Counted from the stretch's first letter, positions 1 through 64,000 are shown. The stretch: 64,000 bases of DNA from Rebecca billardiae RCC1528 (GCA_965240325.2 OZ251223.1:1488001-1552000), one strand, 5' to 3'. Notes: generated from the sequence alone by a model not told the origin. Translations and numbers: made by a program.

Positions 1-2311
1 GCGGCGCGCGGCGCGCGCGGCGTGGCGGCAGCGGCGCACGCGTGAGCGCGTGCGCGGCGCGGCGCGCGGCGATGCCAAAGCATCGACCAAGGCCGTGGCG
101 CGGCGTGCGCACGCGCACCTGGTGCTCGCAGATCTTGTCGTACGCCCACAGCTGCGTGCCGTACCCGCGCACGTGGTTGAGGTGCAGCCTCCGCCGCCGC
201 AGCAGCTCCGCCCTGAGCACCGCCAGCCGGTCCGGGTCGCTGAGTTCGACCGTGTATGCCATGCGCCGCACAAAGATGAGACGGTTGTGCTCGGCGCTCC
301 CCTCGAGCACGCGCGCCCAGCGGCGCTGCCCGAGGCGCAGCGGGGGCGCGAGGGAGCCGGCCACCTGCGCGCGGGGGCCCGCCTGCTCGCGCGACGCGGA
401 GCGCGAAGCCGCCGGCGCCGACGCTGACTCCGACAGCTGAGAGGCTGACTCGGCGGCGGCCTCGGCGGCGACCGCGCGCGCGCCGCCCGGCGCGGCCGGC
501 GCGGCCGGCGCGCCCTGCGCGCCCGAGTCGGCGGCTGAGGCCGCGGCGTCCGAGCGCTCGTCGCCGCCGAGCAGCCTCGCCTCCCACATCTGCAGCTGGA
601 GCATCAGCAGCATCAGCTGCGCCGTGCGCCGCCCGAGCACGCCGCGCCACCACACCTGCAGCCGCCTAACGGCCGCGCGCGGGCGCGCGAGGCATACGCG
701 CATGTCTGGCACTCGCGAGGAAGCTTCCAGGAAAGTTCCGATGGCGCTGACGGCGCGGCGCTTGATCGCGATGCGCGTGTACAGCCGGAGGCGCCAGGTC
801 GCGCCCTTGAGCACGCGCAGCTTCCGCATGAAGTCGTCCACCGAGCGCACGAGCACGATCTGCTTCACGGCGCGCTGGATGCGCGCGTGCGCGCGCGCGC
901 GCGCCTCCGCGTGCCGAGCCCAGCGCAGCGATCGGCTGAGCGCGGAGCTGAAGCGCGCGTGCACGGCGAGCATCACCCAGACGCTCGCCTGCCGCTGGCG
1001 CTCGCGCTCCTCCGCGCGGATCTGCTCCAGGTTCTCGAACCGCTCGATCCGCTGCCACAGCGCCGCCTTCCGCGCCTCCTCCGCCTCCGCGATCGACGCG
1101 CGTCGCTCCGCGTTGGCGCGCAGCGCGGCGTCGCGCGCGGCCGCGCGCCGCGCGGCGAGCTTGGCGGGCGGCGGCGTGGCCCACGCCTCGGCGCGGTTGC
1201 GCTCGACGTGGGGCAGGCTGCTCGGCATGCGCTCCTTCGCCATCTCATCCGCCTGCCGCACGAAGAGCTTGCGCGCCTCCTCGTCCTCGCGCAGCGTGCG
1301 AAGCTTCTCGGAAATTTCCGACGCGACCGCTCGCGACTGGTAGTTGGCCACCGGCTGCACGATGCGCCGAGTGTACGCGGCCGAGGCGCTCGCGTCGAAG
1401 GGCGAGGCGCGCTTGCGCCGCGCGGCGGCGCCGCCGCCCTCCACCGCCGCCGCCGCCGTCTGCGCCCGCCCCAGCTGCTGCACCAGCGCGTGCGTCATCG
1501 GCGCCGCGCGCAGCGGGCCGCGGTGCCCATCCAGAGTGCTCGCGAGCGAGTGCAGGGCGTCCTCAAACGTGCGCGCGTGCTCGCGCGGCCCCTCGGCGCG
1601 CTCGGCGCGCAGGCCGGGCGGCGGCGACGCGCCGCGCGAGCCGTACGACGAGCCCTCGTCGCTGCTGCCCCCGAACAGCCCGCCCAGCGGCGACGCCGCG
1701 CGCTCGAGGGCGATCATCGCGCGGTTGGCGCGCCGCGTGAGCCCTGCCAGCGGTGAGGTCGCGCGCACGGATGGGAGCGAGGGCGAGAGCGTCGAGGGCG
1801 AGCGCGCGCGGCCGTCGACTGGGCTGCGCGCGCTCCTCCCGCGCCGCCGTCCGCGCGAATCGCCCCCGCTGCCCGCGCTCCCGCGCGACACTTGCTGCAG
1901 GTACACGCGAGAGCCTGCGCTGATGATCGAGGATGGCGCTGGGGACGTGCTCGGCCGCATCGAGCCGCCCGCGGAGTCGGGCGGCGTGCTCAGCTCGAGG
2001 TCGATCAGGTTGAGCCGCGACGCTCGCGACCGCCCGAGCGCGAGCGGCAGGGGGAGCGGCAGCACCCCCGGCGGAGGCGGAGGTGGCGGGCGGGGCGACT
2101 CTGCGATCGACGATACCGTTAGGACCGAGTCTGCAGCCAGCGAGGGCGGAGGTGTGGCCGCGAGGGAGCCGGCCGTGCCCGCGGTCGCCCGCCGACTCGC
2201 TGGCAGGCTGAGCCGCCGGCCGCCCGGCTGCGTCGGCCTCTTGCCCGCGCGCGGCACTCCCCCCGACGTCGCGGGCCGACCGTCGTCGCCGGCCGCGAGG
2301 GGCGTCACCAT
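1..2311 (-). CDS. Partial gene running off the left edge: coiled-coil, IQ-motif-containing hypothetical protein
   Basis: Not in the ORF track because no stop falls inside the window. Hand translation from the ATG at 2311 gives MVTPLAAGDD...EEARKAALWQRIERFENLEQIRAEERERQ...AVRRLQVWWRGVLGRR (IQ-like). Probable intron donor near 120. Confidence 0.6.
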   Translation of the reverse strand, partial: MVTPLAAGDDGRPATSGGVPRAGKRPTQPGGRRLSLPASRRATAGTAGSLAATPPPSLAADSVLTVSSIAESPRPPPPPPPGVLPLPLPLALGRSRASRLNLIDLELSTPPDSAGGSMRPSTSPAPSSIISAGSRVYLQQVSRGSAGSGGDSRGRRRGRSARSPVDGRARSPSTLSPSLPSVRATSPLAGLTRRANRAMIALERAASPLGGLFGGSSDEGSSYGSRGASPPPGLRAERAEGPREHARTFEDALHSLASTLDGHRGPLRAAPMTHALVQQLGRAQTAAAAVEGGGAAARRKRASPFDASASAAYTRRIVQPVANYQSRAVASEISEKLRTLREDEEARKLFVRQADEMAKERMPSSLPHVERNRAEAWATPPPAKLAARRAAARDAALRANAERRASIAEAEEARKAALWQRIERFENLEQIRAEERERQRQASVWVMLAVHARFSSALSRSLRWARHAEARARAHARIQRAVKQIVLVRSVDDFMRKLRVLKGATWRLRLYTRIAIKRRAVSAIGTFLEASSRVPDMRVCLARPRAAVRRLQVWWRGVLGRRTAQLMLLMLQLQMWEARLLGGDERSDAAASAADSGAQGAPAAPAAPGGARAVAAEAAAESASQLSESASAPAASRSASREQAGPRAQVAGSLAPPLRLGQRRWARVLEGSAEHNRLIFVRRMAYTVELSDPDRLAVLRAELLRRRRLHLNHVRGYGTQLWAYDKICEHQVRVRTPRHGLGRCFGIAARRAAHALTRAPLPPRRARRAP

Positions 2312-2753
2312 CGTGAGTGCCGCGCCTCTGATACCGAGATCGGACGCGAGACGAAGAGAAACGGCGGCGCTCTCCCGGCGGCGGAAAGCGCGGCCGCCTT
2401 ACCATTCTTTATTTACATATTCGATCGGATTACGACCATCGCCTTGACATAGGCACCATTTATTCACAACAGATTGGGGTGCATAGCAGAGTTCATTCCT
2501 TTATAGAGTTGCAAACGTGTATGGGCTATGTGCGCACCGGTCGTAAAGCATATCTCGCCATTCTTTGTATTATCTGGATATATCACAGCCAATCTTGAAC
2601 CAAATGAGAATTTCTCAAATTCTCAAAAGTTCGTAGCCTAAAGAGGGGTCAAGCTGGAAAGCCCATCACTCATAAGCAACCGCCCTTGCCTTAAGCCTGT
2701 CACAAGCCTGGCCCAATCAACCAACGGCAACTCAGACACAGAAGTACTTTGCT

Positions 2754-2808
2754 AATCTCGCCTGCCTGAGCTGTACATGTGCGTCTCGTATTCTGACTGA
2801 GTGAACTG
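2754..2808 (-). mobile_element. Degenerate terminal inverted repeat (right end) of TIR family T1
   Basis: AATCTCGCCTGCCTGAGCTGTACATGTGCGTCTCGTATTC...AACTG matches the copies at 6122, 9160, 12200-12255 and 17023-17050. Confidence 0.7.
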
Positions 2809-2961
2809 TCGCTAACTATAGTGGTATGACGACATCAGTAGTTATAGCAATTCGAAGATTCATGAGCAGCCGGTCGTCAATGATGCCAGTGCATCACCGC
2901 GGTCCCAGCAATAATTATATATTATATATAATAATCTCATCAGCAGTCTGATTGGCAGCCG

Positions 2962-5900
2962 TCATGATGAATTCGTCATCAACGCAGCCGCAGCGCGCCA
3001 CTCCGTGCAGTGCGGCTTGTGCATTTTCCACGCGCTCCGCAGGTGCTCGCGGCAGCAGAAGACCGCCACGAGGCACCGCTCGCACTTCTTCACGCCACGG
3101 CCCGACTTGGCGCACACCATGCAGCACGCAGCGGCCACCTCGCGATCTACAGCATAGTCGCCGAGCACCTTGCTCGGATCCACCACGGAGCCGTCAAGCT
3201 CGTGCCCTCGGCGCAGCAGCCGCACTCCCTCAGCCACGTCGCGCTGCACGGCCCCGCCTGCAAGCAGCAGGCGCGCCAATGCCAAGTGGGCATGTGGCTG
3301 GCCGCCGTCGATGGCCAGCCGGAACCAGCGCGCCGCCTCAGCCATATCCTGCGGCACGCCCTCGCCTCGTTCGTAGCTCCTGCCCAGGTTGGCCTGCGCA
3401 ACTGCGTAGCCCTGCTCGGCCGCCAGCCGGTACAAGCGCACCGCCTCGGCCGTATCCTGCGGCATGCCCTCGCCTCGTTCGTGGCACCAGCCCAGGTTGT
3501 TCTGCGCAGCTGCAATGCCCTGCTCGGCCGCCAGCCGGTACAAGCGCACCGCCTCGGCCGTATCCAGCGGCACGCCCTTGCCTCGTTCGTAGCACAGGCC
3601 CAGGTTGGTCTGCGCAACTGCATTGCCCTGCTCGGCCGCCAGCCGATACCAGCGCACCGCCTCGGCCGTATCCTGCTGCACGCCCTCGCCTCGGTCGTAG
3701 CTCCTGCCCAGGTTGGCCTGCGCAACTGCATTGCCCTGCTCGGCCGCCAGCCGGTACAAGCGCACCGCCTCGGCCGTATCCTGTGGCACGCCCTCGCCTA
3801 AATTGTAGCACCTGCCCAGGCTGTACTGCCCAGCTGCATCGCCCTGCTCGGCCGCCAGCCGAAACAAGCGCACCGCCTCGGCCACATCCTGCGGCACGCC
3901 CTCGCCTCGTTCGTAGCTCCTGCCCAGGTTGACCTGCGCAACTGCGTAGCCCTGCTCGGCCGCCAGCCGGTACAAGCGCACCGCCTCGGCCGTATCCTGC
4001 GGCACGCCCTTGCCTCGTTCGTAGCACAGGCCCAGGTTGGTCTGCGCAGCTGCAATGCCCTGCTCGGCCGCCAGCCGGTACAAGCGCACCGCCTCGGCCG
4101 TATCCTGCGGCATGCCCTCGCCTCGTTCGTGGCACCAGCCCAGGTTGTTCTGCGCAGCTGCAATGCCCTGCTCGGCCGCCAGCCGGTACAAGCGCACCGC
4201 CTCGGCCGTATCCAGCGGCACGCCCTTACCTCGTTCGTAGCACAGGCCCAGGTTGGTCTGCGCAACTGCATTGCCCTGCTCGGCCGCCAGCCGATACCAG
4301 CGCACCGCCTCGGCCACATCCTGCGGCACGCCCTCGCCTCGGTCGTAGCTCCTGCCCAGGTTGGCCTGCGCAACTGCATTGCCCTGCTCGGCCGCCAGCC
4401 GGTACAAGCGCACCGCCTCGGCCGTATCCTGTGGCACGCCCTCGCCTAAATTGTAGCACCTGCCCAGGCTGTACTGCCCAGCTGCATCGCCCTGCTCGGC
4501 CGTCAGCCGAAACAAGCGCACCGCCTCGGCCACATCCTGCGGCACGCCCTCGCCTCGTTCGTAGCTCCTGCCCAGGTTGACCTGCGCAACTGCGTAGCCC
4601 TGCTCGGCCGCCAGCCGGTACAAGCGCACCGCCTCGGCCGTATCCTGCGGCACGCCCTTGCCTCGTTCGTAGCACAGGCCCAGGTTGGTCTGCGCAGCTG
4701 CATTGCCCTGCTCGGCCGCCAGCCGGTACCAGCGCATCGCCTCGGCCATATCCTGCGGCACGCCCTTGCCTCGTTCGTAGCACATGCCCAGGTTGGTCTG
4801 CGCAACTGCATTGCCCTGCTCGGCCGCCAGTCGATACAAGCGCACCGCCTCGGCCATATCCTGGGACACTCCCTCGCCTAAATTGTAGCACCTGCCCAGG
4901 CTGTACTGCCCAGCTGCATCGCCCTGCTCGGCCGCCAGCCGAAACAAGCGCACCGCCTCGACCACATCCTGCGGCACGCCCTCGCCTCGTTCGTAGCTCC
5001 TGCCCAGGTTGTTCTGCGCAACTGCAAAGCCCTGCTCGGCGGCCAGCCGGTACAAGCGCACCGCCTCGGCCACATCCTGCTGCACGCCCTCGCCTCGTTC
5101 GTAGCTCCTGCCCAGGTTGTTCTGCGCAACTGCAAAGCCCTGCTCGGCGGCCAGCCGGTACAAGCGCACCGCCTCGGCCACATCCTGCGGCACGCCCTCG
5201 CCTCGTTCGTAGCACCTGCCCAGGTTGTTCTGCGCAGCTGCATCGCCCTGCTCGGCCGCCAGCCGATACCAGCGCACCGCCTCGGCCACATCCTGCGGCA
5301 CGCCCTCGCCTCGTTCGTAGCTCCTGCCCAGGTTGTTCTGCGCAGCTGCAAAGCCCTGCTCGGCGGCCAGCCGGTACAAGCGCACCGCCTCGGCCACATC
5401 CTGCTGCACGCCCTCGCCTCGTTCGTAGCTCCTGCCCAGGTTGTTCTGCGCAACTGCAAAGCCCTGCTCGGCCGCCAGCCGATACCAGCGCACCGCCTCG
5501 GCCACATCCTGCGGCACGCCCTCGCCTCGTTCGTAGCTCCTGCCCAAGTTGGTCTGCGCAGCTGCATTACCCTGCTCGGTCGCCAGCCGGTACCAGCGCA
5601 CAGCCTCAGTCACATCCTGCGGCACGCCCTCGCCTCGTTCGTAGCGCATGCCCAGGTTGGTCTGCGCAGTTGCAAAGCCCTGCTCGGCTGCCAGCCGGTA
5701 CCAGCGCGCCGCCTCCACGAAATCCAGCGGCACGCCCTCGCCTCGTTCGTGGCACCAGCCCAGGTCGGTCTGCGCAGTTGCATCGCCCTGCTCGGCCGCC
5801 AGCCGGTACCAGCGCGCAGCCTCGGCCCAATTCGGGACGGCCGCCTCGATCTCGCCCAACCGTCGTTGCGCTTGCGCAAACCCACGATTCGCAGCTACGG

Positions 5901-6039
5901 TATAGAGGCGAGCCGCCTCGCCGACGTCCCGGGCGACGCCGTCGCCCGATTCGGTGCGCGTCGCCAGCAGGAAGGTCGCACGTGCGTCGCCCCGCCCCGC
6001 CCTGCGCCGGAGCATGCGGACCGCGGCATCGCCCGCCAT
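2962..6039 (-). CDS. SEL1-like repeat protein (23 x 36 aa) with C-terminal MYND-type zinc finger (paralogue A)
   Basis: Intronless 1025-aa ORF: 85-aa cap, 23 repeats of xAxAQxxLGxxYxRGEGVPQDxAEAVRxYRLAAEQG, and a 112-aa C-terminus with CxxC...CERC...FCCREH...WKxHKxHC. Confidence 0.93.
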   Translation of the reverse strand: MAGDAAVRMLRRRAGRGDARATFLLATRTESGDGVARDVGEAARLYTVAANRGFAQAQRRLGEIEAAVPNWAEAARWYRLAAEQGDATAQTDLGWCHERGEGVPLDFVEAARWYRLAAEQGFATAQTNLGMRYERGEGVPQDVTEAVRWYRLATEQGNAAAQTNLGRSYERGEGVPQDVAEAVRWYRLAAEQGFAVAQNNLGRSYERGEGVQQDVAEAVRLYRLAAEQGFAAAQNNLGRSYERGEGVPQDVAEAVRWYRLAAEQGDAAAQNNLGRCYERGEGVPQDVAEAVRLYRLAAEQGFAVAQNNLGRSYERGEGVQQDVAEAVRLYRLAAEQGFAVAQNNLGRSYERGEGVPQDVVEAVRLFRLAAEQGDAAGQYSLGRCYNLGEGVSQDMAEAVRLYRLAAEQGNAVAQTNLGMCYERGKGVPQDMAEAMRWYRLAAEQGNAAAQTNLGLCYERGKGVPQDTAEAVRLYRLAAEQGYAVAQVNLGRSYERGEGVPQDVAEAVRLFRLTAEQGDAAGQYSLGRCYNLGEGVPQDTAEAVRLYRLAAEQGNAVAQANLGRSYDRGEGVPQDVAEAVRWYRLAAEQGNAVAQTNLGLCYERGKGVPLDTAEAVRLYRLAAEQGIAAAQNNLGWCHERGEGMPQDTAEAVRLYRLAAEQGIAAAQTNLGLCYERGKGVPQDTAEAVRLYRLAAEQGYAVAQVNLGRSYERGEGVPQDVAEAVRLFRLAAEQGDAAGQYSLGRCYNLGEGVPQDTAEAVRLYRLAAEQGNAVAQANLGRSYDRGEGVQQDTAEAVRWYRLAAEQGNAVAQTNLGLCYERGKGVPLDTAEAVRLYRLAAEQGIAAAQNNLGWCHERGEGMPQDTAEAVRLYRLAAEQGYAVAQANLGRSYERGEGVPQDMAEAARWFRLAIDGGQPHAHLALARLLLAGGAVQRDVAEGVRLLRRGHELDGSVVDPSKVLGDYAVDREVAAACCMVCAKSGRGVKKCERCLVAVFCCREHLRSAWKMHKPHCTEWRAAAALMTNSS

Positions 6040-6121
6040 CGGTGACTTCTCGCGCCGGCGCGCCCTCGTTGAGTGGCCTTGCTGCGCACGCCTACGTATT
6101 TAATAAAGTACTCCGCCAGTA

Positions 6122-6430
6122 CAGTTTAATAAGAGACGTACACCAAAGGAAATGCACGTGTACAGCTCAGGCAGGCGAGATTGACGCCCGCCAACTGTCA
6201 CCGCCCAATGAAGCTGTGGCCGATGGTAGCGTTCAGCCGTCCGCCTGCGAGGCCTGGATGAGGGCTGCGGCCGCCTCGCGGCCAGTACCGCTCCATCGGC
6301 GGCCGGCGGCTTCGGACTCCTCACTCCTTTGGCCGGACTGCCCAGGGCGGCGGCGGCGGCCGTTGGCGCAGACGCGCCACGCCGTACTGTTTTCCCCCGC
6401 CCCCGCCGCTGCGAAGGCGGCGGGGGTGCG
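6122..6430 (+). mobile_element. Left end and subterminal fragment of TIR family T1
   Basis: TA|CAGTTT...AATAAGAGACG...ACAGCTCAGGCAGGCGAGATTGACGCCCGC. The following ~150 bp resembles 9215-9360. The right boundary is approximate. Confidence 0.65.
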
Positions 6431-6773
6431 CTGCTTGCCTCCGCAGGCGAGCAGCGAGCGGCTTACGCCGGGCACGTGGACCTGCCCACCCTTCATGTGA
6501 GTTGTCGTTGAGGTCCCAGGCATCAATGTTATTCAATCGCGCCCGCGCCGGGCCGCCCTGCTCGCGCGCGCCTCAGTACGCGCCGTCAGAGCTCCGACGC
6601 GCGCCGGGCGGGCGCCATCGAAGATATACGTACGCGCTACTCGCTAGCGTTATTTAAATATAAAAGCGTATCTTCCCCGCGGCCAACAAAGAGATACAGC
6701 AGTCCGACGACAGAATCATCGATCGTCAGAGTATATGCATGTACAATTTGGCGGCCCGCGGCGACGCGGGCGG

Positions 6774-8096
6774 CTACAGCCCGGCCCGCTGCTGCCCCAG
6801 CTCGACCCACTGCGGCCTGGCGCGCTCGCAGCCCGCCCCTGCGCGGTCGAGCCTGTCCTCGAGCAAGTGCACCCGCGCGCCGTGCACCGACTGCGCCACC
6901 GCGGCCGCCGTGAGCCCAAAGCCCGAGGGCGAGACGATGAGCGTCGGGCAGCGGGCGAGCAGCGCCCACTCGCCCATCTGCTGCGTGACCACGCGGCGGC
7001 GGCGCGCACTCGAGCCGCCGCCGGGGTCCTCCGCGTACGCGCGAAGCGCCGACCACGACCCTCCGCCCGCGCCCGAGTGCTGGGCGTCAAAGGCGGCGGT
7101 GCGGAGGCGGCGCGCGCCCAGCCGGCGCTGCGCGTCTGCGCGCAGCGAGGGCGAGTCCGTCGCGAGGTACCACACGCCGGGCGCGCCGCGCGCGCGGCCC
7201 ACGTCGCGCGCGCACTCGAAGAACGCGGCGAAGTCCTCCATCGTCAGGTTGCGCGCGTCGTCCGCTGTCAGCTCAGCGTCGGCCGCGGGCCCGCCGCCGC
7301 CGCCGCCGCCGCCGCGCGCGCGCGACGAGCGCGCGCCGCCGCGGAGCGCGCGCCGCTGCCTCTGGGTTCGGCCGCCGTGCGCGCGCGCCCTGCCCTGCCG
7401 CAGCAGCACGCCCGTGCGAATCTGCATGCACACCAGCCCCTCGTGCCGCGCCGAGCCCACCGCCGCGTCGCCGAGCACCCCGGCGACCGCCTCGTGCGCG
7501 CGCGCACTCGGCCGCAGCAGGAAGGAGAGCGCGCAAGCGCTCAGCGCGGTCGCCGACGCGGCGTGGGCGTGGGCGGGCATGCGTGCGGCCCACGGCTCGC
7601 GGGAGAGGAGGTGCGCGGTGATCCCACGATTGCCGACCAGCAGCTCCCACCGCGTCCGGTCGGCGCGCCCCGCCTCGATCTCGCGCAGGAAGGTGAGCAG
7701 GTGCTTGCCGTGCTGCATGAATTGAACAAGGGCGTACTCGCCTCCGCTGCGGCACACGCCCTTGTGCGCGCGCGCGAGGCAGTCGTCGAAGTCGTCGGCG
7801 CGCGCGACGGCGGCGAGCCCCGCCGGGAGCCCCTCGGCGCCGCCGCCCACCGCCCTCAGCCCGCTCCCCCACTCGATCGCGTCCGCCGCCTCCGGCCAGA
7901 AGACGAGCAGCGGCCGATCGTGGAGAAACGAGACCCAGAAGGCGGAGAGGAGGCCGGCGAGTACGTCGCCGATGCCGCGCGTCGGGCGGACGAACACTAC
8001 GCCGCCGCCGCCGCTGAGGCCACCGCGACGGTCGGCTTGCCGCCTCGCCCAGCTCTCGAGCCACTCCTGCCGCGTGCAGTTCGCGCCCGCCGCCAT
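6774..8096 (-). CDS. Putative fucosyltransferase (GT23/GT37/NodZ-like fold)
   Basis: Motifs GIGDVLAGLLSAFWVSFLHDRPLLVFW, VCMQIRTG, WYLATDS and EWALLARCPTLIVSPSGFG. ATG at 8096. Confidence 0.7.
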   Translation of the reverse strand: MAAGANCTRQEWLESWARRQADRRGGLSGGGGVVFVRPTRGIGDVLAGLLSAFWVSFLHDRPLLVFWPEAADAIEWGSGLRAVGGGAEGLPAGLAAVARADDFDDCLARAHKGVCRSGGEYALVQFMQHGKHLLTFLREIEAGRADRTRWELLVGNRGITAHLLSREPWAARMPAHAHAASATALSACALSFLLRPSARAHEAVAGVLGDAAVGSARHEGLVCMQIRTGVLLRQGRARAHGGRTQRQRRALRGGARSSRARGGGGGGGGPAADAELTADDARNLTMEDFAAFFECARDVGRARGAPGVWYLATDSPSLRADAQRRLGARRLRTAAFDAQHSGAGGGSWSALRAYAEDPGGGSSARRRRVVTQQMGEWALLARCPTLIVSPSGFGLTAAAVAQSVHGARVHLLEDRLDRAGAGCERARPQWVELGQQRAGL

Positions 8097-8158
8097 CGTG
8101 TGCCTGGCGGCGCCCAACGACAACTTGCTGACGAGTGTTGTTGGGCCGTGCAGCAGCG

Positions 8159-9121
8159 ATGGCGGCGGCCGGGTTCGACTGGCAGAGCGAGCTCGCGGCG
8201 GCGCCGCTTCGCCCGCTGCCGTGCGGCGACGGCGGCTCAAACCTGCTGTACGCGAAGCTGTGGCTCGCGGCCGCCTCTTCCGACGAGCAGGACGCCGACC
8301 CAGACCCGTTGTCCGTTCGCCACGCCCTGCTGCTGACAGATCTGCTGAACGTTTGGTGCGCGGCGCTCCCGTGGCGCGAGGCCCTCGACGCGCTGGACAG
8401 CGCGGAGGACAATCCGTCCGGCAGGGCGATGCCGTTCGCAGGGATGCTGCACAAAGTGCACGGCGTGATCTACGGCGACCCTGCCTCGCCAGACGAGGTG
8501 AGCATCGACACGTCCGATCGGTCTGCGCTTCGCGTGAAGGTTTGGATCAGCAAGCGCTGGCACGTGCCGTTCACGTGCCGAGTGCAGGAGCGCGAGGCCG
8601 CCGCGGCGCTCCTCCGCGAGCAGGTGACGCTGCCCGTGCTCCAGATCTGCGCCTTCCTGCTGCACCGCGCGCCCGCCCTCGCGGACGGCGGCGAGGGCGC
8701 GGTGAGCGACGCGCTCGTGCACGCGGCCGAGCACGACCTGCTCGACTTCAGCGGCGTCGTCGGGGACGTGTACTCGGCGCTGATGCGGCAGCGGGTCGCG
8801 CGCGCGCGCGCGGAGGGCGCGGCGGCGCTGGGTGCGGCGCCGGCCGCCGACGCCGCGCCTGCCGCCGCGCCGCCGGCCGGCGCTGACGAGGGCGAAGCAC
8901 AAGGGCCACAACCACCACCCGCGCGCACAGCAGAGTCGGCACCCGAGGCTGAGCATCAGCCGTGCCCTACACAGCCCAGCGAGCGCAGAGAGGCTTCATC
9001 GTCGGGTGATGCGGCGCCTGCGCCCAACCCCTTCCTTCGACCGGGCGGCGGCAACCCGTTCCGCTACTCGAAGCCTCTCAAGGCCAGCAAGCGCAGCCGG
9101 ACTGGCGGTGGCGGCTTCTGA
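8159..9121 (+). CDS. NHEJ1: XLF/Cernunnos (NHEJ1/Nej1)-like non-homologous end-joining factor
   Basis: The N-terminus LLYAKLW...HALLLTDLLNVW resembles the XLF head domain. A helical stalk and disordered tail follow, then a terminal basic/Phe Ku-binding-like motif KASKRSRTGGGGF. Confidence 0.65.
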   Translation: MAAAGFDWQSELAAAPLRPLPCGDGGSNLLYAKLWLAAASSDEQDADPDPLSVRHALLLTDLLNVWCAALPWREALDALDSAEDNPSGRAMPFAGMLHKVHGVIYGDPASPDEVSIDTSDRSALRVKVWISKRWHVPFTCRVQEREAAAALLREQVTLPVLQICAFLLHRAPALADGGEGAVSDALVHAAEHDLLDFSGVVGDVYSALMRQRVARARAEGAAALGAAPAADAAPAAAPPAGADEGEAQGPQPPPARTAESAPEAEHQPCPTQPSERREASSSGDAAPAPNPFLRPGGGNPFRYSKPLKASKRSRTGGGGF

Positions 9122-9446
9122 CGATGTGCAGCAAGTTTGGGGGTAGCTACTACTAACTACAGTTGACTAAGAATAAGAGACGCACACAGCTCAGGCAGGC
9201 GACATCAACGCCGTCGCCGATGGTAGCGCCGCCGTGCCCGTCGGAAGATTCATTCATCCGCCGAGCGGCCGAGCCGTCCGCCCTGCCGCCTGCGGCCTGC
9301 GAGGCCTCAGGGATTAGAGGGCTGCAGCCGCCTGCTGGCGCTGGCGCGCCGCCCGTCGCGGTCTAATCACTAATGAGACTCGCCCCACCGTGACCGTCGT
9401 CGTCCACAAAGCGTCGTCGTCCGAACTCTTCGACTTATAAATTCCC

Positions 9447-9449
<3 letters not shown>

Positions 9450-9504
<55 letters not shown>
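9450..9504. repeat. (TA)n microsatellite
   Basis: Direct reading; it abuts the 3' hairpin of the Helentron-like element. Confidence 0.97.
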
Positions 9505-9507
<3 letters not shown>

Positions 9508-11173
9508 CGGCTACGCCGATATTCGGGTAGTGAACAACGAAGTTGACGGCGCACGGCCCTATAGTGGCTAGTTGTCGCGTTCTGTCTTATTCGTCACGAA
9601 TCACGCAGCTTGTGAATGTGAGCAGCAGCCGGCTTGTGACGACACGGTCGGACGGTCGGACGGTGCCATGCGCCGAATGCAGCCGAGTCACTGGCGAGTC
9701 CGACAGCCGGGCGGCGGCGCCGGGGGTGCACGCGAGCTCGCACGCGCGTTGTGTGCGCAGCCGCGCTGCGCGCAGAGCAGCCACTCAGCGCCGCGCCCGA
9801 CCACTACGCGAGAAGCCGCTGCGCCGCGCGCAGCGGCAGCAGCGGCGCCTCCGCAGCGCGCGCCGAGCCGCCAGGCCTCCCGCCCGCCTCACGGCCGCGG
9901 CCGCGGCGCGCGAGCGACTTGCGGCTTGCGGCGGCGGCGGGCAGCGGCGGCGCGGCGAGCGCGCACAGCGGCCCCTCGAGCGTGCGGCCGAGCGCCGCCG
10001 CGTACGTCGGGTCGCGCGCCGCGCGCCGTCGCCCACACGGCAGCAGCCCCGCGTGCGCCGCCGTCTGCCACGAGGGCGCGGAGCACGGTGGTGCACACAT
10101 TTTGGAGGCGCGCGCCGTCGAGGCGCGGGACGGGCGGGAGGGCGGACGGGGGCGGGAGGAGCGGCGGCGGCGGCGGCGGCGCGTTGCGCGAGCCGCAGCG
10201 TACGCCCGCGCCGATCTTGAATCTCGACGGCGGCGGTGCGGCGGCCGTGGCAGCGCGTGCGCGCGCGTTGACCAACGGCGGCGCGGCCTCTGCCGTCTGC
10301 GACGGCGGCACGGTGCGGCAAGGGCAGCGGCGGCGCGACGGCGTCGGCGGTGGCGCGCTCGCACAGCGTCTGCCGCCCGCGTGCGCCGCCGTCGTCGCCG
10401 TCGTCGCCGCGACGGCGGCACTGTGCGCCGACCGGTTAGCGCCCTCCGGCTCCGCCCCTGCGCTGACTGACGGGACGCCGAGGAGTTGACGGAGGGCGTG
10501 CGCGCGAGGTCGGCGGCGGTGTGCGCGGCGGCGCTGGGCGAGTGCGCCAGCTTCTCGGGCAGCGCATGCCCCGCCGCGCGCCTGCCGCCGCCCAGGCTCC
10601 CCGGCGCTCGGCCGCGCGCCACGCCGCCGCGCGCGCGCACGGGGCGGCACGTGCGCACGGCGGCACCGACGGAACATGCTGACGCCTCGCGATCTGAATC
10701 GTCACGCGACTTATGCTGGTAGTCTTATTTTCGATCACACCCGCATTGGCTTCGGAATCAGTTTGCAATAAGGGGTGAGGAATCTTGAATGACAATCGCA
10801 ATAATTGCCCTTCCGCTCAGGCTGTCTAGGACACACTCACTACACTTCTTTCATCAGAGAGCTCTTAATCCTCGCAGATAAAGATTTCGAATCCCACCCG
10901 CATTGGGCCAAGAAGCCAATAACAGATGACTTCGTCCTATTGGCTATTTGCTTCCGATTTCTTCTATTACTTACTATCCAAGGATTAAGGAGCAGTACAA
11001 ACGCAATCATGAGCAGCGAAATGGACTCAAATGCTCGGTTTCACACCTAAATCCACCTACAAAAATCCCCCCAAATCCTGCGCGCATCCTCTTTTTTGAT
11101 TTTGCGGAGCACGTGCGCCGCCCCCCCCGGCTTTCGCTCACGCTCAGACCTTTCGGGGGGGCCGTGCGCCATA
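9504..11173 (-). mobile_element. Non-autonomous Helentron/Helitron2-like element, family HA
   Basis: On the minus strand: 5' TAT-GGCGCACGGCCC (11170-11159), its perfect inverted copy at 9548-9559, a 27-nt spacer, the hairpin ATCGGC-GTA-GCCGAT (9520-9506), then (TA)n. Confidence 0.75.
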
Positions 11174-12487
11174 ACGGGCTCCGGGTGATCCGTGAGACTG
11201 GCGGCCGAAGCCTCCAGTCCTACGGCCCTGGCCAGCCCCCAACCAACCACCACGCTCACCCAACCTCAAACCACTGACCGAGACACCTAGTGCCTTGACA
11301 CCACTCCACTGTGGACAGCCCGCCTCCAGATAGCTACTCCAGACTCCAGAGGCCCGAGTCACTGAGAGGGGGCGGGGGTATGCCATTGCCAACAGCACAC
11401 AAGCCCAACGCGGTCGCGGTGGGGTGGTCCCAGGTACAAGCAGTGCACTGTCTTGCAATTCGAGATCATCGAGTGTGAGCCGAGTCGGCAGAAGGGGCAC
11501 CCCCTAGGGTGCCCCAGTGTGGGGCCAGCCACTAGCCGATCCCTGCGCGGGGAAGGGGACGGAGCCGGGACTGTCAGCGAGCCCAGTAGCTGGGCAGGGG
11601 TCTGGGCCACTGGCCCTGGCCGCGAGGCGCCTGTATTTCACTCGTGCGGCTATGGAGGGAGAGGGTGTCATGTCAGACATGTGTGCGACATCGGGCATCA
11701 ACTCATCAAGTCAGGGCGTGGGCCGCTGTAGGACGCAAGCACTGAGTGGTGGCGATGGCTAATATGCCTGGGGAGGTGTCGTTTGCGCGCCTCTTCCTGC
11801 TGCTCTTTGCAGGGGGTAGCGTGCTCGGCTGTGCAGGCTGAGCCTGCCTGCCAGTTGGTGCTAGGATAGGCACATTAGTGCCTGGCGAGGTGGGCAGTGT
11901 CGTTTCGGCGGGGGGCTGTCTTGCTGAGCTTGACTAGGAGGAGGCAGCCTGCGCCTGGGGGCTGCCAGTGGCCTGGCAGAGCCAGCAGGTGGCTGTGTGG
12001 CCTGCTGTCCAGTGTCTGACTGTGCAAGCAGCAGTCAGACTGGGCCGCGCCGATGCCGGACAGCGCGCCGGACAGGATGCCAGGATGTACATGTAGTATG
12101 GAATGTTGAGCCCCACTGTCGGTTGGGGAAGGCTTGTATCAAGCGGCACTGTGACTTGGGTACCGGGTAGCATACGGTATCACACAGAAGGCCTGTCATG
12201 CGGGCGTCAATCTCGCATGCCTGAGCTGTGTGCGTCTCTTATTCTTAGTAAACTGTAGGACGGTGTCGTGCTCCGTTCCGGATCAAAAATACACTGTGCA
12301 AACACCAACACCGGACTCGGGGACGTGTCTTTCGACCCACAGTTGGTTGGTCCGCATCCAGATAATGCCACCACCCGTTCCACGGGGTGTTGTTCCGCCG
12401 CCAGGCGCCCCGGCTGGTGGCGGACTGGCGGAAGGATGGCGAACAGGTGGGCGCGTGGCCGACGTGCGGACCGAGATATGCGTGACT

Positions 12488-13478
12488 TGGGCGGCGCGCG
12501 CCGCGCGGGCGGGATGGCTCGGACCCATGCGCGCCTTTGAGCGCCCGGCGACCGCGCGCGCATCGGCTTCCTCCGCCTGCAAGTCGCCCGCGCCCGCGGC
12601 GGCCGCCCGCTTCGAGGGGGTTGACTGCGCCCGAGCCTGCTCGCGGCCGAGCGCAGGGATGAGTTGAGCGCGGCGCGAGGCGGCGATCACGATCGGGCGA
12701 TCGCATGCGCCCATCTGCGCCCTATTTGCCTCGGCGCGACAGCTTCAGCGTGCGTATGGGACCCCACTTGTCAGGCATGTCGGGGAGCGGGCGAGCTCTG
12801 TCGGCCAGCGTGTCCGCCCGCGCCGCGTGCGCGAAGGGCTCTACGCATCGGATGTCGCTCCGTGGCGTCTCGTGATGTCTTCGCTACGCAAGCTGGCGGG
12901 CACGGTTGGTCCGCATCCGTAGTCATGGGGACGTCCACTGATGCCGTGTGCACCACTGTGACAGAACTCAAGAAGCAACTTCTTCTCGACCAGAGTTGTC
13001 GTCAGCATTGACGCACGTTGCGAGCTGGCAGAGCAGTGGATGGCATGACCTTGGTGGCCCACGCGGGGCTGTGCACGGCCATGGCCATGCACTGATGCCG
13101 GTTGTGACGTGTTTCCGCGTCGTATGGCCCTGTGCGCACGCGGCGCGGGCGGACACACTGGCCGACGGTGCTCGCCTGCTACCCGACATCCCTGACAAGT
13201 GGGGTGACATACGCACGCTGAAGCGGTCGCGCCGTGGCAGATGGGGCGCATATGGGCGCACACGATCGCCCGATCACGATCGCCGCCTCGCGCCGCGCTC
13301 GACTCATCCCTGCGCTCGGCGGCGAGCAGGCTCGGGCGCAGTCAACCCACTCGAAGCGGGCGGAGGTCGCGGCCGCGGGCGACTCGCAGGCGGAGGAAGC
13401 CGATGCGCGCGCGGTCGCCGGGCGCTCGAAGGCGCGCATGGGTCCGAGCCACCTCGCCAGCGCGGCGCGCGCCGCCAA
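12488..13478. repeat. Long inverted repeat (arms of ~350 bp, 12488-12839 and 13127-13478), foldback/MITE-like
   Basis: The arms are reverse-complementary with scattered mismatches. The ORF track shows mirrored translations (12283..12714 - and 13234..13794 +). Confidence 0.9.
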
Positions 13479-13581
13479 CAGCAAGTCATCGACAGCAGAG
13501 CGCGTGGAACGCCGCGACGTCGACGTCGCCCGCCCGCCCCCGCCCCTTCTCAACGGCCGCGGCCCCGCGTGCGCCCAATGT

Positions 13582-13630
13582 GGTCCGGGAGCTCAAAAGG
13601 TGCAACTTGCACCTTTTGAGCTCCCGGACC
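13582..13630. repeat. Perfect 49-nt palindrome (24-bp stem, 1-nt loop)
   Basis: GGTCCGGGAGCTCAAAAGGTGCAA-C-TTGCACCTTTTGAGCTCCCGGACC. Confidence 0.95.
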
Positions 13631-13741
13631 GTGTCCGAACTAATATCGCCTTTCTGGAACGGGTGGGACAACGCACGGACTCACGACCGCAGGCGGACGG
13701 GAAGCCTCCACCTCCCGCGCGCACCCGGCCGCGCGCCCGAC

Positions 13742-15158
13742 ATGTACGCACATGGCAAGGAGTCGAAGCGGCGGCGGCTGGAGACCGTGACTGAGTTCAG
13801 CGAGCGGGTGTGCGCGGAGACGCCGCTGCACGTGGGGATGCACGTGGCGTTCCCGTCCATTCCGGGTGGGCAGATCAACTGCATCGGCAAGCTGGTCTGG
13901 GTGTCACCCACTACTGCAGGGCCACGTCCCGGGCACGGCGGAGGCGGCAGCGGCGGCGGTGGCGGGCGGCGCGGCACGGCACTGCAGTGCCGTGCCGTGC
14001 CGCTGCGCACATGCCGGCGCGGCCGTGCCGGCGCGGCACGGCAGCAAGGTGGTGGCGGCGCGGCTGCTACGACGCGCGAGGTCGTGGTGATGTCCGCGAA
14101 TGGCCGCAGCGAGCGCATGCTTGACATTGCGCTGCGCGTGCGCCCCACGCGCGCTGCAGACGGCGCGGTGGAAGCCTCTCCCTCTACAGCGCAGTTGCCC
14201 GCCGCTGCGCATGCAGCGCTGCCGCCGACGGACGCGGACGGTGTTGCGCCCTCGGGCATATCTGAGATCGACTTGCGGTCGCCCACACGGTCGCCCTCGG
14301 GCGTACTGGTGATCGACCTGCGGTCGCCTACACCGAGCCACGCTGGTGACGAAGACGACGAGGCGTGTGAGCAGGGAGCTGCGCACGACAGCGCTGATGC
14401 GCCAGATTCCTCGCCGCAGCCACAGCCGCAGCCGCCGCAACCGCCGCAGCAGCCGCAGCCGCAGCAGCGGCCACAGCCGTTGCAGCAGCAGCAGCCGCCG
14501 CAGCAGCAGCCGCCGCCGCAGCCGCAGCCGCAGCAGCGGCCACAGCCGCAGCCGCAGCCGCAGCCGCAGCCGCAGCCGGCGATGGGGGCGGCGCAGTCAG
14601 GGCCACTGCCGCCGCAGCAGCCCGCCGCGCCGCCGCCGCACCAACTGCCGCCGCAGCCGGCGGGCGCGGTGCCGCTCGCGCCGCCGCAGCAGCCGCAGCC
14701 GCAGCCGCAGCCGCCGCAGCCGCAGCACGCGCCGCAGCCAGCTGCCGCGCCGCCGCAGCCCGCGGCCGCGCCGCCGCCGCCGGCCGGCGCGGCCGGCGCG
14801 GCCGGCGCCGCCGCCGGCGGCGCGGCCGGCAAACAGGTGCGCATGGAGGACGTGCTAGAGTACCTCGGCCTTGTGAAGAAGCGCTTCGAGAGTCAGCCGC
14901 ACATCTACAACCAGTTCCTCGAGATCTTGAAGGAGTTCCAGGCGCAGTCGATCGACACGCCCGGCGTGATCGAGCGCGTGAGCACGCTCTTCCACGGCTC
15001 GCGCGAGCTCATCCTCGGCTTCTACACCTTCCTGCCGCCCGGGTACAAGATCGACTACGTGAACGACCGCGTGCACGTGCAGCACACGCCCGCGTGCGCG
15101 CCCACGCCCGCGCCGCCCGCGCTCGCGCCCGCGGGCGGCGGCGGCGGCGGCGCGGTGT

Positions 15159-15189
<31 letters not shown>

Positions 15190-16573
15190 GTACGGCGCGG
15201 CGGCCGGCGCCGGGCCGGCAGGCGGCGCGCCGCCACAGCCGCAGCCGCAGCCACAGCCGCAGCCGCAGCCGCAGCCGCAGCAACCGTCCTCCGGCCCGTT
15301 GGCCCTCGATGGCCAGTCGCACACGCTGGTCAAGGGCATGCAGAACTGGCTCAATGTGGACGTGGCCAAGTACAGCGCACCAGAGGCGCTGCTGTCCGCA
15401 GTGTGCACCCTGTCTGGCTACTACGCGGAGGCGCTCGACGCGTTCCAGCGCTCTGAGCTGCCGGCGGAGCGCTTGCTCGAGATTGCTCAGCAGCTGCGCA
15501 CGTGTTGCTTTGCCGAGGAGAGCGGCTCGCTCCGGCCAGTGCCTAAGCTGATGGAACTCGTCACGGCTCGGCTGTTTGGCCCACCGCAACCGCAGCAGCA
15601 GCCGCCGTCGCAGCAGCAGCCGCAACCGCAACCGCAGCAGCAGCCGCAACCGCAGCAGCAGCAGCAGCAGCCGCCGCCGCCGCAGCAGCAGCCGCAACCG
15701 CAGCAGCAGCAGCCGCCGCCGCCGCAGCAGCAGCAGCCGCAACCGCAGCAGCAGCAGCAGCCGCAACCGCAGCAGCAGCAGCAGCCGCCGCCGCCGCAGC
15801 AGCAGCAGCCGCCGCCGCAGCCGCAGCAGCCGCCGCCGCCGCCGCAGCAGCAGCCGCAACCGCAGCAGCAGCAGCAGCCGCAACCGCAGCAGCAGCAGCA
15901 GCCGCCGCCGCAGCAGCAGCAGCAGCCGCAACCGCAGCAGCCGCCGCAGCAGCCGCCGCCGCCGCAGCAGCCGCAACCGCAACCGCAGCAGCAGCCGCCG
16001 CCGCCGCAGCAGCCGCCGCAACCGCAGCAGCAGCCGCCGCTGCCGCAGCAGCCGCCGCAACCGCAGCAGCAGCCGCCGCCGCCGCCGCAGCAGCAGCAGC
16101 CGCAGCAGCAGCCGCAACCGCAACCGCAGCAGCAGCCGCAACCACAGCAGCAGCAGCAGCAGCCGCAGCAGCAGCCGCACAACCTGGAGGCGGGCCACCG
16201 AATCCCCGCGCAGCAGATACTCGCTACGTTCGCGCAGCAGCTCAAGTGCACCATCTGCCTCAGCATCTACGAGGATCCTCACTCGCTGTGGTGCACGCAC
16301 AACTTTTGCAAGGCGTGCATCAGCAAGCACTTGCGCGAATCGACCGAGCACGCATGTGCGCGCACGCGCGGCCGCGCGGGCACACGGCCCCGTCCACACG
16401 TGAAGCTGCGCCCGCACTCACACCCGACCCCACCCTCCCTCCCTCCGCGCGCCGTGGCGCCAGGCCCGCTGTGCAGGGTGCCCGTGTGGGTGCGGCAGCT
16501 CAGGCCCAACAGGGGCCTCGCTGATATCATGGACGCGTACACAAGACTCTCGGGGGAGGGGCGGGCGGAATAG
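13742..16573 (+). CDS. Gln/Pro-rich protein with a Sin3-type PAH domain and a C-terminal C3HC4 RING finger
   Basis: PAH: [73 protein letters not shown]: CTIC...CTHNFCKAC...C|PLC, restored by a 108-nt GT-AG intron at 16356-16463. Start codon uncertain. Confidence 0.8.
15583..16180 (+). repeat. Coding (CAG/CCG/CAA)n poly-Gln/Pro tract
   Basis: About 200 codons almost entirely Gln and Pro. Shorter tracts lie at 14418-14720 and 15230-15285. Confidence 0.95.
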
Positions 16574-17022
16574 CCACCGCGCTGTGGCAGCGCTCACCTG
16601 CTTCCTGCGCCAGCGGCAGCCAGCACGGGCCCGGAGCGCCAGCGGTAACGCCTGCAGCCGGGGCTGGGCCGGGCTGAGCAGCGCCGTGGGGCTGCGCGGC
16701 GCAAGACGCCGCAGCTGGCTGCGGCCGGGCCGGCAGGCGTCGTCGCCAAGGCCGAATTCCCTGCCCCGCTCAGCGAGGGCACCTCGGCGACACCAGTGTC
16801 AGCGGCGGCGATGCGCCCCGGCGCTGTCGCTGATGGGCCACAGCCTGCCTCGTCGCTCGGCCGGGGTAGCCCTACCCCAGCCGGCCGGGGCGCTCAGCTT
16901 GTCCGCGCGAGGCCGCCGCGGAGCCCGCGGACGGCGGTTCCGAATATCCGATGCCACTTCTGCGGACCGTTTTTATATATGCCATCATGTCGATATCGTC
17001 GGACTGCTCTCCCGCCAGCTAC

Positions 17023-17125
17023 TGCCTGCCTGAGCTGTGTGCGTCTCTTATGGAATATGGCCCGCGGTGCAGGGCGGAGCGCGTAGCGTGGAGCCCCGCC
17101 GGGGGCCCTCACTACGTTCATCAAC
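17023..17125 (+). mobile_element. Truncated T1 TIR joined to the 5' end of Helentron-like family HB
   Basis: TGCCTGCCTGAGCTGTGTGCGTCTCTTAT followed by TATGGCCCGCGGTGCAGGGCGGAGCGCGTAGCGTGGAGCCC, which is nearly identical to 39337-39380. Confidence 0.75.
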
Positions 17126-17263
17126 GTTATTGTCGTCGCAAATAATTGCAATAAAAAGAGCTATACTGCTACGCGCTTTACGACGACGATGATGAGATGA
17201 CGATCTGAGACGATGACACGATCATCGCGTCGTACTACGGTAGAGCTCTAGATAATATATAAG

Positions 17264-20200
17264 CTACTTGACGATGAAGTCTGCGAGCGAGCCCTCCGTG
17301 TCCGAGTCGGCGGCGCCTCCGTCAGAGTCACAGCTCGCAATCGTGCCGCCGCCGTCGTCGTCATCACTCCCTTCGGCGTCGTGATGAGACGAGCGCTCAG
17401 CGTCGTCGCCGCTGCCGCCGGCGTTGGAGCCCACCCAGTGGTCGCTGCCGCTCTCGTCGTCAGACACCTCGTCGTCATCCGAGGACGACGACGTCGCCGA
17501 TGCGCCGGACGCGGCCGGCTCCGAGGACGTGCGGACGTCGCAGCCCGCCGAGGGATTGGCGCGGTCGCCCTCCGCGCCATGCGCGGGCTCCGCTGTGGAG
17601 CTCTCGGCGGCCGGGCCGCGCGGGCTGCGGCGTCGGTGCAGCTCAGCGCCCCCGCCTCCGCGCTGGCGCATCGCGCGGCCCCGCACGCGCGAGCGCGCGA
17701 TCCGCGCCAGCTGCGCCTCCAGCTCGTCGAGGCTGCTCGCTCCGCTCTGCGCGTCCGAGTCGTTCCCGTCAGAAGCTTCGTCGGAGCCTTCTTCTCGGCG
17801 GCCGTCCGCGCGGCGCGCAGGCCCTGGCGGCAGTCCCACCCTGGGCTCGGGCGAGGGCGTGCCTTCGACGTCGCCCCGCCCGGCGGCGCTGCTGCCGCGC
17901 GCGGGCGAGGCGGAGGAGGAGGGCTCCGCGTCGTCGTCGCTCGACTCGCCGCCGCGCACGATGAAGCCACCCAGGGAGTCCTCGTCCGAGGAGGCGGACG
18001 CCTCCGCGTCCGCGCGGCCGTGGCCGCGCACGAACCGAGCGCCCGCGGCGGCGGCGCGGCGGCGCGGCGCGGCAGCAGCCGCCCGCGGCCCGCGCCGCTG
18101 CGCGCGCCGAGGCGCTGGGCGCAGCTGCGGCTGAGAGGCGGCCGCCGCGTCCGAGCCTGGCGCAGGGCTGCGCGCCGCCCCAGGCGGGGACGGCTGCCGC
18201 GCTGCACCGTCGCGCGGCGAGCGCGCGCGCTCGGCGGCCGATTGCGCGTGCGCCGCCGGCGAGCCGGCGCCCGCCGCGCCGCCGGCCGGCGCCTCAGCCT
18301 GCAGCTCGGCGAGACGACGCAGCCGGCGGCGGCCGGCGGGAGCGTGTACGGCGCGCGCGGGCGAGGGGGCAGAGGGCACGGGGATGCCCTCCGCCTCCTC
18401 GCCCGCCCCGGTGTGCGCGCCCACCACGCCACGCGCACGGGGCCCGCCGCTCTGCTCCAGCTCTGCGGTGCGCAGCAGCCGGCGGCGCGGCTGCTGCGGC
18501 CGAGCGCCTGCGCCCGCGTCGTCGGCAGCGGGCGGCGCGTCGGCGCGGGCAGGCTCGGCGCGCGCTTGCGCCTCGGCGGCGCGCGTGGGCTGAACGGCCG
18601 AGGCCGCGTGCGCCGGCTGCGCGAGGTGCGCGGGGCTGTGCACCCGCGGATGCTCCGACGAGCCCGCCGCCGCCGCCTCTGCGCGCCGCGACGCCTTCCG
18701 CCGCTCCGCTCTGGCCGCAGCGTCCGCGTCGGCGGACGCCGTGTCCTGCCCCGAAGCGCGCCGCGCCGCGGGCACGCGCCGGTGGGCGGGCGGTGTGTCG
18801 GCGCGGGCGGGCTTGGCGGCGGGCGATGGAGCGGCGGGCGTGGGCGACGCGCGCCGCTCCGCGCCGTTGCACGGCGGCCGATTCTCATCGGCCGTCGCGG
18901 CGTCGAGTGCTCGGCGCACCACCAGCCCAGCGCCGCCACCACCGCCGCTCTCAACACCCGCCGTCGCGGCCGCGGCCGACGGATTCGAGTCTGCAGCCGG
19001 CAGGGCCTTGCTTGCCGAGGGCGCGCGCGACCCGCCCTCGGCGGGGGGCTCGGCCAGCTCGGGCGGTGGCGAGTCGAAGGCGGGCTGCAGCGCGGTGTCG
19101 CTGTCCGCCACGGACAGCGGCGAGCCAGCAGCCGAGTCCGCCGCGCCCGGGCTCCCATCGCCCTCGGCGCGCGCCGAGCGCGCGCGCGCCGGCGAAGGCG
19201 AGTCGCGCGCGTGGTGAGCTGCCGCGCGCGCCGCCGCGCCGCCCGCCCTCACGACGAGGGGGAGCAAGGGCGGCGGCGAGCGCGCGTCGCTGGGCCCGTC
19301 GTCGCGCAGCGCGCGCAGCGCGTCCGCCACGAACCCTTCCACCGCGCCGAGCGCGCGCGCCGCCGCGTCGACGGGCAGACCATCCTCGCAGCCGGCCGGC
19401 GCGTCCGCGTCCGCGGCGGCGCGCGCCGCGCCCGTCGCTTCGTCGGGCGGCGCTAGCAGCGCGGCGCGCACGCGCGCGCCCAGCACGGCCAGGGCGAGAT
19501 CGCCGGCCTCGACGGCGGCGGCCCAGCCGCAGCGCGGCGCGACGAGGAGGTCGGGGAGCAGCGCGTGCCGCGCGAGCGCCGCCGCGTCCTCCGCGTCTGC
19601 GTCCGCGTCCGCGTCCCGCTGTTCGCGCCCGCACGGCGGCCGCGATGCGCCGGCCTCCGCCGCCGCAGACGCCGCATCCGCCGCCGGCCCGAGCGAGTCC
19701 AACAGGGCGGCGAGCGGCGCGCGGCCGGCGCCGCGGGCGGAGGCCAGCTCGCCGCAGGCGAGCACGGCGCGCGCGCCGCTCGCGCCGAAGAGGGACGGCC
19801 CGCCGCCCTCGCGGCACGCGCCGCCGCCCTTGGGCGCGCGCGCGCCATCGGCCGCGTCGGCCGCGCCGCCGTCCGCGTCGGCGGCCGCGGCCGCGAGCAG
19901 CAGGGTGGCGAGCGCGGCGCGCGGCGGCGTCGGCGTCGGCGCGCCGGCTGCTCCGCCGTCGAGCTGCGCGGGCGCGCCCGCGCCGTGCGAGGCCACGCTG
20001 CCTCGCAGCCCGAGCCTCTGCGCTCGCGCGGCGCACGGCGCGCACGCGCACGTCGGCGCGACGCCGCGCAGCGTGCGCACCAGCCACCCAAACGCGCGCC
20101 GCCCCGGCCTCGGGTCGTGCTCCGAGGGCGCGGGCATGCGCGGGTGGTAGAGCACACACAGCGACGTGCGCGCGCGCGTGAGGCCGACGTTAAGCAGACG

Positions 20201-23200
20201 GTGGCCGTGCGCGTGCGCGATGGTGGAGTAGGCCAGACGGCCGCCCGCCGCCGGCGCCGCGCCGGTGCCAGCCGCACGGCTGGCTTCGGACGGCCCCCCG
20301 CGCGGCGCGGCGGCGGCGCGGCGCGGCGCGGTGGCTGCGGCGCCGCCGCCGCGGCCGCCACCGGCGGCGCGGCGGCCCGCGCCGCGGCCGCGCGCGCTCG
20401 GCCGCGCGGCCTCGCCCTCCGCGCCGTCCGCCTCTTCTGCGCCCACAGCGCCCTCGGCCTCGCCGCCCGCCGCCTCGAGCAGGTCGAGAGCCGCAAGCGC
20501 GGCCTCGCCCTCCGCCGCCTCCTCCTCCTCGCCGCCGCCGCCGCCGCCCTCGGCGCCGCCCTCGGCGCCGGCGCACGCGCCGCCGGCCGCCGCGCCCGCT
20601 GCGCCGCCGCCGCCGAGCGCGTCCGTGCGGCGCGCGGGCGGCGAGAGGAGTGCGCAGAAGACGACCAAGTCGCGCTCCTCCCCCTGCACGCCGTCGATCG
20701 ACGCGACGAACAGCGGCGCGTCGGACGCGTGCGCGCGCTCGGGCGCGCGCACGAACAAGACTGCGTCGCCGCCGCCGCCGCCGCCGCCCGGCCCGGCCGG
20801 CGCGCCGGCCCCGCCGCCGGCGGCTCCGCCGAGCTCGGCGGCGGGCACAAGGCCGAGAGGCGCGCGGCTCGCGCTGAGCAGCGCGCCAATCAGCGCGCGC
20901 TGCGACCTGTTCACAGTCACCACGCCGATCGACATCGGCTCGCGCCTCCCCTCAGCGGCCACGAGCGCGGCCGCGACGATGTCCAGCGCGCCCAGCGCCT
21001 GCGCCACGTTGACGTAGCCTTGCGGCGACGCGGGCGACGGAAAGGGTCCTGGGCCCACGCCCCAGCGCGCGCGCACCGCCGCGCCCACCAGATCGTCAAG
21101 CTCCGCGCGACGCTCCGCGTTGGACGCCATGCTGCCCAGCGTGGGCACGCGCACCAAGCCCTGCGCGAGCGCGCACGCGCGCGCGCGCTCGGTGTTGTCG
21201 TCGGCGCCGCCGCCGCCGCCCAGGCCCGCGCCGCCGTCCGCCCGGTCGCCGCCGGCGCGGCGGCTCTCGAGCTCGGCCGCCGCCGCGCCGCCCGCTGCCG
21301 CGCCGCCGTGCGCGGAGCGCACCGCGCGCGCGGACGGCACGCACTGCAGCGAGCCCCCGTAGAACAGCTCGTTCGACAGCGCGATCATCTGCGGGTGCGC
21401 CGACCTGTAGTGCCACCGCAGCGGCGCGAGCGGCAGCGTCGCGCGGAGGCACTCGTCTAGCAGCCCCGAGTGCGCGCGCCCGCCGCCGCCGCCCGCCGGC
21501 TGCGGCGGCGGCAGCTGCTGGTCATCGCCGACGACGCCGAGCCGCGCGCCGAGCGCCGCCAGCGCCAGCCCGTGGCTCAGCGGCAGCTGGCTCGCCTCGT
21601 CCACGAGCACGACGTCGAAGGGCGGCGCCGATGAGCCGAGGACGCCCGAGCGTGCGCCTGCGCCGTCGCTGCCGCGAGCTGCGCGCGCGGCGGCACGCGG
21701 GCTGCAGCCCAAGTCTGCGCCGCCGGGGGCCGGGGGCGGGCGGAGGCGGCAGCCGCGCGCGCCTGCCGCCTCGTCCGCACACGCCGCGTCCGTGTCGTCC
21801 GCATCCGCGTCCGCGTCGTCCACGTCGTCCGCGTCCGCGTCGTCCGCGTCCGCGTCCGCATCCGCGTCCGCGTCTACGTCCGCGTCTGCGTCCGCATCCG
21901 CCGCGTGCGCCGCGTGCGCGGGCGCAAAGTGCCTCAGCGCTTCCTCTGCCGTCATCAGCGTCACGGGGCGCAGCTCGAGCAGCAGCGACGCCAGCGCGGA
22001 CGCGGGGGGCGCGCCGGGCTCGCGCGCGCCGAGGGCGAGCGCCGCGTGCAGCCGCCGGCCGTGCGCGCTCGCCGGCGCGCACAGCGCCGCGCGCAGCGCG
22101 CCGGCCGCGCGCGCGCCGCCGCGCGCGCCGAGCGCGCGCGCCGCGCGCGCGCCGCACGCGGCGCGCGCGAGCGCGCGCGCCGCGCGCTCGCGCTGCGCGG
22201 CGGCCGCGCGCAGCTCGCGCAGCGCGCCGAGCGCGGCGCCTTCGGGCGGCGCCGCGCCCTGCGCCGCGTCGGACGGCACGCCCTCCGCGCCCTCGGCCGC
22301 GTCCGCCGCCTGCGGCGCCGAGCGCAGCAGCTGCAGCCGCGCCGTCGCCAGCAGCAGGGCGCACCGGCCACGCAACGCTCGGCCACCGTCTGCGGCGTGC
22401 GCTGCAAACTCCAGGGCGGCGAGCGCGCGCGCGGTGTGCGCGCACGCGCCGCCGGCGCGGCTTGAGGCGCGCGCGGCCTCGGCGGAGATCAGCTGCAGCG
22501 ACTTGGCGCGCGCCGCGCCCTCCGCGCCGCCGCCGTCCATCAGCATGGCCGCCAGCCGACACAGCGGCCAGCGCGCGGGCGGCAGCGCGCGCGGAGCGCA
22601 GCAGCCGCCGCCGCACCGGGCCCAGGGCACGCACACGTGCGCGCTGAAGCGGGCGAGGGCGTCGGCGTCGGCGTCGGCGGCGTGCGCGGCGCGCGCGGGG
22701 CACGCCGCAGAGACGCCGCCCTCCGCCGCGCCACCGGCGGCGCCACCGGCGCCCGCCGCGCCGGCCGCGCCGCCGTCGCCCGCCGCGTCCGCCGCGCCGC
22801 CGTCGCCACGCGCAGTCTGACGCAGCAGCGGCAGCGCGGCGACGAGGGCGTCGACAGCGGCGGCGACGCTCCACTCGGGTGCGTCGGCATGCTGCGCGTC
22901 GTCCACGCCCGCGCGCGCGCCGCTCGGCGCGTCCGGCCCCGCCCCGCCGCACGCCTCCGCCTCGCGCGGCGCGCGCGCGGCGCTGAGCGCGCGCGCTCGC
23001 GCCGCGCGGACTGCGCCCAGCGCTGCGCTGAGCCTTGCTTCGGCCGAGTCGAGTGCTGCGCGCGCGGTGCGCTCGTGGGCGAGCGCGGCTGCGGCCTCGT
23101 CGTCGTGCGCGCCGTCCTCCGCCTCCGCCTCCGCCTCGCCCTCGCCGTGCGCCTCCGCATGGTGCCGCGCGAGCGTCGCCGGCGCCGCCACCACACGTCC

Positions 23201-23438
23201 GCATTCCGCACAGACGCAGCGTGGCCGCGCGTCGGCACGGCACAGCTGCACCCCGCGCGCGCGGCCGACGCGCGAGCCCGACGCGTCGCGCGGCGCGCGG
23301 AGCGGCTCGGGCTGCGTCGGGCTCGGCGCCCAGCCCTCGCCCAGCATCTCCAGCAGCACCGCGCGCGCGCGCGCACTCACCGCCGCGCCGGCCGCCGCGC
23401 GCGTCAGACGCGCATCGCGGCTCACGGCGCCGCCGTCC

Positions 23439-23502
<64 letters not shown>

Positions 23503-24317
23503 TCGCAAACAGCTGGTGCGCGCGCAGCGCGGGCACGCCGCCGGCGGTGGCCTCGGCGAGCTTCGCCTGCAGCACGTCGAGCGCCACGCGCATCCGCGCG
23601 ACCACGAGCACGCGCGCGCCGCCCGCCGCGAGCGAGGCCACCGCCGCGGCGAGCGTTGCAGTCTTGCCGCAGCCGGGCGGCCCTCGGACGACGACCGCGC
23701 GCGCGCCGAGCAAGGCGCGCGCCGCGCTCTGCTGCGACGCGTCGAGCGGGGTGAGCGGGAGCAGCCTCGCGCACGGCCCGGCGTCGCGCGCGCCCGGCCG
23801 CGCCGCCGCCCTCGGCCCGCCCGGCGGCGCGCCCGCGAGCCTCGCGAACGCACCGCCGCGCGCCGTCCACGCCGCGTGCGCGGCGGCTAGCGCAAGCAGC
23901 GGGCAGTCGGCGGCGCGCTCGGCGGCGCGCTCGGTGGCGGGGACGAGGAGGAGGAGGGACGGGCGCGCGTGCGTGGCGGAGGCGCGGTGCGCGGCGTGGA
24001 GCGAGGTGGCGCCCGCCGCGCCGCAGCCGCCCGGCAGCGCGGGCGAGGCGAACGGCCGCGCGCCCGGCGGCGCGCGCACACGGCAAACCCCGCGCCCGCC
24101 CGCCGCGCACGCGCGCGCGCTCACCGGTAGCAGCCACAGGCCAGGGAGGCGCTCCGCGCCGCCGCCGCCGGCCGGGGCGGGCGCGGAGGCCGCCGCCGCG
24201 CCGAAGCTGAGCAGCGCGCGCGCGCCCTCCGCGCCCGCCGGCGGCGCGAGCGCGCGCAGCCCCGCGCACAGCTCCACGCCGGGCAAGTGCCACGCGCGCG
24301 CGGCGGCGGGCGCCGAC

Positions 24318-24348
<31 letters not shown>

Positions 24349-26180
24349 GCGGCGTGCGGCCGCCGGGCGGCGCGGCCGCGGCCGGCAGCGTGCCGCGCCC
24401 GTGCTCGCGCGCCGCGTCCGCGTCCGCGCGGTCGATGTGGGCGGCGTCGGCGCACACGGACTCGGCGTGCAGCACGAGCTCGTCGCCCGCGCGCAGCGCG
24501 CCCTCGACCCACTCGAGCGCGCGCAGCACAAGCGCCTCGCCGCCGCCGCCGCCAGCCGCCGCGTCCGCGCGCCCACGCGCGGCGGGCGCGGCGGGCGCGG
24601 CGGCGGCGCGCAGCCGCCAGCCTGCGCTGAGGTGTCGGCCAAGGGCGCCGCCATCGTCGGACGCCAGGACGTCGCGCACGAGCGTCGGGAGCGGCGGCAC
24701 GGCGGGCGCGCAGCCGGAGCCCTCGCACCCCGCGCCCGCCGCCGCGCACAGCCGCACCGCACGCCGCGCGCCCGGCCGGGGGCGCGCCGCCGCTGCGCGC
24801 GGCACCACCGCTAGCCACGCGCGCGCCCATGAGCGCGCGGCGCGCGCGCGCTCCGCCGCGCCGCCGCGCGCCGCGCCGCCGCACGCGCCGCCCTCGGCGT
24901 CCGAGCCGTCGGTGCGGCTCTCGCGCTGCTCCTCCGCGACCTCCTCCTCCTCCTCCTCCCCGTCCAGCAGCTCCGTGTGCAGCCAGAGGTACGCGAAGAA
25001 GGCCCCACCGGGCGAATGTGCATGCAGCGCGCTCAGAGCGCCGAGCAGCATGGCCGCCGACGCGGCGCGCGCCGGTCCGACGCGCGCGCGCCGCCGAGAG
25101 CGCGGTGCGGGCTGTGCGGCGTGGGGGGGCGAGGGCTCGTGCGCCTCGGGCGCGAGCTCCTGCTGCGCGAGCGCGTGCGCCGCGCACGCCACCTCCAGCG
25201 CCGCCTCGCGCTCGCTCGGCGCCCCCGCCGCCCCCCACCGAGCTGACAGCTCAGCCGCAGCGGCGCGCGCGCGCGCGTGCGCCGCGGCGCCGTGCCGCGC
25301 GCCGCCGTGCCGCGCGCCGCGCGCGCTCGAGGGCGAGCGAGCGCGGCCGGCGGAGGAGGCTGGCGAGCCGAACGCGCCGGCGCCTACCGCACCGTCACCA
25401 AGCTCGCCACCGCCGCCATCGCTGTCGGCCGCGCCGCCGCAGCCAGCCGCGCCGCCGCCGTCCGCCGCCCACGGCTGTGGCGGGCTCGGCGGCGACAGCG
25501 CGCGGGCCGACGACGGCGATGTTGCCTCATCGTCGGCGGTGGCGCGCTCGTCGGCGGGGGCGACGCAGAGCCCGCGCGTCGGCGCGAGCGCGTCGCCCGG
25601 CACTCGCCAGTACGCCACGCACAGCGGCGCGCCGGCAGCCGCGCCCGCGTGCCCGGAAGCGCCGCCGCCGTCGCCGCCCGCTCCGCCGCCGCCCGCGCTG
25701 CCGCCGCCGCCGCCCTCCGCGCCGCCGCCGCCGGGGTCAGAACCGCCGCCGCCGCCGTCGGCCGCCTTGCCCTCCGCTGAGGCGCTGCGCCGGAGCGCGC
25801 CGGGGCGCACGACCGAGTAGCGGAGGAGGCTGCCGGGCGGCACGTGCGACAGCCGGTCCACCACCTCGAGCACGCCGCCCTCGCCCCCCGGCGTCCGCTC
25901 CAGCGTCCGCAGCAGCACCGGCGCCGCGGCGGCTGCGTGCGCCCAGACTTGCGCACCCACCACCTCCCGACAAAGCGCCCACGCGGCGCGCGGCGCGTCG
26001 GCGCGCGCCGGGCCGAGGGTCGGGGGTGCGGCGGGGAGGGCGCCGCTGACGAGCACACGCGCGCGCACGCGCGGCACGACGCCGCTCTCCGTTGCACGGC
26101 GCACGCCTGCGGCCTCGGCGGCGTCTGAACCGCCGCTGCCGCCGCCGCTGCAACCACCGCCGCCGCTGCCGCCGCCACAT

Positions 26181-26222
<42 letters not shown>

Positions 26223-28973
26223 TCGTCGTCGTCACTCGGCGAAGCTAGGGTGACGTGCACGCGCGTGCCGCCGCCGAGGGCGCGGACGTCGTGCGCGAGC
26301 GCGGCGGCGAGCGCGGCGGCCGACAGCGCGCCTTGCCACGCGCCCCCCTCCATCGCCCCCGCCGCCCGCCCGCCCGCCTCCGCCGCCTCCGCCGCCTCCG
26401 CCGCCGCCGCCGCCGCCGCCGCCTCCGCCGCCGCCTCCGCCTCCGCCGCCGCGCGCGGCCCGGTACTCTGCGCGGGCTCGAAGGCGTGCAGCACGCTCGC
26501 GTACCCGCCGAGCCGATGCAGCCGCGCGCAGAGCAGCTGGCACGCCTCCGCGGAGCTCGGCTCGCTCGCAGCCGCCGCGCTCGCCGCGCCGTCCAACACA
26601 GCGCGCACTCCGGCGGCCGCGGGGCGCGCTAGGTCGGCCGCGGCGCGCGAGCGGTCATGGCAGAGGATGGCGCAGCCGCCGACGCTGAGCACGCTGCGGC
26701 GCGCGGCGCCGCCGTCGCCGCCGGCCGCGGGCAGCCTGAACGCGAGCACCGGACTGCCGCCCGGCGTGTCCGGGAGCGCCGCGCCCAGCGCCTCGCGCAG
26801 CGCCAGCACCCAGGCCGGATGCGCCGACGCGGCGCGCGCCGGCGCGGCGCGCGCCGACGCGGCTGCCGCAGCGGCGGCGACGGCGGCGGCGGCGGCCGGT
26901 GCGGCGGTGGCGGCGGCGGCGGTGGCGGCGGCGGCAGAAGCGGCGGCGGCAGAAGCGGCGGCGGCGGGTGCTGCCGGCTCCGCCGTCTCGGGCTCGGCGG
27001 GCGCCGCGCACATCGCGCCGAGCACCGCGCCGATCACGAGGGCTTGCTTGCGCACGCTGCGCCGCGCCCACTGCTCGAGCGGCGGCGCGCCGGCCGGCGC
27101 GGCTGCTGCTCCGACGCTGAGAAAGCAAACGGCGGCGCGGCGCGGCAGCCGCGCGCACGCGTCGGCGAGGAGATACGGGGCGCGCGCGGGCCAGCGCCGC
27201 GCGCTCGGCGGCAGAGCGAGCGAGACGAGCAGCACGTCGCAGTGCGCGCCGCCGGGCTCATGCGCCGCGCGCACGCGCAGCGCGCCGCTGCCGAGCGCGC
27301 CGGCCAAGGCCGTGTGTTGCAGCGCGGCGGCTCGCATCAGCTCGGCCTGCTCGGCGCACAGCGCGAGGGCGAGGACCGTGGTGGGCGCGCATGGGCACCC
27401 CGCGCCCGCGAGCAGCTCGGCCGCGAGGCGGAGGAGCGCCGCCGCCTCGCCCAGGTTCACAAGCCCGCCCTTGAGCGCACGCAGCGCCGAGCCCACCGCG
27501 CCGTCTGCGCCGGCTGCTGACTCTGCCCCGGCTGTGGCGGCGCCCGGCGCGGCGGCGCATTGCGGCGCGTCGGCGCGCAGCGCACGCAGCACGGAGCCGA
27601 CGGCCGCGCGCGCGCCTGCCAGGTTGTTCGGCGTGCGCTCGGCGCGCCACCACGGCCTGGTGCACAGCGAGACGAACGGGAGCGGCTCGGCGCACGCCGA
27701 CGCGTCGCAGAGCGGCGCGGCCGCGCGAGCGATGCCGACGCGCGCCGCAGCCGCGGCCGGCGGCGGCGTCGTCGTCGACGGCGGCGGCGGCGGCGTGGGC
27801 GCAGCAGCGGGTGCAGCAGCAGCTGCTGCTTCGAGGAGCGGGCGCAGCGAGGCCGCCGCCGCCGCCGAGAGCGGCAGCTGGCGCGACGGCGTGCCGACGC
27901 GCCGCAGCAGCGAGCGCGCCTGCTTGCTCGCTGCGGCGCGCGCGCCACTCAACGGCGCGTCCGCGCCGCCTGCGCGCCGGGCGGCGGCGGGCGGCGGCAG
28001 CGCGCGCGCGCCGTACGCGCACGCGAGGCGCGCGCGCTGCGGCGCGGCGCAGCGCGCCTCGAGCAGGTCGCGCACGCGCGCCGCGCCCGAGCCGCCCGGC
28101 GCGTCCGCCAGCAGCACACAGCCGCGTGGCGCCAGCCTCGCGAGGCAAAGTGCGAGCGCGGCCGCAGGCACTTCGGAAGCGCCGTCAAGAATTAAAACGT
28201 CGAATTGGGGCGGAGCGCGCGCGCCGGCCGCGTGTGCGAGGGGCGCGGAGCACGCGGCCGCGGCGGTGGCGAGGGTGACGGGGCACAGCCGGTGCAGCAG
28301 CGCCGCGTGCGCCGCCGCGGCGCGCGCGGGCTCGATGCCGTGCGCAGCGCCCGCAGTGCCGCCGCACGCGGCCGCGGCGACCGCCGCCTCCGCCGCGCTC
28401 AGCCGCGCGAGCTGTCGCGCCATGCGCGCGCGCACGCCGCTCTCGAGCGCGGCGCGCGCGGCGGCCTCGCGCGCGGCGGCGTGCGCGGCGCACGCCACGA
28501 GCTGCGCGCCCTCCGTGACGGGCTGCGCGAGCGCGCGCGCGCAGCCCTCATGCGCGCACGCACACGCGCGCGCCGCGAGCGCGGCGGCGCGCTGCGCGGC
28601 GCGCACCGCTCCGCGCCCCGCGCTTCGCTCTCGCCACTCGGCGAGCCGCTCGCCGAGCGCGCGCAGCTGCTCGGCCGCGGCCGCGCCGTCCGCCTTGAGC
28701 GTGCCCGCGCCCGCGCCCGCCGCCGCGAGCACCGCCTCCGCCTCGTCCAGGCCGTGCGCGCCCGCGCCGCCGCCGCCGCCGGCAGCGCACAGCCATAGAA
28801 CACGCGCGTCGGTGAGCGCGGCTGCGTGCGCCGCGGCGAGGCCGAGCACGCGCGTCTTGCCCGAGCACGCGCCGCCCTCGACGAGGACGAGCGGCAGCGG
28901 CGGCGCCGGGCTCGGCGCCGCACCCTCCGCCGGCCGAGCCCCGCACGCCGACCCGTCCGGCTCGGCGCGCGCG

Positions 28974-29006
<33 letters not shown>

Positions 29007-29816
29007 TTGGCGGCGGCGCGCACCGCTGCCACGCAGAGATCGAGCGCCCGGCGCTGCGAGCTGTCGATTGGGAGGGCGTGGACCGCGCGCAGCTCCGGCG
29101 CCGAGAGCGAGGCGTCGTCGTCCGCCGGCGGCTCGAGGCACTCCGCCGCGCGCCCGGCCGCCGCCTCCGCCGCCGCGCACCCGCCGCCGCCCCCGCCGAG
29201 GCGGCCGCCGAGCGCGTCCGCTAGCGCAAGCGCAGATGCACACAGCTGCGCGCACACGCGCTCCGCGCAGTCCGGCGCGCCCTCCAGGGGGAAGAGGTGC
29301 GCGCCTGGCAGCGCGCTCCCGTCGGCGAGCAGCGCGCGCAGCAGCGTCGACACGCCCACGCCGCCGGCGCTGAGAGCGCGCGACCCGCCGCCTGCACCAC
29401 CGCCCACACCCCAGCCCTCAGCCACCCCCTCTGCCGCGGCGCCGGCGCGGCCGTGGGCGCTCACTGCGCGCCGCAGGCTGCTGAGCGAGCGCGCGGCGAG
29501 CACGCGCGGCGAGACGAGCGCGGGGCCGGTCTGCGACATGCGCAGCGTGCCGTCGGCGAGCGGCTCCACCGTCACGGGCACGAGCACCACCGGCTGGCCG
29601 TCGTCAGCCCCGGCGCTCGACTCCGACACCGCCCGAGCGCGGCCGCGCGAGCGCGCGTCGCCTGGCCATCGCTCGAGCGGCCCGCTCGGCGGCGCGCGCG
29701 CGCGGTCGAGGGCGGCGCCGTGGACATCGTCTTCGTCGTCGTCGTCGTCTGTGCCGCCGCTATCGTCCTCGTCCTCCGCGTCGAGCCACACGCCGACGCA
29801 CAGGTAGCAGCACACG

Positions 29817-29849
<33 letters not shown>

Positions 29850-30604
29850 CCACCGCCGTCGGCACGCAGCAGCAGAGCAAGCCGGTCGCGCGCGAGCGCG
29901 GCCTCGGCGACGGCGCCGCACGCGTCCGCGCGGGACGTGAGCTGGCACAGCCGCACGGCCGGGTCGCCGAGGCACGCCGCCTCCAGCGCGCCGAGCAGCC
30001 CCTCGCACAGTCGCGCACTCTCGGAACTCAGCTCGATGCAGTGGCCGCCACGCCCGCCCGGCTCAAGAGCGGCGCGCAGCCGGCTGCCCGCGCGCCCGAG
30101 CGGGAGGTCGCGCCACAGCTCGCGCCAGGCGGCATCGACGCGCGTGAGGTCCGCGTCGAGCTGCGCCGCCGGCGCGTCCTCCACGCCCAGCGCCTCGTCG
30201 GGCGCGCGCTCGAGCGGGCACAGCAGGCGCTCCGCGGCCGCGGGCGATGCGAGGAGCCACGACCACACGTCCACGAGCGCCGTGTCCGCGCCCGCCTCGC
30301 ACCACGAGGCGGAGACCTCGGAGGAGCGCGTGACCAGATGACCGTTGCGCAGGAGCTGGAGCATCTCCGACTCGCTTGACGCGGTGACGATCGGCGGCCG
30401 CTGCAGCCGCCAGCCGACGCCTTGCGCGCGCGCGGCCGCGACGGCACCCGCCGGCGTCACGACCAGGATGGGCGCCTCGGCCAACGCCGCGAGTGCATCG
30501 GCGAGCGCGCGGTCCAGGCTCGCATCGTCCGGAAGCTCCTCCCGCCGCTGATGAGTCGCCTTGCGAAGCGCGCGAGCGAGGTCCGAGCTGGCGCCCGTCG
30601 TCAT
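17264..30604 (-). CDS. Giant (~4,446 aa) tandem DUF4011-like / SF1 (DNA2/NAM7-like) helicase protein with a C2H2 finger
   Basis: Intact C-proximal motifs: LDASQQSA, VVRGPPGCGKT, RVLVVARMRVALDVLQAKL, FDVVLVDEASQ, VVGDDQQLPP, LRWHYRSAHPQMIALSNELFYGG, IDGVQGEERDLVVF, RLLNVGLTRAR. Degenerate N-proximal copy: IDSSQRRA, EGGACSGKT, FDVLILDGASE. Stop-free in-frame introns cannot be excluded. Confidence 0.85.
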
Positions 30605-30762
30605 CGTACCGTGGCGCCGTGCAGCTGCCCGTTTGAAGTTGAAGTTCGAGCTGACCGGCCCCCGGCCGGACAAAAAATATTCCGGGCGAAAGACCGAGCG
30701 AGCGAGAGGCCGAGCCCATGCGCGCGGCGACTACGAGCGGCCGGTGCGCCGCCGCGCTCGGC

Positions 30763-31854
30763 ATGATGCTGCTGCCCCGCGCCGCCCGCGCACTGAGCAC
30801 GCCGGCGGCGACGAGGGTCGACCTGCGCTCCGACACCGTGACCAAGCCCACGCCCGCCATGTACGAGGCGATGACGACGGCCGATGTCGGGGACGATGTG
30901 TTTGGCGACGATCCGACCGTGAATGCGCTCGAGCGGCGCGTCGCGCGCATGTTCGGCAAGGAGGAGGCCGTCTTCGTGCCGACGGGCACGATGGCCAACC
31001 TCATCGCCGTCATGGCGCACACGTGGGAGCGCGGCTCCGAGTACATCGTCGGCGACCGCGCGCACATCTTTCTGTACGAGCAGGGCGGCGGCGCGCAGCT
31101 CGGCGGCGCGCACCCGCGGACGGTGCCAACGGCGACGGACGGCACGCTCGGGCTCGACGACCTGCGCGCCGCGATCCGCGCGGAAGACGTGCACTGCCCG
31201 GTCACGAAGCTCATCTGCCTCGAGAACACGCACAACGTGTGCGGCGGCCGCGTGCTCGCGCCGCCGTACATGGACTCGGTGGGCGCGCTCGCGGCCGAGC
31301 GCGGGCTCGCGCTGCACGTGGACGGCGCGCGGATCTGGAACGCGATGGCGGCGCTCGGGGTCGAGGGCGAGGCGCTCGTCCGGACGGCCGACAGCGCCGC
31401 CGTCTGCCTCTCCAAGGGGCTCGGCGCGCCCGCGGGCTCGCTCTTTGTCGCGTCGCACGATCTGTGCGCGCGCGCGCGCCGGCTGCGCAAGGCGCTGGGC
31501 GGCGGCTGGCGGCAGGCGGGCGTGCTCGCGGCGGCGGGTCTGCATGCGCTCGACCACAGGCTGCCGCGGCTCGGCGAGGACCACGCGCGCGCCACCGAGC
31601 TCGCCGCCGGCGTCTCCCGCATCCCCGGCCTGCGATGCGACCTCTCCTCCGTCGAGACGAACATCCTCTTTTTTGATGTGGACGAGGGCGCGACCGTCGA
31701 CGCCGCGGCGCTGGTTGCGGCGTGCGCGGCGCGCGGGGTCGAGTTCCTGGCGTTTGGCGAGCGGCGCTGCCGGTGCGTGACGCACCTGCACGTCACCGCG
31801 GACGGGGTCGAGTACGCGCTCGACTGCATGCGCGCCGTCATGGAGGCTGCATAG
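30763..31854 (+). CDS. ltaE: Low-specificity L-threonine aldolase (PLP-dependent), probably organelle-targeted
   Basis: Motifs DLRSDTVTKPT, GDDVFGDDPTV, PTGTMANL, LENTHN, LHVDGARIWN and CLSKGLGAPAGS. Confidence 0.95.
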   Translation: MMLLPRAARALSTPAATRVDLRSDTVTKPTPAMYEAMTTADVGDDVFGDDPTVNALERRVARMFGKEEAVFVPTGTMANLIAVMAHTWERGSEYIVGDRAHIFLYEQGGGAQLGGAHPRTVPTATDGTLGLDDLRAAIRAEDVHCPVTKLICLENTHNVCGGRVLAPPYMDSVGALAAERGLALHVDGARIWNAMAALGVEGEALVRTADSAAVCLSKGLGAPAGSLFVASHDLCARARRLRKALGGGWRQAGVLAAAGLHALDHRLPRLGEDHARATELAAGVSRIPGLRCDLSSVETNILFFDVDEGATVDAAALVAACAARGVEFLAFGERRCRCVTHLHVTADGVEYALDCMRAVMEAA

Positions 31855-32677
31855 CCGAGTCCGGCGATCGCACGTCCGCCGGCCGGGCGGCGCGCGCTGC
31901 CGCCTGGCCACCCTCCACCCTCCTCCGGGTGACTACGAGTCAGCTACGACGCTTGTCCTGGCACCCGGGCCTCCGGATCCGGACTCCGGACGGACCCGGG
32001 AGCGAGTCGAGCGTCGAGCCGGGCTCCACCCTCAGCCCCAGCCTGGTCAGCTCCACGCCAAGACTCAAGAGTCTGAATCCTGCGGGCTAGGGCTCTGATG
32101 CGCACGCGCTGCGACAGCTGCCGGCCGGCCGGCGCGCCGGGCGGCCGAGTGCCCGAGACCAATCCGAGTCAGAAGTCCGATATGAACTTTAAGAAGACGC
32201 CGCCGGTTGACAGTCAGTGGACTCAGTGCGGACACGTTTCACGCCACTGCGCATTGATCATCACAGTGGCCACATATCAGTCTCGTCCTCAGATACTTGA
32301 TGGCGAAACTATACACATAGCAGCGTATATCTAGAGTAGCTACCCCCATACCCGGCCATACCGAGTCGACAGTCGTGCCGGTGGTCCGCAGGTCGGCAGG
32401 TCCGGCCGTCCCGCCGTCCGGACTGGCATCAGGCCGTGCTGACAACGTGTACGTGGAGGGCTGGCTGACACGTGAGGATATCGTCGTCGTTTGCGCAGCA
32501 CGGCCGGGCGGCCCGCTTTTCCTGCGCCTGACGATGAAGAGAGCGGTCTGGTCAGGCGCGCTTGTTGGTTGTCCAGAGCGCTTAACAGCGCGCGGATCTG
32601 TATTCTGTGTCGCGGCCTAAGACTTCAGTTATTTCCTCGTTGACAGCGGCCTCCGCCCGCGTGGCCGTGCACTGCGT

Positions 32678-33032
32678 AGCCCGCACGATCAAGCCGACGG
32701 AGCCCTGATGGAAGTCTCAGCGCCGACGGCTTGCCGCACGGGCGGGAAGTGCTGATGAGCCGCGAGGAGGGCGAAACGCACTGCGCCCTGTAAGTGAGCG
32801 CGTCGTATTCGCGTACTAGTAGTGTATTCAGCGCGGAAGCCGTCGCGAACTCTGACAGGTTATCTCGTGAAGGAACGCGGCGCAGGAAGCGCGCTGGTGC
32901 TCTACTTCGCGCTCACTTACAGGGCGCAGTGCGTTTCGCCCTCCTCGCGGCTCATCAGCACCTCCCGCCCCTGCGGAAAGGCGTCGGCGCTGAGACTTCC
33001 ATCAGGGCTCCGTCGGATTGATCGTGCGGGCT
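32678..33032. repeat. Inverted repeat, 125-bp arms (32678-32802 and 32908-33032) with 105-bp spacer; MITE-like or hairpin RNA
   Basis: The arms are reverse-complementary with only a few mismatches. Confidence 0.9.
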
Positions 33033-33180
33033 GCACGTGCGGAGGAAAAGCAGGCGGCGGCAGATCCGCGCTATGGACATGCGCGCCTGGCCGCTCCCGA
33101 GCACAAGGGATACGGTGGTGTGCTGCGCCGCCGTCGGGGGTGGGGGCGCCTTTCCACCGCCAACGGCCGCCGCCCTGCAG

Positions 33181-34613
33181 CTGCAGGAGACCCCTTCAGG
33201 GAAATCGGCCTTGGCTTGGGTCAGCGCGCCGCTGGCTTATCTCCTAAACCCCTGGACGGGTAAATACAGGTCCCCCCCCCCCGCGCGCGAGGCAGGCCTG
33301 CCGGGGCAGACAACTCGTCTGATGTGACACGGGTATACTTGCAGCAGCGATCTGTGATAGGGCATGCGAGTACACCGGACGCGTTCTGTTCTCCGATACA
33401 GACTTGCGATCGTGGTCTACTTCGAGCGTGCAATAATGTCTTTAGCGGCTTCGATGCATCGCCGTCTCAAGCACCGGCAGCCTGGGCGCTGCTGGCACGC
33501 CACTGACAGCAGTGACGTGCTGAGTCAGAGTGCTGACTCTGCGCTCTGATCTGGTACAAGCAACAAGTAGTCCCGGGTTGAGGTTCTTCAAGGCCTACCG
33601 CACCTAGTAGGCACACGTGCGCAGAAGGCATGCTGTCAAACGTTGCCTCGCGCTGTCAGCCGAACACACACAGCATTGCCACAACAGCGCTGAGCTGAGC
33701 GCTCCAGTAGGCTGGCGGGTGGCGGAGGTGTTCCGCAACAAGGCGATAGCTGACATCACGCCCCCGCTGGCATCATGTTCACAGTGCAGCACGATCGATG
33801 GGATGGCCGAGGCGCGGGCGATGCCGCGCGCAGGCCTGCCTCGCGCGCGCGCGCGCCGGCGCGCAGCACTACACGGCTTTCCCAGCTCGACGCCTGCGGT
33901 CGGAGCGAGCTCGAGCACTGCTTGTGTGCAATCCCCACGCGCGGCACGATCGTGAGGGCTAAGATGGTCGTTCTGACACTCCGCACGCGGCTTGGCGCAT
34001 GGCACGTAGTCTACAGCTGCCGCATACGCTGCGTGCCGCCTCGTCCTGAACGCCGATGTGTTGCTTGGCGGCGCCGAGCGTCCGAGCGGTCAGCCCGGCC
34101 ACTGCCTGGGCTCGGCTGCGCAACGCGCGGTGCTCGTGGTCGGGAGGCTCCGCACAGCCGGCATCGCGAAAGCCCGACGGCGTATGCTCACCAATGACCA
34201 TGCCATGCGCCCACGCGCCGGGCCTGATGCGCCACAAGCGGCTCGGTGTGCGCCCGTGCTTTCGGCGCGCCCAGGCGGGCCGCGAGGCCGCAGGCACAAG
34301 CGCGCTGCGCGGCGGCGGAGGAGGGCGTGCGGGCACGCCCCGAGGGCGCGGGCGGGTGCCACGCACCCCAGCGCTGGTGTGCGACCGCCAATGCCGGCCC
34401 GCCGCGCCCGTGCCCGGCTGTGCGCGGCCGTGCACGGCCGCGAGGCCGCGCGCATGCGTGCACGGCATATGATCTGAGCGGTATTCCGTATGATCTCCCT
34501 GACCCAAGCCAAGCCGCGAGTGGCTTGGGTGCGACCCAAGCCACCAGCGGCGCGCTGACCCAAGCCAAGGGAGTCACAAGCCAAGGCCGATTTCCCTGAA
34601 GGGGTCTCTGCAG
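33181..34613. mobile_element. Degenerate element bounded by ~55-bp inverted repeats
   Basis: 33181-33235 (CTGCAGGAGACCCCTTCAGGGAAATCGGCCTTGGCTTGGGTCAGCGCGCCGCTGG) is the reverse complement of 34544-34613, which carries a 16-nt insertion. An ACCCAAGCC motif is repeated at 34501-34585. Confidence 0.55.
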
Positions 34614-34729
34614 GCCAAGCAAGTCCGGGTGGGCACGACCCACTGAGCCGGTCAGCAGGACGGAAAGCAGCACCGGCAACCGGGTGCGCAGGCCTGGGCA
34701 CAGCCTCCGTGAGCGCCCGGCGCAGTCCG

Positions 34730-36397
34730 ATGGCGGGCGATGCCGCGGTCCGCATGCTCCGGCGCAGGGCGGGGCGGGGCGACACACGTGCGACCTTCCT
34801 GCTGGCGACGCGCACCGAATCGGGCGACGGCGTCGCCCGGGACGTCGGCGAGGCGGCTCGCCTCTATGCCATCGCTGCGAATCGCGGGTTTGCGCAAGCG
34901 CAGCGACGGTTGGGCGAGATCGAGGCGGCCGTCCCGAATTGGGCCGAGGCTGCGCGCTGGTATCGGCTGGCGGCCGAGCAGGGCGATGCAGCTGCGCAGG
35001 TCAACCTGGGCTTGTGCTACGGACGAGGCGAGGGCGTGCCGCTGGATGTCGTAGAGGCTGCGCGCTTGTACCGGCTGGCGGCAGAGCAGGGCGATGCAGC
35101 TGCGCAGAGCAACCTGGGCGTGTGCTACAAACGAGGCCAGGGCGTGCTGCAGGATACGGCTGAGGCTGTGCGCTGGTACCGGTTGGCGGCCGAGCAGGGC
35201 GATGCACATGCGCAGTACAACCTGGGCATGTGCTACGAACGAGGCGAGGGCGTGCCGCAGGATGTGGCCGAGGCGGTGCGCTGGTTCCGGCTGGCCGCCG
35301 AGCAGGGCGATGCAGCTGCGCAGTACACCCTGGGCTGGTGCTACAAGCGAGGCGAGGGCGTGCCGCAGGATATGGCTGAGGCGGTGCGCTGGTTCCGGCT
35401 GGCAGCCGAGCAGGGCAATGCACATGCGCAGTACAACCTGGGCTGGTGCCACGAACGAGGCGAGGGCGTGCCGCAGGATACGGCTGAGGCGGTGCGCTGG
35501 TACCGGCTGGCAGCCGAGCAGGGCGATGCAAATGCGCAGACCAACCTGGGCAGGAGCTACGAACGAGGCGAGGGCGTGCCGCAAGATATGGCTGAGGCGG
35601 TGCGCTTGTACCGGCTGGCGGCCGAGCAGGGCAATGCAGCTGCGCAGAACAACCTGGGCAGGTGTCACAAGCGAGGTGAGGGCATGTCGCAGGATACGGC
35701 TGAGGCGGTGCGCTGGTACCGGCTGGCGGCCGAGCAGGGCGATGCAGCTGCGCAGAACAACCTGGGCTGGTGCTACGAACGAGGCGAGGGCGTGCCGCAG
35801 GATATGGCCGAGGCAGTGCGCTGGTTCCGGCTGGCGGCAGAGCAGGGCAATGCAACTGCGCAGTGCAAGCTGGGCTGGTGCTACGCACGAGGCGAGGGCG
35901 TGCAGCAGGATATGGCCGAGGCGGTGCGCTGGTTCCGGCTGGCGGCCGAGCAGGGCGACGCAACTGCGCAGAACAACATGGGCGAGCTCTACGCACAAGG
36001 CGAGGGCGTGCCGCAGGATATGGCTGAGGCGATGCGCTGGTACCGGCTGGCCATCGACGGCGGCGACCCAGAAGCCCACTCGGCATTGGCGCGCCTGCTA
36101 CTTGCAGGCGAGACCGTGCAGCGCGACGTGGCTGAGGGAGTGCGGCTGCTGCGCCGAGGGCACGAGCTTGACGGCTCCGTGGTGGATCCGAGCAAGGTGC
36201 TCGGCGACTATGCTGTAGATCGCGAGGTGGCCGCGGCGTGCTGCATGGTGTGCGCCAAGCTGGGCCGCGGCGTGAAGAAGTGCGAGCGGTGCCTCGTGGC
36301 TGTCTTCTGCTGCCGCGAGCACCTGCGGAGCGCATGGAAAACGCACAAGCAGCATTGCACGGAGTGGTGCGCCGCGGCTGCTGTGAAGTTTGACTGA
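34730..36397 (+). CDS. SEL1-like repeat protein (10 x 36 aa) with C-terminal MYND-type zinc finger (paralogue B)
   Basis: N-cap and C-terminal domain are near-identical to 2962..6039, but the 10 repeats differ in sequence. ATG at 34730. Confidence 0.93.
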   Translation: MAGDAAVRMLRRRAGRGDTRATFLLATRTESGDGVARDVGEAARLYAIAANRGFAQAQRRLGEIEAAVPNWAEAARWYRLAAEQGDAAAQVNLGLCYGRGEGVPLDVVEAARLYRLAAEQGDAAAQSNLGVCYKRGQGVLQDTAEAVRWYRLAAEQGDAHAQYNLGMCYERGEGVPQDVAEAVRWFRLAAEQGDAAAQYTLGWCYKRGEGVPQDMAEAVRWFRLAAEQGNAHAQYNLGWCHERGEGVPQDTAEAVRWYRLAAEQGDANAQTNLGRSYERGEGVPQDMAEAVRLYRLAAEQGNAAAQNNLGRCHKRGEGMSQDTAEAVRWYRLAAEQGDAAAQNNLGWCYERGEGVPQDMAEAVRWFRLAAEQGNATAQCKLGWCYARGEGVQQDMAEAVRWFRLAAEQGDATAQNNMGELYAQGEGVPQDMAEAMRWYRLAIDGGDPEAHSALARLLLAGETVQRDVAEGVRLLRRGHELDGSVVDPSKVLGDYAVDREVAAACCMVCAKLGRGVKKCERCLVAVFCCREHLRSAWKTHKQHCTEWCAAAAVKFD

Positions 36398-36509
36398 TGA
36401 GTGCTGATCAGGCTGAGAGTGAGACTTCTGCCGGCGGTGAATGGGTTACGATGAATCGGTGACGGACGAATCTTGACGACGCTGCCGATGACGATCTGAT
36501 TGATTTTCG

Positions 36510-36572
36510 CATATATACACACACACACACACACATATATATATACATATATATACATATATATACATATAT
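36510..36572. repeat. (CA)n/(TA)n compound microsatellite
   Basis: Direct reading; it abuts the 3' hairpin of the HB element. Confidence 0.95.
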
Positions 36573-38687
36573 GACCGCGTTCCGCGGTCCTTTTCCGTAG
36601 ATACTATATATACTGCTATGACCGCGTTCCGCGGTCTTTTTCCGTAGAACGAACGTAGTTCGGGGCCCGCGGCGCACCCTCCGTCGGCTGCTGTCTCAGT
36701 CTGACATGTGTAACAGTTCGCCTGAGCTGCCACCGCCAACTCAGTCACTGCCGCCCACCGGGCCGGCGGGCCGAGGACTGTCGCCGCGGGTCCGCGGGCC
36801 GCCGCGGGGACTAGCGGCCGGCGCGCGCGCGCAGGCAGGGCGAGAGGCGCTGGCGCGGCGCGAGCCGGCGCGTGCGCGCGAGCGGGCGCACCTGCTTGAG
36901 GTACTCGCCCTGCGCCATGCGCTCGACGACGGGCCGCTGGTCGCTCGTGCCGGCAGAGCGAGAGCGCGCGCCACTGCTGGCCCCGGCCTGCCGGCTGCGC
37001 AGCCTCGCACCGAGACCGACCGAGCGGAGCTCGGGGCGGTGGAACGAGGCGAGCGGCGCGTCGCGCCTGCCGCCGCGCGTGCGCGCCTGCTCCACCGCGC
37101 CGCCGTGCTCGACCGCCGCCTCCTCCGCCGCGTCGGCCTCGAAGACGGCGGCTGCCAGCGGCAGGCTGAGCCGCGCGCCGGCTCACTCACACTGTGAGTC
37201 ACACCCGCGGTCGCCTCGACAGCCAACTATCCACAGCTGCTCGAGCTGCTGGAGGGCGCCGCGACGATGGCGGCGCGGGCGCCCAGCGCGTCCGTTGCCG
37301 CGTCGCTCAGCTCGTCGAGCTCGGCGCCGCACTTCGCCAGCTTGGCGCCTAGCGCCTCCGCGTGTCACGTGCTCGTGCACGTCAGCCTGCTGATACGCCG
37401 CCGCCCATCGGCACTTCTGGCATCTGCGCGCGCAGCTGCTGCAGCTCGACGGCGGAGTCGTCGCGGCTGGCGGCGAGGGTGCGCACCGCGTCGATTGCCG
37501 AGGCCTGCAGCCCGGTGATCGCCGCGTCGACGCGCGCGGCGATTTCCCCACGCAGCCTCCTCGCGCCACGTGGCCGCCGCTCGCGTGGCAGGCAGCTGGG
37601 CGCCGCTGCGCGACCCGGAACCGGCGCGCGTTTCACTGATGCTCCTGCTCGTCCTCACGCTGCTGCACCTCCGCGCCGCCGTCGACCGAGTTGAGGAGGA
37701 GCTCGCGCTCGGCGTCGAGGCGCGAGCTCGCGTGCTCGAGCTCGCCCTTCAGCCGCGCGAGCTCCGGGCGCATCCGGCTCATCAGCTCTGCCGCGCTGCC
37801 CGCTCGCTCGCAGCGGCGCGCTCTGCTCCGGGCCGCCGTCGACTGAGTTGAGGAGGAGCTCGGGCTCGGCGTCGAGGCGCGAGCTCGCGTGCTCGAGCTC
37901 GCCCTTCAGCCGCGCGAGCTCCGGGCGCATCCGGCTCATCAGCTCTGCCGCGCCGCTCGCTCGGCGGCGGCGGGCGGCGCGCTCTGCTCCGGTCGGCGAG
38001 CGACGAGCTCGCGTGCTCCGGACTCGGCTCGCCCTTGCGCGCTGCTCCTCGAGTGACGAACGCGCCCGCGGGCAGGTTGTTGCCCGTCGCCCCCGCCGCG
38101 ATCTCGCCGCCCCCGCCGCGATCTCGTCGCGCATGTGTCCGTGGCGCGCGCCTGCGAGGTGACAGGCGGGCCGCGAGCTCAGCCTCGGGGAGAGCGGAGC
38201 GAGGAGAGGGCGAGACGCGCGGCCTGCGAGGCGACAGGCGCGCTCGGGGAGAGCATTTTACCATTCACATTTACAAGTGATCAAGTTTCCCGTGCGCCTG
38301 CGAGGCGACAGGCGCGCTCGGGGAGAGCATTTTACCATTCACATTTACAAGTGATCAAGTTTCCCGAGCCCTTGCCTTGCCGTTTTTATCGGTTGGCGGT
38401 TGGTGGCAATCTCATACTTAAAATCGCGCTCGTAACGAACCGTTACGTTAATGTCACGTCCAGCTGACGTCCAGATCGCACTTTACTTAAGGGAATGAGC
38501 TGGACGCGCTTATTTTCGGCCTAATAGACCTCTCTATGCGATCTCAAAAACTCGAAACTCGGTCTCCGCCAGCCCTAAAAATCGCCCCCCGTCCCTTTTT
38601 TCTTGATCAAAGATCTTTTTGAAACGTGGTTCGGGCCCGCTGGTGCGGGCTCCACGCTGCGCGCTCCGCCCTGCACCGCGGGCCAAG
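36570..38687 (-). mobile_element. Non-autonomous Helentron/Helitron2-like element, family HB, copy 1 (duplicated 3' end)
   Basis: 5' GGCCCGCGGTGCA (38684-38672) within a 5' hairpin; 3' inverted copy at 36664-36676; 27-nt spacer; hairpin GACCGCG-GAA-CGCGGTC (36636-36620); a second hairpin copy at 36573-36589. Confidence 0.8.
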
Positions 38688-39323
38688 ATACTATATATAC
38701 TGCTAATATAGCGTTAGATCGATGAACGAATAACGTAGTTCGGGGCCCGCGGTGGCGGTGCACCCGCCTCCGGAGTCCGGACGTCGCAGTCGTCTAAATA
38801 TTGATGCTGACGACCAGTTGTGACATGCCCACACACTCACTTACTGAAGTTACGCTGTTTATTCTGAAGAGTGTGCTTCACTTCAGAGGAGAAGGATAAT
38901 AGGAGACGACTCTGACCAAGATTCTTTACTCGTTGAATTGGAACCAGCAAACCAAAAGTATACATCAGGGCCATCAGCAGGAGAATCACGAACGGCCCGC
39001 CATACATATCAGAAAGGTGCAGGCGCCTAGTCTTCCTATTTATTGATGAGTTCGCATTCTTCGATTACTTACTATATCCAAACGGATTCGGATTAATACG
39101 GGCGCAGGGGAGAATCCCACATATTGACGCAATCAACCCGTCATCAAGGGGGTTGAATGTCGTCATTCATTGTAACCAGCTTTCCCCAGGCTGCAAAAAG
39201 TACAAAATCCCCACCAGCATCACGCGCGCCATTATTTTTTTTGATTTCGCGGATCACGTGCCCCCCCCCCCCCCCCGGCTTTCGCTCACGCTCAGACCTT
39301 TCCGGGGGCCGGGGGGGGGGCAT
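38686..39323 (-). mobile_element. Short chimeric Helentron-like element (HA-like 5' region, HB-like 3' region)
   Basis: 39030-39323 aligns by eye with 10930-11173 (shared CCGGCTTTCGCTCACGCTCAGACCTTTC). 38686-38752 shares GATACTATATATACTGCTA and ACGTAGTTCGGGGCCCGCGG with 36600-36672. Confidence 0.65.
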
Positions 39324-39336
39324 AGATATACGCTAT

Positions 39337-41350
39337 TATGGCCCGCGGTGCAGGGCGGAGCGCGCAGCGTGGAGCCCGCACCAGCGGGCCCGAACCACGT
39401 TTCAAAAAGATCTTTGATCAAGAAAAAAGGGACGGGGGGCGATTTTTAGGGCTGGCGGAGACCGAGTTTCGAGTTTTTGAGATCGCATATAGAGAGGTCT
39501 ATTAGGCCGAAAATAAGCGCGCCCAGCTGATTCCCTTAAGTAAAGTGCGATCTGGACGTCAGCTGGACGTGACATTAGTTAGTGTAACGGTTCGTTACGA
39601 GCGCGATTTTAAGTATGAGATTGCCGCCAACCGCCAACCGATAAAAACGGCAAGGCAAGGGCTCGGGAAACTTGATCACTTCTAAATGTGAATAGTAAAA
39701 TGCTCTCCCCGAGCGCGCCTGTCGCCTCGCAGGCCGCGCGTCTCGCTCCCTCTCCCCGAGGCTGAGCTCGCGGCCCGCCTGTCACCTCGCAGGCGCGCGC
39801 CACGGACACATGCGCGACGAGATCGCGGCGGGGGCGGCGAGATCGCGGCGGGGGCGACGGGCAACAACCTGCCCGCGGGCGCGTTCGTCACTCGAGGAGC
39901 AGCGCGCAAGGGCGAGCCGAGTCCGGAGCACGCGAGCTCGTCGCTCGCCGACCGGAGCAGAGCGCGCCGCCCGCCGCCGCCGAGCGAGCGGCGCGGCAGA
40001 GCTGATGAGCCGGATGCGCCCGGAGCTCGCGCGGCTGAAGGGCGAGCTCGAGCACGCGAGCTCGCGCCTCGACGCCGAGCCCAAGCTCCTCCTCAACTCA
40101 GTCGACGGCGGCGCGGAGGTCCGGCAGCAGCGTGAGGACTCACAGACACAGACAGTAGTGTGAGTGAGCCGCGCGCAGCTCAGCCTGCCGCTGGCAGCCG
40201 CCGTCTTCGAGGCCGACGCGGCGGAGGAGGCGGCGGGCGACGAGATCGCGGCGGGGGCGGCGAGATCGCGGCGGGGGCGACGGGCAACAACCTGCCCGCG
40301 GGCGCGTTCGTCACTCGAGGCCAGCAGCGCGCAAGGGCGAGCCGAGTCCGGAGCACGCGAGCTCGTCGCTCGCCGACCGGAGCAGAGCGCGCCGCCCGCC
40401 GCCGCCGAGCGAGCGGCGCGGCAGAGCTGATGAGCCGGATGCGCCCGGAGCTCGCGCGGCTGAAGGGCGAGCTCGAGCACGCGAGCTCGCGCCTCGACGC
40501 CGAGCGCGAGCTCCTCCTCAACTCGGTCGACGGCGGCGCGGAGGTCCGGCAGCAGCGTGAGGACTCACAGACAGTGTGAGTGAGCCGCGCGCAGCTCAGC
40601 CTGCCGCTGGCAGCCGCCGTCTTCGAAGCCGACGCGGCGGAGGAGGCGGCGGGCGAGCACGGCGGCGCGGTGGAGCAGGCGCGCACGCGCGGCGGCAGGC
40701 GCGACGCGCCGCTCGCCTCGTTCCACCGCCCCGAGCTCCGCTCGGTCGGTCTCGGTGCGCGGCTGCGCAGCCGGCAGGCCGGCGGGCCAGCAGTCTGCAG
40801 TGGCGCGCGCTCTCGCTCTGCCGGCACGAGGCGTGCCGGCTGAGCGACCAGCGGCCCGTCGTCGAGCGCATGGCGCAGGGCGAGTACCTCAAGCAGGTGC
40901 GCCCGCTCGCGCGCACGCGCCGGCTCGCGACCAGCGGCCCTTCGTCGAGCGCATGGCGCAGCGCGAGCACCTTGCAAGCTGAAGCAGGTGCGCCCGCACG
41001 CGCGCACGCGCCGGCCCGGCGCCGCGCGGCGCCTCTCGCCCTCTCGCCCTGCGCGCGCCGCCGCCCCGCTTCCCCGCGCGGCCCGTCCGCGCCTCTCGCC
41101 CTGCGAGCGCGCCGCCCCGCTTCCCCGCGCGGCCCGTCCGCTGGTGTCCCATGCCACCCTTGGCCGTGCGCGCCCGCATACTCGCGCCGAGTCCGAGACT
41201 CGGTCTCGGGTCTGACTCTCCCTCTCAGAGTGGCTGAACTGTCTTTCTGACTCGGACTGACTGACTCGTCAGTCTCATTCTCAACCACTGCGCCGCGGGC
41301 CCCGAACTGCGTTGGTTCTACGGAAAAGGACCGCGGAACGCGGTCATTAC
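39337..41350 (+). mobile_element. Non-autonomous Helentron/Helitron2-like element, family HB, copy 2
   Basis: TAT-GGCCCGCGGTGCA (39340-39352) pairs with GCACC-A-GCGGGCC to form a 5' hairpin. 3' TGCGCCGCGGGCC at 41289-41301, 27-nt spacer, hairpin at 41329-41345. Internal ~420-bp tandem duplication. Confidence 0.8.
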
Positions 41351-41862
41351 TATACCGAGACAACAGGCAGAGCCCACACTATGCTGCAGGCTGCTGCCGA
41401 GTTACGTGACGACACGACTCACGAGGGCCGGGGGCGGTCCTGGACCTGGAGGCTCGGGACCAACTACCTGGCCTTGGGAACCGGTCATTGATCACTCATT
41501 CATCCGGGCATCAGTTTGAGAATCAGTTTCCTTCCTACTTATAAATCCTACCGCCTTGGACTTGGTCTTGTCTAGTGGGGTCAGAGCTCCGACCGAACGT
41601 TACACTCCCGGGTGCCACAATATCTCCCGAAATCTCGTCTTAGCATGACCTTTCACACGCGGGTATATACTTGGACGAACCAGTTAGTAGGCGTAGTTAA
41701 GGCTTAATTCCAGGGTGTAGAATCCGCCTGTGCCAATTCCAGACTGCCAAAATGTGATCTAGCCGGTGCGATTCCGGTGCAAATAGCGAGATCACCTTGG
41801 TGATCGTACGTACATATCTCCCCTACTAAAGTTGCCGAGATCGCGTCGAGATTGAGGTCACA

Positions 41863-41975
<113 letters not shown>

Positions 41976-42617
41976 CAGTAAGTTATAATGTGACATTTTG
42001 GTTCGGCAAAACTTGTCAGTGTGACCCCAGGTCATTTCAGGCGAATATTGACATCCCGAAGTTTGAGAGCCTTGAGCATCTCAAGCAGACGACAGAACTG
42101 AGTTGGATTTTGGGCCGTACACACCCCACAGGCCACAGTGGGGCTCTGACCCCTCTAGCTAGGTCTTGTCATCGGATGACCCGCGGACGGCCGGAGCCAC
42201 GGGAGCCCACTAGCTGTCCGTGCGGGCCGCCCTACCGTAGTAGGCTACTAGTACTACTAGGGCGTTACTACTAGCAGTACTTACCACTAGCCGAGTAGCA
42301 GTGAGACGCTGAGGACTTCGCTTGAGCCTTGATTGATCGTCAAGTCGTCGGTCTCAAGACTCAAGCTCAGTAGTCAGTGCCACTGCCTACGGCTAGTCCG
42401 TACTCGTAGTCGCCCTTCTTATCGGCGGATCTATGACGGGCGCCACGTCAGAGGAATACTTTATGGCGCGGAATTACTACGACTAGTGCGCGCACGTCCT
42501 TTAGAACAGAGAACTAAGCACGACGACATTGTCATTGATCGCGACGGCCCGTGATGAATTCTGAAAGTTGAGTGAAGTTCCGCGCCGCAAGGGCAGGGGC
42601 GAGCAGCCAGCGCGACG

Positions 42618-43091
42618 CTATTCAGCGCAGCCCGGCAGAAGCGCCTGAAGCTGCGCGAGCGTCACTCCTCTGCTGTCCGGGTGACTCGCCACGCCTGCCA
42701 CGTGCAGCATCTCGTCGATGTCCTCTTCTGATGCGTGGAGCCCGTATTTGTGTAGCGCCTCGCGCACCTCGGCGCGACTGAGCGCGCCGTCCTCGTCGGT
42801 ATCGATGAGCCTGAACAGGTCGCTCGCAGAGGTTTGCAAGTTGAGGATGCCCTGCATCATGCGCAGGAACTCGTCCAGGGAGATTTGGCCGTCACCATCC
42901 TCGTCCACGGCAGCCACCATGCGCTGCGCGTCCTCCAGAGTCGCCGCGGCGTCAAACTTGGCCAGCACGGCACTCAGCTCGAGGGCGGTGATGGCACCCG
43001 AGCCGTCCTGATCAAGCACGTCGTACACCTGTTTGAGCTCTTCTTGCTGAGCGGCCGTGAGCTGCCTCTGCGCCGCGCCGACGCCCGGCAT
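42618..43091 (-). CDS. Calmodulin/centrin-like EF-hand protein
   Basis: EF loops DQDGSGAITALE, DEDGDGQISLDE and DTDEDGALSRAE; the fourth is degenerate. Confidence 0.9.
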   Translation of the reverse strand: MPGVGAAQRQLTAAQQEELKQVYDVLDQDGSGAITALELSAVLAKFDAAATLEDAQRMVAAVDEDGDGQISLDEFLRMMQGILNLQTSASDLFRLIDTDEDGALSRAEVREALHKYGLHASEEDIDEMLHVAGVASHPDSRGVTLAQLQALLPGCAE

Positions 43092-43327
43092 CAGGCGTTC
43101 AAAGCGAGACGGTCCCCCGCGCGGCGCGCCCGACGGTGCCGGTTCAAAGGCCCGGACTACGCTTTTTCTGCAACGGCGGAAGATGCCTCATGCCTTCGAA
43201 CCCGCCTGCCTCCGGGCCGTCGAGATCACGATCCGAGATTCGTCGAATCGTCGGCGCTCCGAGTGACGGATCCCTTTTGCTTGCTCTCTCACGGCCGCGG
43301 CTCTCGCTCCGCGTAATCACCGACAGC

Positions 43328-46017
43328 ATGATCGCGACGGTGGCGGTGTTGGCCCTCGCCTACTCGGGCGGGGCGGCCCGTGGGCCTCGCGCCTCGCGCA
43401 TGGGGCGGGCGCGCGTGTCGAGCCCCGCCGCCGCGTTCATCCGCATGTCCGGCTCGCCGTCGGAGACGATGGACATGGTGATGGGCCAGGTGCGGCCGCA
43501 GCAGGCTGTGACGAGCGACATGATGCGCCCGAGGCCCGACATCTCGTGGGAGAACATCCGCAAACAGATCGAGGTGAACTTCGACGTGCCCGTCTCCGAC
43601 GACATGTCCAAGGAGGACACCCTCGCCGCGTACCACATGATGGTGCTCTGCCGCCAGTTTGAGAACGCGTGCAACCAGGCGTACATGCAGGGCCTGATCC
43701 GCGGCTTCATGCACCTCGACAACGGGCAGGAGACGATCCCCGCGATGGTGGCGGACACGATCAAGCAGGGCGACATCAAGGTGAGCTACTACCGCGAGCA
43801 CACCCACGCCATCGCCTCGGGCGTGCCCGCCGACAAGGTGATGGCCGAGCTGATGGCAAAGGTCGACGGCACGTGCAAGGGCACCGGCGGCTCGATGCAC
43901 ATCTACGACGTGGAGAACAACTTCCAGGGCGGCTGGGCGCTGGTGGCGGAGCAGCTGCCGTACGCGGCGGGCGCGGCGCGCTCGATCCTGCTCGACCGGC
44001 ACAACGGCAAGGTCGACGCCGCGAAGGACGACCGCATCGCGATCGTGTTCATCGGCGAGGGCGGCGCGCAGAACGGCCGGATGGCCGAGACGCTCAACGC
44101 CGCGGCGAAGGAGAACCTGCCGCTGCTGTTCATCGTGATCGACAACGGGCGCGCGATCAACACGTTCACGCCCGACGTCGCGCAGAACTCCGAGGTCTTC
44201 ACCCAGGGCTCGCACTACGGCATCCCCGGCATCAAGGTTGACGGCGGCAACCTGCTGGACACCGTGCGCACCGGCCGCGCGGTCGTCGACTACGTGCGCA
44301 CCAAGGGGCCCGCGATCCTGCAGATCCACACGTACCGGCTGCAGGGGCACTCGCCGGCGGACCCGGAGCACGAGCGCGGGCGCAAGGAGGAGAAGAAGTG
44401 GGCGCGCGCCGAGGCCGACCCGATCAAGCTCTTCGAGGCCGCGGGCGTGCTCTCCGAGGCGGAGATGGAGGCGGTGAAGGCGGAGGTCAAGGCGGAGGTG
44501 CAGCGCTGCATGGAGTTCGGCAAGAAGTCGGAGCCGCCGCCGCGCGAGCTGGCGAAGGAGCTCGAGTTCCCCGACGTGCCGGACACCGACTACAACGCGC
44601 GCCCGCCCACCGTCGCCGACGCCGACGCCATCACCGAGCGCACCGTGCCGGCCGAAGCGCGCAAGGCGTGCGAGGCGCGCATCGCCCAGCTGCAGGAGAC
44701 GGCGGCGGCCGGCACGATGACGATCGGCGACGCGGTCAACCTCGCGATCCTGGAGGAGATGCTGCGCGACCCGACGACGACAATCCACGCGGAGGACCTG
44801 CAGGCGGGCTCGTCGTACAACATCCCCGCCTTCACGCAGCAGACCTTTGGCAAGCTGCGCGCGGCGGATGAGATTATCGACGAGGGCCACTTCCTCGGGA
44901 AGGCGCTCGGCGAGGGCCTCAACGGCTACCGGCCGATCGTCGAGCTGATGAACTCCAACTTCGGGATCTACGGGATGGCCGAGCTCTCCTCCGCGGGCAA
45001 CACCTACGCCACCACGGGCGGGCAGTTCCAGATGCCGATGACCGTGATCGGCGCGGGCGGCACCGCGCCCAACCAGGCTCTCGGCGCCGAGCACTCGCAG
45101 CCCTTCCACGCGTACGTGATGGGCATCCCGGGGCTCAAGATCTGCACGGCCGCCTCGCCCGACGCGGCGTACGGCATCACCAAGTCGATGATCCGCGACA
45201 ACGGTGCGCCGTGCGCGCCGCGCGCCGCCCGCGGCCTCCGCGCGCCCTCAGCCGAGCGCGCGCACCCGCCCCCTCGGTCCGGCTGGCGCGCCACGCCAAC
45301 GCACCGCACCGCACGGCGACGCTGACTCGTCGCGCGCCGCCGCACGCCTCGCCCCGCTGACGGCCGCGCGCAGGCCCCTGCATCCTCTTCTGCCCCGTCA
45401 AGATGATGAAGGAGGCGAAGAGCGTCGTGCCGGTGGGCAAGTGCCTGCCGCTCAACAAGGCCCACGTGCTGCACACCGCGTCCGACGCGTCGGTTGCCGA
45501 GGGCAAGGCGGTGACGGTGCTCACTTACTTGCACGGCGTGAAGGAGTCGCAGGCGTCGCTCGAGGCCATCATGGCGGAGGTGGGCGCAGCGCGCGCGCAG
45601 CGGCGCGGGCGGGCGCGGGCGGCACGCCGCGCGGCGCGCTCGCGTCGCGCCCGTCACTCATCGGCCCCGCGCACCCGTGCACGCGCGCGCGCGCCCGCGT
45701 GCCCGCCGCAGGGCTGCGACGTGGACCTGATCGAGCTGCGGTCACTCAAGCCTCTCGACATGGACACCATCCGCACGTCGCTGCAGCGCACGCACAAGGT
45801 GGTCATCCTGGACGAGTCCACGCAGACGGGCGGCGTGGGCGCCTCGGTGTCGTCCGCCATCAACGAGCAGTGCTTCTACGAGCTGGACGCGCCGGTGAAG
45901 CGGCTCTGCATGGACGACGCGCCCGTGCCGTACGCGTCGTCGATGGAGTGCGCCGTCGTCAAGCGCGGCGCCGACCTGATCGATGCGGTGCTCAACCTCG
46001 TCTTCCTCAAGGGCTGA
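43328..46017 (+). CDS. Plastid pyruvate dehydrogenase E1, fused alpha+beta subunits (3 exons)
   Basis: Signal peptide plus transit-like N-terminus. Alpha motifs: GFMHLDNGQE, YYREH, GGSMH, TYRLQGHSPAD. Beta motifs: RPIVELM, GAEHSQ, DLIELRSLKPLD, ELDAPVKRL. GT-AG introns at 45204-45373 and 45580-45711. Confidence 0.93.
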
Positions 46018-46469
46018 GGAGCGGAACGCGTGTGTCGCGGCACGGCCGCGTGCACGACAGCATGATTGCTGCGCCTGGCCGGGCGCTCGCGTGATGACGT
46101 GTTGCCTGGCCGGTGCGCTCAACTCAAACTGTCCGATGGCGCTACTAAGATCAATAGTACAGTACGTCGGGCAACGCGGTTGATGATGATTGGTGATTGA
46201 TGCCACTGGTGCGGTGCGCCCTTGGCGACCAGAAGGCGTGCGTGGATGGGTGCCAGCAGCTTGGTCGCGGCCTCCTGTAGTCCTGACTCTGCCAGAGGTT
46301 CGGGTGCCAGCATCCGCCGCTGGCATCGGGCGCGGTGCGGCATTATTCACTCACGCACGCATATTGGCGTCAGCGTCAGTGGATCAGACCGCTCCGGGTG
46401 AGCCGCAGTCGTGAGTAGAGGAGATCGACGATCGACGACAGCAACATCATCAGCATCCGCCGCAACGAA

Positions 46470-48090
46470 TTAATCATCGTCGTTGGACGAGAATGATGAC
46501 AGATCGGATGCCATCACCGTCCAATGGTCAGACTCATCTTCAGTGTCACCGTGTGGCGGCGTTCGGCAATCCGCCCCGTTGCCTTTCTCGAGTCTCCCGA
46601 CCAGCGGCGGCGGTGGTTGGGGCAGCTGCGGGGCCGCGTCCGGGACAGTGACAAGGTGGCTGGTGGGTTTGTGCCGGCGCGTCGCTGCGCGCGTGCCCTG
46701 GTCGCCGGTGCCATGCTCCAGCCTGCGCTTGGGGACGGCGAGCCGAGTGTTCACCATGCCGGCCAGCTTGTGCGTACCGCACCTGCTGGCGCGCGCGTCG
46801 CCCGGCATGCCGAATGAAGGCCGCGTGGTGCAGCCCGTGTGATCGCACTTGGAGTTCTTCAGGTCGACCATGCCGGCCAGCTTGTGCGTACCGCACCGGC
46901 TGGCGCGCACGTCACCCGGCATGCCAAATGCCAAATGAAGGCACCTTGACGCAGCCCTCGTGATCACACTTGCGGCTCTTCAGGTCGACCATGCCGGCCA
47001 GCTTGTGCGCAGCGCACCTGCTGGCGCGCGCGTCGCCCGGCATGCCGAATGAAGGCTCCTTGGTGCAGCCCGTGTGATCGCACTTGGGGTGCTTCACGTT
47101 GTCCATACCGGCCAGCTTGTGCGTACTGCACCAGCTGGCGCGCGCGTCACCCGGCATGCCGTACGAAGGCTGCTTGGTGCAGCCCGTGTGATAACACTTG
47201 CGGCTCTTCACGTTGACCATGCCGGCCAGCTTGTGCGCAGCGCACCAGCTGGCGCGCGCATCGCCCGGCATGCCGAATGAAGGCTCCTTGGTGCAGCCCG
47301 CGTGATCACACTTGGGGTGCTTCACGTAGATCTGCTTCACGTTGACCATACCGGCCAGCTTGTGCGTACCGCACCGGCTGCCACGCATGTCGCCCGGCAT
47401 GCCGAATGAAGGCCGCATGGTGCAGCCCGTGTGATCGCACTTGGAGTTCTTCAGGTCGACCATGCCGGCCAGCTTGTGCGTACCGCACCGGCTGGCGCGC
47501 GCGTCGCCCGGCATGCCGAATGAAGGCTGCTTGGTGCAGCCGGTGTGATCACACTTGGGGCTCTTCACGTCGACCATGCCGGCCAGCTTGTGCGTACCGC
47601 ACCGGCTGGCGCGCGCGTCGCCTGGCATGCCGAACGAAGGCTGCTTGGTGCAGCCGGTGTGATCACACTTGGGGCTCTTCACGTCGACCATGCCGGCCAG
47701 CTTGTGCGTACCGCACCGGCTGGCGCGCGCGTCGCCCGGCATGCCGAATGAAGGCTCCTTGGTGCAGCCCGTGTGATCACACTTGGGGTGATTCACGTCG
47801 ACCATGCCGGCCAGCTTATGCGTGGCGCACCGGCTGGCGCGCGCGTCACCCGGCATGCCGAAGGAAGGCCGCTTGGTGCAGCCCTCGTGATCACACTTGG
47901 GGTGATTCACGTCGACCATGCCGGCCAGCTTATGCATACAGTCGCACCGGCTGGCGCGCGCGTCGCCCGGCATGCCGGACGAAGGCCGCTTGGTGCAGCC
48001 TGTGTGATCACATTTGCGGCTCTTCACGTTGACCATGCCGGCCAGCTTGTGCGCAGCGCACCGGCTGGCGCGCGCGTCGCCCGGCAGCGT
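46470..48090 (-). pseudogene. EsV-1-7-like Cys/His zinc-finger repeat gene (11.5 x 38 aa), frameshifted
   Basis: 114-bp units encoding CDHxGCTxxPSFGMPGDARASRCxxHKLAGMVDVKxxK. A 7-nt duplication (TTTGGCA on the minus strand, ~46923-46936) shifts the frame in unit 10. The 5' end is degenerate with no clear ATG. Confidence 0.75.
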
Positions 48091-48258
48091 CACCCGTACG
48101 GGCGCGCGTGGTGACGAGCTGCAGAGCCGGGAGGGCTTTCCCCAGCGCGATTCCAAGATGCAGCAGGTTTTTTTTATTAGTTTTGTCGGAGCGGAATCGC
48201 ATGCCCTGCCGCATCCCTACAGTAACGCTCAAATGGCGGCGGGCGCGAAGAGCAACGC

Positions 48259-49720
48259 GATGGGGAGTCGCGCTGAGCGCCGCGTTCGTTTCGTACAGCT
48301 CCTTCATCCTCGTGCCGGAGCACCGGCTCCTCTTCTGCAAGATCGACAAGGTCGCGAGCCAGAACTTCCTGCAGCTCTTCCGCGCGGTCCGCGCACCGCC
48401 CGAAGCAGCTGTTCGTGCAGAACACCAACACGCTGCGCTACTTCGGGCTGGGCGTGGAGGACGGCGCGGCGCGGCTGGCTGAGCCGACGTGGCACACCGC
48501 CGTGTTCTAAAGAGGGTTCAGGAAAGGTTGTGCCCCCGGCTTCAGTGGGTTCCCAGTGGCGGCATGCCGCCCGGCTCGTCACCCCAAGCCAACGCACCTC
48601 GCCTACTGTGAGCGCTCAGAGTCCCGGCGTCATCGCCGGATCGTCCGTCGGGGTGGACGCCGGGCAAGTAGACACCGATCGGAAGGGCATGCACCGCTTC
48701 CGCATGCTGTCATGGTCGGTCGTCTCTGCCACCTTGTCCTCGACGCGCGGTCTGCACGGCAGTAAAACGCGACAGCTTGCAGCACGTGCTGCCCGTTGCA
48801 CGCCCGAATAGGTGTGTGTGCGTGCTGACGCCGCTGGAGTAGCAACGCGCTGCGCTTTGGCCCTGGTAGAGAAGAGCCGAGCGGCTGATGCGTCCTGTAG
48901 CTGCTCTCATTTCTATTTTGAACCGTGCACGCGATGACGATCAGCATCCGATGGCTGCTGCGTAGCTCACGGTGTGGCTTACAGGCCGTGTCGCGAGACT
49001 GACGGGGCGTGAGAGGGCTACTCCGTGACTCGGCTGGATGGCGGGTAGTTATGGGGCGATGCCAGGGCCTCTCTAGCGACGCCCAGGCCCGACAGCGGCG
49101 CGTGGCGTCGCGCTCATTGCTATTTCAAGCGGCCATCGGCCGGGCGGTCGCTGCGGGAGCACAACCTTTCCTGAACCCTCTTTACAGAGAGCCGCTCGAG
49201 CGCTTCGCCTCGGCGTACGCGTCCATGTGCACCGCGGGCCGTGACATGGACAGCGCGCGCCATTGCACGGAGGTATTCGGCGTGTCGCACCCCAGCTTCG
49301 ACGACGCGGCGGCAGCGCTCGGGCGAGGGCGCGTGCGCAAGCGGCACTGGATGCGGCAGTCTGAGCACTGCGGCGGGCTCAACACCACCCTCGGCGCGTA
49401 CAAGACGATCGAGCGCCTCGAGCCGACGCGCGCGCGCGCAGCGGTCGAGCGCATGCTGCGCGCGATTGGGTTGGACGTGCGCGCGCTGGCGCCCGAGCTG
49501 GACAAGCTGTTCCCGGACGAGCACGCGCGCGCGGCGATGCTGCGGAGCGTCGAGCCGGGCGACGGCGCCCTGCGCAGGCGGCCGGCGCCGCAGCTCGCGG
49601 ACGGGTGGCGGCGTGCGTGGGCGAAGCGGAGCGCGCCCGCCGCGCCGAGCGGCGGGTTGCGCTCGAGGCCGAGCGCGCGCGCGCCAAGAAGATGGCGCTG
49701 CAGGCCTTCTCGACGATCTC
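48259..49720 (+). pseudogene. Carbohydrate sulfotransferase (Sulfotransfer_2-like), disrupted
   Basis: ILVPEHRLLFCKIDKVASQNF (5'-PSB), a frameshift near 48400, WHTAVF|YREPLERFASAY (3'-PB) split by a MITE, and HWMRQSEHCG. Ends are approximate. Confidence 0.75.
48510..49182. mobile_element. 673-bp MITE with 24-bp perfect TIRs and TA target-site duplication
   Basis: TA|AAGAGGGTTCAGGAAAGGTTGTGC ... GCACAACCTTTCCTGAACCCTCTT|TA. Removing the element plus one TA restores GTG TTC TAC AGA GAG CCG (VFYREP). Confidence 0.92.
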
Positions 49721-50844
49721 GTAACACGGCACGCCGATCGCCACGCTGCGCGGCTCGTGGTCGGACGTGCGGCCGCTCACCTCATTGGTGGTGTTACGGG
49801 AGGTACAAAGGTCGTCCTTGAATCAAGGGGGGTTTACGGCCGGGGGTAGGCGCACAGTTCGTCCGGATTGGTCGACACTCTGGCGAGCGGAAGTTTCCTT
49901 CGGGCTCGCCCATTGGCCGAAAATCGTCAAGAATTATTGGATCGTAAGAATTAGTGGTAGTGGTGTGTCGCGCTCGACTACAATTGTGTCACGGCAAACT
50001 TGCATTCTCGTCAAGGCTGCCGTTGGAGTTTCACGAAACTGCACGTCTTCCGTTCTTCCGAAGGTCTTCCCCTCTTTGTGTCGTCGGCGTGTCACGCTTT
50101 GCGGCACGCATTCTCGCGTCCGTCAACGAACGTCTTCCGCCAGCCGCGCCAGGCCCGCCGCGCACGCCAACAGTAGACATGGGACTCTCGCAGTCTGTGT
50201 CCGTCGTCGACCTGAGTGGCATCTATCTGGACAAGCAGAACGTCCACTTTGCCCAGACCGCCGCCCAACCACAAGTCTTTGAAAAAGCTCTAGCCGAGAC
50301 TGAGGCTCGGCAACAAGATGTCCCGTCTGTCGCCGACGCGGTCGGCATCATGCCGGCGCACGATGCGTCGACGACGCCGTGGCCCGGCGCATAGCGCTGC
50401 CCGCGAAGCGCGTACAGTCATGTCACGCGAGCCTCGTCTTTGCCCACCCCTCTTCCGAATCTGACTTCCCGAATCCAGCCTGGACCGCAATAATCGCACG
50501 TCGCACGGGAAGCCGTGCGGCGCAGCCGACTTCACTAGACTGAGCCGGGTTACCTTCAGTTCCCTCGCACAGGATGCACCTTGACAACGTGACCGTAGGC
50601 ACTAGTCTGGCCACCGGTCGCAGTGCTATCGAATCCTTTGCTAGGCCACGTACTCCAACGCTGCCAGCGCCATGATGTCGCGCCGGCGGCATTCACTATG
50701 CACGGTGGTCGGCAGTCCGTGCGACTCCGACTCCGAGAGTCCGAGTGACCCGTGGAATCGTCGCGGACGCCAAGCTGAAGCTGTGAGTTGGCACGCAGCA
50801 GTTGCGGAGCGCGACCGTCCGGGCGCCGCGGGCCGCGGGAGAGC

Positions 50845-51951
50845 TCAGCCCGCCGGATGCAAGCGATCTCGCAGCAGCCGCCAGACCACGGAGAAGAGCA
50901 TCGACTGCATCGCGTTGGTCATCAGCTTTGTGCCGAGCCCGCGCGTCGCGAGGCCGACAACGCCGTCCGCCTCGAGCACGCGCCGCATCGCGTGCAGGTA
51001 CGAGATCTGGGTGGGGAAGGTCTGCTTCACCACCTTGACCACGCGCACGCCGTTCGAGCAGCAGTCCGACAGCACGCTCGCCGCGAGGCCCATCACCCCG
51101 TGCCGCACCACCCGCGCCGCCGTCCCGCGCGCGGCGGGCGGCAGCGAGAGGTCGAGCAGATTGTACGTGTAGAACCACGGGAAGAAGCCGACCGCCGTGG
51201 CGGCCGCGCCGCCAAACGCGCCGTCCCAGAGGACGAGCATGCCGTGCGCGGCGACCTTGCGGCGCAGCTGTGCCGTGCCCGACGCGCCGGTCACCTGCAG
51301 CATCGTCTTGAACGTGTCCACGGGCGTGATCAGCAGCCGCCAGCTCGTCGTGAGCAGGGTGGCGAGGGCGGTCGTGCCGGCCGTTTGCATGCCGCCCGCG
51401 GGCACGACGAGCGCGTGCAGGAGCGCGTTGGAGGCGGTGTCGCCGAAGCGCGAGAGGGGCGCCTGCAGCAGCGCCGGGAGCAGACCGCGGTAGAAGCGGA
51501 GCACGCCGCCCTCGGCGTACAGCTTCGCCAGCGCCTCGCGTGTCGTGAGCGAGCCGTGCGCCTGCTGGTAGTTGACGGTCGTGCGAAGCCACATGAAGCA
51601 GAGCACGTTGATCACCATGGAGAGCCCGCCGGCGACGCCGCTGCGGGCGGCCTCGGTGAAGATGTGCACGAGGGGAGATGTCGGTGCCCACAGACCGCTG
51701 CTCTGCGAGACCGACAGCACGAGCGCCGCCAGCGGCACGCCGGCAATGAGCAGCAGCCCAGCGCTGGCGAGCACGGCTTGCGAGCGATGCGACGACTCTT
51801 TGCCTCCGGATGCCGGCTTGTCGCGGTCGCTCAGCGCGCGAGAGGTAAGTGGCTCCATCTCGTCGTCGTCATCGCTGCGCGCTGCACCCGGGCTGCGCCC
51901 GGCCTCCAGCGCATCCAGCGCCGCGGAGTCGGCAAGGCCCTTGCGCGCCAT
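50845..51951 (-). CDS. Mitochondrial carrier family protein with N-terminal extension
   Basis: Motifs MWLRTTVNYQ, GGVLRFYRGLLPALLQAPLSRFGDTASN, TPVDTFKTMLQV, NGVRVVKVVKQT and RGLGTKL. Confidence 0.9.
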   Translation of the reverse strand: MARKGLADSAALDALEAGRSPGAARSDDDDEMEPLTSRALSDRDKPASGGKESSHRSQAVLASAGLLLIAGVPLAALVLSVSQSSGLWAPTSPLVHIFTEAARSGVAGGLSMVINVLCFMWLRTTVNYQQAHGSLTTREALAKLYAEGGVLRFYRGLLPALLQAPLSRFGDTASNALLHALVVPAGGMQTAGTTALATLLTTSWRLLITPVDTFKTMLQVTGASGTAQLRRKVAAHGMLVLWDGAFGGAAATAVGFFPWFYTYNLLDLSLPPAARGTAARVVRHGVMGLAASVLSDCCSNGVRVVKVVKQTFPTQISYLHAMRRVLEADGVVGLATRGLGTKLMTNAMQSMLFSVVWRLLRDRLHPAG

Positions 51952-51992
51952 CGCCCGCCCAGGGCCGCGCATGCGCTCTGGACGAATCCACG

Positions 51993-54665
51993 ATGGCGGT
52001 CGCCGCACGCCACGGCCAAGCAGCGTTGAGCATGCTCCTGCTTTGGGGCGTCGCCGCAGCCTGCGCTGCCGTGGGTGGCGCGGAGCAGCACGCGCCCGAT
52101 ACAGATCGCGGACATCCTCTGCCCTCGCCCGTTGCACGCGGCTCGGCGGCCGCGGAGCCCCCGCTGCGCGTGCTGCTCGCGATCGGGGGCGCGCACGCTC
52201 GCGACGGCGCACGCTGCGAGTGCGACTGCGTCTCGGAGCCGCGCCGAGCGGCGGCGCCGGCGGCGCTGTGCGCGGATGGCGCGTGCTGTCCGAGCGCTTC
52301 GCTGCTCGATGACGTGTCGGGCTTCGCGCGCGCGCTCCTCGCGCAGGGTGCCACGGCGCGCGTGCTCGGCTGCCTCCCAGAGGTGGAGGTGGGAACTGAC
52401 GGCGCGGGCGTGCGGTGGGTGGCGCACGCAGCGGCTGACGACGTGGCTGGGCTGGCGGGCGAGCGGGCCGACGTGCTCATTGAGCTGGGCCCCGTGGGAG
52501 CAGCCCGCCTGCCGCGCGCTCCGCCGCCGCGCGGCGCCGGCAGTGGAGCGGAGCCGCTGCTCAGCGCTCGCTGGGACCGGGCCGCAGGGCTGTTGCGATG
52601 GGCGCACTCGGGCGGCGGCGAGCCGAGCGGCGAGATCGCGCTGCACTCGAGCGCCCTCGCGCCGTACGAGGAGCTCGCCGACCCCGCGCAGCACAACGGC
52701 AGCGCGCGCGCGTGCACCGCCCGAGGCGCGCGCGCGCGCGCCAAGCATGCCTACTGCTTCAGCCAGCCACCTGCCGCTGGCCTGAGCGCTCTGCTGGCAA
52801 GGGCGTGGCCCGCCGTGCTTGCGCGCCACCCGGGGGCGCGGCTGCACGTGCTCTCCGCGCACGCGGCGGATCTGAGCGCGCCCGCGCTGCCCTCCACGCC
52901 CGCCGGCCCGCCGCCCGCTCGCCCGCTCGAGCCGCCGCCCAGCGGCGCACTGTTCCACGGCCGGCTGCGCGGCGCGCGGCTGCAGGCGGCGCTGCGCCGC
53001 TGCGCGTTTGAGCTGCTGCCGCCGAGCGGCGCGGACGCGGCCGAGTTGGAGCTCGGGGCGGTGGGCAGGGCGCTGGCGAACGGCGCGATCCCTATCAGCG
53101 CGCGCCCGCCGCACGCGGGCTGGCGCAACGTGAGCGGGCGGTGGGACCTTGGGCCACCGCCCGCGCGGCATGCCGCGTCGGCGGCTGCCATGGCTGCCAG
53201 CCTGGGCGGCGGCGCGGCCGATGCCGCCGCCGCCGCCGCGCGCGCTGACGACGACGGTCTGTGGGACGCGTGGCTGGCCGCGGTGGTGGCCGCGCCGGCG
53301 CGCAAGCTCGCGCAGCACCGCCGCGACATGCGCCGCTGGGCGTGCACCCACCTGCGCGCGGCGGACGCGGCCCAAGTGCTCGTGGCTGCGGGGCAGCAGC
53401 TCCGGCGCGATGACGCGGCCGCGACGTCCACGGCCGGCGCGGCCTCCGACGCGGCCGCCGACGCGGCCGAATGCGCAGTGCCGGCGGCGCTGCCGGCAGA
53501 TGGCACGGCGAGCGAGCTCGCGAGTGCCGGCCCCGCGGCCGCGCCTGGCATCGGCCTGGCCACCGCGCCCGCGGAGCAGCCGCCTGAGCCGCCCTCCGAG
53601 CCGGCGCACGAGCTCAGCCTGGGCGGCAGCGGCGGCTGGGCCCGGGAGCAGCCGCAGCCGTTTGCGGTGGAGCCTCTGTACAGCGCTGAGGACTCGGCGT
53701 CCCTCCCGCCCTTCGACGAGGGCCTCGAGCCCGGCCGAGCCGGGGCGGCGGGGCCGGCGCGGCTGAGCATCATCGCGCTGCTCGAGCCGCCCGCGGGCGC
53801 GCGCGCTGGCGCGTACGGCCCGTTGCTGCGCTCGGTGGCGCTGCAGAGCGACGGCCGCTCTGAGCTGCTGCTCGTGGACCCGCGCGCGGACGAGCGGCGC
53901 GCGGCCGCGCTCGAGCTGGCGGCCGAGCTCGGCGTGCGCGTGCGCGGCGTGCTGGGCGTGCCGCGCGCGGCGGGCCCTGCCGCCGCGCTGCGCGCCGCGC
54001 TCAACCTCGCGTGCTGCCCGGTGCTCTCGATCATCGTCGCGTCCGCGCCGTCTGTCGTGTGGCTCCCCCGCGGCTTTGTCGCGCACACGCTCGCACACTT
54101 TGAGCGCGAGGGCGCGCGCACCGGCGCCGCAGCGCTGGCGTACGAGCATTGGCACCTGACGATCCCGAGGAAGGAGCTGAACAAGAGCGCGGGCGCGCAC
54201 GACCTGGACGCGCTCGCGCCGCCGCTCACGCGCGCACCCAGCCGTACCGGCTGGCGCGTCGTCCGGCGCTGCGCCGTCCTCGACACCGAGCCCTCGGAGG
54301 CGGCGGAGCGCGCCGCCACGCCGGCTCCGCAGCCGGCCGAGCCCGCCGCTGCCGCCACTGACCCGTGCTCGTCTCCGCCCGCACTCGTCCTCAGCGCGCG
54401 CGGCGTGCTCTCGCCGACAGAGGAGGACGCCCAACTGGCTGAGGGGCTTGCTGGCCTGCGGGACCAAGCGTCGGCGGGCGCGCTGCCGCACCCGTCGGTG
54501 CTCCTCGACGCGCGCGCGGCATCGCACGTCGTCGAGATTGGCTTCGTCGCCATGGACGACGACGCTTCCCAGCCGGCGGCGGGGGTTCCTGACGTTGCGG
54601 AGGATGCTCGCGATGACGACGAGGATGCCTACGGCACGGTCGTCGCTGCGACGAGCAGTGAGTGA
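51993..54665 (+). CDS. Secreted/Golgi glycosyltransferase-like protein (divergent GT-B/GT4-like and GT-A/GT2-like segments)
   Basis: Signal peptide; GLSALLARAWPAVLARHPGARLHV...LFHGRL (GT4-like); LSII...LLRSVALQSDGRSELLLVD (GT2-like N-terminus). Confidence 0.55.
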   Translation: MAVAARHGQAALSMLLLWGVAAACAAVGGAEQHAPDTDRGHPLPSPVARGSAAAEPPLRVLLAIGGAHARDGARCECDCVSEPRRAAAPAALCADGACCPSASLLDDVSGFARALLAQGATARVLGCLPEVEVGTDGAGVRWVAHAAADDVAGLAGERADVLIELGPVGAARLPRAPPPRGAGSGAEPLLSARWDRAAGLLRWAHSGGGEPSGEIALHSSALAPYEELADPAQHNGSARACTARGARARAKHAYCFSQPPAAGLSALLARAWPAVLARHPGARLHVLSAHAADLSAPALPSTPAGPPPARPLEPPPSGALFHGRLRGARLQAALRRCAFELLPPSGADAAELELGAVGRALANGAIPISARPPHAGWRNVSGRWDLGPPPARHAASAAAMAASLGGGAADAAAAAARADDDGLWDAWLAAVVAAPARKLAQHRRDMRRWACTHLRAADAAQVLVAAGQQLRRDDAAATSTAGAASDAAADAAECAVPAALPADGTASELASAGPAAAPGIGLATAPAEQPPEPPSEPAHELSLGGSGGWAREQPQPFAVEPLYSAEDSASLPPFDEGLEPGRAGAAGPARLSIIALLEPPAGARAGAYGPLLRSVALQSDGRSELLLVDPRADERRAAALELAAELGVRVRGVLGVPRAAGPAAALRAALNLACCPVLSIIVASAPSVVWLPRGFVAHTLAHFEREGARTGAAALAYEHWHLTIPRKELNKSAGAHDLDALAPPLTRAPSRTGWRVVRRCAVLDTEPSEAAERAATPAPQPAEPAAAATDPCSSPPALVLSARGVLSPTEEDAQLAEGLAGLRDQASAGALPHPSVLLDARAASHVVEIGFVAMDDDASQPAAGVPDVAEDARDDDEDAYGTVVAATSSE

Positions 54666-55232
54666 CGACGAGTCGCTGACCGTTTCTTTTTATTTATTCG
54701 TCAGTAGTGACTAGTGTCATCGTCGCGCGAATGTCAATTCGATGACGACATTGACATCATCGGCCGCGGTCAATGACAATGGTCATCGCGCATGATGATG
54801 ATGAAAATGCGGGCGCAACAAAATATTCGTCCGTCCGCCGGCCGACGTGACCGGCGGTCGCGGCAGACGGCTCACTGACACTAGTTGCCACTTCAATTTT
54901 GCCGCGCCGGAGTGTCACGTCCGCAGTTCATCATCGTCACCGCGTACGTAGTTGCCTCGACGCCCACGGCCGGGCGGCGCGGCCCAGCGCCAGCTGCCCG
55001 CGAGGCAGGACCTGGCACTCGATAGTTCGTCATCGTCAGTCTCAGCTCAGTCAATAGCTACAGTACCTTAAGTCCGAGTTATTGGCGGCCGTGTGCTGGG
55101 TCTGCACGCAGCGTGCGGCCAGGCTGCCGGCGGACTCCTGTCGGGGTAAACGCTCACACGGCACTCAGATTGGTGTGCGCGCGCCATCCTGGTACACAAG
55201 GCCAGTGGCCGCGTGCGCACGGCGGCGCGTGT

Positions 55233-56885
55233 TCACACGCGCACCAGCGGTTCGCGCGCGCCGTCGTTGGCGAGCCAAGCGGGGCCTGCGCGCTGCCTGG
55301 CGCCACGCGCCTGCACGGATGCCCAGCCCGTCGCCTGCGCGCTGGGGACGCGGCCGAAGATGCGGCGATTCGCCGCGGCGCCGCCCTCTCGCACGGCATC
55401 GATCGCGGCCATGACGAGGACGCACGCGGCCATTGCGGCGCTCACCCAGGGCCACGTGCGCCGAGAGGCGGCCGAGCCCATGGCGCCGACGGATGCGGAC
55501 GCGCCGGGCGCCTGCCGCGCGCTGCGCAGCAGCGTGGGCGGGCCCGCCGGCGGCCGGCACGCGTGCTCCCAGCCGTCGTCGTCGAGGGCCAACGGGGCGA
55601 CGACGGCCTCGAATGCGGCGAACGGGCACAGGCTCGCGTTCGGCGCGCAGCCCGCCAGCCGGTGCGTGATGACCTTGCCGTCGTACAAGAGGCGCACGTG
55701 TGGCTCGCGCGCGCCACCCTCCGCACCTGCCTGCGCGCCGGGCGCGGGCAGCCAAATCTCCACGAGCAGGTTGGCGGCGTACTTTGCCCAGAGGCCATCG
55801 TACACGCCGAGCGCCGAGAGCAGCGGCATGATGGTCGAGTCGTGCCCCGACCACAGCGCGAGCTTCGGCCGGCCCAGCAGCCCGTCCACCGCGCCGCGCG
55901 TGTGCGCGCGCAGCTCCTCCAGCACGCGCGCCATCGCGAGCTTGGACCAGCTCGCGTTGGCGTGGAGCATCAGCCGCGCAAACGAGGCCTGCAGGGCGGT
56001 CCACGCCTGTTCGTGGAGCGGCCCGTCCACGCGGAGCGCCTTGGGCAGCGACGAGCCCGCGTCCTGCGCCGACGCGCCGCACGTGCTCGCCATGAGGCAG
56101 TCGAGGGCGGGGTTGCCCCGGAGGGAGGCTAAGTCACCCTCGCCGACGGCGGAGGCGACGGCGTGCCGCGCCGCCTTGTCCGCGGCGACGGCCTCCCTGT
56201 CGGCGGCGAACGCGGCCTCCGCCTCGGCGGCGATGGTATCGAGGCGCGGGCACGCACCAGGGTTCGCCCAGAGCCAGTCCATGTCGTGCTCCGCGACCTC
56301 CCAGCGGATGGGATGGTCAGCGCGTGCGCGCGCGACGGCCGCGGCCGTGCCCGGCGCGCTCGGGGGCGTGAGCAGGCCGACGATGAGCTCCTGGCCGGAC
56401 GCCATGGCCCGCGGCGCTGTGGAGGAGCGGAGCGCGACGCCCGTCTCGCCGAAGCGCGGCACGGCCTCCGGCAGCAGCGGCGCGATCGTCGCATTGTTGC
56501 CGACGTACGCAGCGCGCAGGGAGGCGCCGAGAGCGCGCAGCTGCGCGCGCCCCTCGTCGAGGAGCTGGCCGGCGGCGCAGTGCGTGCGCGCGCCGAGGAC
56601 CATGCGCGCGCCGCCGTAGACGACGTCAAAGTCGAGCCCGCCCAGTGCCACCTTGCTCTCCGGCTGCTCGCACTGCCACGCCGTCGCGCTCGCATCGAAG
56701 CCCGGCCAGCACTCGAACGCCGCCTGCGGAGTGCGCGCGCCGTGGCGAATGACCGCCGCGGCGGATGCCAAGCGCAGGCCCGCACGCTCGTCCACGGGCA
56801 CGGGCGGCACGGGCGGCGTCGGACTCCGCCCGCAGTACGGGTGGTCCACCGCGGCAAGAAAGGCCAGCAGTCCTGCGAGCGCCAT
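55233..56885 (-). CDS. Histidine acid phosphatase (clade 2) with signal peptide and C-terminal TM helix
   Basis: RHGARTP and SGHDST catalytic motifs. Confidence 0.92.
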   Translation of the reverse strand: MALAGLLAFLAAVDHPYCGRSPTPPVPPVPVDERAGLRLASAAAVIRHGARTPQAAFECWPGFDASATAWQCEQPESKVALGGLDFDVVYGGARMVLGARTHCAAGQLLDEGRAQLRALGASLRAAYVGNNATIAPLLPEAVPRFGETGVALRSSTAPRAMASGQELIVGLLTPPSAPGTAAAVARARADHPIRWEVAEHDMDWLWANPGACPRLDTIAAEAEAAFAADREAVAADKAARHAVASAVGEGDLASLRGNPALDCLMASTCGASAQDAGSSLPKALRVDGPLHEQAWTALQASFARLMLHANASWSKLAMARVLEELRAHTRGAVDGLLGRPKLALWSGHDSTIMPLLSALGVYDGLWAKYAANLLVEIWLPAPGAQAGAEGGAREPHVRLLYDGKVITHRLAGCAPNASLCPFAAFEAVVAPLALDDDGWEHACRPPAGPPTLLRSARQAPGASASVGAMGSAASRRTWPWVSAAMAACVLVMAAIDAVREGGAAANRRIFGRVPSAQATGWASVQARGARQRAGPAWLANDGAREPLVRV

Positions 56886-57165
56886 GGCGAGCAGCTGCTG
56901 GAACACGGCGATGCTGGCCGCGAGTCGCCGTGAGCAGCAGAGCAGGTCTGCAGCCGGCCAGCCTGCCACGCGCCCGAATTTCCGCAGGCGAGTTTGAATT
57001 TCGCGCGACGAGCGAAAGAAGTCGGTTTGAGTCCTTGGTCGAGATGCAATCTCGACCTACTGATGACGCAAAAGTGATGATGCCAAACGGCTTCACGCGC
57101 CGAACAAGTTACAAGTCGGCGACAGGTTGGGCATCCGCCGCCTTCGACGCGCGTCGTCTGCGCGC

Positions 57166-58215
57166 ATGTCGCCCGTGCGCCCGGACCCTCTTCAGCGCTG
57201 GGCGCACTCCACCAACTCGTCTGCGAGGCTCAGGCTCGCGCTCGACGATCCGACGGTGACCGCCATTGAGGCGGATGTTCTTATGGGCTCGAACCCCCGC
57301 GAGCCGATTATGTCGCACCACCGGCGCACGTCCGACCTGTCGCTCCGCACCTTTTTGGACGAGTGCGTCGCAGCCGCGCGCCCGGTGCACATCAAGCTCG
57401 ACTTTAAGGAGAGCGGTGCAGTACACGCAGGTCTGCCACTGGTCGCCCAGCACCTGGAGGCCTTCGCGCGCCGGGGGCAGTGCGTGTGGCTTAACGCAGA
57501 CGTGCTGCCGGGGCCTGGCAACCGATCGTCCGACCCATGCATCGATGGCGACGAGTTCGTGCAGGCGGTGCGGGCGATCTGCTTCCCGTGCCCCGCGCTC
57601 TCCCTTGGCTGGCGCACCGGCTTCTCCTCCGCCGACACGTACACGGAGGAGGACATGTCGTCCATGGTCAAGCTCCTCTCCCGCCACCGGCTGCTCGAGG
57701 GTGGCCAGCTCGCCTTCGCCGTCTCGGCGCGCTTCTTGCTGCGGAACGTGCAGCCCATCTTGCCGCTGCTCAACGCCGCGCCGCACGCGCAGCTGTGCGT
57801 GTGGACGGGCACGGGCGAGCCCGCGCTCTCCGCCGGCAAGGCGAGGCAGCTGAGCATCGCGCTCGAGTCGGTGTGCGAGCGGGTTGGCTACGACATCCGA
57901 GTGGCCGAGACACTGCTGTGGGGCCTCGCGAGCGACCTGGCGACGGATGCGTTCCTCTTGGGGCGCGACGCGTGCGTCGGCGTCGCCGACCATGCCTACT
58001 CATCTCTGCTGTGCGCGCACGGCTGCCTGGCCGCGCCATGCAGCGGCGACGACGACGCGCGCCATGCCAGCGCCTACAGCGCGCTCCCTTCCGAGGACTC
58101 GCTGTCTGAGCAGCGGCGCCCGACGGCGTCGAACGGTGCGTTGCCGGAATGGTGTGCTGTTATTGATGTACATCAGGTGCCGAGCCCAATAAAGCAAGAC
58201 CGGAGCGATGCTTAG
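57166..58215 (+). CDS. FAM151/menorin-like (DUF2181) PLC-like phosphodiesterase-fold protein
   Basis: Motifs WAHSTNS, IEADVLMG, PIMSH, IKLDFKE, VWLNADVLPGP and LSLGWRT. Confidence 0.88.
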   Translation: MSPVRPDPLQRWAHSTNSSARLRLALDDPTVTAIEADVLMGSNPREPIMSHHRRTSDLSLRTFLDECVAAARPVHIKLDFKESGAVHAGLPLVAQHLEAFARRGQCVWLNADVLPGPGNRSSDPCIDGDEFVQAVRAICFPCPALSLGWRTGFSSADTYTEEDMSSMVKLLSRHRLLEGGQLAFAVSARFLLRNVQPILPLLNAAPHAQLCVWTGTGEPALSAGKARQLSIALESVCERVGYDIRVAETLLWGLASDLATDAFLLGRDACVGVADHAYSSLLCAHGCLAAPCSGDDDARHASAYSALPSEDSLSEQRRPTASNGALPEWCAVIDVHQVPSPIKQDRSDA

Positions 58216-58933
58216 CAGACGGTGATGCGCAGCATGCTGGATTGCTGCGGCCGTAGCGGCGAGTTTATAGCTATAGCCTCGGTAAGGCTCACATTCGCTG
58301 GTAACGCGGGCAGCCAATACGGCTACGGTAACAGCTACCGACTACCGTCGTAACAGTTCAACAAGGCAGCAGTCTGCCTTAGAAGGCACCCGCACCGCGC
58401 GAGTCCGCTGCTAGCTTATACTTCAACTTTTATTACTTCGTCAAGTTCGTAGCACAGTAGTTACAAGTACTATGCGCTAGAGAGAGAGACTAGAGACAGA
58501 GAGAGCGCTCTACGCATCAGTTTATTTATTAGACGCGGATGGTAATAACGTTAGCCCGTCCGTTACAGGCGTATAACGACGACTGAGTGACAGTGTATAG
58601 TATACACTGATTTATTACGACTAGATAATTTGCTGCATGTAGCTTCTAAGTTAAAGTTAGCAGATGTACTGCTAGCAGTGCTACTTTGATATGATCGAGC
58701 TTAATACTCTCTCTCGATCTCTCGTCTCATCTAGTCAGTAGTCGATCTCTGCTCTCTGACTTCTGAGTCACTAATCTGAGTGCTGACGAGAATCCGTCAT
58801 CCGTCTCACGCGGGGCCGGGTAACTCGTCTGGCTCTCCGTCTCTCTCTCAGATTCGGCGAAGCTACACCGATCACCCTCGTTGACGACTACTGAGTACTG
58901 TGACGATCGAACGTCGCGCGCCGTCATTAAACA

Positions 58934-60523
58934 TCATCCAGCCGCCTCAGCGTCACACCGCACTTCCTGCGCGTCGCTGAGCATGCTGTCGTGAAGGCTG
59001 ATCATCGTGTTGGCGCAGTCCGCGTAGATGTTCTCCTCGCCGTTGTACGTGAGGCAGTTCTTGCACATCATCCTGATGTCGGCGGTGAACATGCGCAATG
59101 TCCGATAGTAGCCTGCCGCGGGGAGGATGGCGGTCGCGGATGCGATCGCGCACGCGCATGGCTGCTCAGCCCCGCCAGGCGCGCGCCTCACGGGCGCCGC
59201 GCGCGCTCGCGCACCGATCTCGAGCCGTCGCTGCGCCATCGCGAGATCGATCGGCCGCTTGATGACTTCGTAGTAGTCGGGGGCCTCGGTGACGTCGACC
59301 GGCGCCAGGAACGGCCACGAGTCCGCGTGCGAGACGAGCGCTTGCAGCGCGCGCTCGATGATCGCGCTGAGCGTGCTCTTCTCGCCCGCGAGCGTGTACT
59401 CGTACCGCGGCAGCTGCACGCCCGTCTCGGCGAGCCCCGGGATGTCGGCCGCGGTCTGGATCGGGCCTCGCGAGCCGATGACGTCGCCGTGCTCGTCGAG
59501 CGGGAAGGTGTGCCGCTCGGTGATCGGCGTCTGCATCACGTGCGAGCTGCTCATGGTGCGCATCCGCTCGAGGATCGCCTGCCGCTGCGCCTCGATCATC
59601 TTGGGCAGGTTGGTGTAGTCGATGTGCTCGGAAATGCTGCACTCCATCAGCGTGCCGCCGTCGTAGTCCTTGATGAAGCCGACCCAGCGCTCGCGCTTCA
59701 TCGTCACCTGGCGCGAGAAGCCCTGCTTCTTGAAGTAGCCGATCGCGTAGTTGTCCGCGTACGTGAGGAAGTACTCGATCCCGTCCTTCTTCGCGGCCTG
59801 CTTGAGCTGGTTCATCATGCGCGTGCCGAAGCCCTTCACCTGACGCGTCGCCGTCACCGCGCAGAACGCGATCTCGGCGAAGCCCTGCGTGAAGTGCGGG
59901 CGGTAGCACACGCCGCCGACGATCTCGCCATCGTTCATGCACACGAGCGAGTAGTGGTTGCTGCACCGCGCGCGCGCAGGCGGTGCGCAGCCCGCTGCCG
60001 CAGCACAGTCAGCGCGCGCGCGCGCGGCGCGAGCGCACGCCCGTGCCTGCGCGTGCACACGCACCGGTCGAACACGAGGCGGACGATGTACTCTTTGGGC
60101 ATCTTGGGCAGCTGCTTCGCGAAGATGTTCTTCAGCGCGATCAGCTGCACCATCGTCTCCTCAGAGCCATCGTTGGTGATGACGATAAACTTGAGCTCGC
60201 CGGAGCGCTCCATCTCCTGCGCACGCGCGAGGCGTGGCGCGCGGGGACGTGAGTCGAGCCGCGCGCGCGCCAGACGTCGAGACGCCAGGCGGGCGGGCGG
60301 CGATCGAAGTAGGCGGGCGACTCGCGCCGCCTGCGCTGGTAGCGCGGACCATGACCTCGCGCTGGCGCATCAGCGGCGTCGCGCGTGGCGGCTTGCTGCT
60401 CGTGTTCGCAGGCGCGGGCGCAGAATCAGTGCGTGCCTCCTTCTCGGCCGGCTCTGCCTCGTCTGCCGCTGGCGCGCCATCCTCCTCGCCGTCCTCGCGT
60501 GAGCGCTTTGTGCCGCTGTCCAT
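58934..60523 (-). CDS. GCN5: Histone acetyltransferase GCN5 (GNAT + bromodomain), 4 exons
   Basis: [66 protein letters not shown], and bromodomain WPFLAPV...[17 protein letters not shown] introns at 60349-60217, 60064-59961 and 59214-59113. Confidence 0.96.
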
Positions 60524-60746
60524 TCTTGAACGCGCACGTGGCAGGCAAGTGAGTGCCCGGCGGGCACGCTCACAAGCGTGCCCTGCGCCACCGTGCTGCC
60601 GGGTGCGCGACGTTGGCCAGTGAGGCATTCGCTGCGCTGTGTCGGTGGCCCCGGCCGCCCACCGATTGTCAGTCCGGTCGAGGTGGCCGTTCTAGCTCAA
60701 TCAAATGACATCACTCATCAGTAGAAGACAGTATGATAGTTAAGAC

Positions 60747-61550
60747 TTAAGACTGCGGCTCGGGCGCGGGTAGGCGCTTGAGCCGGATGTGCAGCCCGCT
60801 CTCCTTGGGCCCGAGCGTGAGGTCGACTGTCTCGGACGGCACTGCCAGCCGCGCGTCCTCCGGCGGCAGCACCTCGTACGCGCGCAGCAGCGCGGCGAGG
60901 ATGGTGACCGCCTCGAGCTCGGCCAGCCGATAGCCGATGCACTTGCGCGGGCCGCCGCCGAACGGGTGCCACGGGTGCACGAGCTCGGCGCCGCTCGCCC
61001 CGGCACCGCCACCGCCGGGCAGGTGGCGCTCGGGCACAAACTCGTCGGCCGTCGCGCCGAAGAGGGCCCGGTCGCGCGTGACGGTCGCGATCGACTGGCT
61101 GGCGATCGCGCCGCTCGGCAGGAGCACGCCGCACACTCGCACCGGCTGCTCCACCAGCCGGCCGACTGAGACGACGGTGGGGAAGAGCCGGAGCGACTCG
61201 TACACGACGGCGCGCACGTACGCCATCCCGCACACCGCCTCGAAGCTCAGCGGCGTGGCGAGCGGCCCCGCGCGCAGCGCGTCCCGCCGCGCCGCGTCCT
61301 GCGCGCGCGGATGGCGCGCGAGCAGGTGCACCGCCCAGCAGAGCGTGCTGGAGGTGGTCTCGTGCCCCGCGACCAGCATCGTGATGATCTCGTCGCGCGC
61401 CTCGTCGAACGGGAGCTGCGCGTCTGCCAGCGCCGCGAGCAGGCTGGCGGGCGGCGCGTCCGCCGGCCCTGCACCGCTCGGCCCCGCCGCCGCGCCCCCT
61501 CGCGCCGCCGCGCCCGCCGCGCCCGCCTTGGCGGCGTAAATGGAGCGCGT
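60747..61550 (-). pseudogene. Cytochrome P450, C-terminal half only (orphan or alternative last exon)
   Basis: AGHETT, ESLR, PERH and PFGGGPRKCIG are present. There is no N-terminal half upstream, where the BTB gene abuts. A possible acceptor CTAATCAG lies at 61551. Confidence 0.75.
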
Positions 61551-61554
61551 CTGA

Positions 61555-62544
61555 TTAGACTGACCGCGCGCGCGCGACCTGATCCAGGAGTTCCTTGTAG
61601 GCATTGTGGTTGGTTGCGTCCTCGAGGCTTTCGTCGGCCGAAAAGAGTTCAAGGCCGTCATCGATGGAGGAAGCGCTTTGCCAGATACTCCCACCATGCC
61701 TCGGCTTTGGCACACGCACGGTGAGACCGGGCTGCCGCTGTTGGTCTTTAGTCAGCACCGCAAAGATGACCAGGGGAATGCGTGCGTGGCTGAGGTCGCA
61801 GCCCTGGAAAGCGTGTACAAGGGCAAATCCACCGTACGCGTGCGGGGAACACGCACTGCGTAAGTCAATCAGTGGAGCCCCACTGAACCATGTGCCCGTG
61901 AGATTGGCTCCAGCAAAGTTTGCTCCCTTCCAAAGAGTGACCTCATCGGACCCACCAATTGGCCTGCCACCAGCATACCCATCAGACCCATCATCATTCT
62001 TGCTTCTGTGACCGAAGCGCAGTCCCGAGAGGTCGAGACCACGCAAATCCATCCTTGACAGGCTCTTGCCGTCGTAGAGGAACTGCTTGACTTCCTCGCG
62101 GGTGAAGCCGGACTGCGGCCGCATAGAGACTGGCCGAGGCGGCTCGAGCATGTAAAACTTCAGCTCGCGCTCGAGCGCGCGCATCGCGCGCGCATCGGGC
62201 GGCTCATCGAGCTCATCCGTGCGAAGGTAGTCGAGGATGATATGGAAGTGCTCGCCGCTGCGGTCGATGAACACGTAGCCATCGTCGTCTACATGGACCT
62301 TGATCCCCTCCCGTCCGCTGAACATCGTGCCCAGCATCGAGTCTGGGTGCCGCTGCAACGTGCTCAGCGTGGTCTCAAACCTGGTGCCGCCAACGTTGAG
62401 CTTGACGCGATCTGCGCAGCGCTCGAGGTTGAGCTGAACCACCTCTTTGAGGCCTTCAATCGCCTTCCGTTCGCGAGCAAGGGCTGCCTTCTCGACCTTC
62501 AGGGCATCGATAGCGGCCTGCAGCTTCTCCAGATCCAGATCCAT
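61555..62544 (-). CDS. KCTD-type BTB/POZ protein with short pentapeptide-like repeats (KCTD9-like)
   Basis: Coiled coil, then VKLNVGGTRFETTLSTLQRHPDSMLGTMFSG...FIDRSGEHFHIILDYLR, followed by LSRMDLRGLDLSGL and ANFAGANLTG. Confidence 0.88.
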   Translation of the reverse strand: MDLDLEKLQAAIDALKVEKAALARERKAIEGLKEVVQLNLERCADRVKLNVGGTRFETTLSTLQRHPDSMLGTMFSGREGIKVHVDDDGYVFIDRSGEHFHIILDYLRTDELDEPPDARAMRALERELKFYMLEPPRPVSMRPQSGFTREEVKQFLYDGKSLSRMDLRGLDLSGLRFGHRSKNDDGSDGYAGGRPIGGSDEVTLWKGANFAGANLTGTWFSGAPLIDLRSACSPHAYGGFALVHAFQGCDLSHARIPLVIFAVLTKDQQRQPGLTVRVPKPRHGGSIWQSASSIDDGLELFSADESLEDATNHNAYKELLDQVARARSV

Positions 62545-62565
62545 GCGCGCGACCGGTGACGAACG

Positions 62566-63057
62566 ATGATGACGGCGCTGGCGCAAAAAGCTGGACGCTC
62601 AAGTCGGCCACCCGGCGCCGGGCTCCGCCCAGTCCCGGACGCTGAGGCGCTGCAGGCGAACGACGAGCAGCAGCACTCTCAGAAGCGGAAGAAGAAGCCC
62701 CGGCGTGGGAAGCGCGGGCAACGGCGCGACGCCGAGGGCCGACGGATTCGTTCTCCATCGAGCCGTCGCTCCTCGACGCGCCGCGCCGTCAAGGAACGCC
62801 AGGCGCGCAAGGCGGCGCGCCTGGCACCGACCGCTGCACCCACGCCAGTCCCTGCTGCCCCGCTCCACGAGGACCGAGACTCGCCCCCGGGCGACGACTT
62901 GGACGACGAGGAGCTGCCGCAGCAGCGGACGAAGCGCACCCTGGACGACGCCGCAGCGCCAGCCGCCGCCAGCCAGCCAGCTGGCTCGAGCGGCAGGCGC
63001 GTACGCGACCGCTCGGGGAGCACGGGGCAGGCTCGACCAGCTGCTACCAGCGGCTGA
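62566..63057 (+). CDS. Basic, disordered hypothetical ORF with NLS-like KRKKKPRR
   Basis: ATG lies 21 bp from the BTB start, and composition is coding-like. No recognisable domain. Confidence 0.35.
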   Translation: MMTALAQKAGRSSRPPGAGLRPVPDAEALQANDEQQHSQKRKKKPRRGKRGQRRDAEGRRIRSPSSRRSSTRRAVKERQARKAARLAPTAAPTPVPAAPLHEDRDSPPGDDLDDEELPQQRTKRTLDDAAAPAAASQPAGSSGRRVRDRSGSTGQARPAATSG

Positions 63058-63898
63058 GACTGCCAGCTGACATCCGGACCTGCACCATCGCCCTCGCTCG
63101 GGGCACAGCAGGGCCATGCGAGCCGCGCAGCGCAGGTGGATCGCGCTCCAGCAGCTCAAGGCCGCGCTCAAGCTTTACGATCGCGGTGCAGGCTATGCTC
63201 TGCCACCAACGCCGACTTCGTGTCGACGATCGGGCACTGCCGCCGACGAATCAGGAGACCCGCGTCGTCCTACCTGTGTCGTTAAATCATAGAATGAGTC
63301 CGGGGACGCGGCGCCGCCGCGCCGCCCTTCCCCATGCACACGTACGGCGTGTAGGCGGCATCCGGGGCGCTCCGACGCGACCGGCGTCCAGGCCCAGCTA
63401 CCGCTCGGCTCGCGACCCCGCTCGGGCCGGGACCGCCACTGGCACTGGCACTGAGCCGCGGCGCTGCAGCCGTCCTGGCCTTGTACCTGTTGTACCAGAG
63501 CCTACCATGTCGGCGCCCGAGCAGAGGCGTTCGTCGGGTATTCAGCAGGTGCCGACAGTGGCGTGCGTTGTCTGACAGCACGTACGGCAAAGAGCGTCGC
63601 CTTACGGCCTTACTTTCAGGTACATCGCGCGCGCAACTCACTCCTCAGGCAGTCCTCAGACTCAGAGCCTCCTCAAGCGGTGGCCCGTCAGGACCCGCGC
63701 GCGCCGCTGCCCAGTGCCCGCCGCGGGTGGCCGCCTGACGTGCCCGCTGACGGACGCGCGCCGCCGCGCCTACAGACACAGCATGCTGACAGGCATGAGA
63801 GGCAGCGGACTCTTCGACGAACGCGCCACGGTGACGGCAGCGCCGCCGCCGTAGCCATCGGCCGGCGCCGGCCAGCCTGTACGGCACCGCTCTGACTC

Positions 63899-64000
63899 TA
63901 TACTAGAGCGGTCTGCGACTGCGGCTCGGGCGCGGGTAGGCGCTTGAGCCGGATGTGCAGCCCGCTCTCCTTGGGCCCGAGCGTGAGGTCGACTGTCTCG
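63899..64000 (-). CDS. 3' end of a second cytochrome P450 copy, continuing beyond the window
   Basis: 63917-64000 is identical to 60751-60834. This copy ends ...PEPQSQTALV* instead of ...PEPQS*. Confidence 0.8.

Follow-up and report, generated by a model that had tools for sequence, protein, structure and literature searches.

A giant gene of the alga Rebecca billardiae probably belongs to an undescribed eukaryotic family of tandem DUF4011-type helicases

To our knowledge, research on DUF4011 helicase-nucleases has until now treated them as anti-phage systems of prokaryotes that consist of a single protein (Hhe, Prometheus). A 13.3-kb gene that seemed to carry such a helicase module twice, found in 64,000 nucleotides of DNA (hereafter the window) from Rebecca billardiae RCC1528, a haptophyte-type alga, thus raises several questions: whether it is one gene, whether both modules are of bacterial type and whether a defence role came with them. 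The present analysis indicates that this gene probably encodes a protein of an undescribed eukaryotic family whose ancestry lies in the DUF4011 helicase-nucleases of bacteria (ProA, Hhe). It occupies the minus strand of the window, in an uninterrupted ORF of 4,469 codons (17264..30673) whose first ATG, at 30604, opens a CDS (17264..30604) of 4,446 codons plus stop and thus encodes a protein of 4,446 amino acids. Two units can be distinguished in this protein: unit 1 (residues ~262-1236) and unit 2 (residues ~2121-3720).

Unit 2 has the sequence of a complete Upf1-like SF1 helicase, in which Pfam detects AAA_11 and AAA_12. Its core (residues 2282-3512; 20069..23761, minus) keeps motifs Q, I, Ia, II, III, IV, V and VI intact, in the order DASQ, GPPGCGKT (Walker A, residue 2308, nt 23683-23660), DEASQ (within FDVVLVDEASQ, residue 2996), GDDQQLPP (residue 3026), WHYRS (residue 3064), VQGEERD (residue 3306) and NVGLTRAR (residue 3472), and an HMM of the bacterial proteins matches it at residues 2282-2352, 2989-3096, 3210-3247, 3291-3317 and 3459-3484. 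Motifs Ia and II are separated by an insertion of ~640 residues, the characteristic Ia-II insertion of the DUF4011 helicase-nuclease family measuring ~550-600 residues. When the eukaryotic family was compared with the bacterial profile, hhalign returned one alignment (template 670-1581, 758 columns, E 4e-60) in which the long insertion follows its bacterial counterpart column by column. The insertion houses a C2H2 zinc finger (residues 2463-2486, C-x2-C-x12-H-x4-H; 23147..23218, minus) that is not part of the bacterial consensus and whose Cys/His ligands are kept in 10 of the 11 aligned family members; a Pfam search of eight pieces at E<=5 gave no zf-C2H2 match. The preliminary description had credited unit 2 with the full catalytic motif set and with an inserted finger (CAEC...HHAEAH); both hold, and every motif that it quoted was recovered where it had been placed.

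The position of this core among SF1 helicases was addressed by several searches. Among the best 150 matches of an HMMER search covering all domains of life (1.84 billion representatives), there are only members of the family and DUF4011 proteins; the family's own members are followed by ~125 proteins that have DUF4011, the long insertion and MTES_1575. All 24 bacterial relatives tested carry DUF4011, MTES_1575, AAA_11 and AAA_12 (Pfam) and match the NCBIfam model of ProA, the one whose scores were displayed reaching 1866 bits (cutoff 1500). Scored on one and the same family profile of 125 positions, bacterial DUF4011 proteins reach a median of 99 bits, compared to 46 for DNA2, 35-37 for UPF1/NAM7, 29 for SEN1 and 23 for ZNFX1 (proteins of solved structure), with IGHMBP2 falling within this 23-46 bit range. 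The algal protein itself scores 118.8 bits with ProA (NF058533) and 87.1 bits with Hhe (NF042953); both matches cover motifs II-IV only and lie under the cutoffs (1500 and 2000, respectively). It scores 36 bits with TIGR00376 (IGHMBP2 family) and 41 bits with the MOV10-like Mokosh MkoA model. No CH domain, DNA2 nuclease or NFX1 fingers were found in it by Pfam. An ESM Atlas feature search with residues 2100-3580 of a relative (P0004) returned only generic bacterial SF1 clusters, and a word-indexed protein search with the helicase core, overwhelmed by low-complexity words, gave only three matches. Overall, these scores support the placement of the predicted helicase core with bacterial DUF4011 helicases rather than with UPF1, SEN1 or DNA2, as had been proposed; the nearest named family is ProA (Prometheus) instead of Hhe, which the preliminary description had favored (119 against 87 bits).

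The two-unit protein is not restricted to this alga. Pelagophytes, uncultured picoeukaryotes and a clade comprising Picozoa-labelled sequences have it as well; the same layout is seen in Chrysophaeum taylorii, in Pelagophyceae sp. CCMP2097 and in contig L004, and two further loci (L001 and L002) have both units in continuous ORFs. In a FastTree phylogeny (unrooted, no outgroup), whose alignment consists of six short blocks because alignment of full proteins by hmmalign to the bacterial HMM dropped their N-terminal block, the family (P0004, P0008, P0051, P0162-P0164 and relatives) forms one clade with a support of 1.0. The algal protein displays the traits of this family: a unit 1 pseudo-helicase and a unit 2 helicase in a single protein, the C2H2 finger in the insertion, a C-x-C-x2-C cluster and the signature YSTIAHAHG.RLLNVG...FGWLVR. 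Its motif VI block is 65-74% identical to that of relatives from other phyla, relatives having in addition a SAP domain. Since the layout recurs in pelagophytes and other marine picoeukaryotes, we propose an undescribed eukaryotic family of bacterial type; since the tree has no outgroup, its bacterial ancestry is argued from taxonomic breadth and not from nesting. If the gene was acquired horizontally, as suggested earlier, this is not an acquisition private to this alga, as the tandem layout is shared by a monophyletic family. Searches of the literature for eukaryotic counterparts found only DefenseFinder matches to Hhe in a few eukaryotic genomes, mentioned without description or comment (PMC11291487); Hhe was not found in the supplements of that paper.

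The domains flanking the helicase in the bacterial proteins are much more difficult to recognize. Both units had been described as opening with a DUF4011-like segment and ending in a decayed nuclease-like tail. However, Pfam matched neither DUF4011 (PF13195) nor MTES_1575 (PF18741) in the alga or its relatives, HMMs built from bacterial proteins found neither in the alga, and hhalign probabilities for the two signals range from 7 to 21%. The pre-helicase region of unit 2 (residues ~2121-2281; 23762..24244, minus; LLSFG ... LWLLPVS ... FASPAL ... LLLLVPATERAAERAADCPLL), delimited from the family alignment, hhalign and a relative's fold, aligns weakly with a core segment of DUF4011 (P 0.002), and the conserved N-terminal block of the relatives' unit 1 aligns, also weakly, with YLALGF..APLLL.PV..N.TLL of bacterial DUF4011 (P 0.005), the two segments matching the same template positions. 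Furthermore, an AlphaFold model of the pre-helicase region, which is that of P0004 and not of the alga, was built from eukaryotic sequences only and has a pLDDT of 65, has DUF4011 clusters as its top ESM Atlas matches (TM 0.50-0.52 over 174-188 residues). The evidence from alignments and from this model leans towards a DUF4011 domain present in divergent form before the unit 2 helicase; the claim of DUF4011-like openings is thus weakly sustained by hhalign and by the relative's fold but not by Pfam.

Concerning the other end of unit 2, the family alignment and hhalign place a conserved C-x-C-x2-C cluster and then a tail (residues ~3513-3720; 19445..20068, minus) which includes ARHALLPDLLVAPRCGW at residue 3678, ends in ...LLPDLLVAPRCGW and weakly matches the bacterial MTES_1575 region (P 0.001). 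Neither the Asp of the bacterial 'RIDLAV' nor the Glu of 'IECDG' has a conserved counterpart in the family, and in the alga this block is eroded still more. The low-confidence model of the P0004 tail (pLDDT 59) has as best PDB match the RAP module of FASTKD4 (Z 6.8 over 117 residues, i.e. below 8 and in the 'middling' range of VIA), besides a Toxoplasma gondii mitoribosomal chain and the nuclease domain of BpuSI; Foldseek found nothing below E 0.08 in the PDB with this model. This resemblance to RAP and Vsr-like PD-(D/E)xK folds (FASTKD4 RAP module, DUF559, I-Bth0305I), which is not accompanied by any family match at the sequence level, supports a fold and not a function. Weak but concordant evidence from alignment and modelling thus suggests that what follows the unit 2 helicase is the decayed remnant of a Vsr/MTES_1575-like nuclease. 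Such a tail was not detected at the end of unit 1 when hhalign compared it with the bacterial nuclease and with its unit 2 equivalent (P 0.19), so that the expectation of one on each unit is weakly supported for unit 2 and not confirmed for unit 1.

Does the algal protein retain the role of its bacterial relatives? Prometheus protects Pseudomonas aeruginosa and other prokaryotes against phages with a single protein, ProA, which combines DUF4011, a DNA2-like SF1 helicase with the characteristic insertion, an MTES_1575 nuclease and DUF3320. Hhe is reportedly the DUF4011 helicase-Vsr endonuclease system of Gao et al. 2020. ProA is the best named match of the algal protein and is matched by all its nearest bacterial sequences; its helicase core and long insertion are collinear with those of the alga's family, its DUF4011 domain is matched at the level of clusters by the pre-helicase fold modelled for a relative, and its nuclease, located after the helicase, has the same placement as the putative Vsr-like remnant of the alga. 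However, the algal protein, which is eukaryotic, scores far below the ProA cutoff, is ~2.3 times longer with low-complexity linkers, and has neither the region upstream of DUF4011 nor DUF3320 (searched with Pfam and a full-length bacterial HMM); it has lost the catalytic residues of the nuclease, has an inserted C2H2 finger and carries a second, degenerate copy of the module in front of the intact one. Hhe (NF042953, PADLOC model PDLC02194) shares with it the superfamily and the motif signature WHYRS..LI..SN..Y, but the partial matches (87 and 72 bits) are below the 2000-bit cutoff and poorer than those with ProA or PDC-S37, and the nuclease is dead in the alga.

A passage of PMC13700489 attributes to van den Berg et al. 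2024 the experimental validation of P. aeruginosa ProA as a defence system made of one protein, and Hhe has been presented as a single-gene helicase-nuclease defence system (10.1101/2024.10.10.617714). With ProA-type proteins as nearest bacterial relatives, one could thus imagine that the algal protein has kept the Hhe/Prometheus role and serves in antiviral defence, as a nucleic-acid sensor or effector, for example against haptophyte giant viruses. We consider this unlikely, although it is the most probable of the alternatives. The nuclease, presumed to be the effector in bacteria, lacks its catalytic residues family-wide and is more decayed in the alga, and the bacterial N-terminal region and DUF3320 are missing. 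IMG/VR viral contigs gave no close relatives; the only matches there are distant ones, with no more than 37% identity across the full block, comparable to what bacterial DUF4011 proteins show. Moreover, a large DUF4011 gene of P. aeruginosa is a core gene present in every isolate (10.1101/2022.11.11.516204), and therefore DUF4011 genes are not all in defence islands.

Neither BLASTP with SEG filtering of unit 1 against unit 2 nor phmmer of unit 1 against all retrieved proteins gave a match, and Pfam gave only a weak P-loop match for the algal unit 1, which was revealed only by profiles of relatives. A profile made from six giant relatives, using their N-terminal halves, matched it twice (residues 328-812, iE 8e-7, and 986-1213, iE 9e-9; 30.5 bits in total), compared to 2.2 bits for the best of 300 local shuffles and -3.0 for the reversed sequence. 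Its DUF4011-like segment (residues ~262-372; 29489..29821, minus) reads CYLCVGVW, an acidic insert and PVVLVPVTV ... SPRVLAA, and aligns with the relatives' conserved block 'F.CL.ALG ... vPI.F.PV ... FLNPLLLAA'. The pseudo-helicase (residues ~508-1236; 26897..29083, minus) still has IDSSQ and a Walker A (GGACSGKT, residue 577, nt 28853-28876), and its RecA2 remnant retains 'N..EA' (motif IV-like) and 'CDVLLVS' (motif V-like); Walker B is degenerate (DGASE in FDVLILDGASE, residue 801, nt 28172-28204) and motif III is lost, both as first described.

In the relatives, unit 1 matches the bacterial helicase profile with a probability of 97% (E 7e-11 and 2e-10, 105 + 101 bits) and, pre-domain included, aligns with unit 2 over 549 columns (E 1.5e-16, 150 bits). 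The latter score is not clearly better than the former; moreover, unit 1 is devoid of the ~600-residue insertion, its Walker A and Walker B being separated by ~225 residues, and its Pfam matches are generic (AAA_19, AAA_11, AAA_30, UvrD). These features would fit the fusion of a different SF1 helicase ahead of the DUF4011-type one. However, the alignment of the two units is continuous and begins in the DUF4011-like segment located ahead of the Q motif of each unit, the same DUF4011 template positions being matched by both; such a fusion is therefore improbable. On these profile matches, unit 1 is a real but degenerate second copy of the helicase module, and the proposed arrangement, an active-looking unit 2 preceded by a pseudo-helicase, is borne out at the sequence level.

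It should also be emphasized that the DNA of this stretch is rich in G+C (82%), that off-frame ORFs of up to 1,238 codons occur, that Ala makes up 28% of the residues of a protein with long low-complexity stretches and that public gene models split the homologous gene at two pelagophyte or uncultured loci. One might thus suspect a chance or decaying ORF, or two genes read separately. This is very unlikely: the main frame is 3.6 times longer than the longest off-frame ORF, with no similarly long stop-free alternative; GC1/GC2/GC3 are about 0.86/0.70/0.91 in all its 600-nt windows, with uniform codon periodicity; all seven helicase motifs of unit 2 are undamaged; the motif VI block is conserved across phyla; and two other organisms (L001 and L002) hold both units in one uninterrupted ORF. 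The frame, its periodicity and the homology of the units thus confirm the single 13.3-kb ORF with two helicase units that had been announced. The units are separated by a region (residues ~1237-2120; 24245..26896, minus) that is mostly Ala/Gly/Asp low complexity and in which neither Pfam nor the profile of relatives detected a domain, the relatives having conserved blocks there. Unit 2 is followed by a low-complexity C-terminal tail (residues ~3721-4446; 17267..19444, minus) without any Pfam domain but with two acidic 'SL..FIV' motifs (17921-17986 and 17267-17299, minus). The flanking genes are unrelated to the helicase gene: a beta-eliminating-lyase gene starts 113 bp upstream on the opposite strand and a PAH+RING gene lies downstream.

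Finally, the idea of an ordinary eukaryotic SF1B helicase made to look bacterial by bacterial-only libraries is already largely refuted and scarcely credible. The generic AAA_11/AAA_12 domains are all that Pfam detects, and MOV10-type helicases likewise have a motif III/IV region of the 'YRS' type. However, DNA2, UPF1/NAM7, SEN1/SETX, IGHMBP2 and ZNFX1, which share this fold and these motifs and probably 5'-3' translocation chemistry with the algal protein, have neither a DUF4011-like domain nor a Vsr-like tail, nor the long Ia-II insertion that the family shares, in collinear form, with bacteria. They are outscored by bacterial DUF4011 proteins on the family profile (23-46 against ~99 bits) and are absent from the best 150 matches of the all-life search, and on the algal protein both TIGR00376 (IGHMBP2 family) and the MOV10-like MkoA model score well below ProA.

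In the preferred reading, that of a eukaryotic family descended from bacterial DUF4011 helicase-nucleases, two modules of the type 'DUF4011-like domain + SF1 helicase' already followed each other in the family's common ancestor. In the N-terminal one, the fold and, in the alga, the Walker A loop were kept, whereas Walker B, motif III and residues of motifs V/VI were lost. In the C-terminal one, every ATPase/helicase motif and the family-specific long insertion are retained, a C2H2 finger was gained within this insertion, and the Vsr-type nuclease is reduced to a catalytically dead remnant. Unit 2 would drive ATP-dependent SF1B (Upf1/DNA2-like) translocation or unwinding on single-stranded DNA or RNA, unit 1 would be a non-hydrolysing nucleic-acid-binding or regulatory module and the dead nuclease tail would bind and not cut. 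A putative nuclear role, in association with chromatin or R-loops, is suggested by the C2H2 finger, by the SIM-like acidic motifs of the C-terminal tail and by the SAP domain that relatives carry. More speculatively, and with slightly less confidence than we give to a retained antiviral role of the algal protein, the family could represent a eukaryotic innate-immunity helicase transferred from the Prometheus/Hhe type, in which a catalytically silent unit 1 would sense structures of viral nucleic acids, and unit 2 would be the motor by which these are remodelled or marked. Its targets would be the giant DNA viruses that keep the blooms of haptophytes and pelagophytes in check.

This work defines a probable eukaryotic family with members among haptophytes, pelagophytes and additional picoeukaryotes. 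It retains the motor and the diagnostic insertion of DUF4011 helicase-nucleases, and its gene is split or missed by public gene models. In this family, the module was probably duplicated, one copy silenced and the nuclease killed. It would thus offer a worked example of a tandem of active and pseudo-helicase, as well as a natural separation-of-function variant in which bacterial parts are dispensable while the motor stays. It may also link the defence systems of prokaryotes to genome surveillance in eukaryotes, here in bloom-forming algae of ecological importance.

The giant protein of R. billardiae is encoded on the reverse strand by one open frame of 4,469 codons (window 30673 to 17264), whose first ATG, at 30604, yields 4,446 residues that are rich in Ala (28%) and Gly (13%). 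The G+C content of this stretch is 80-84%, compared to 58-77% in the flanks, and off-frame ORFs reach up to 1,238 codons within it. Therefore, the length of the frame is by itself weak evidence. Codon periodicity is uniform from start to stop, with GC1/GC2/GC3 of about 0.86/0.70/0.91 in every 600-nt window. A motif check of the protein recovered, in their places, all the motifs quoted in the preliminary description. The genes on both sides are unrelated to the helicase: (i) upstream, on the forward strand, a beta-eliminating lyase gene (30718-31854, 338 bits) and (ii) downstream and convergent, a forward-strand ORF of 1,110 aa (13241-16573) whose product has a PAH repeat of the Sin3 type and, at its C-terminus, a RING finger. 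Only 113 bp separate the helicase ATG from the start of the lyase gene, which is read in the other direction, suggesting a bidirectional promoter region shared by the two genes.

By its sequence, the C-terminal copy, unit 2, is a full helicase of the kind found in bacterial DUF4011 proteins. Pfam finds AAA_11 (residues 2287-2351) and AAA_12 (3196-3318) in it, and otherwise nothing notable. Its best matches in libraries of bacterial proteins are the Prometheus model ProA of NCBIfam (119 bits), PDC-S37 of PADLOC (113 bits) and Hhe, the DUF4011 helicase-Vsr endonuclease (87 and 72 bits), compared to 36 bits for the IGHMBP2 family model and 41 bits for the MOV10-like MkoA model, all the bacterial-library matches being partial and scoring far under the curated cutoffs. 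A HMMER search with residues 2283-3482 against 1.84 billion representatives returned at its top a few long proteins whose core is 40-54% identical, followed by a plateau of about 125 proteins (85-97 bits); at E<=1e-10, it gathered 2,784 proteins, nearly all of prokaryote type. The full-length HMM that we built from 24 plateau proteins detected the DUF4011 region (n = 117), the nuclease region (n = 127) and the long insertion in most of the fetched bacterial-type proteins. DUF4011, MTES_1575, AAA_11 and AAA_12 were found by Pfam in 24 of the 24 plateau proteins tested and DUF3320 in 22, while the ProA model was matched by all 24 tested; one of them reaches 1866 bits for ProA (cutoff 1500) and 751 bits for Hhe (cutoff 2000).

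Eukaryotic helicases with solved structures match far less well, the same residues giving 37 bits with DNA2 and 33 bits with UPF1. A profile of 125 positions spanning motifs II-IV of the algal family scores bacterial DUF4011 proteins at 75-127 bits (median 99), compared to 46 for DNA2, 35-37 for NAM7/UPF1, 29 for SEN1 and 23 for ZNFX1; since the bacterial set is a sample of top hits, this indicates the existence of closer bacterial sequences and not their typical distance. Furthermore, the unit 2 family profile and the bacterial profile form one unbroken alignment (template 670-1581, 758 columns, E 4e-60), in which the insertion of about 550 residues between motifs Ia and II is aligned almost column by column. 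This insertion, common to the giant protein family and to Prometheus-type bacterial proteins, is named as characteristic of Prometheus in PMC13700489. Two features of the core are family-specific: the C2H2 finger within the insertion, whose Cys and His ligands are kept in 10 of the 11 aligned members, and the motif VI block 'YSTIAHAHG.RLLNVG...FGWLVR' (65-74% identity). Motif VI itself (window 20168-20191) reads NVGLTRAR in the alga, and all relatives have Ile, Val or Ala for the last Arg (NVGL[ST]RA[IV]); within the family, the TRAR ending is thus found only in the alga and is the same as in bacterial proteins.

Two regions flank this core. No DUF4011 was detected by HMM (Pfam or bacterial) in the alga or its relatives. 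The family alignment nevertheless contains a conserved pre-helicase block ('fL..G ... P.vLvPv ... FfNP'), which hhalign places exactly on the 'YLALGF..APLLL.PV.L...N.TLL' core of bacterial DUF4011, as a weak match (P 0.002, probability 14%). For an independent check, this region of P0004, a relative from a marine metagenome, was modelled from an alignment of eukaryotic sequences only (pLDDT 65, pTM 0.66, core 70-87). In a shape search of the ESM Atlas with this model, the first and six of the best 10 rows were clusters with DUF4011 (PF13195) in 69-100% of their members, with TM of 0.50-0.52 over 174-188 residues. On these weak profile hits and the fold match of a modest-confidence model, the pre-helicase domain of unit 2 is tentatively taken to be a divergent DUF4011.

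On the other side, a C-x-C-x2-C cluster (window ~19970-20068, residues ~3513-3545) lies after motif VI, directly following 'FGWLVR.L'. It is invariant in the 12 aligned family members, is absent from the bacterial consensus and, jointly with two His-rich blocks ('YSTIAHAHG' and 'HP.M.AP.EHD'), could build a metal site. The conserved block that follows, 'vG..g.GGG...iAVA ... AiA.LaD ... RD...LP.mL...KvGW', aligns with 'VG.S.YRIDLAV ... LGIECDG ... RDRD.LR..VL..LGW' of MTES_1575 (P 0.001). It does not retain the catalytic Asp and Glu positions, which sets the giant protein apart from ProA and Hhe, and in the alga the only remnant is '...LLPDLLVAPRCGW'. Modelling of the P0004 tail gave a poor result (pLDDT 59), to which Foldseek found no match. 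In a structural search against representatives, the best match was the FASTKD4 RAP module (Z 6.8, 117 residues aligned), ahead of a T. gondii mitoribosomal chain (Z 6.5) and the BpuSI nuclease domain (Z 5.9), with I-Bth0305I and the DUF559 protein NGO0050 further down; these Z values fall in the range that the tool terms middling. RAP domains are counted among the Vsr-like PD-(D/E)xK folds. Of the decayed Vsr-like tails that the preliminary description attributed to both units, the one on unit 2 is therefore plausible, the profile alignment and the structural search being in agreement, although short of proof; at the end of unit 1, profile alignment detected none.

The N-terminal copy, unit 1, is a genuine second copy in degenerate form. 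BLAST and phmmer searches with it gave no match. Among the long relatives, however, the N-terminal module is conserved (P0004 and P0008 share 25% identity over 770 residues, E 1e-41), and a profile built from the N-terminal halves of six relatives matches the alga collinearly (residues 328-812 and 986-1213, 30.5 bits in total), compared to 2.2 bits for the best of 300 local shuffles and -3.0 for the reversed sequence. The relatives' unit 1 matches the bacterial helicase profile with 97% probability in two pieces, from the Q motif through the P-loop to Ia (E 2e-10) and from before Walker B to motif V (E 7e-11). Its pre-domain and helicase align with unit 2 over a single stretch of 549 columns (E 1.5e-16) beginning in the DUF4011-like segment of both units; by hhalign, its pre-segment falls weakly on the same DUF4011 template positions as the unit 2 block (P 0.005). 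Unit 1 scores similarly against unit 2 and against bacteria. Walker A is kept as G-x4-GKT in the alga, with Arg replacing Lys in most relatives; of Walker B only DG or DD is left, motif III has disappeared and 'CDVLLVS' is what remains of motif V. The long insertion is missing, Walker A and Walker B being about 225 residues apart.

An acquisition private to the alga is not borne out, since relatives occur in pelagophytes, marine metagenomes and other contigs and form a monophyletic family. Four metagenomic proteins of 3,580-4,119 aa (P0004, P0162, P0163 and P0164) carry a C-terminal SAP domain according to precomputed Pfam, confirmed directly for P0004; unlike this clade, the alga has none. 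P0163 (3,994 aa) additionally has a ubiquitin domain (PF00240) in its precomputed Pfam list. Clustered with P0164 at 90% are EukProt entries that bear the label Picozoa sp. COSAG01, a label possibly reflecting contamination of those single-cell assemblies. P0008 (4,048 aa, contig L002) adjoins a HAT-repeat/RRM gene, and the gene for P0051 (3,346 aa), from the pelagophyte Chrysophaeum taylorii, has introns and eukaryotic neighbours. Both units lie within one uninterrupted ORF in contigs L001 and L002. In Pelagophyceae sp. CCMP2097 (P0114; locus L030 of MU657168.1, 4272-15290 of the locus), a six-frame search located unit 1 immediately before the annotated protein of 1,648 aa, in collinear pieces, and in contig L004 (3528-13360) the gene for P0012 is split into 2,142 and 1,119 residues; at both loci, public annotation thus breaks the giant homologue up into two or three gene models. 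One neighbour of the CCMP2097 gene encodes a 2,074-aa NACHT/AAA_16 protein (L030, 1-1194), the other an ion channel of 2,408 aa that contains multiple repeats and a cNMP-binding domain (L030, 16441-24544). A different kind of doubling occurs in P0013 (2,782 aa). This protein is a true DUF4011 helicase, scoring 866 bits against the bacterial profile, and its C-terminus bears a further, incomplete SF1 segment with P-loop and Walker B (2393-2542).

A phylogeny of 11 family members and 96 bacterial proteins was computed with FastTree from 246 columns in six conserved blocks of the helicase, with no outgroup. It recovers the family as monophyletic (support 1.0) on the longest branch (0.98); being unrooted, it cannot show nesting. 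Within the family, the alga clusters with P0008 and the P0004 clade, and the sequences from pelagophytes cluster with P0011. No close relative was found in IMG/VR. We infer a bacterial origin of the family from the nearly exclusive prokaryote type of the 2,784 matches, compared to the patchy eukaryotic range.

By its motifs, unit 2 has all that an SF1B motor requires. Like DNA2, UPF1 and SEN1, it would be expected to use ATP to move 5'-3' along single-stranded DNA or RNA or to unwind it. Unit 1 is probably a module without turnover that binds nucleic acid, perhaps also nucleotide, and positions or gates unit 2, and the dead Vsr-like tail would serve as a binding module rather than a nuclease. 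Of the bacterial proteins, Hhe is described only as the product of one gene that combines helicase and nuclease domains, with triggers in the T7 DNA-metabolism cluster (10.1101/2024.10.10.617714); Prometheus is described as a relative of eukaryotic R-loop-acting enzymes that needs all four of its domains (PMC13700489). If these proteins cut, the giant protein could not work like them, because its tail nuclease is dead.

A nuclear location is suggested by the C2H2 finger, by the relatives' SAP domain and by acidic C-terminal motifs ('FIV', 'VVIE' and 'VVVE'). In the alga, the C-terminal motifs are 'SLGGFIVRGGESSDDD' (window 17921-17986, residues ~4207-4228) and the terminal 'SLADFIVK' (17267-17299, residues ~4436-4446); at or near the C-terminus, P0051, P0011, P0012 and P0008 have 'RRRVVIEADY', 'RRRVVVESDDE', 'RRRVIEIEEGDY' and 'SSFIEDDD'. 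These short hydrophobic motifs, flanked by acidic residues or Ser, recur across the family and look like SUMO-interaction-type motifs. A role in genome maintenance or associated with R-loops or transcription can be tentatively predicted; it is more likely than a dedicated antiviral role, which we consider rather improbable.

Our literature search for DUF4011 returned prokaryotic papers only, with no description of the tandem family; the one mention of 'Gao_Hhe' DefenseFinder hits in eukaryotes treats them as infrequent and omits them from a figure (PMC11291487). What is new here is this eukaryotic DUF4011-type tandem family, which, on present sequence comparisons, would be a eukaryotic lineage of DUF4011 helicases in which the module is duplicated, one copy is a pseudo-helicase, the nuclease is dead and a zinc finger has been inserted.
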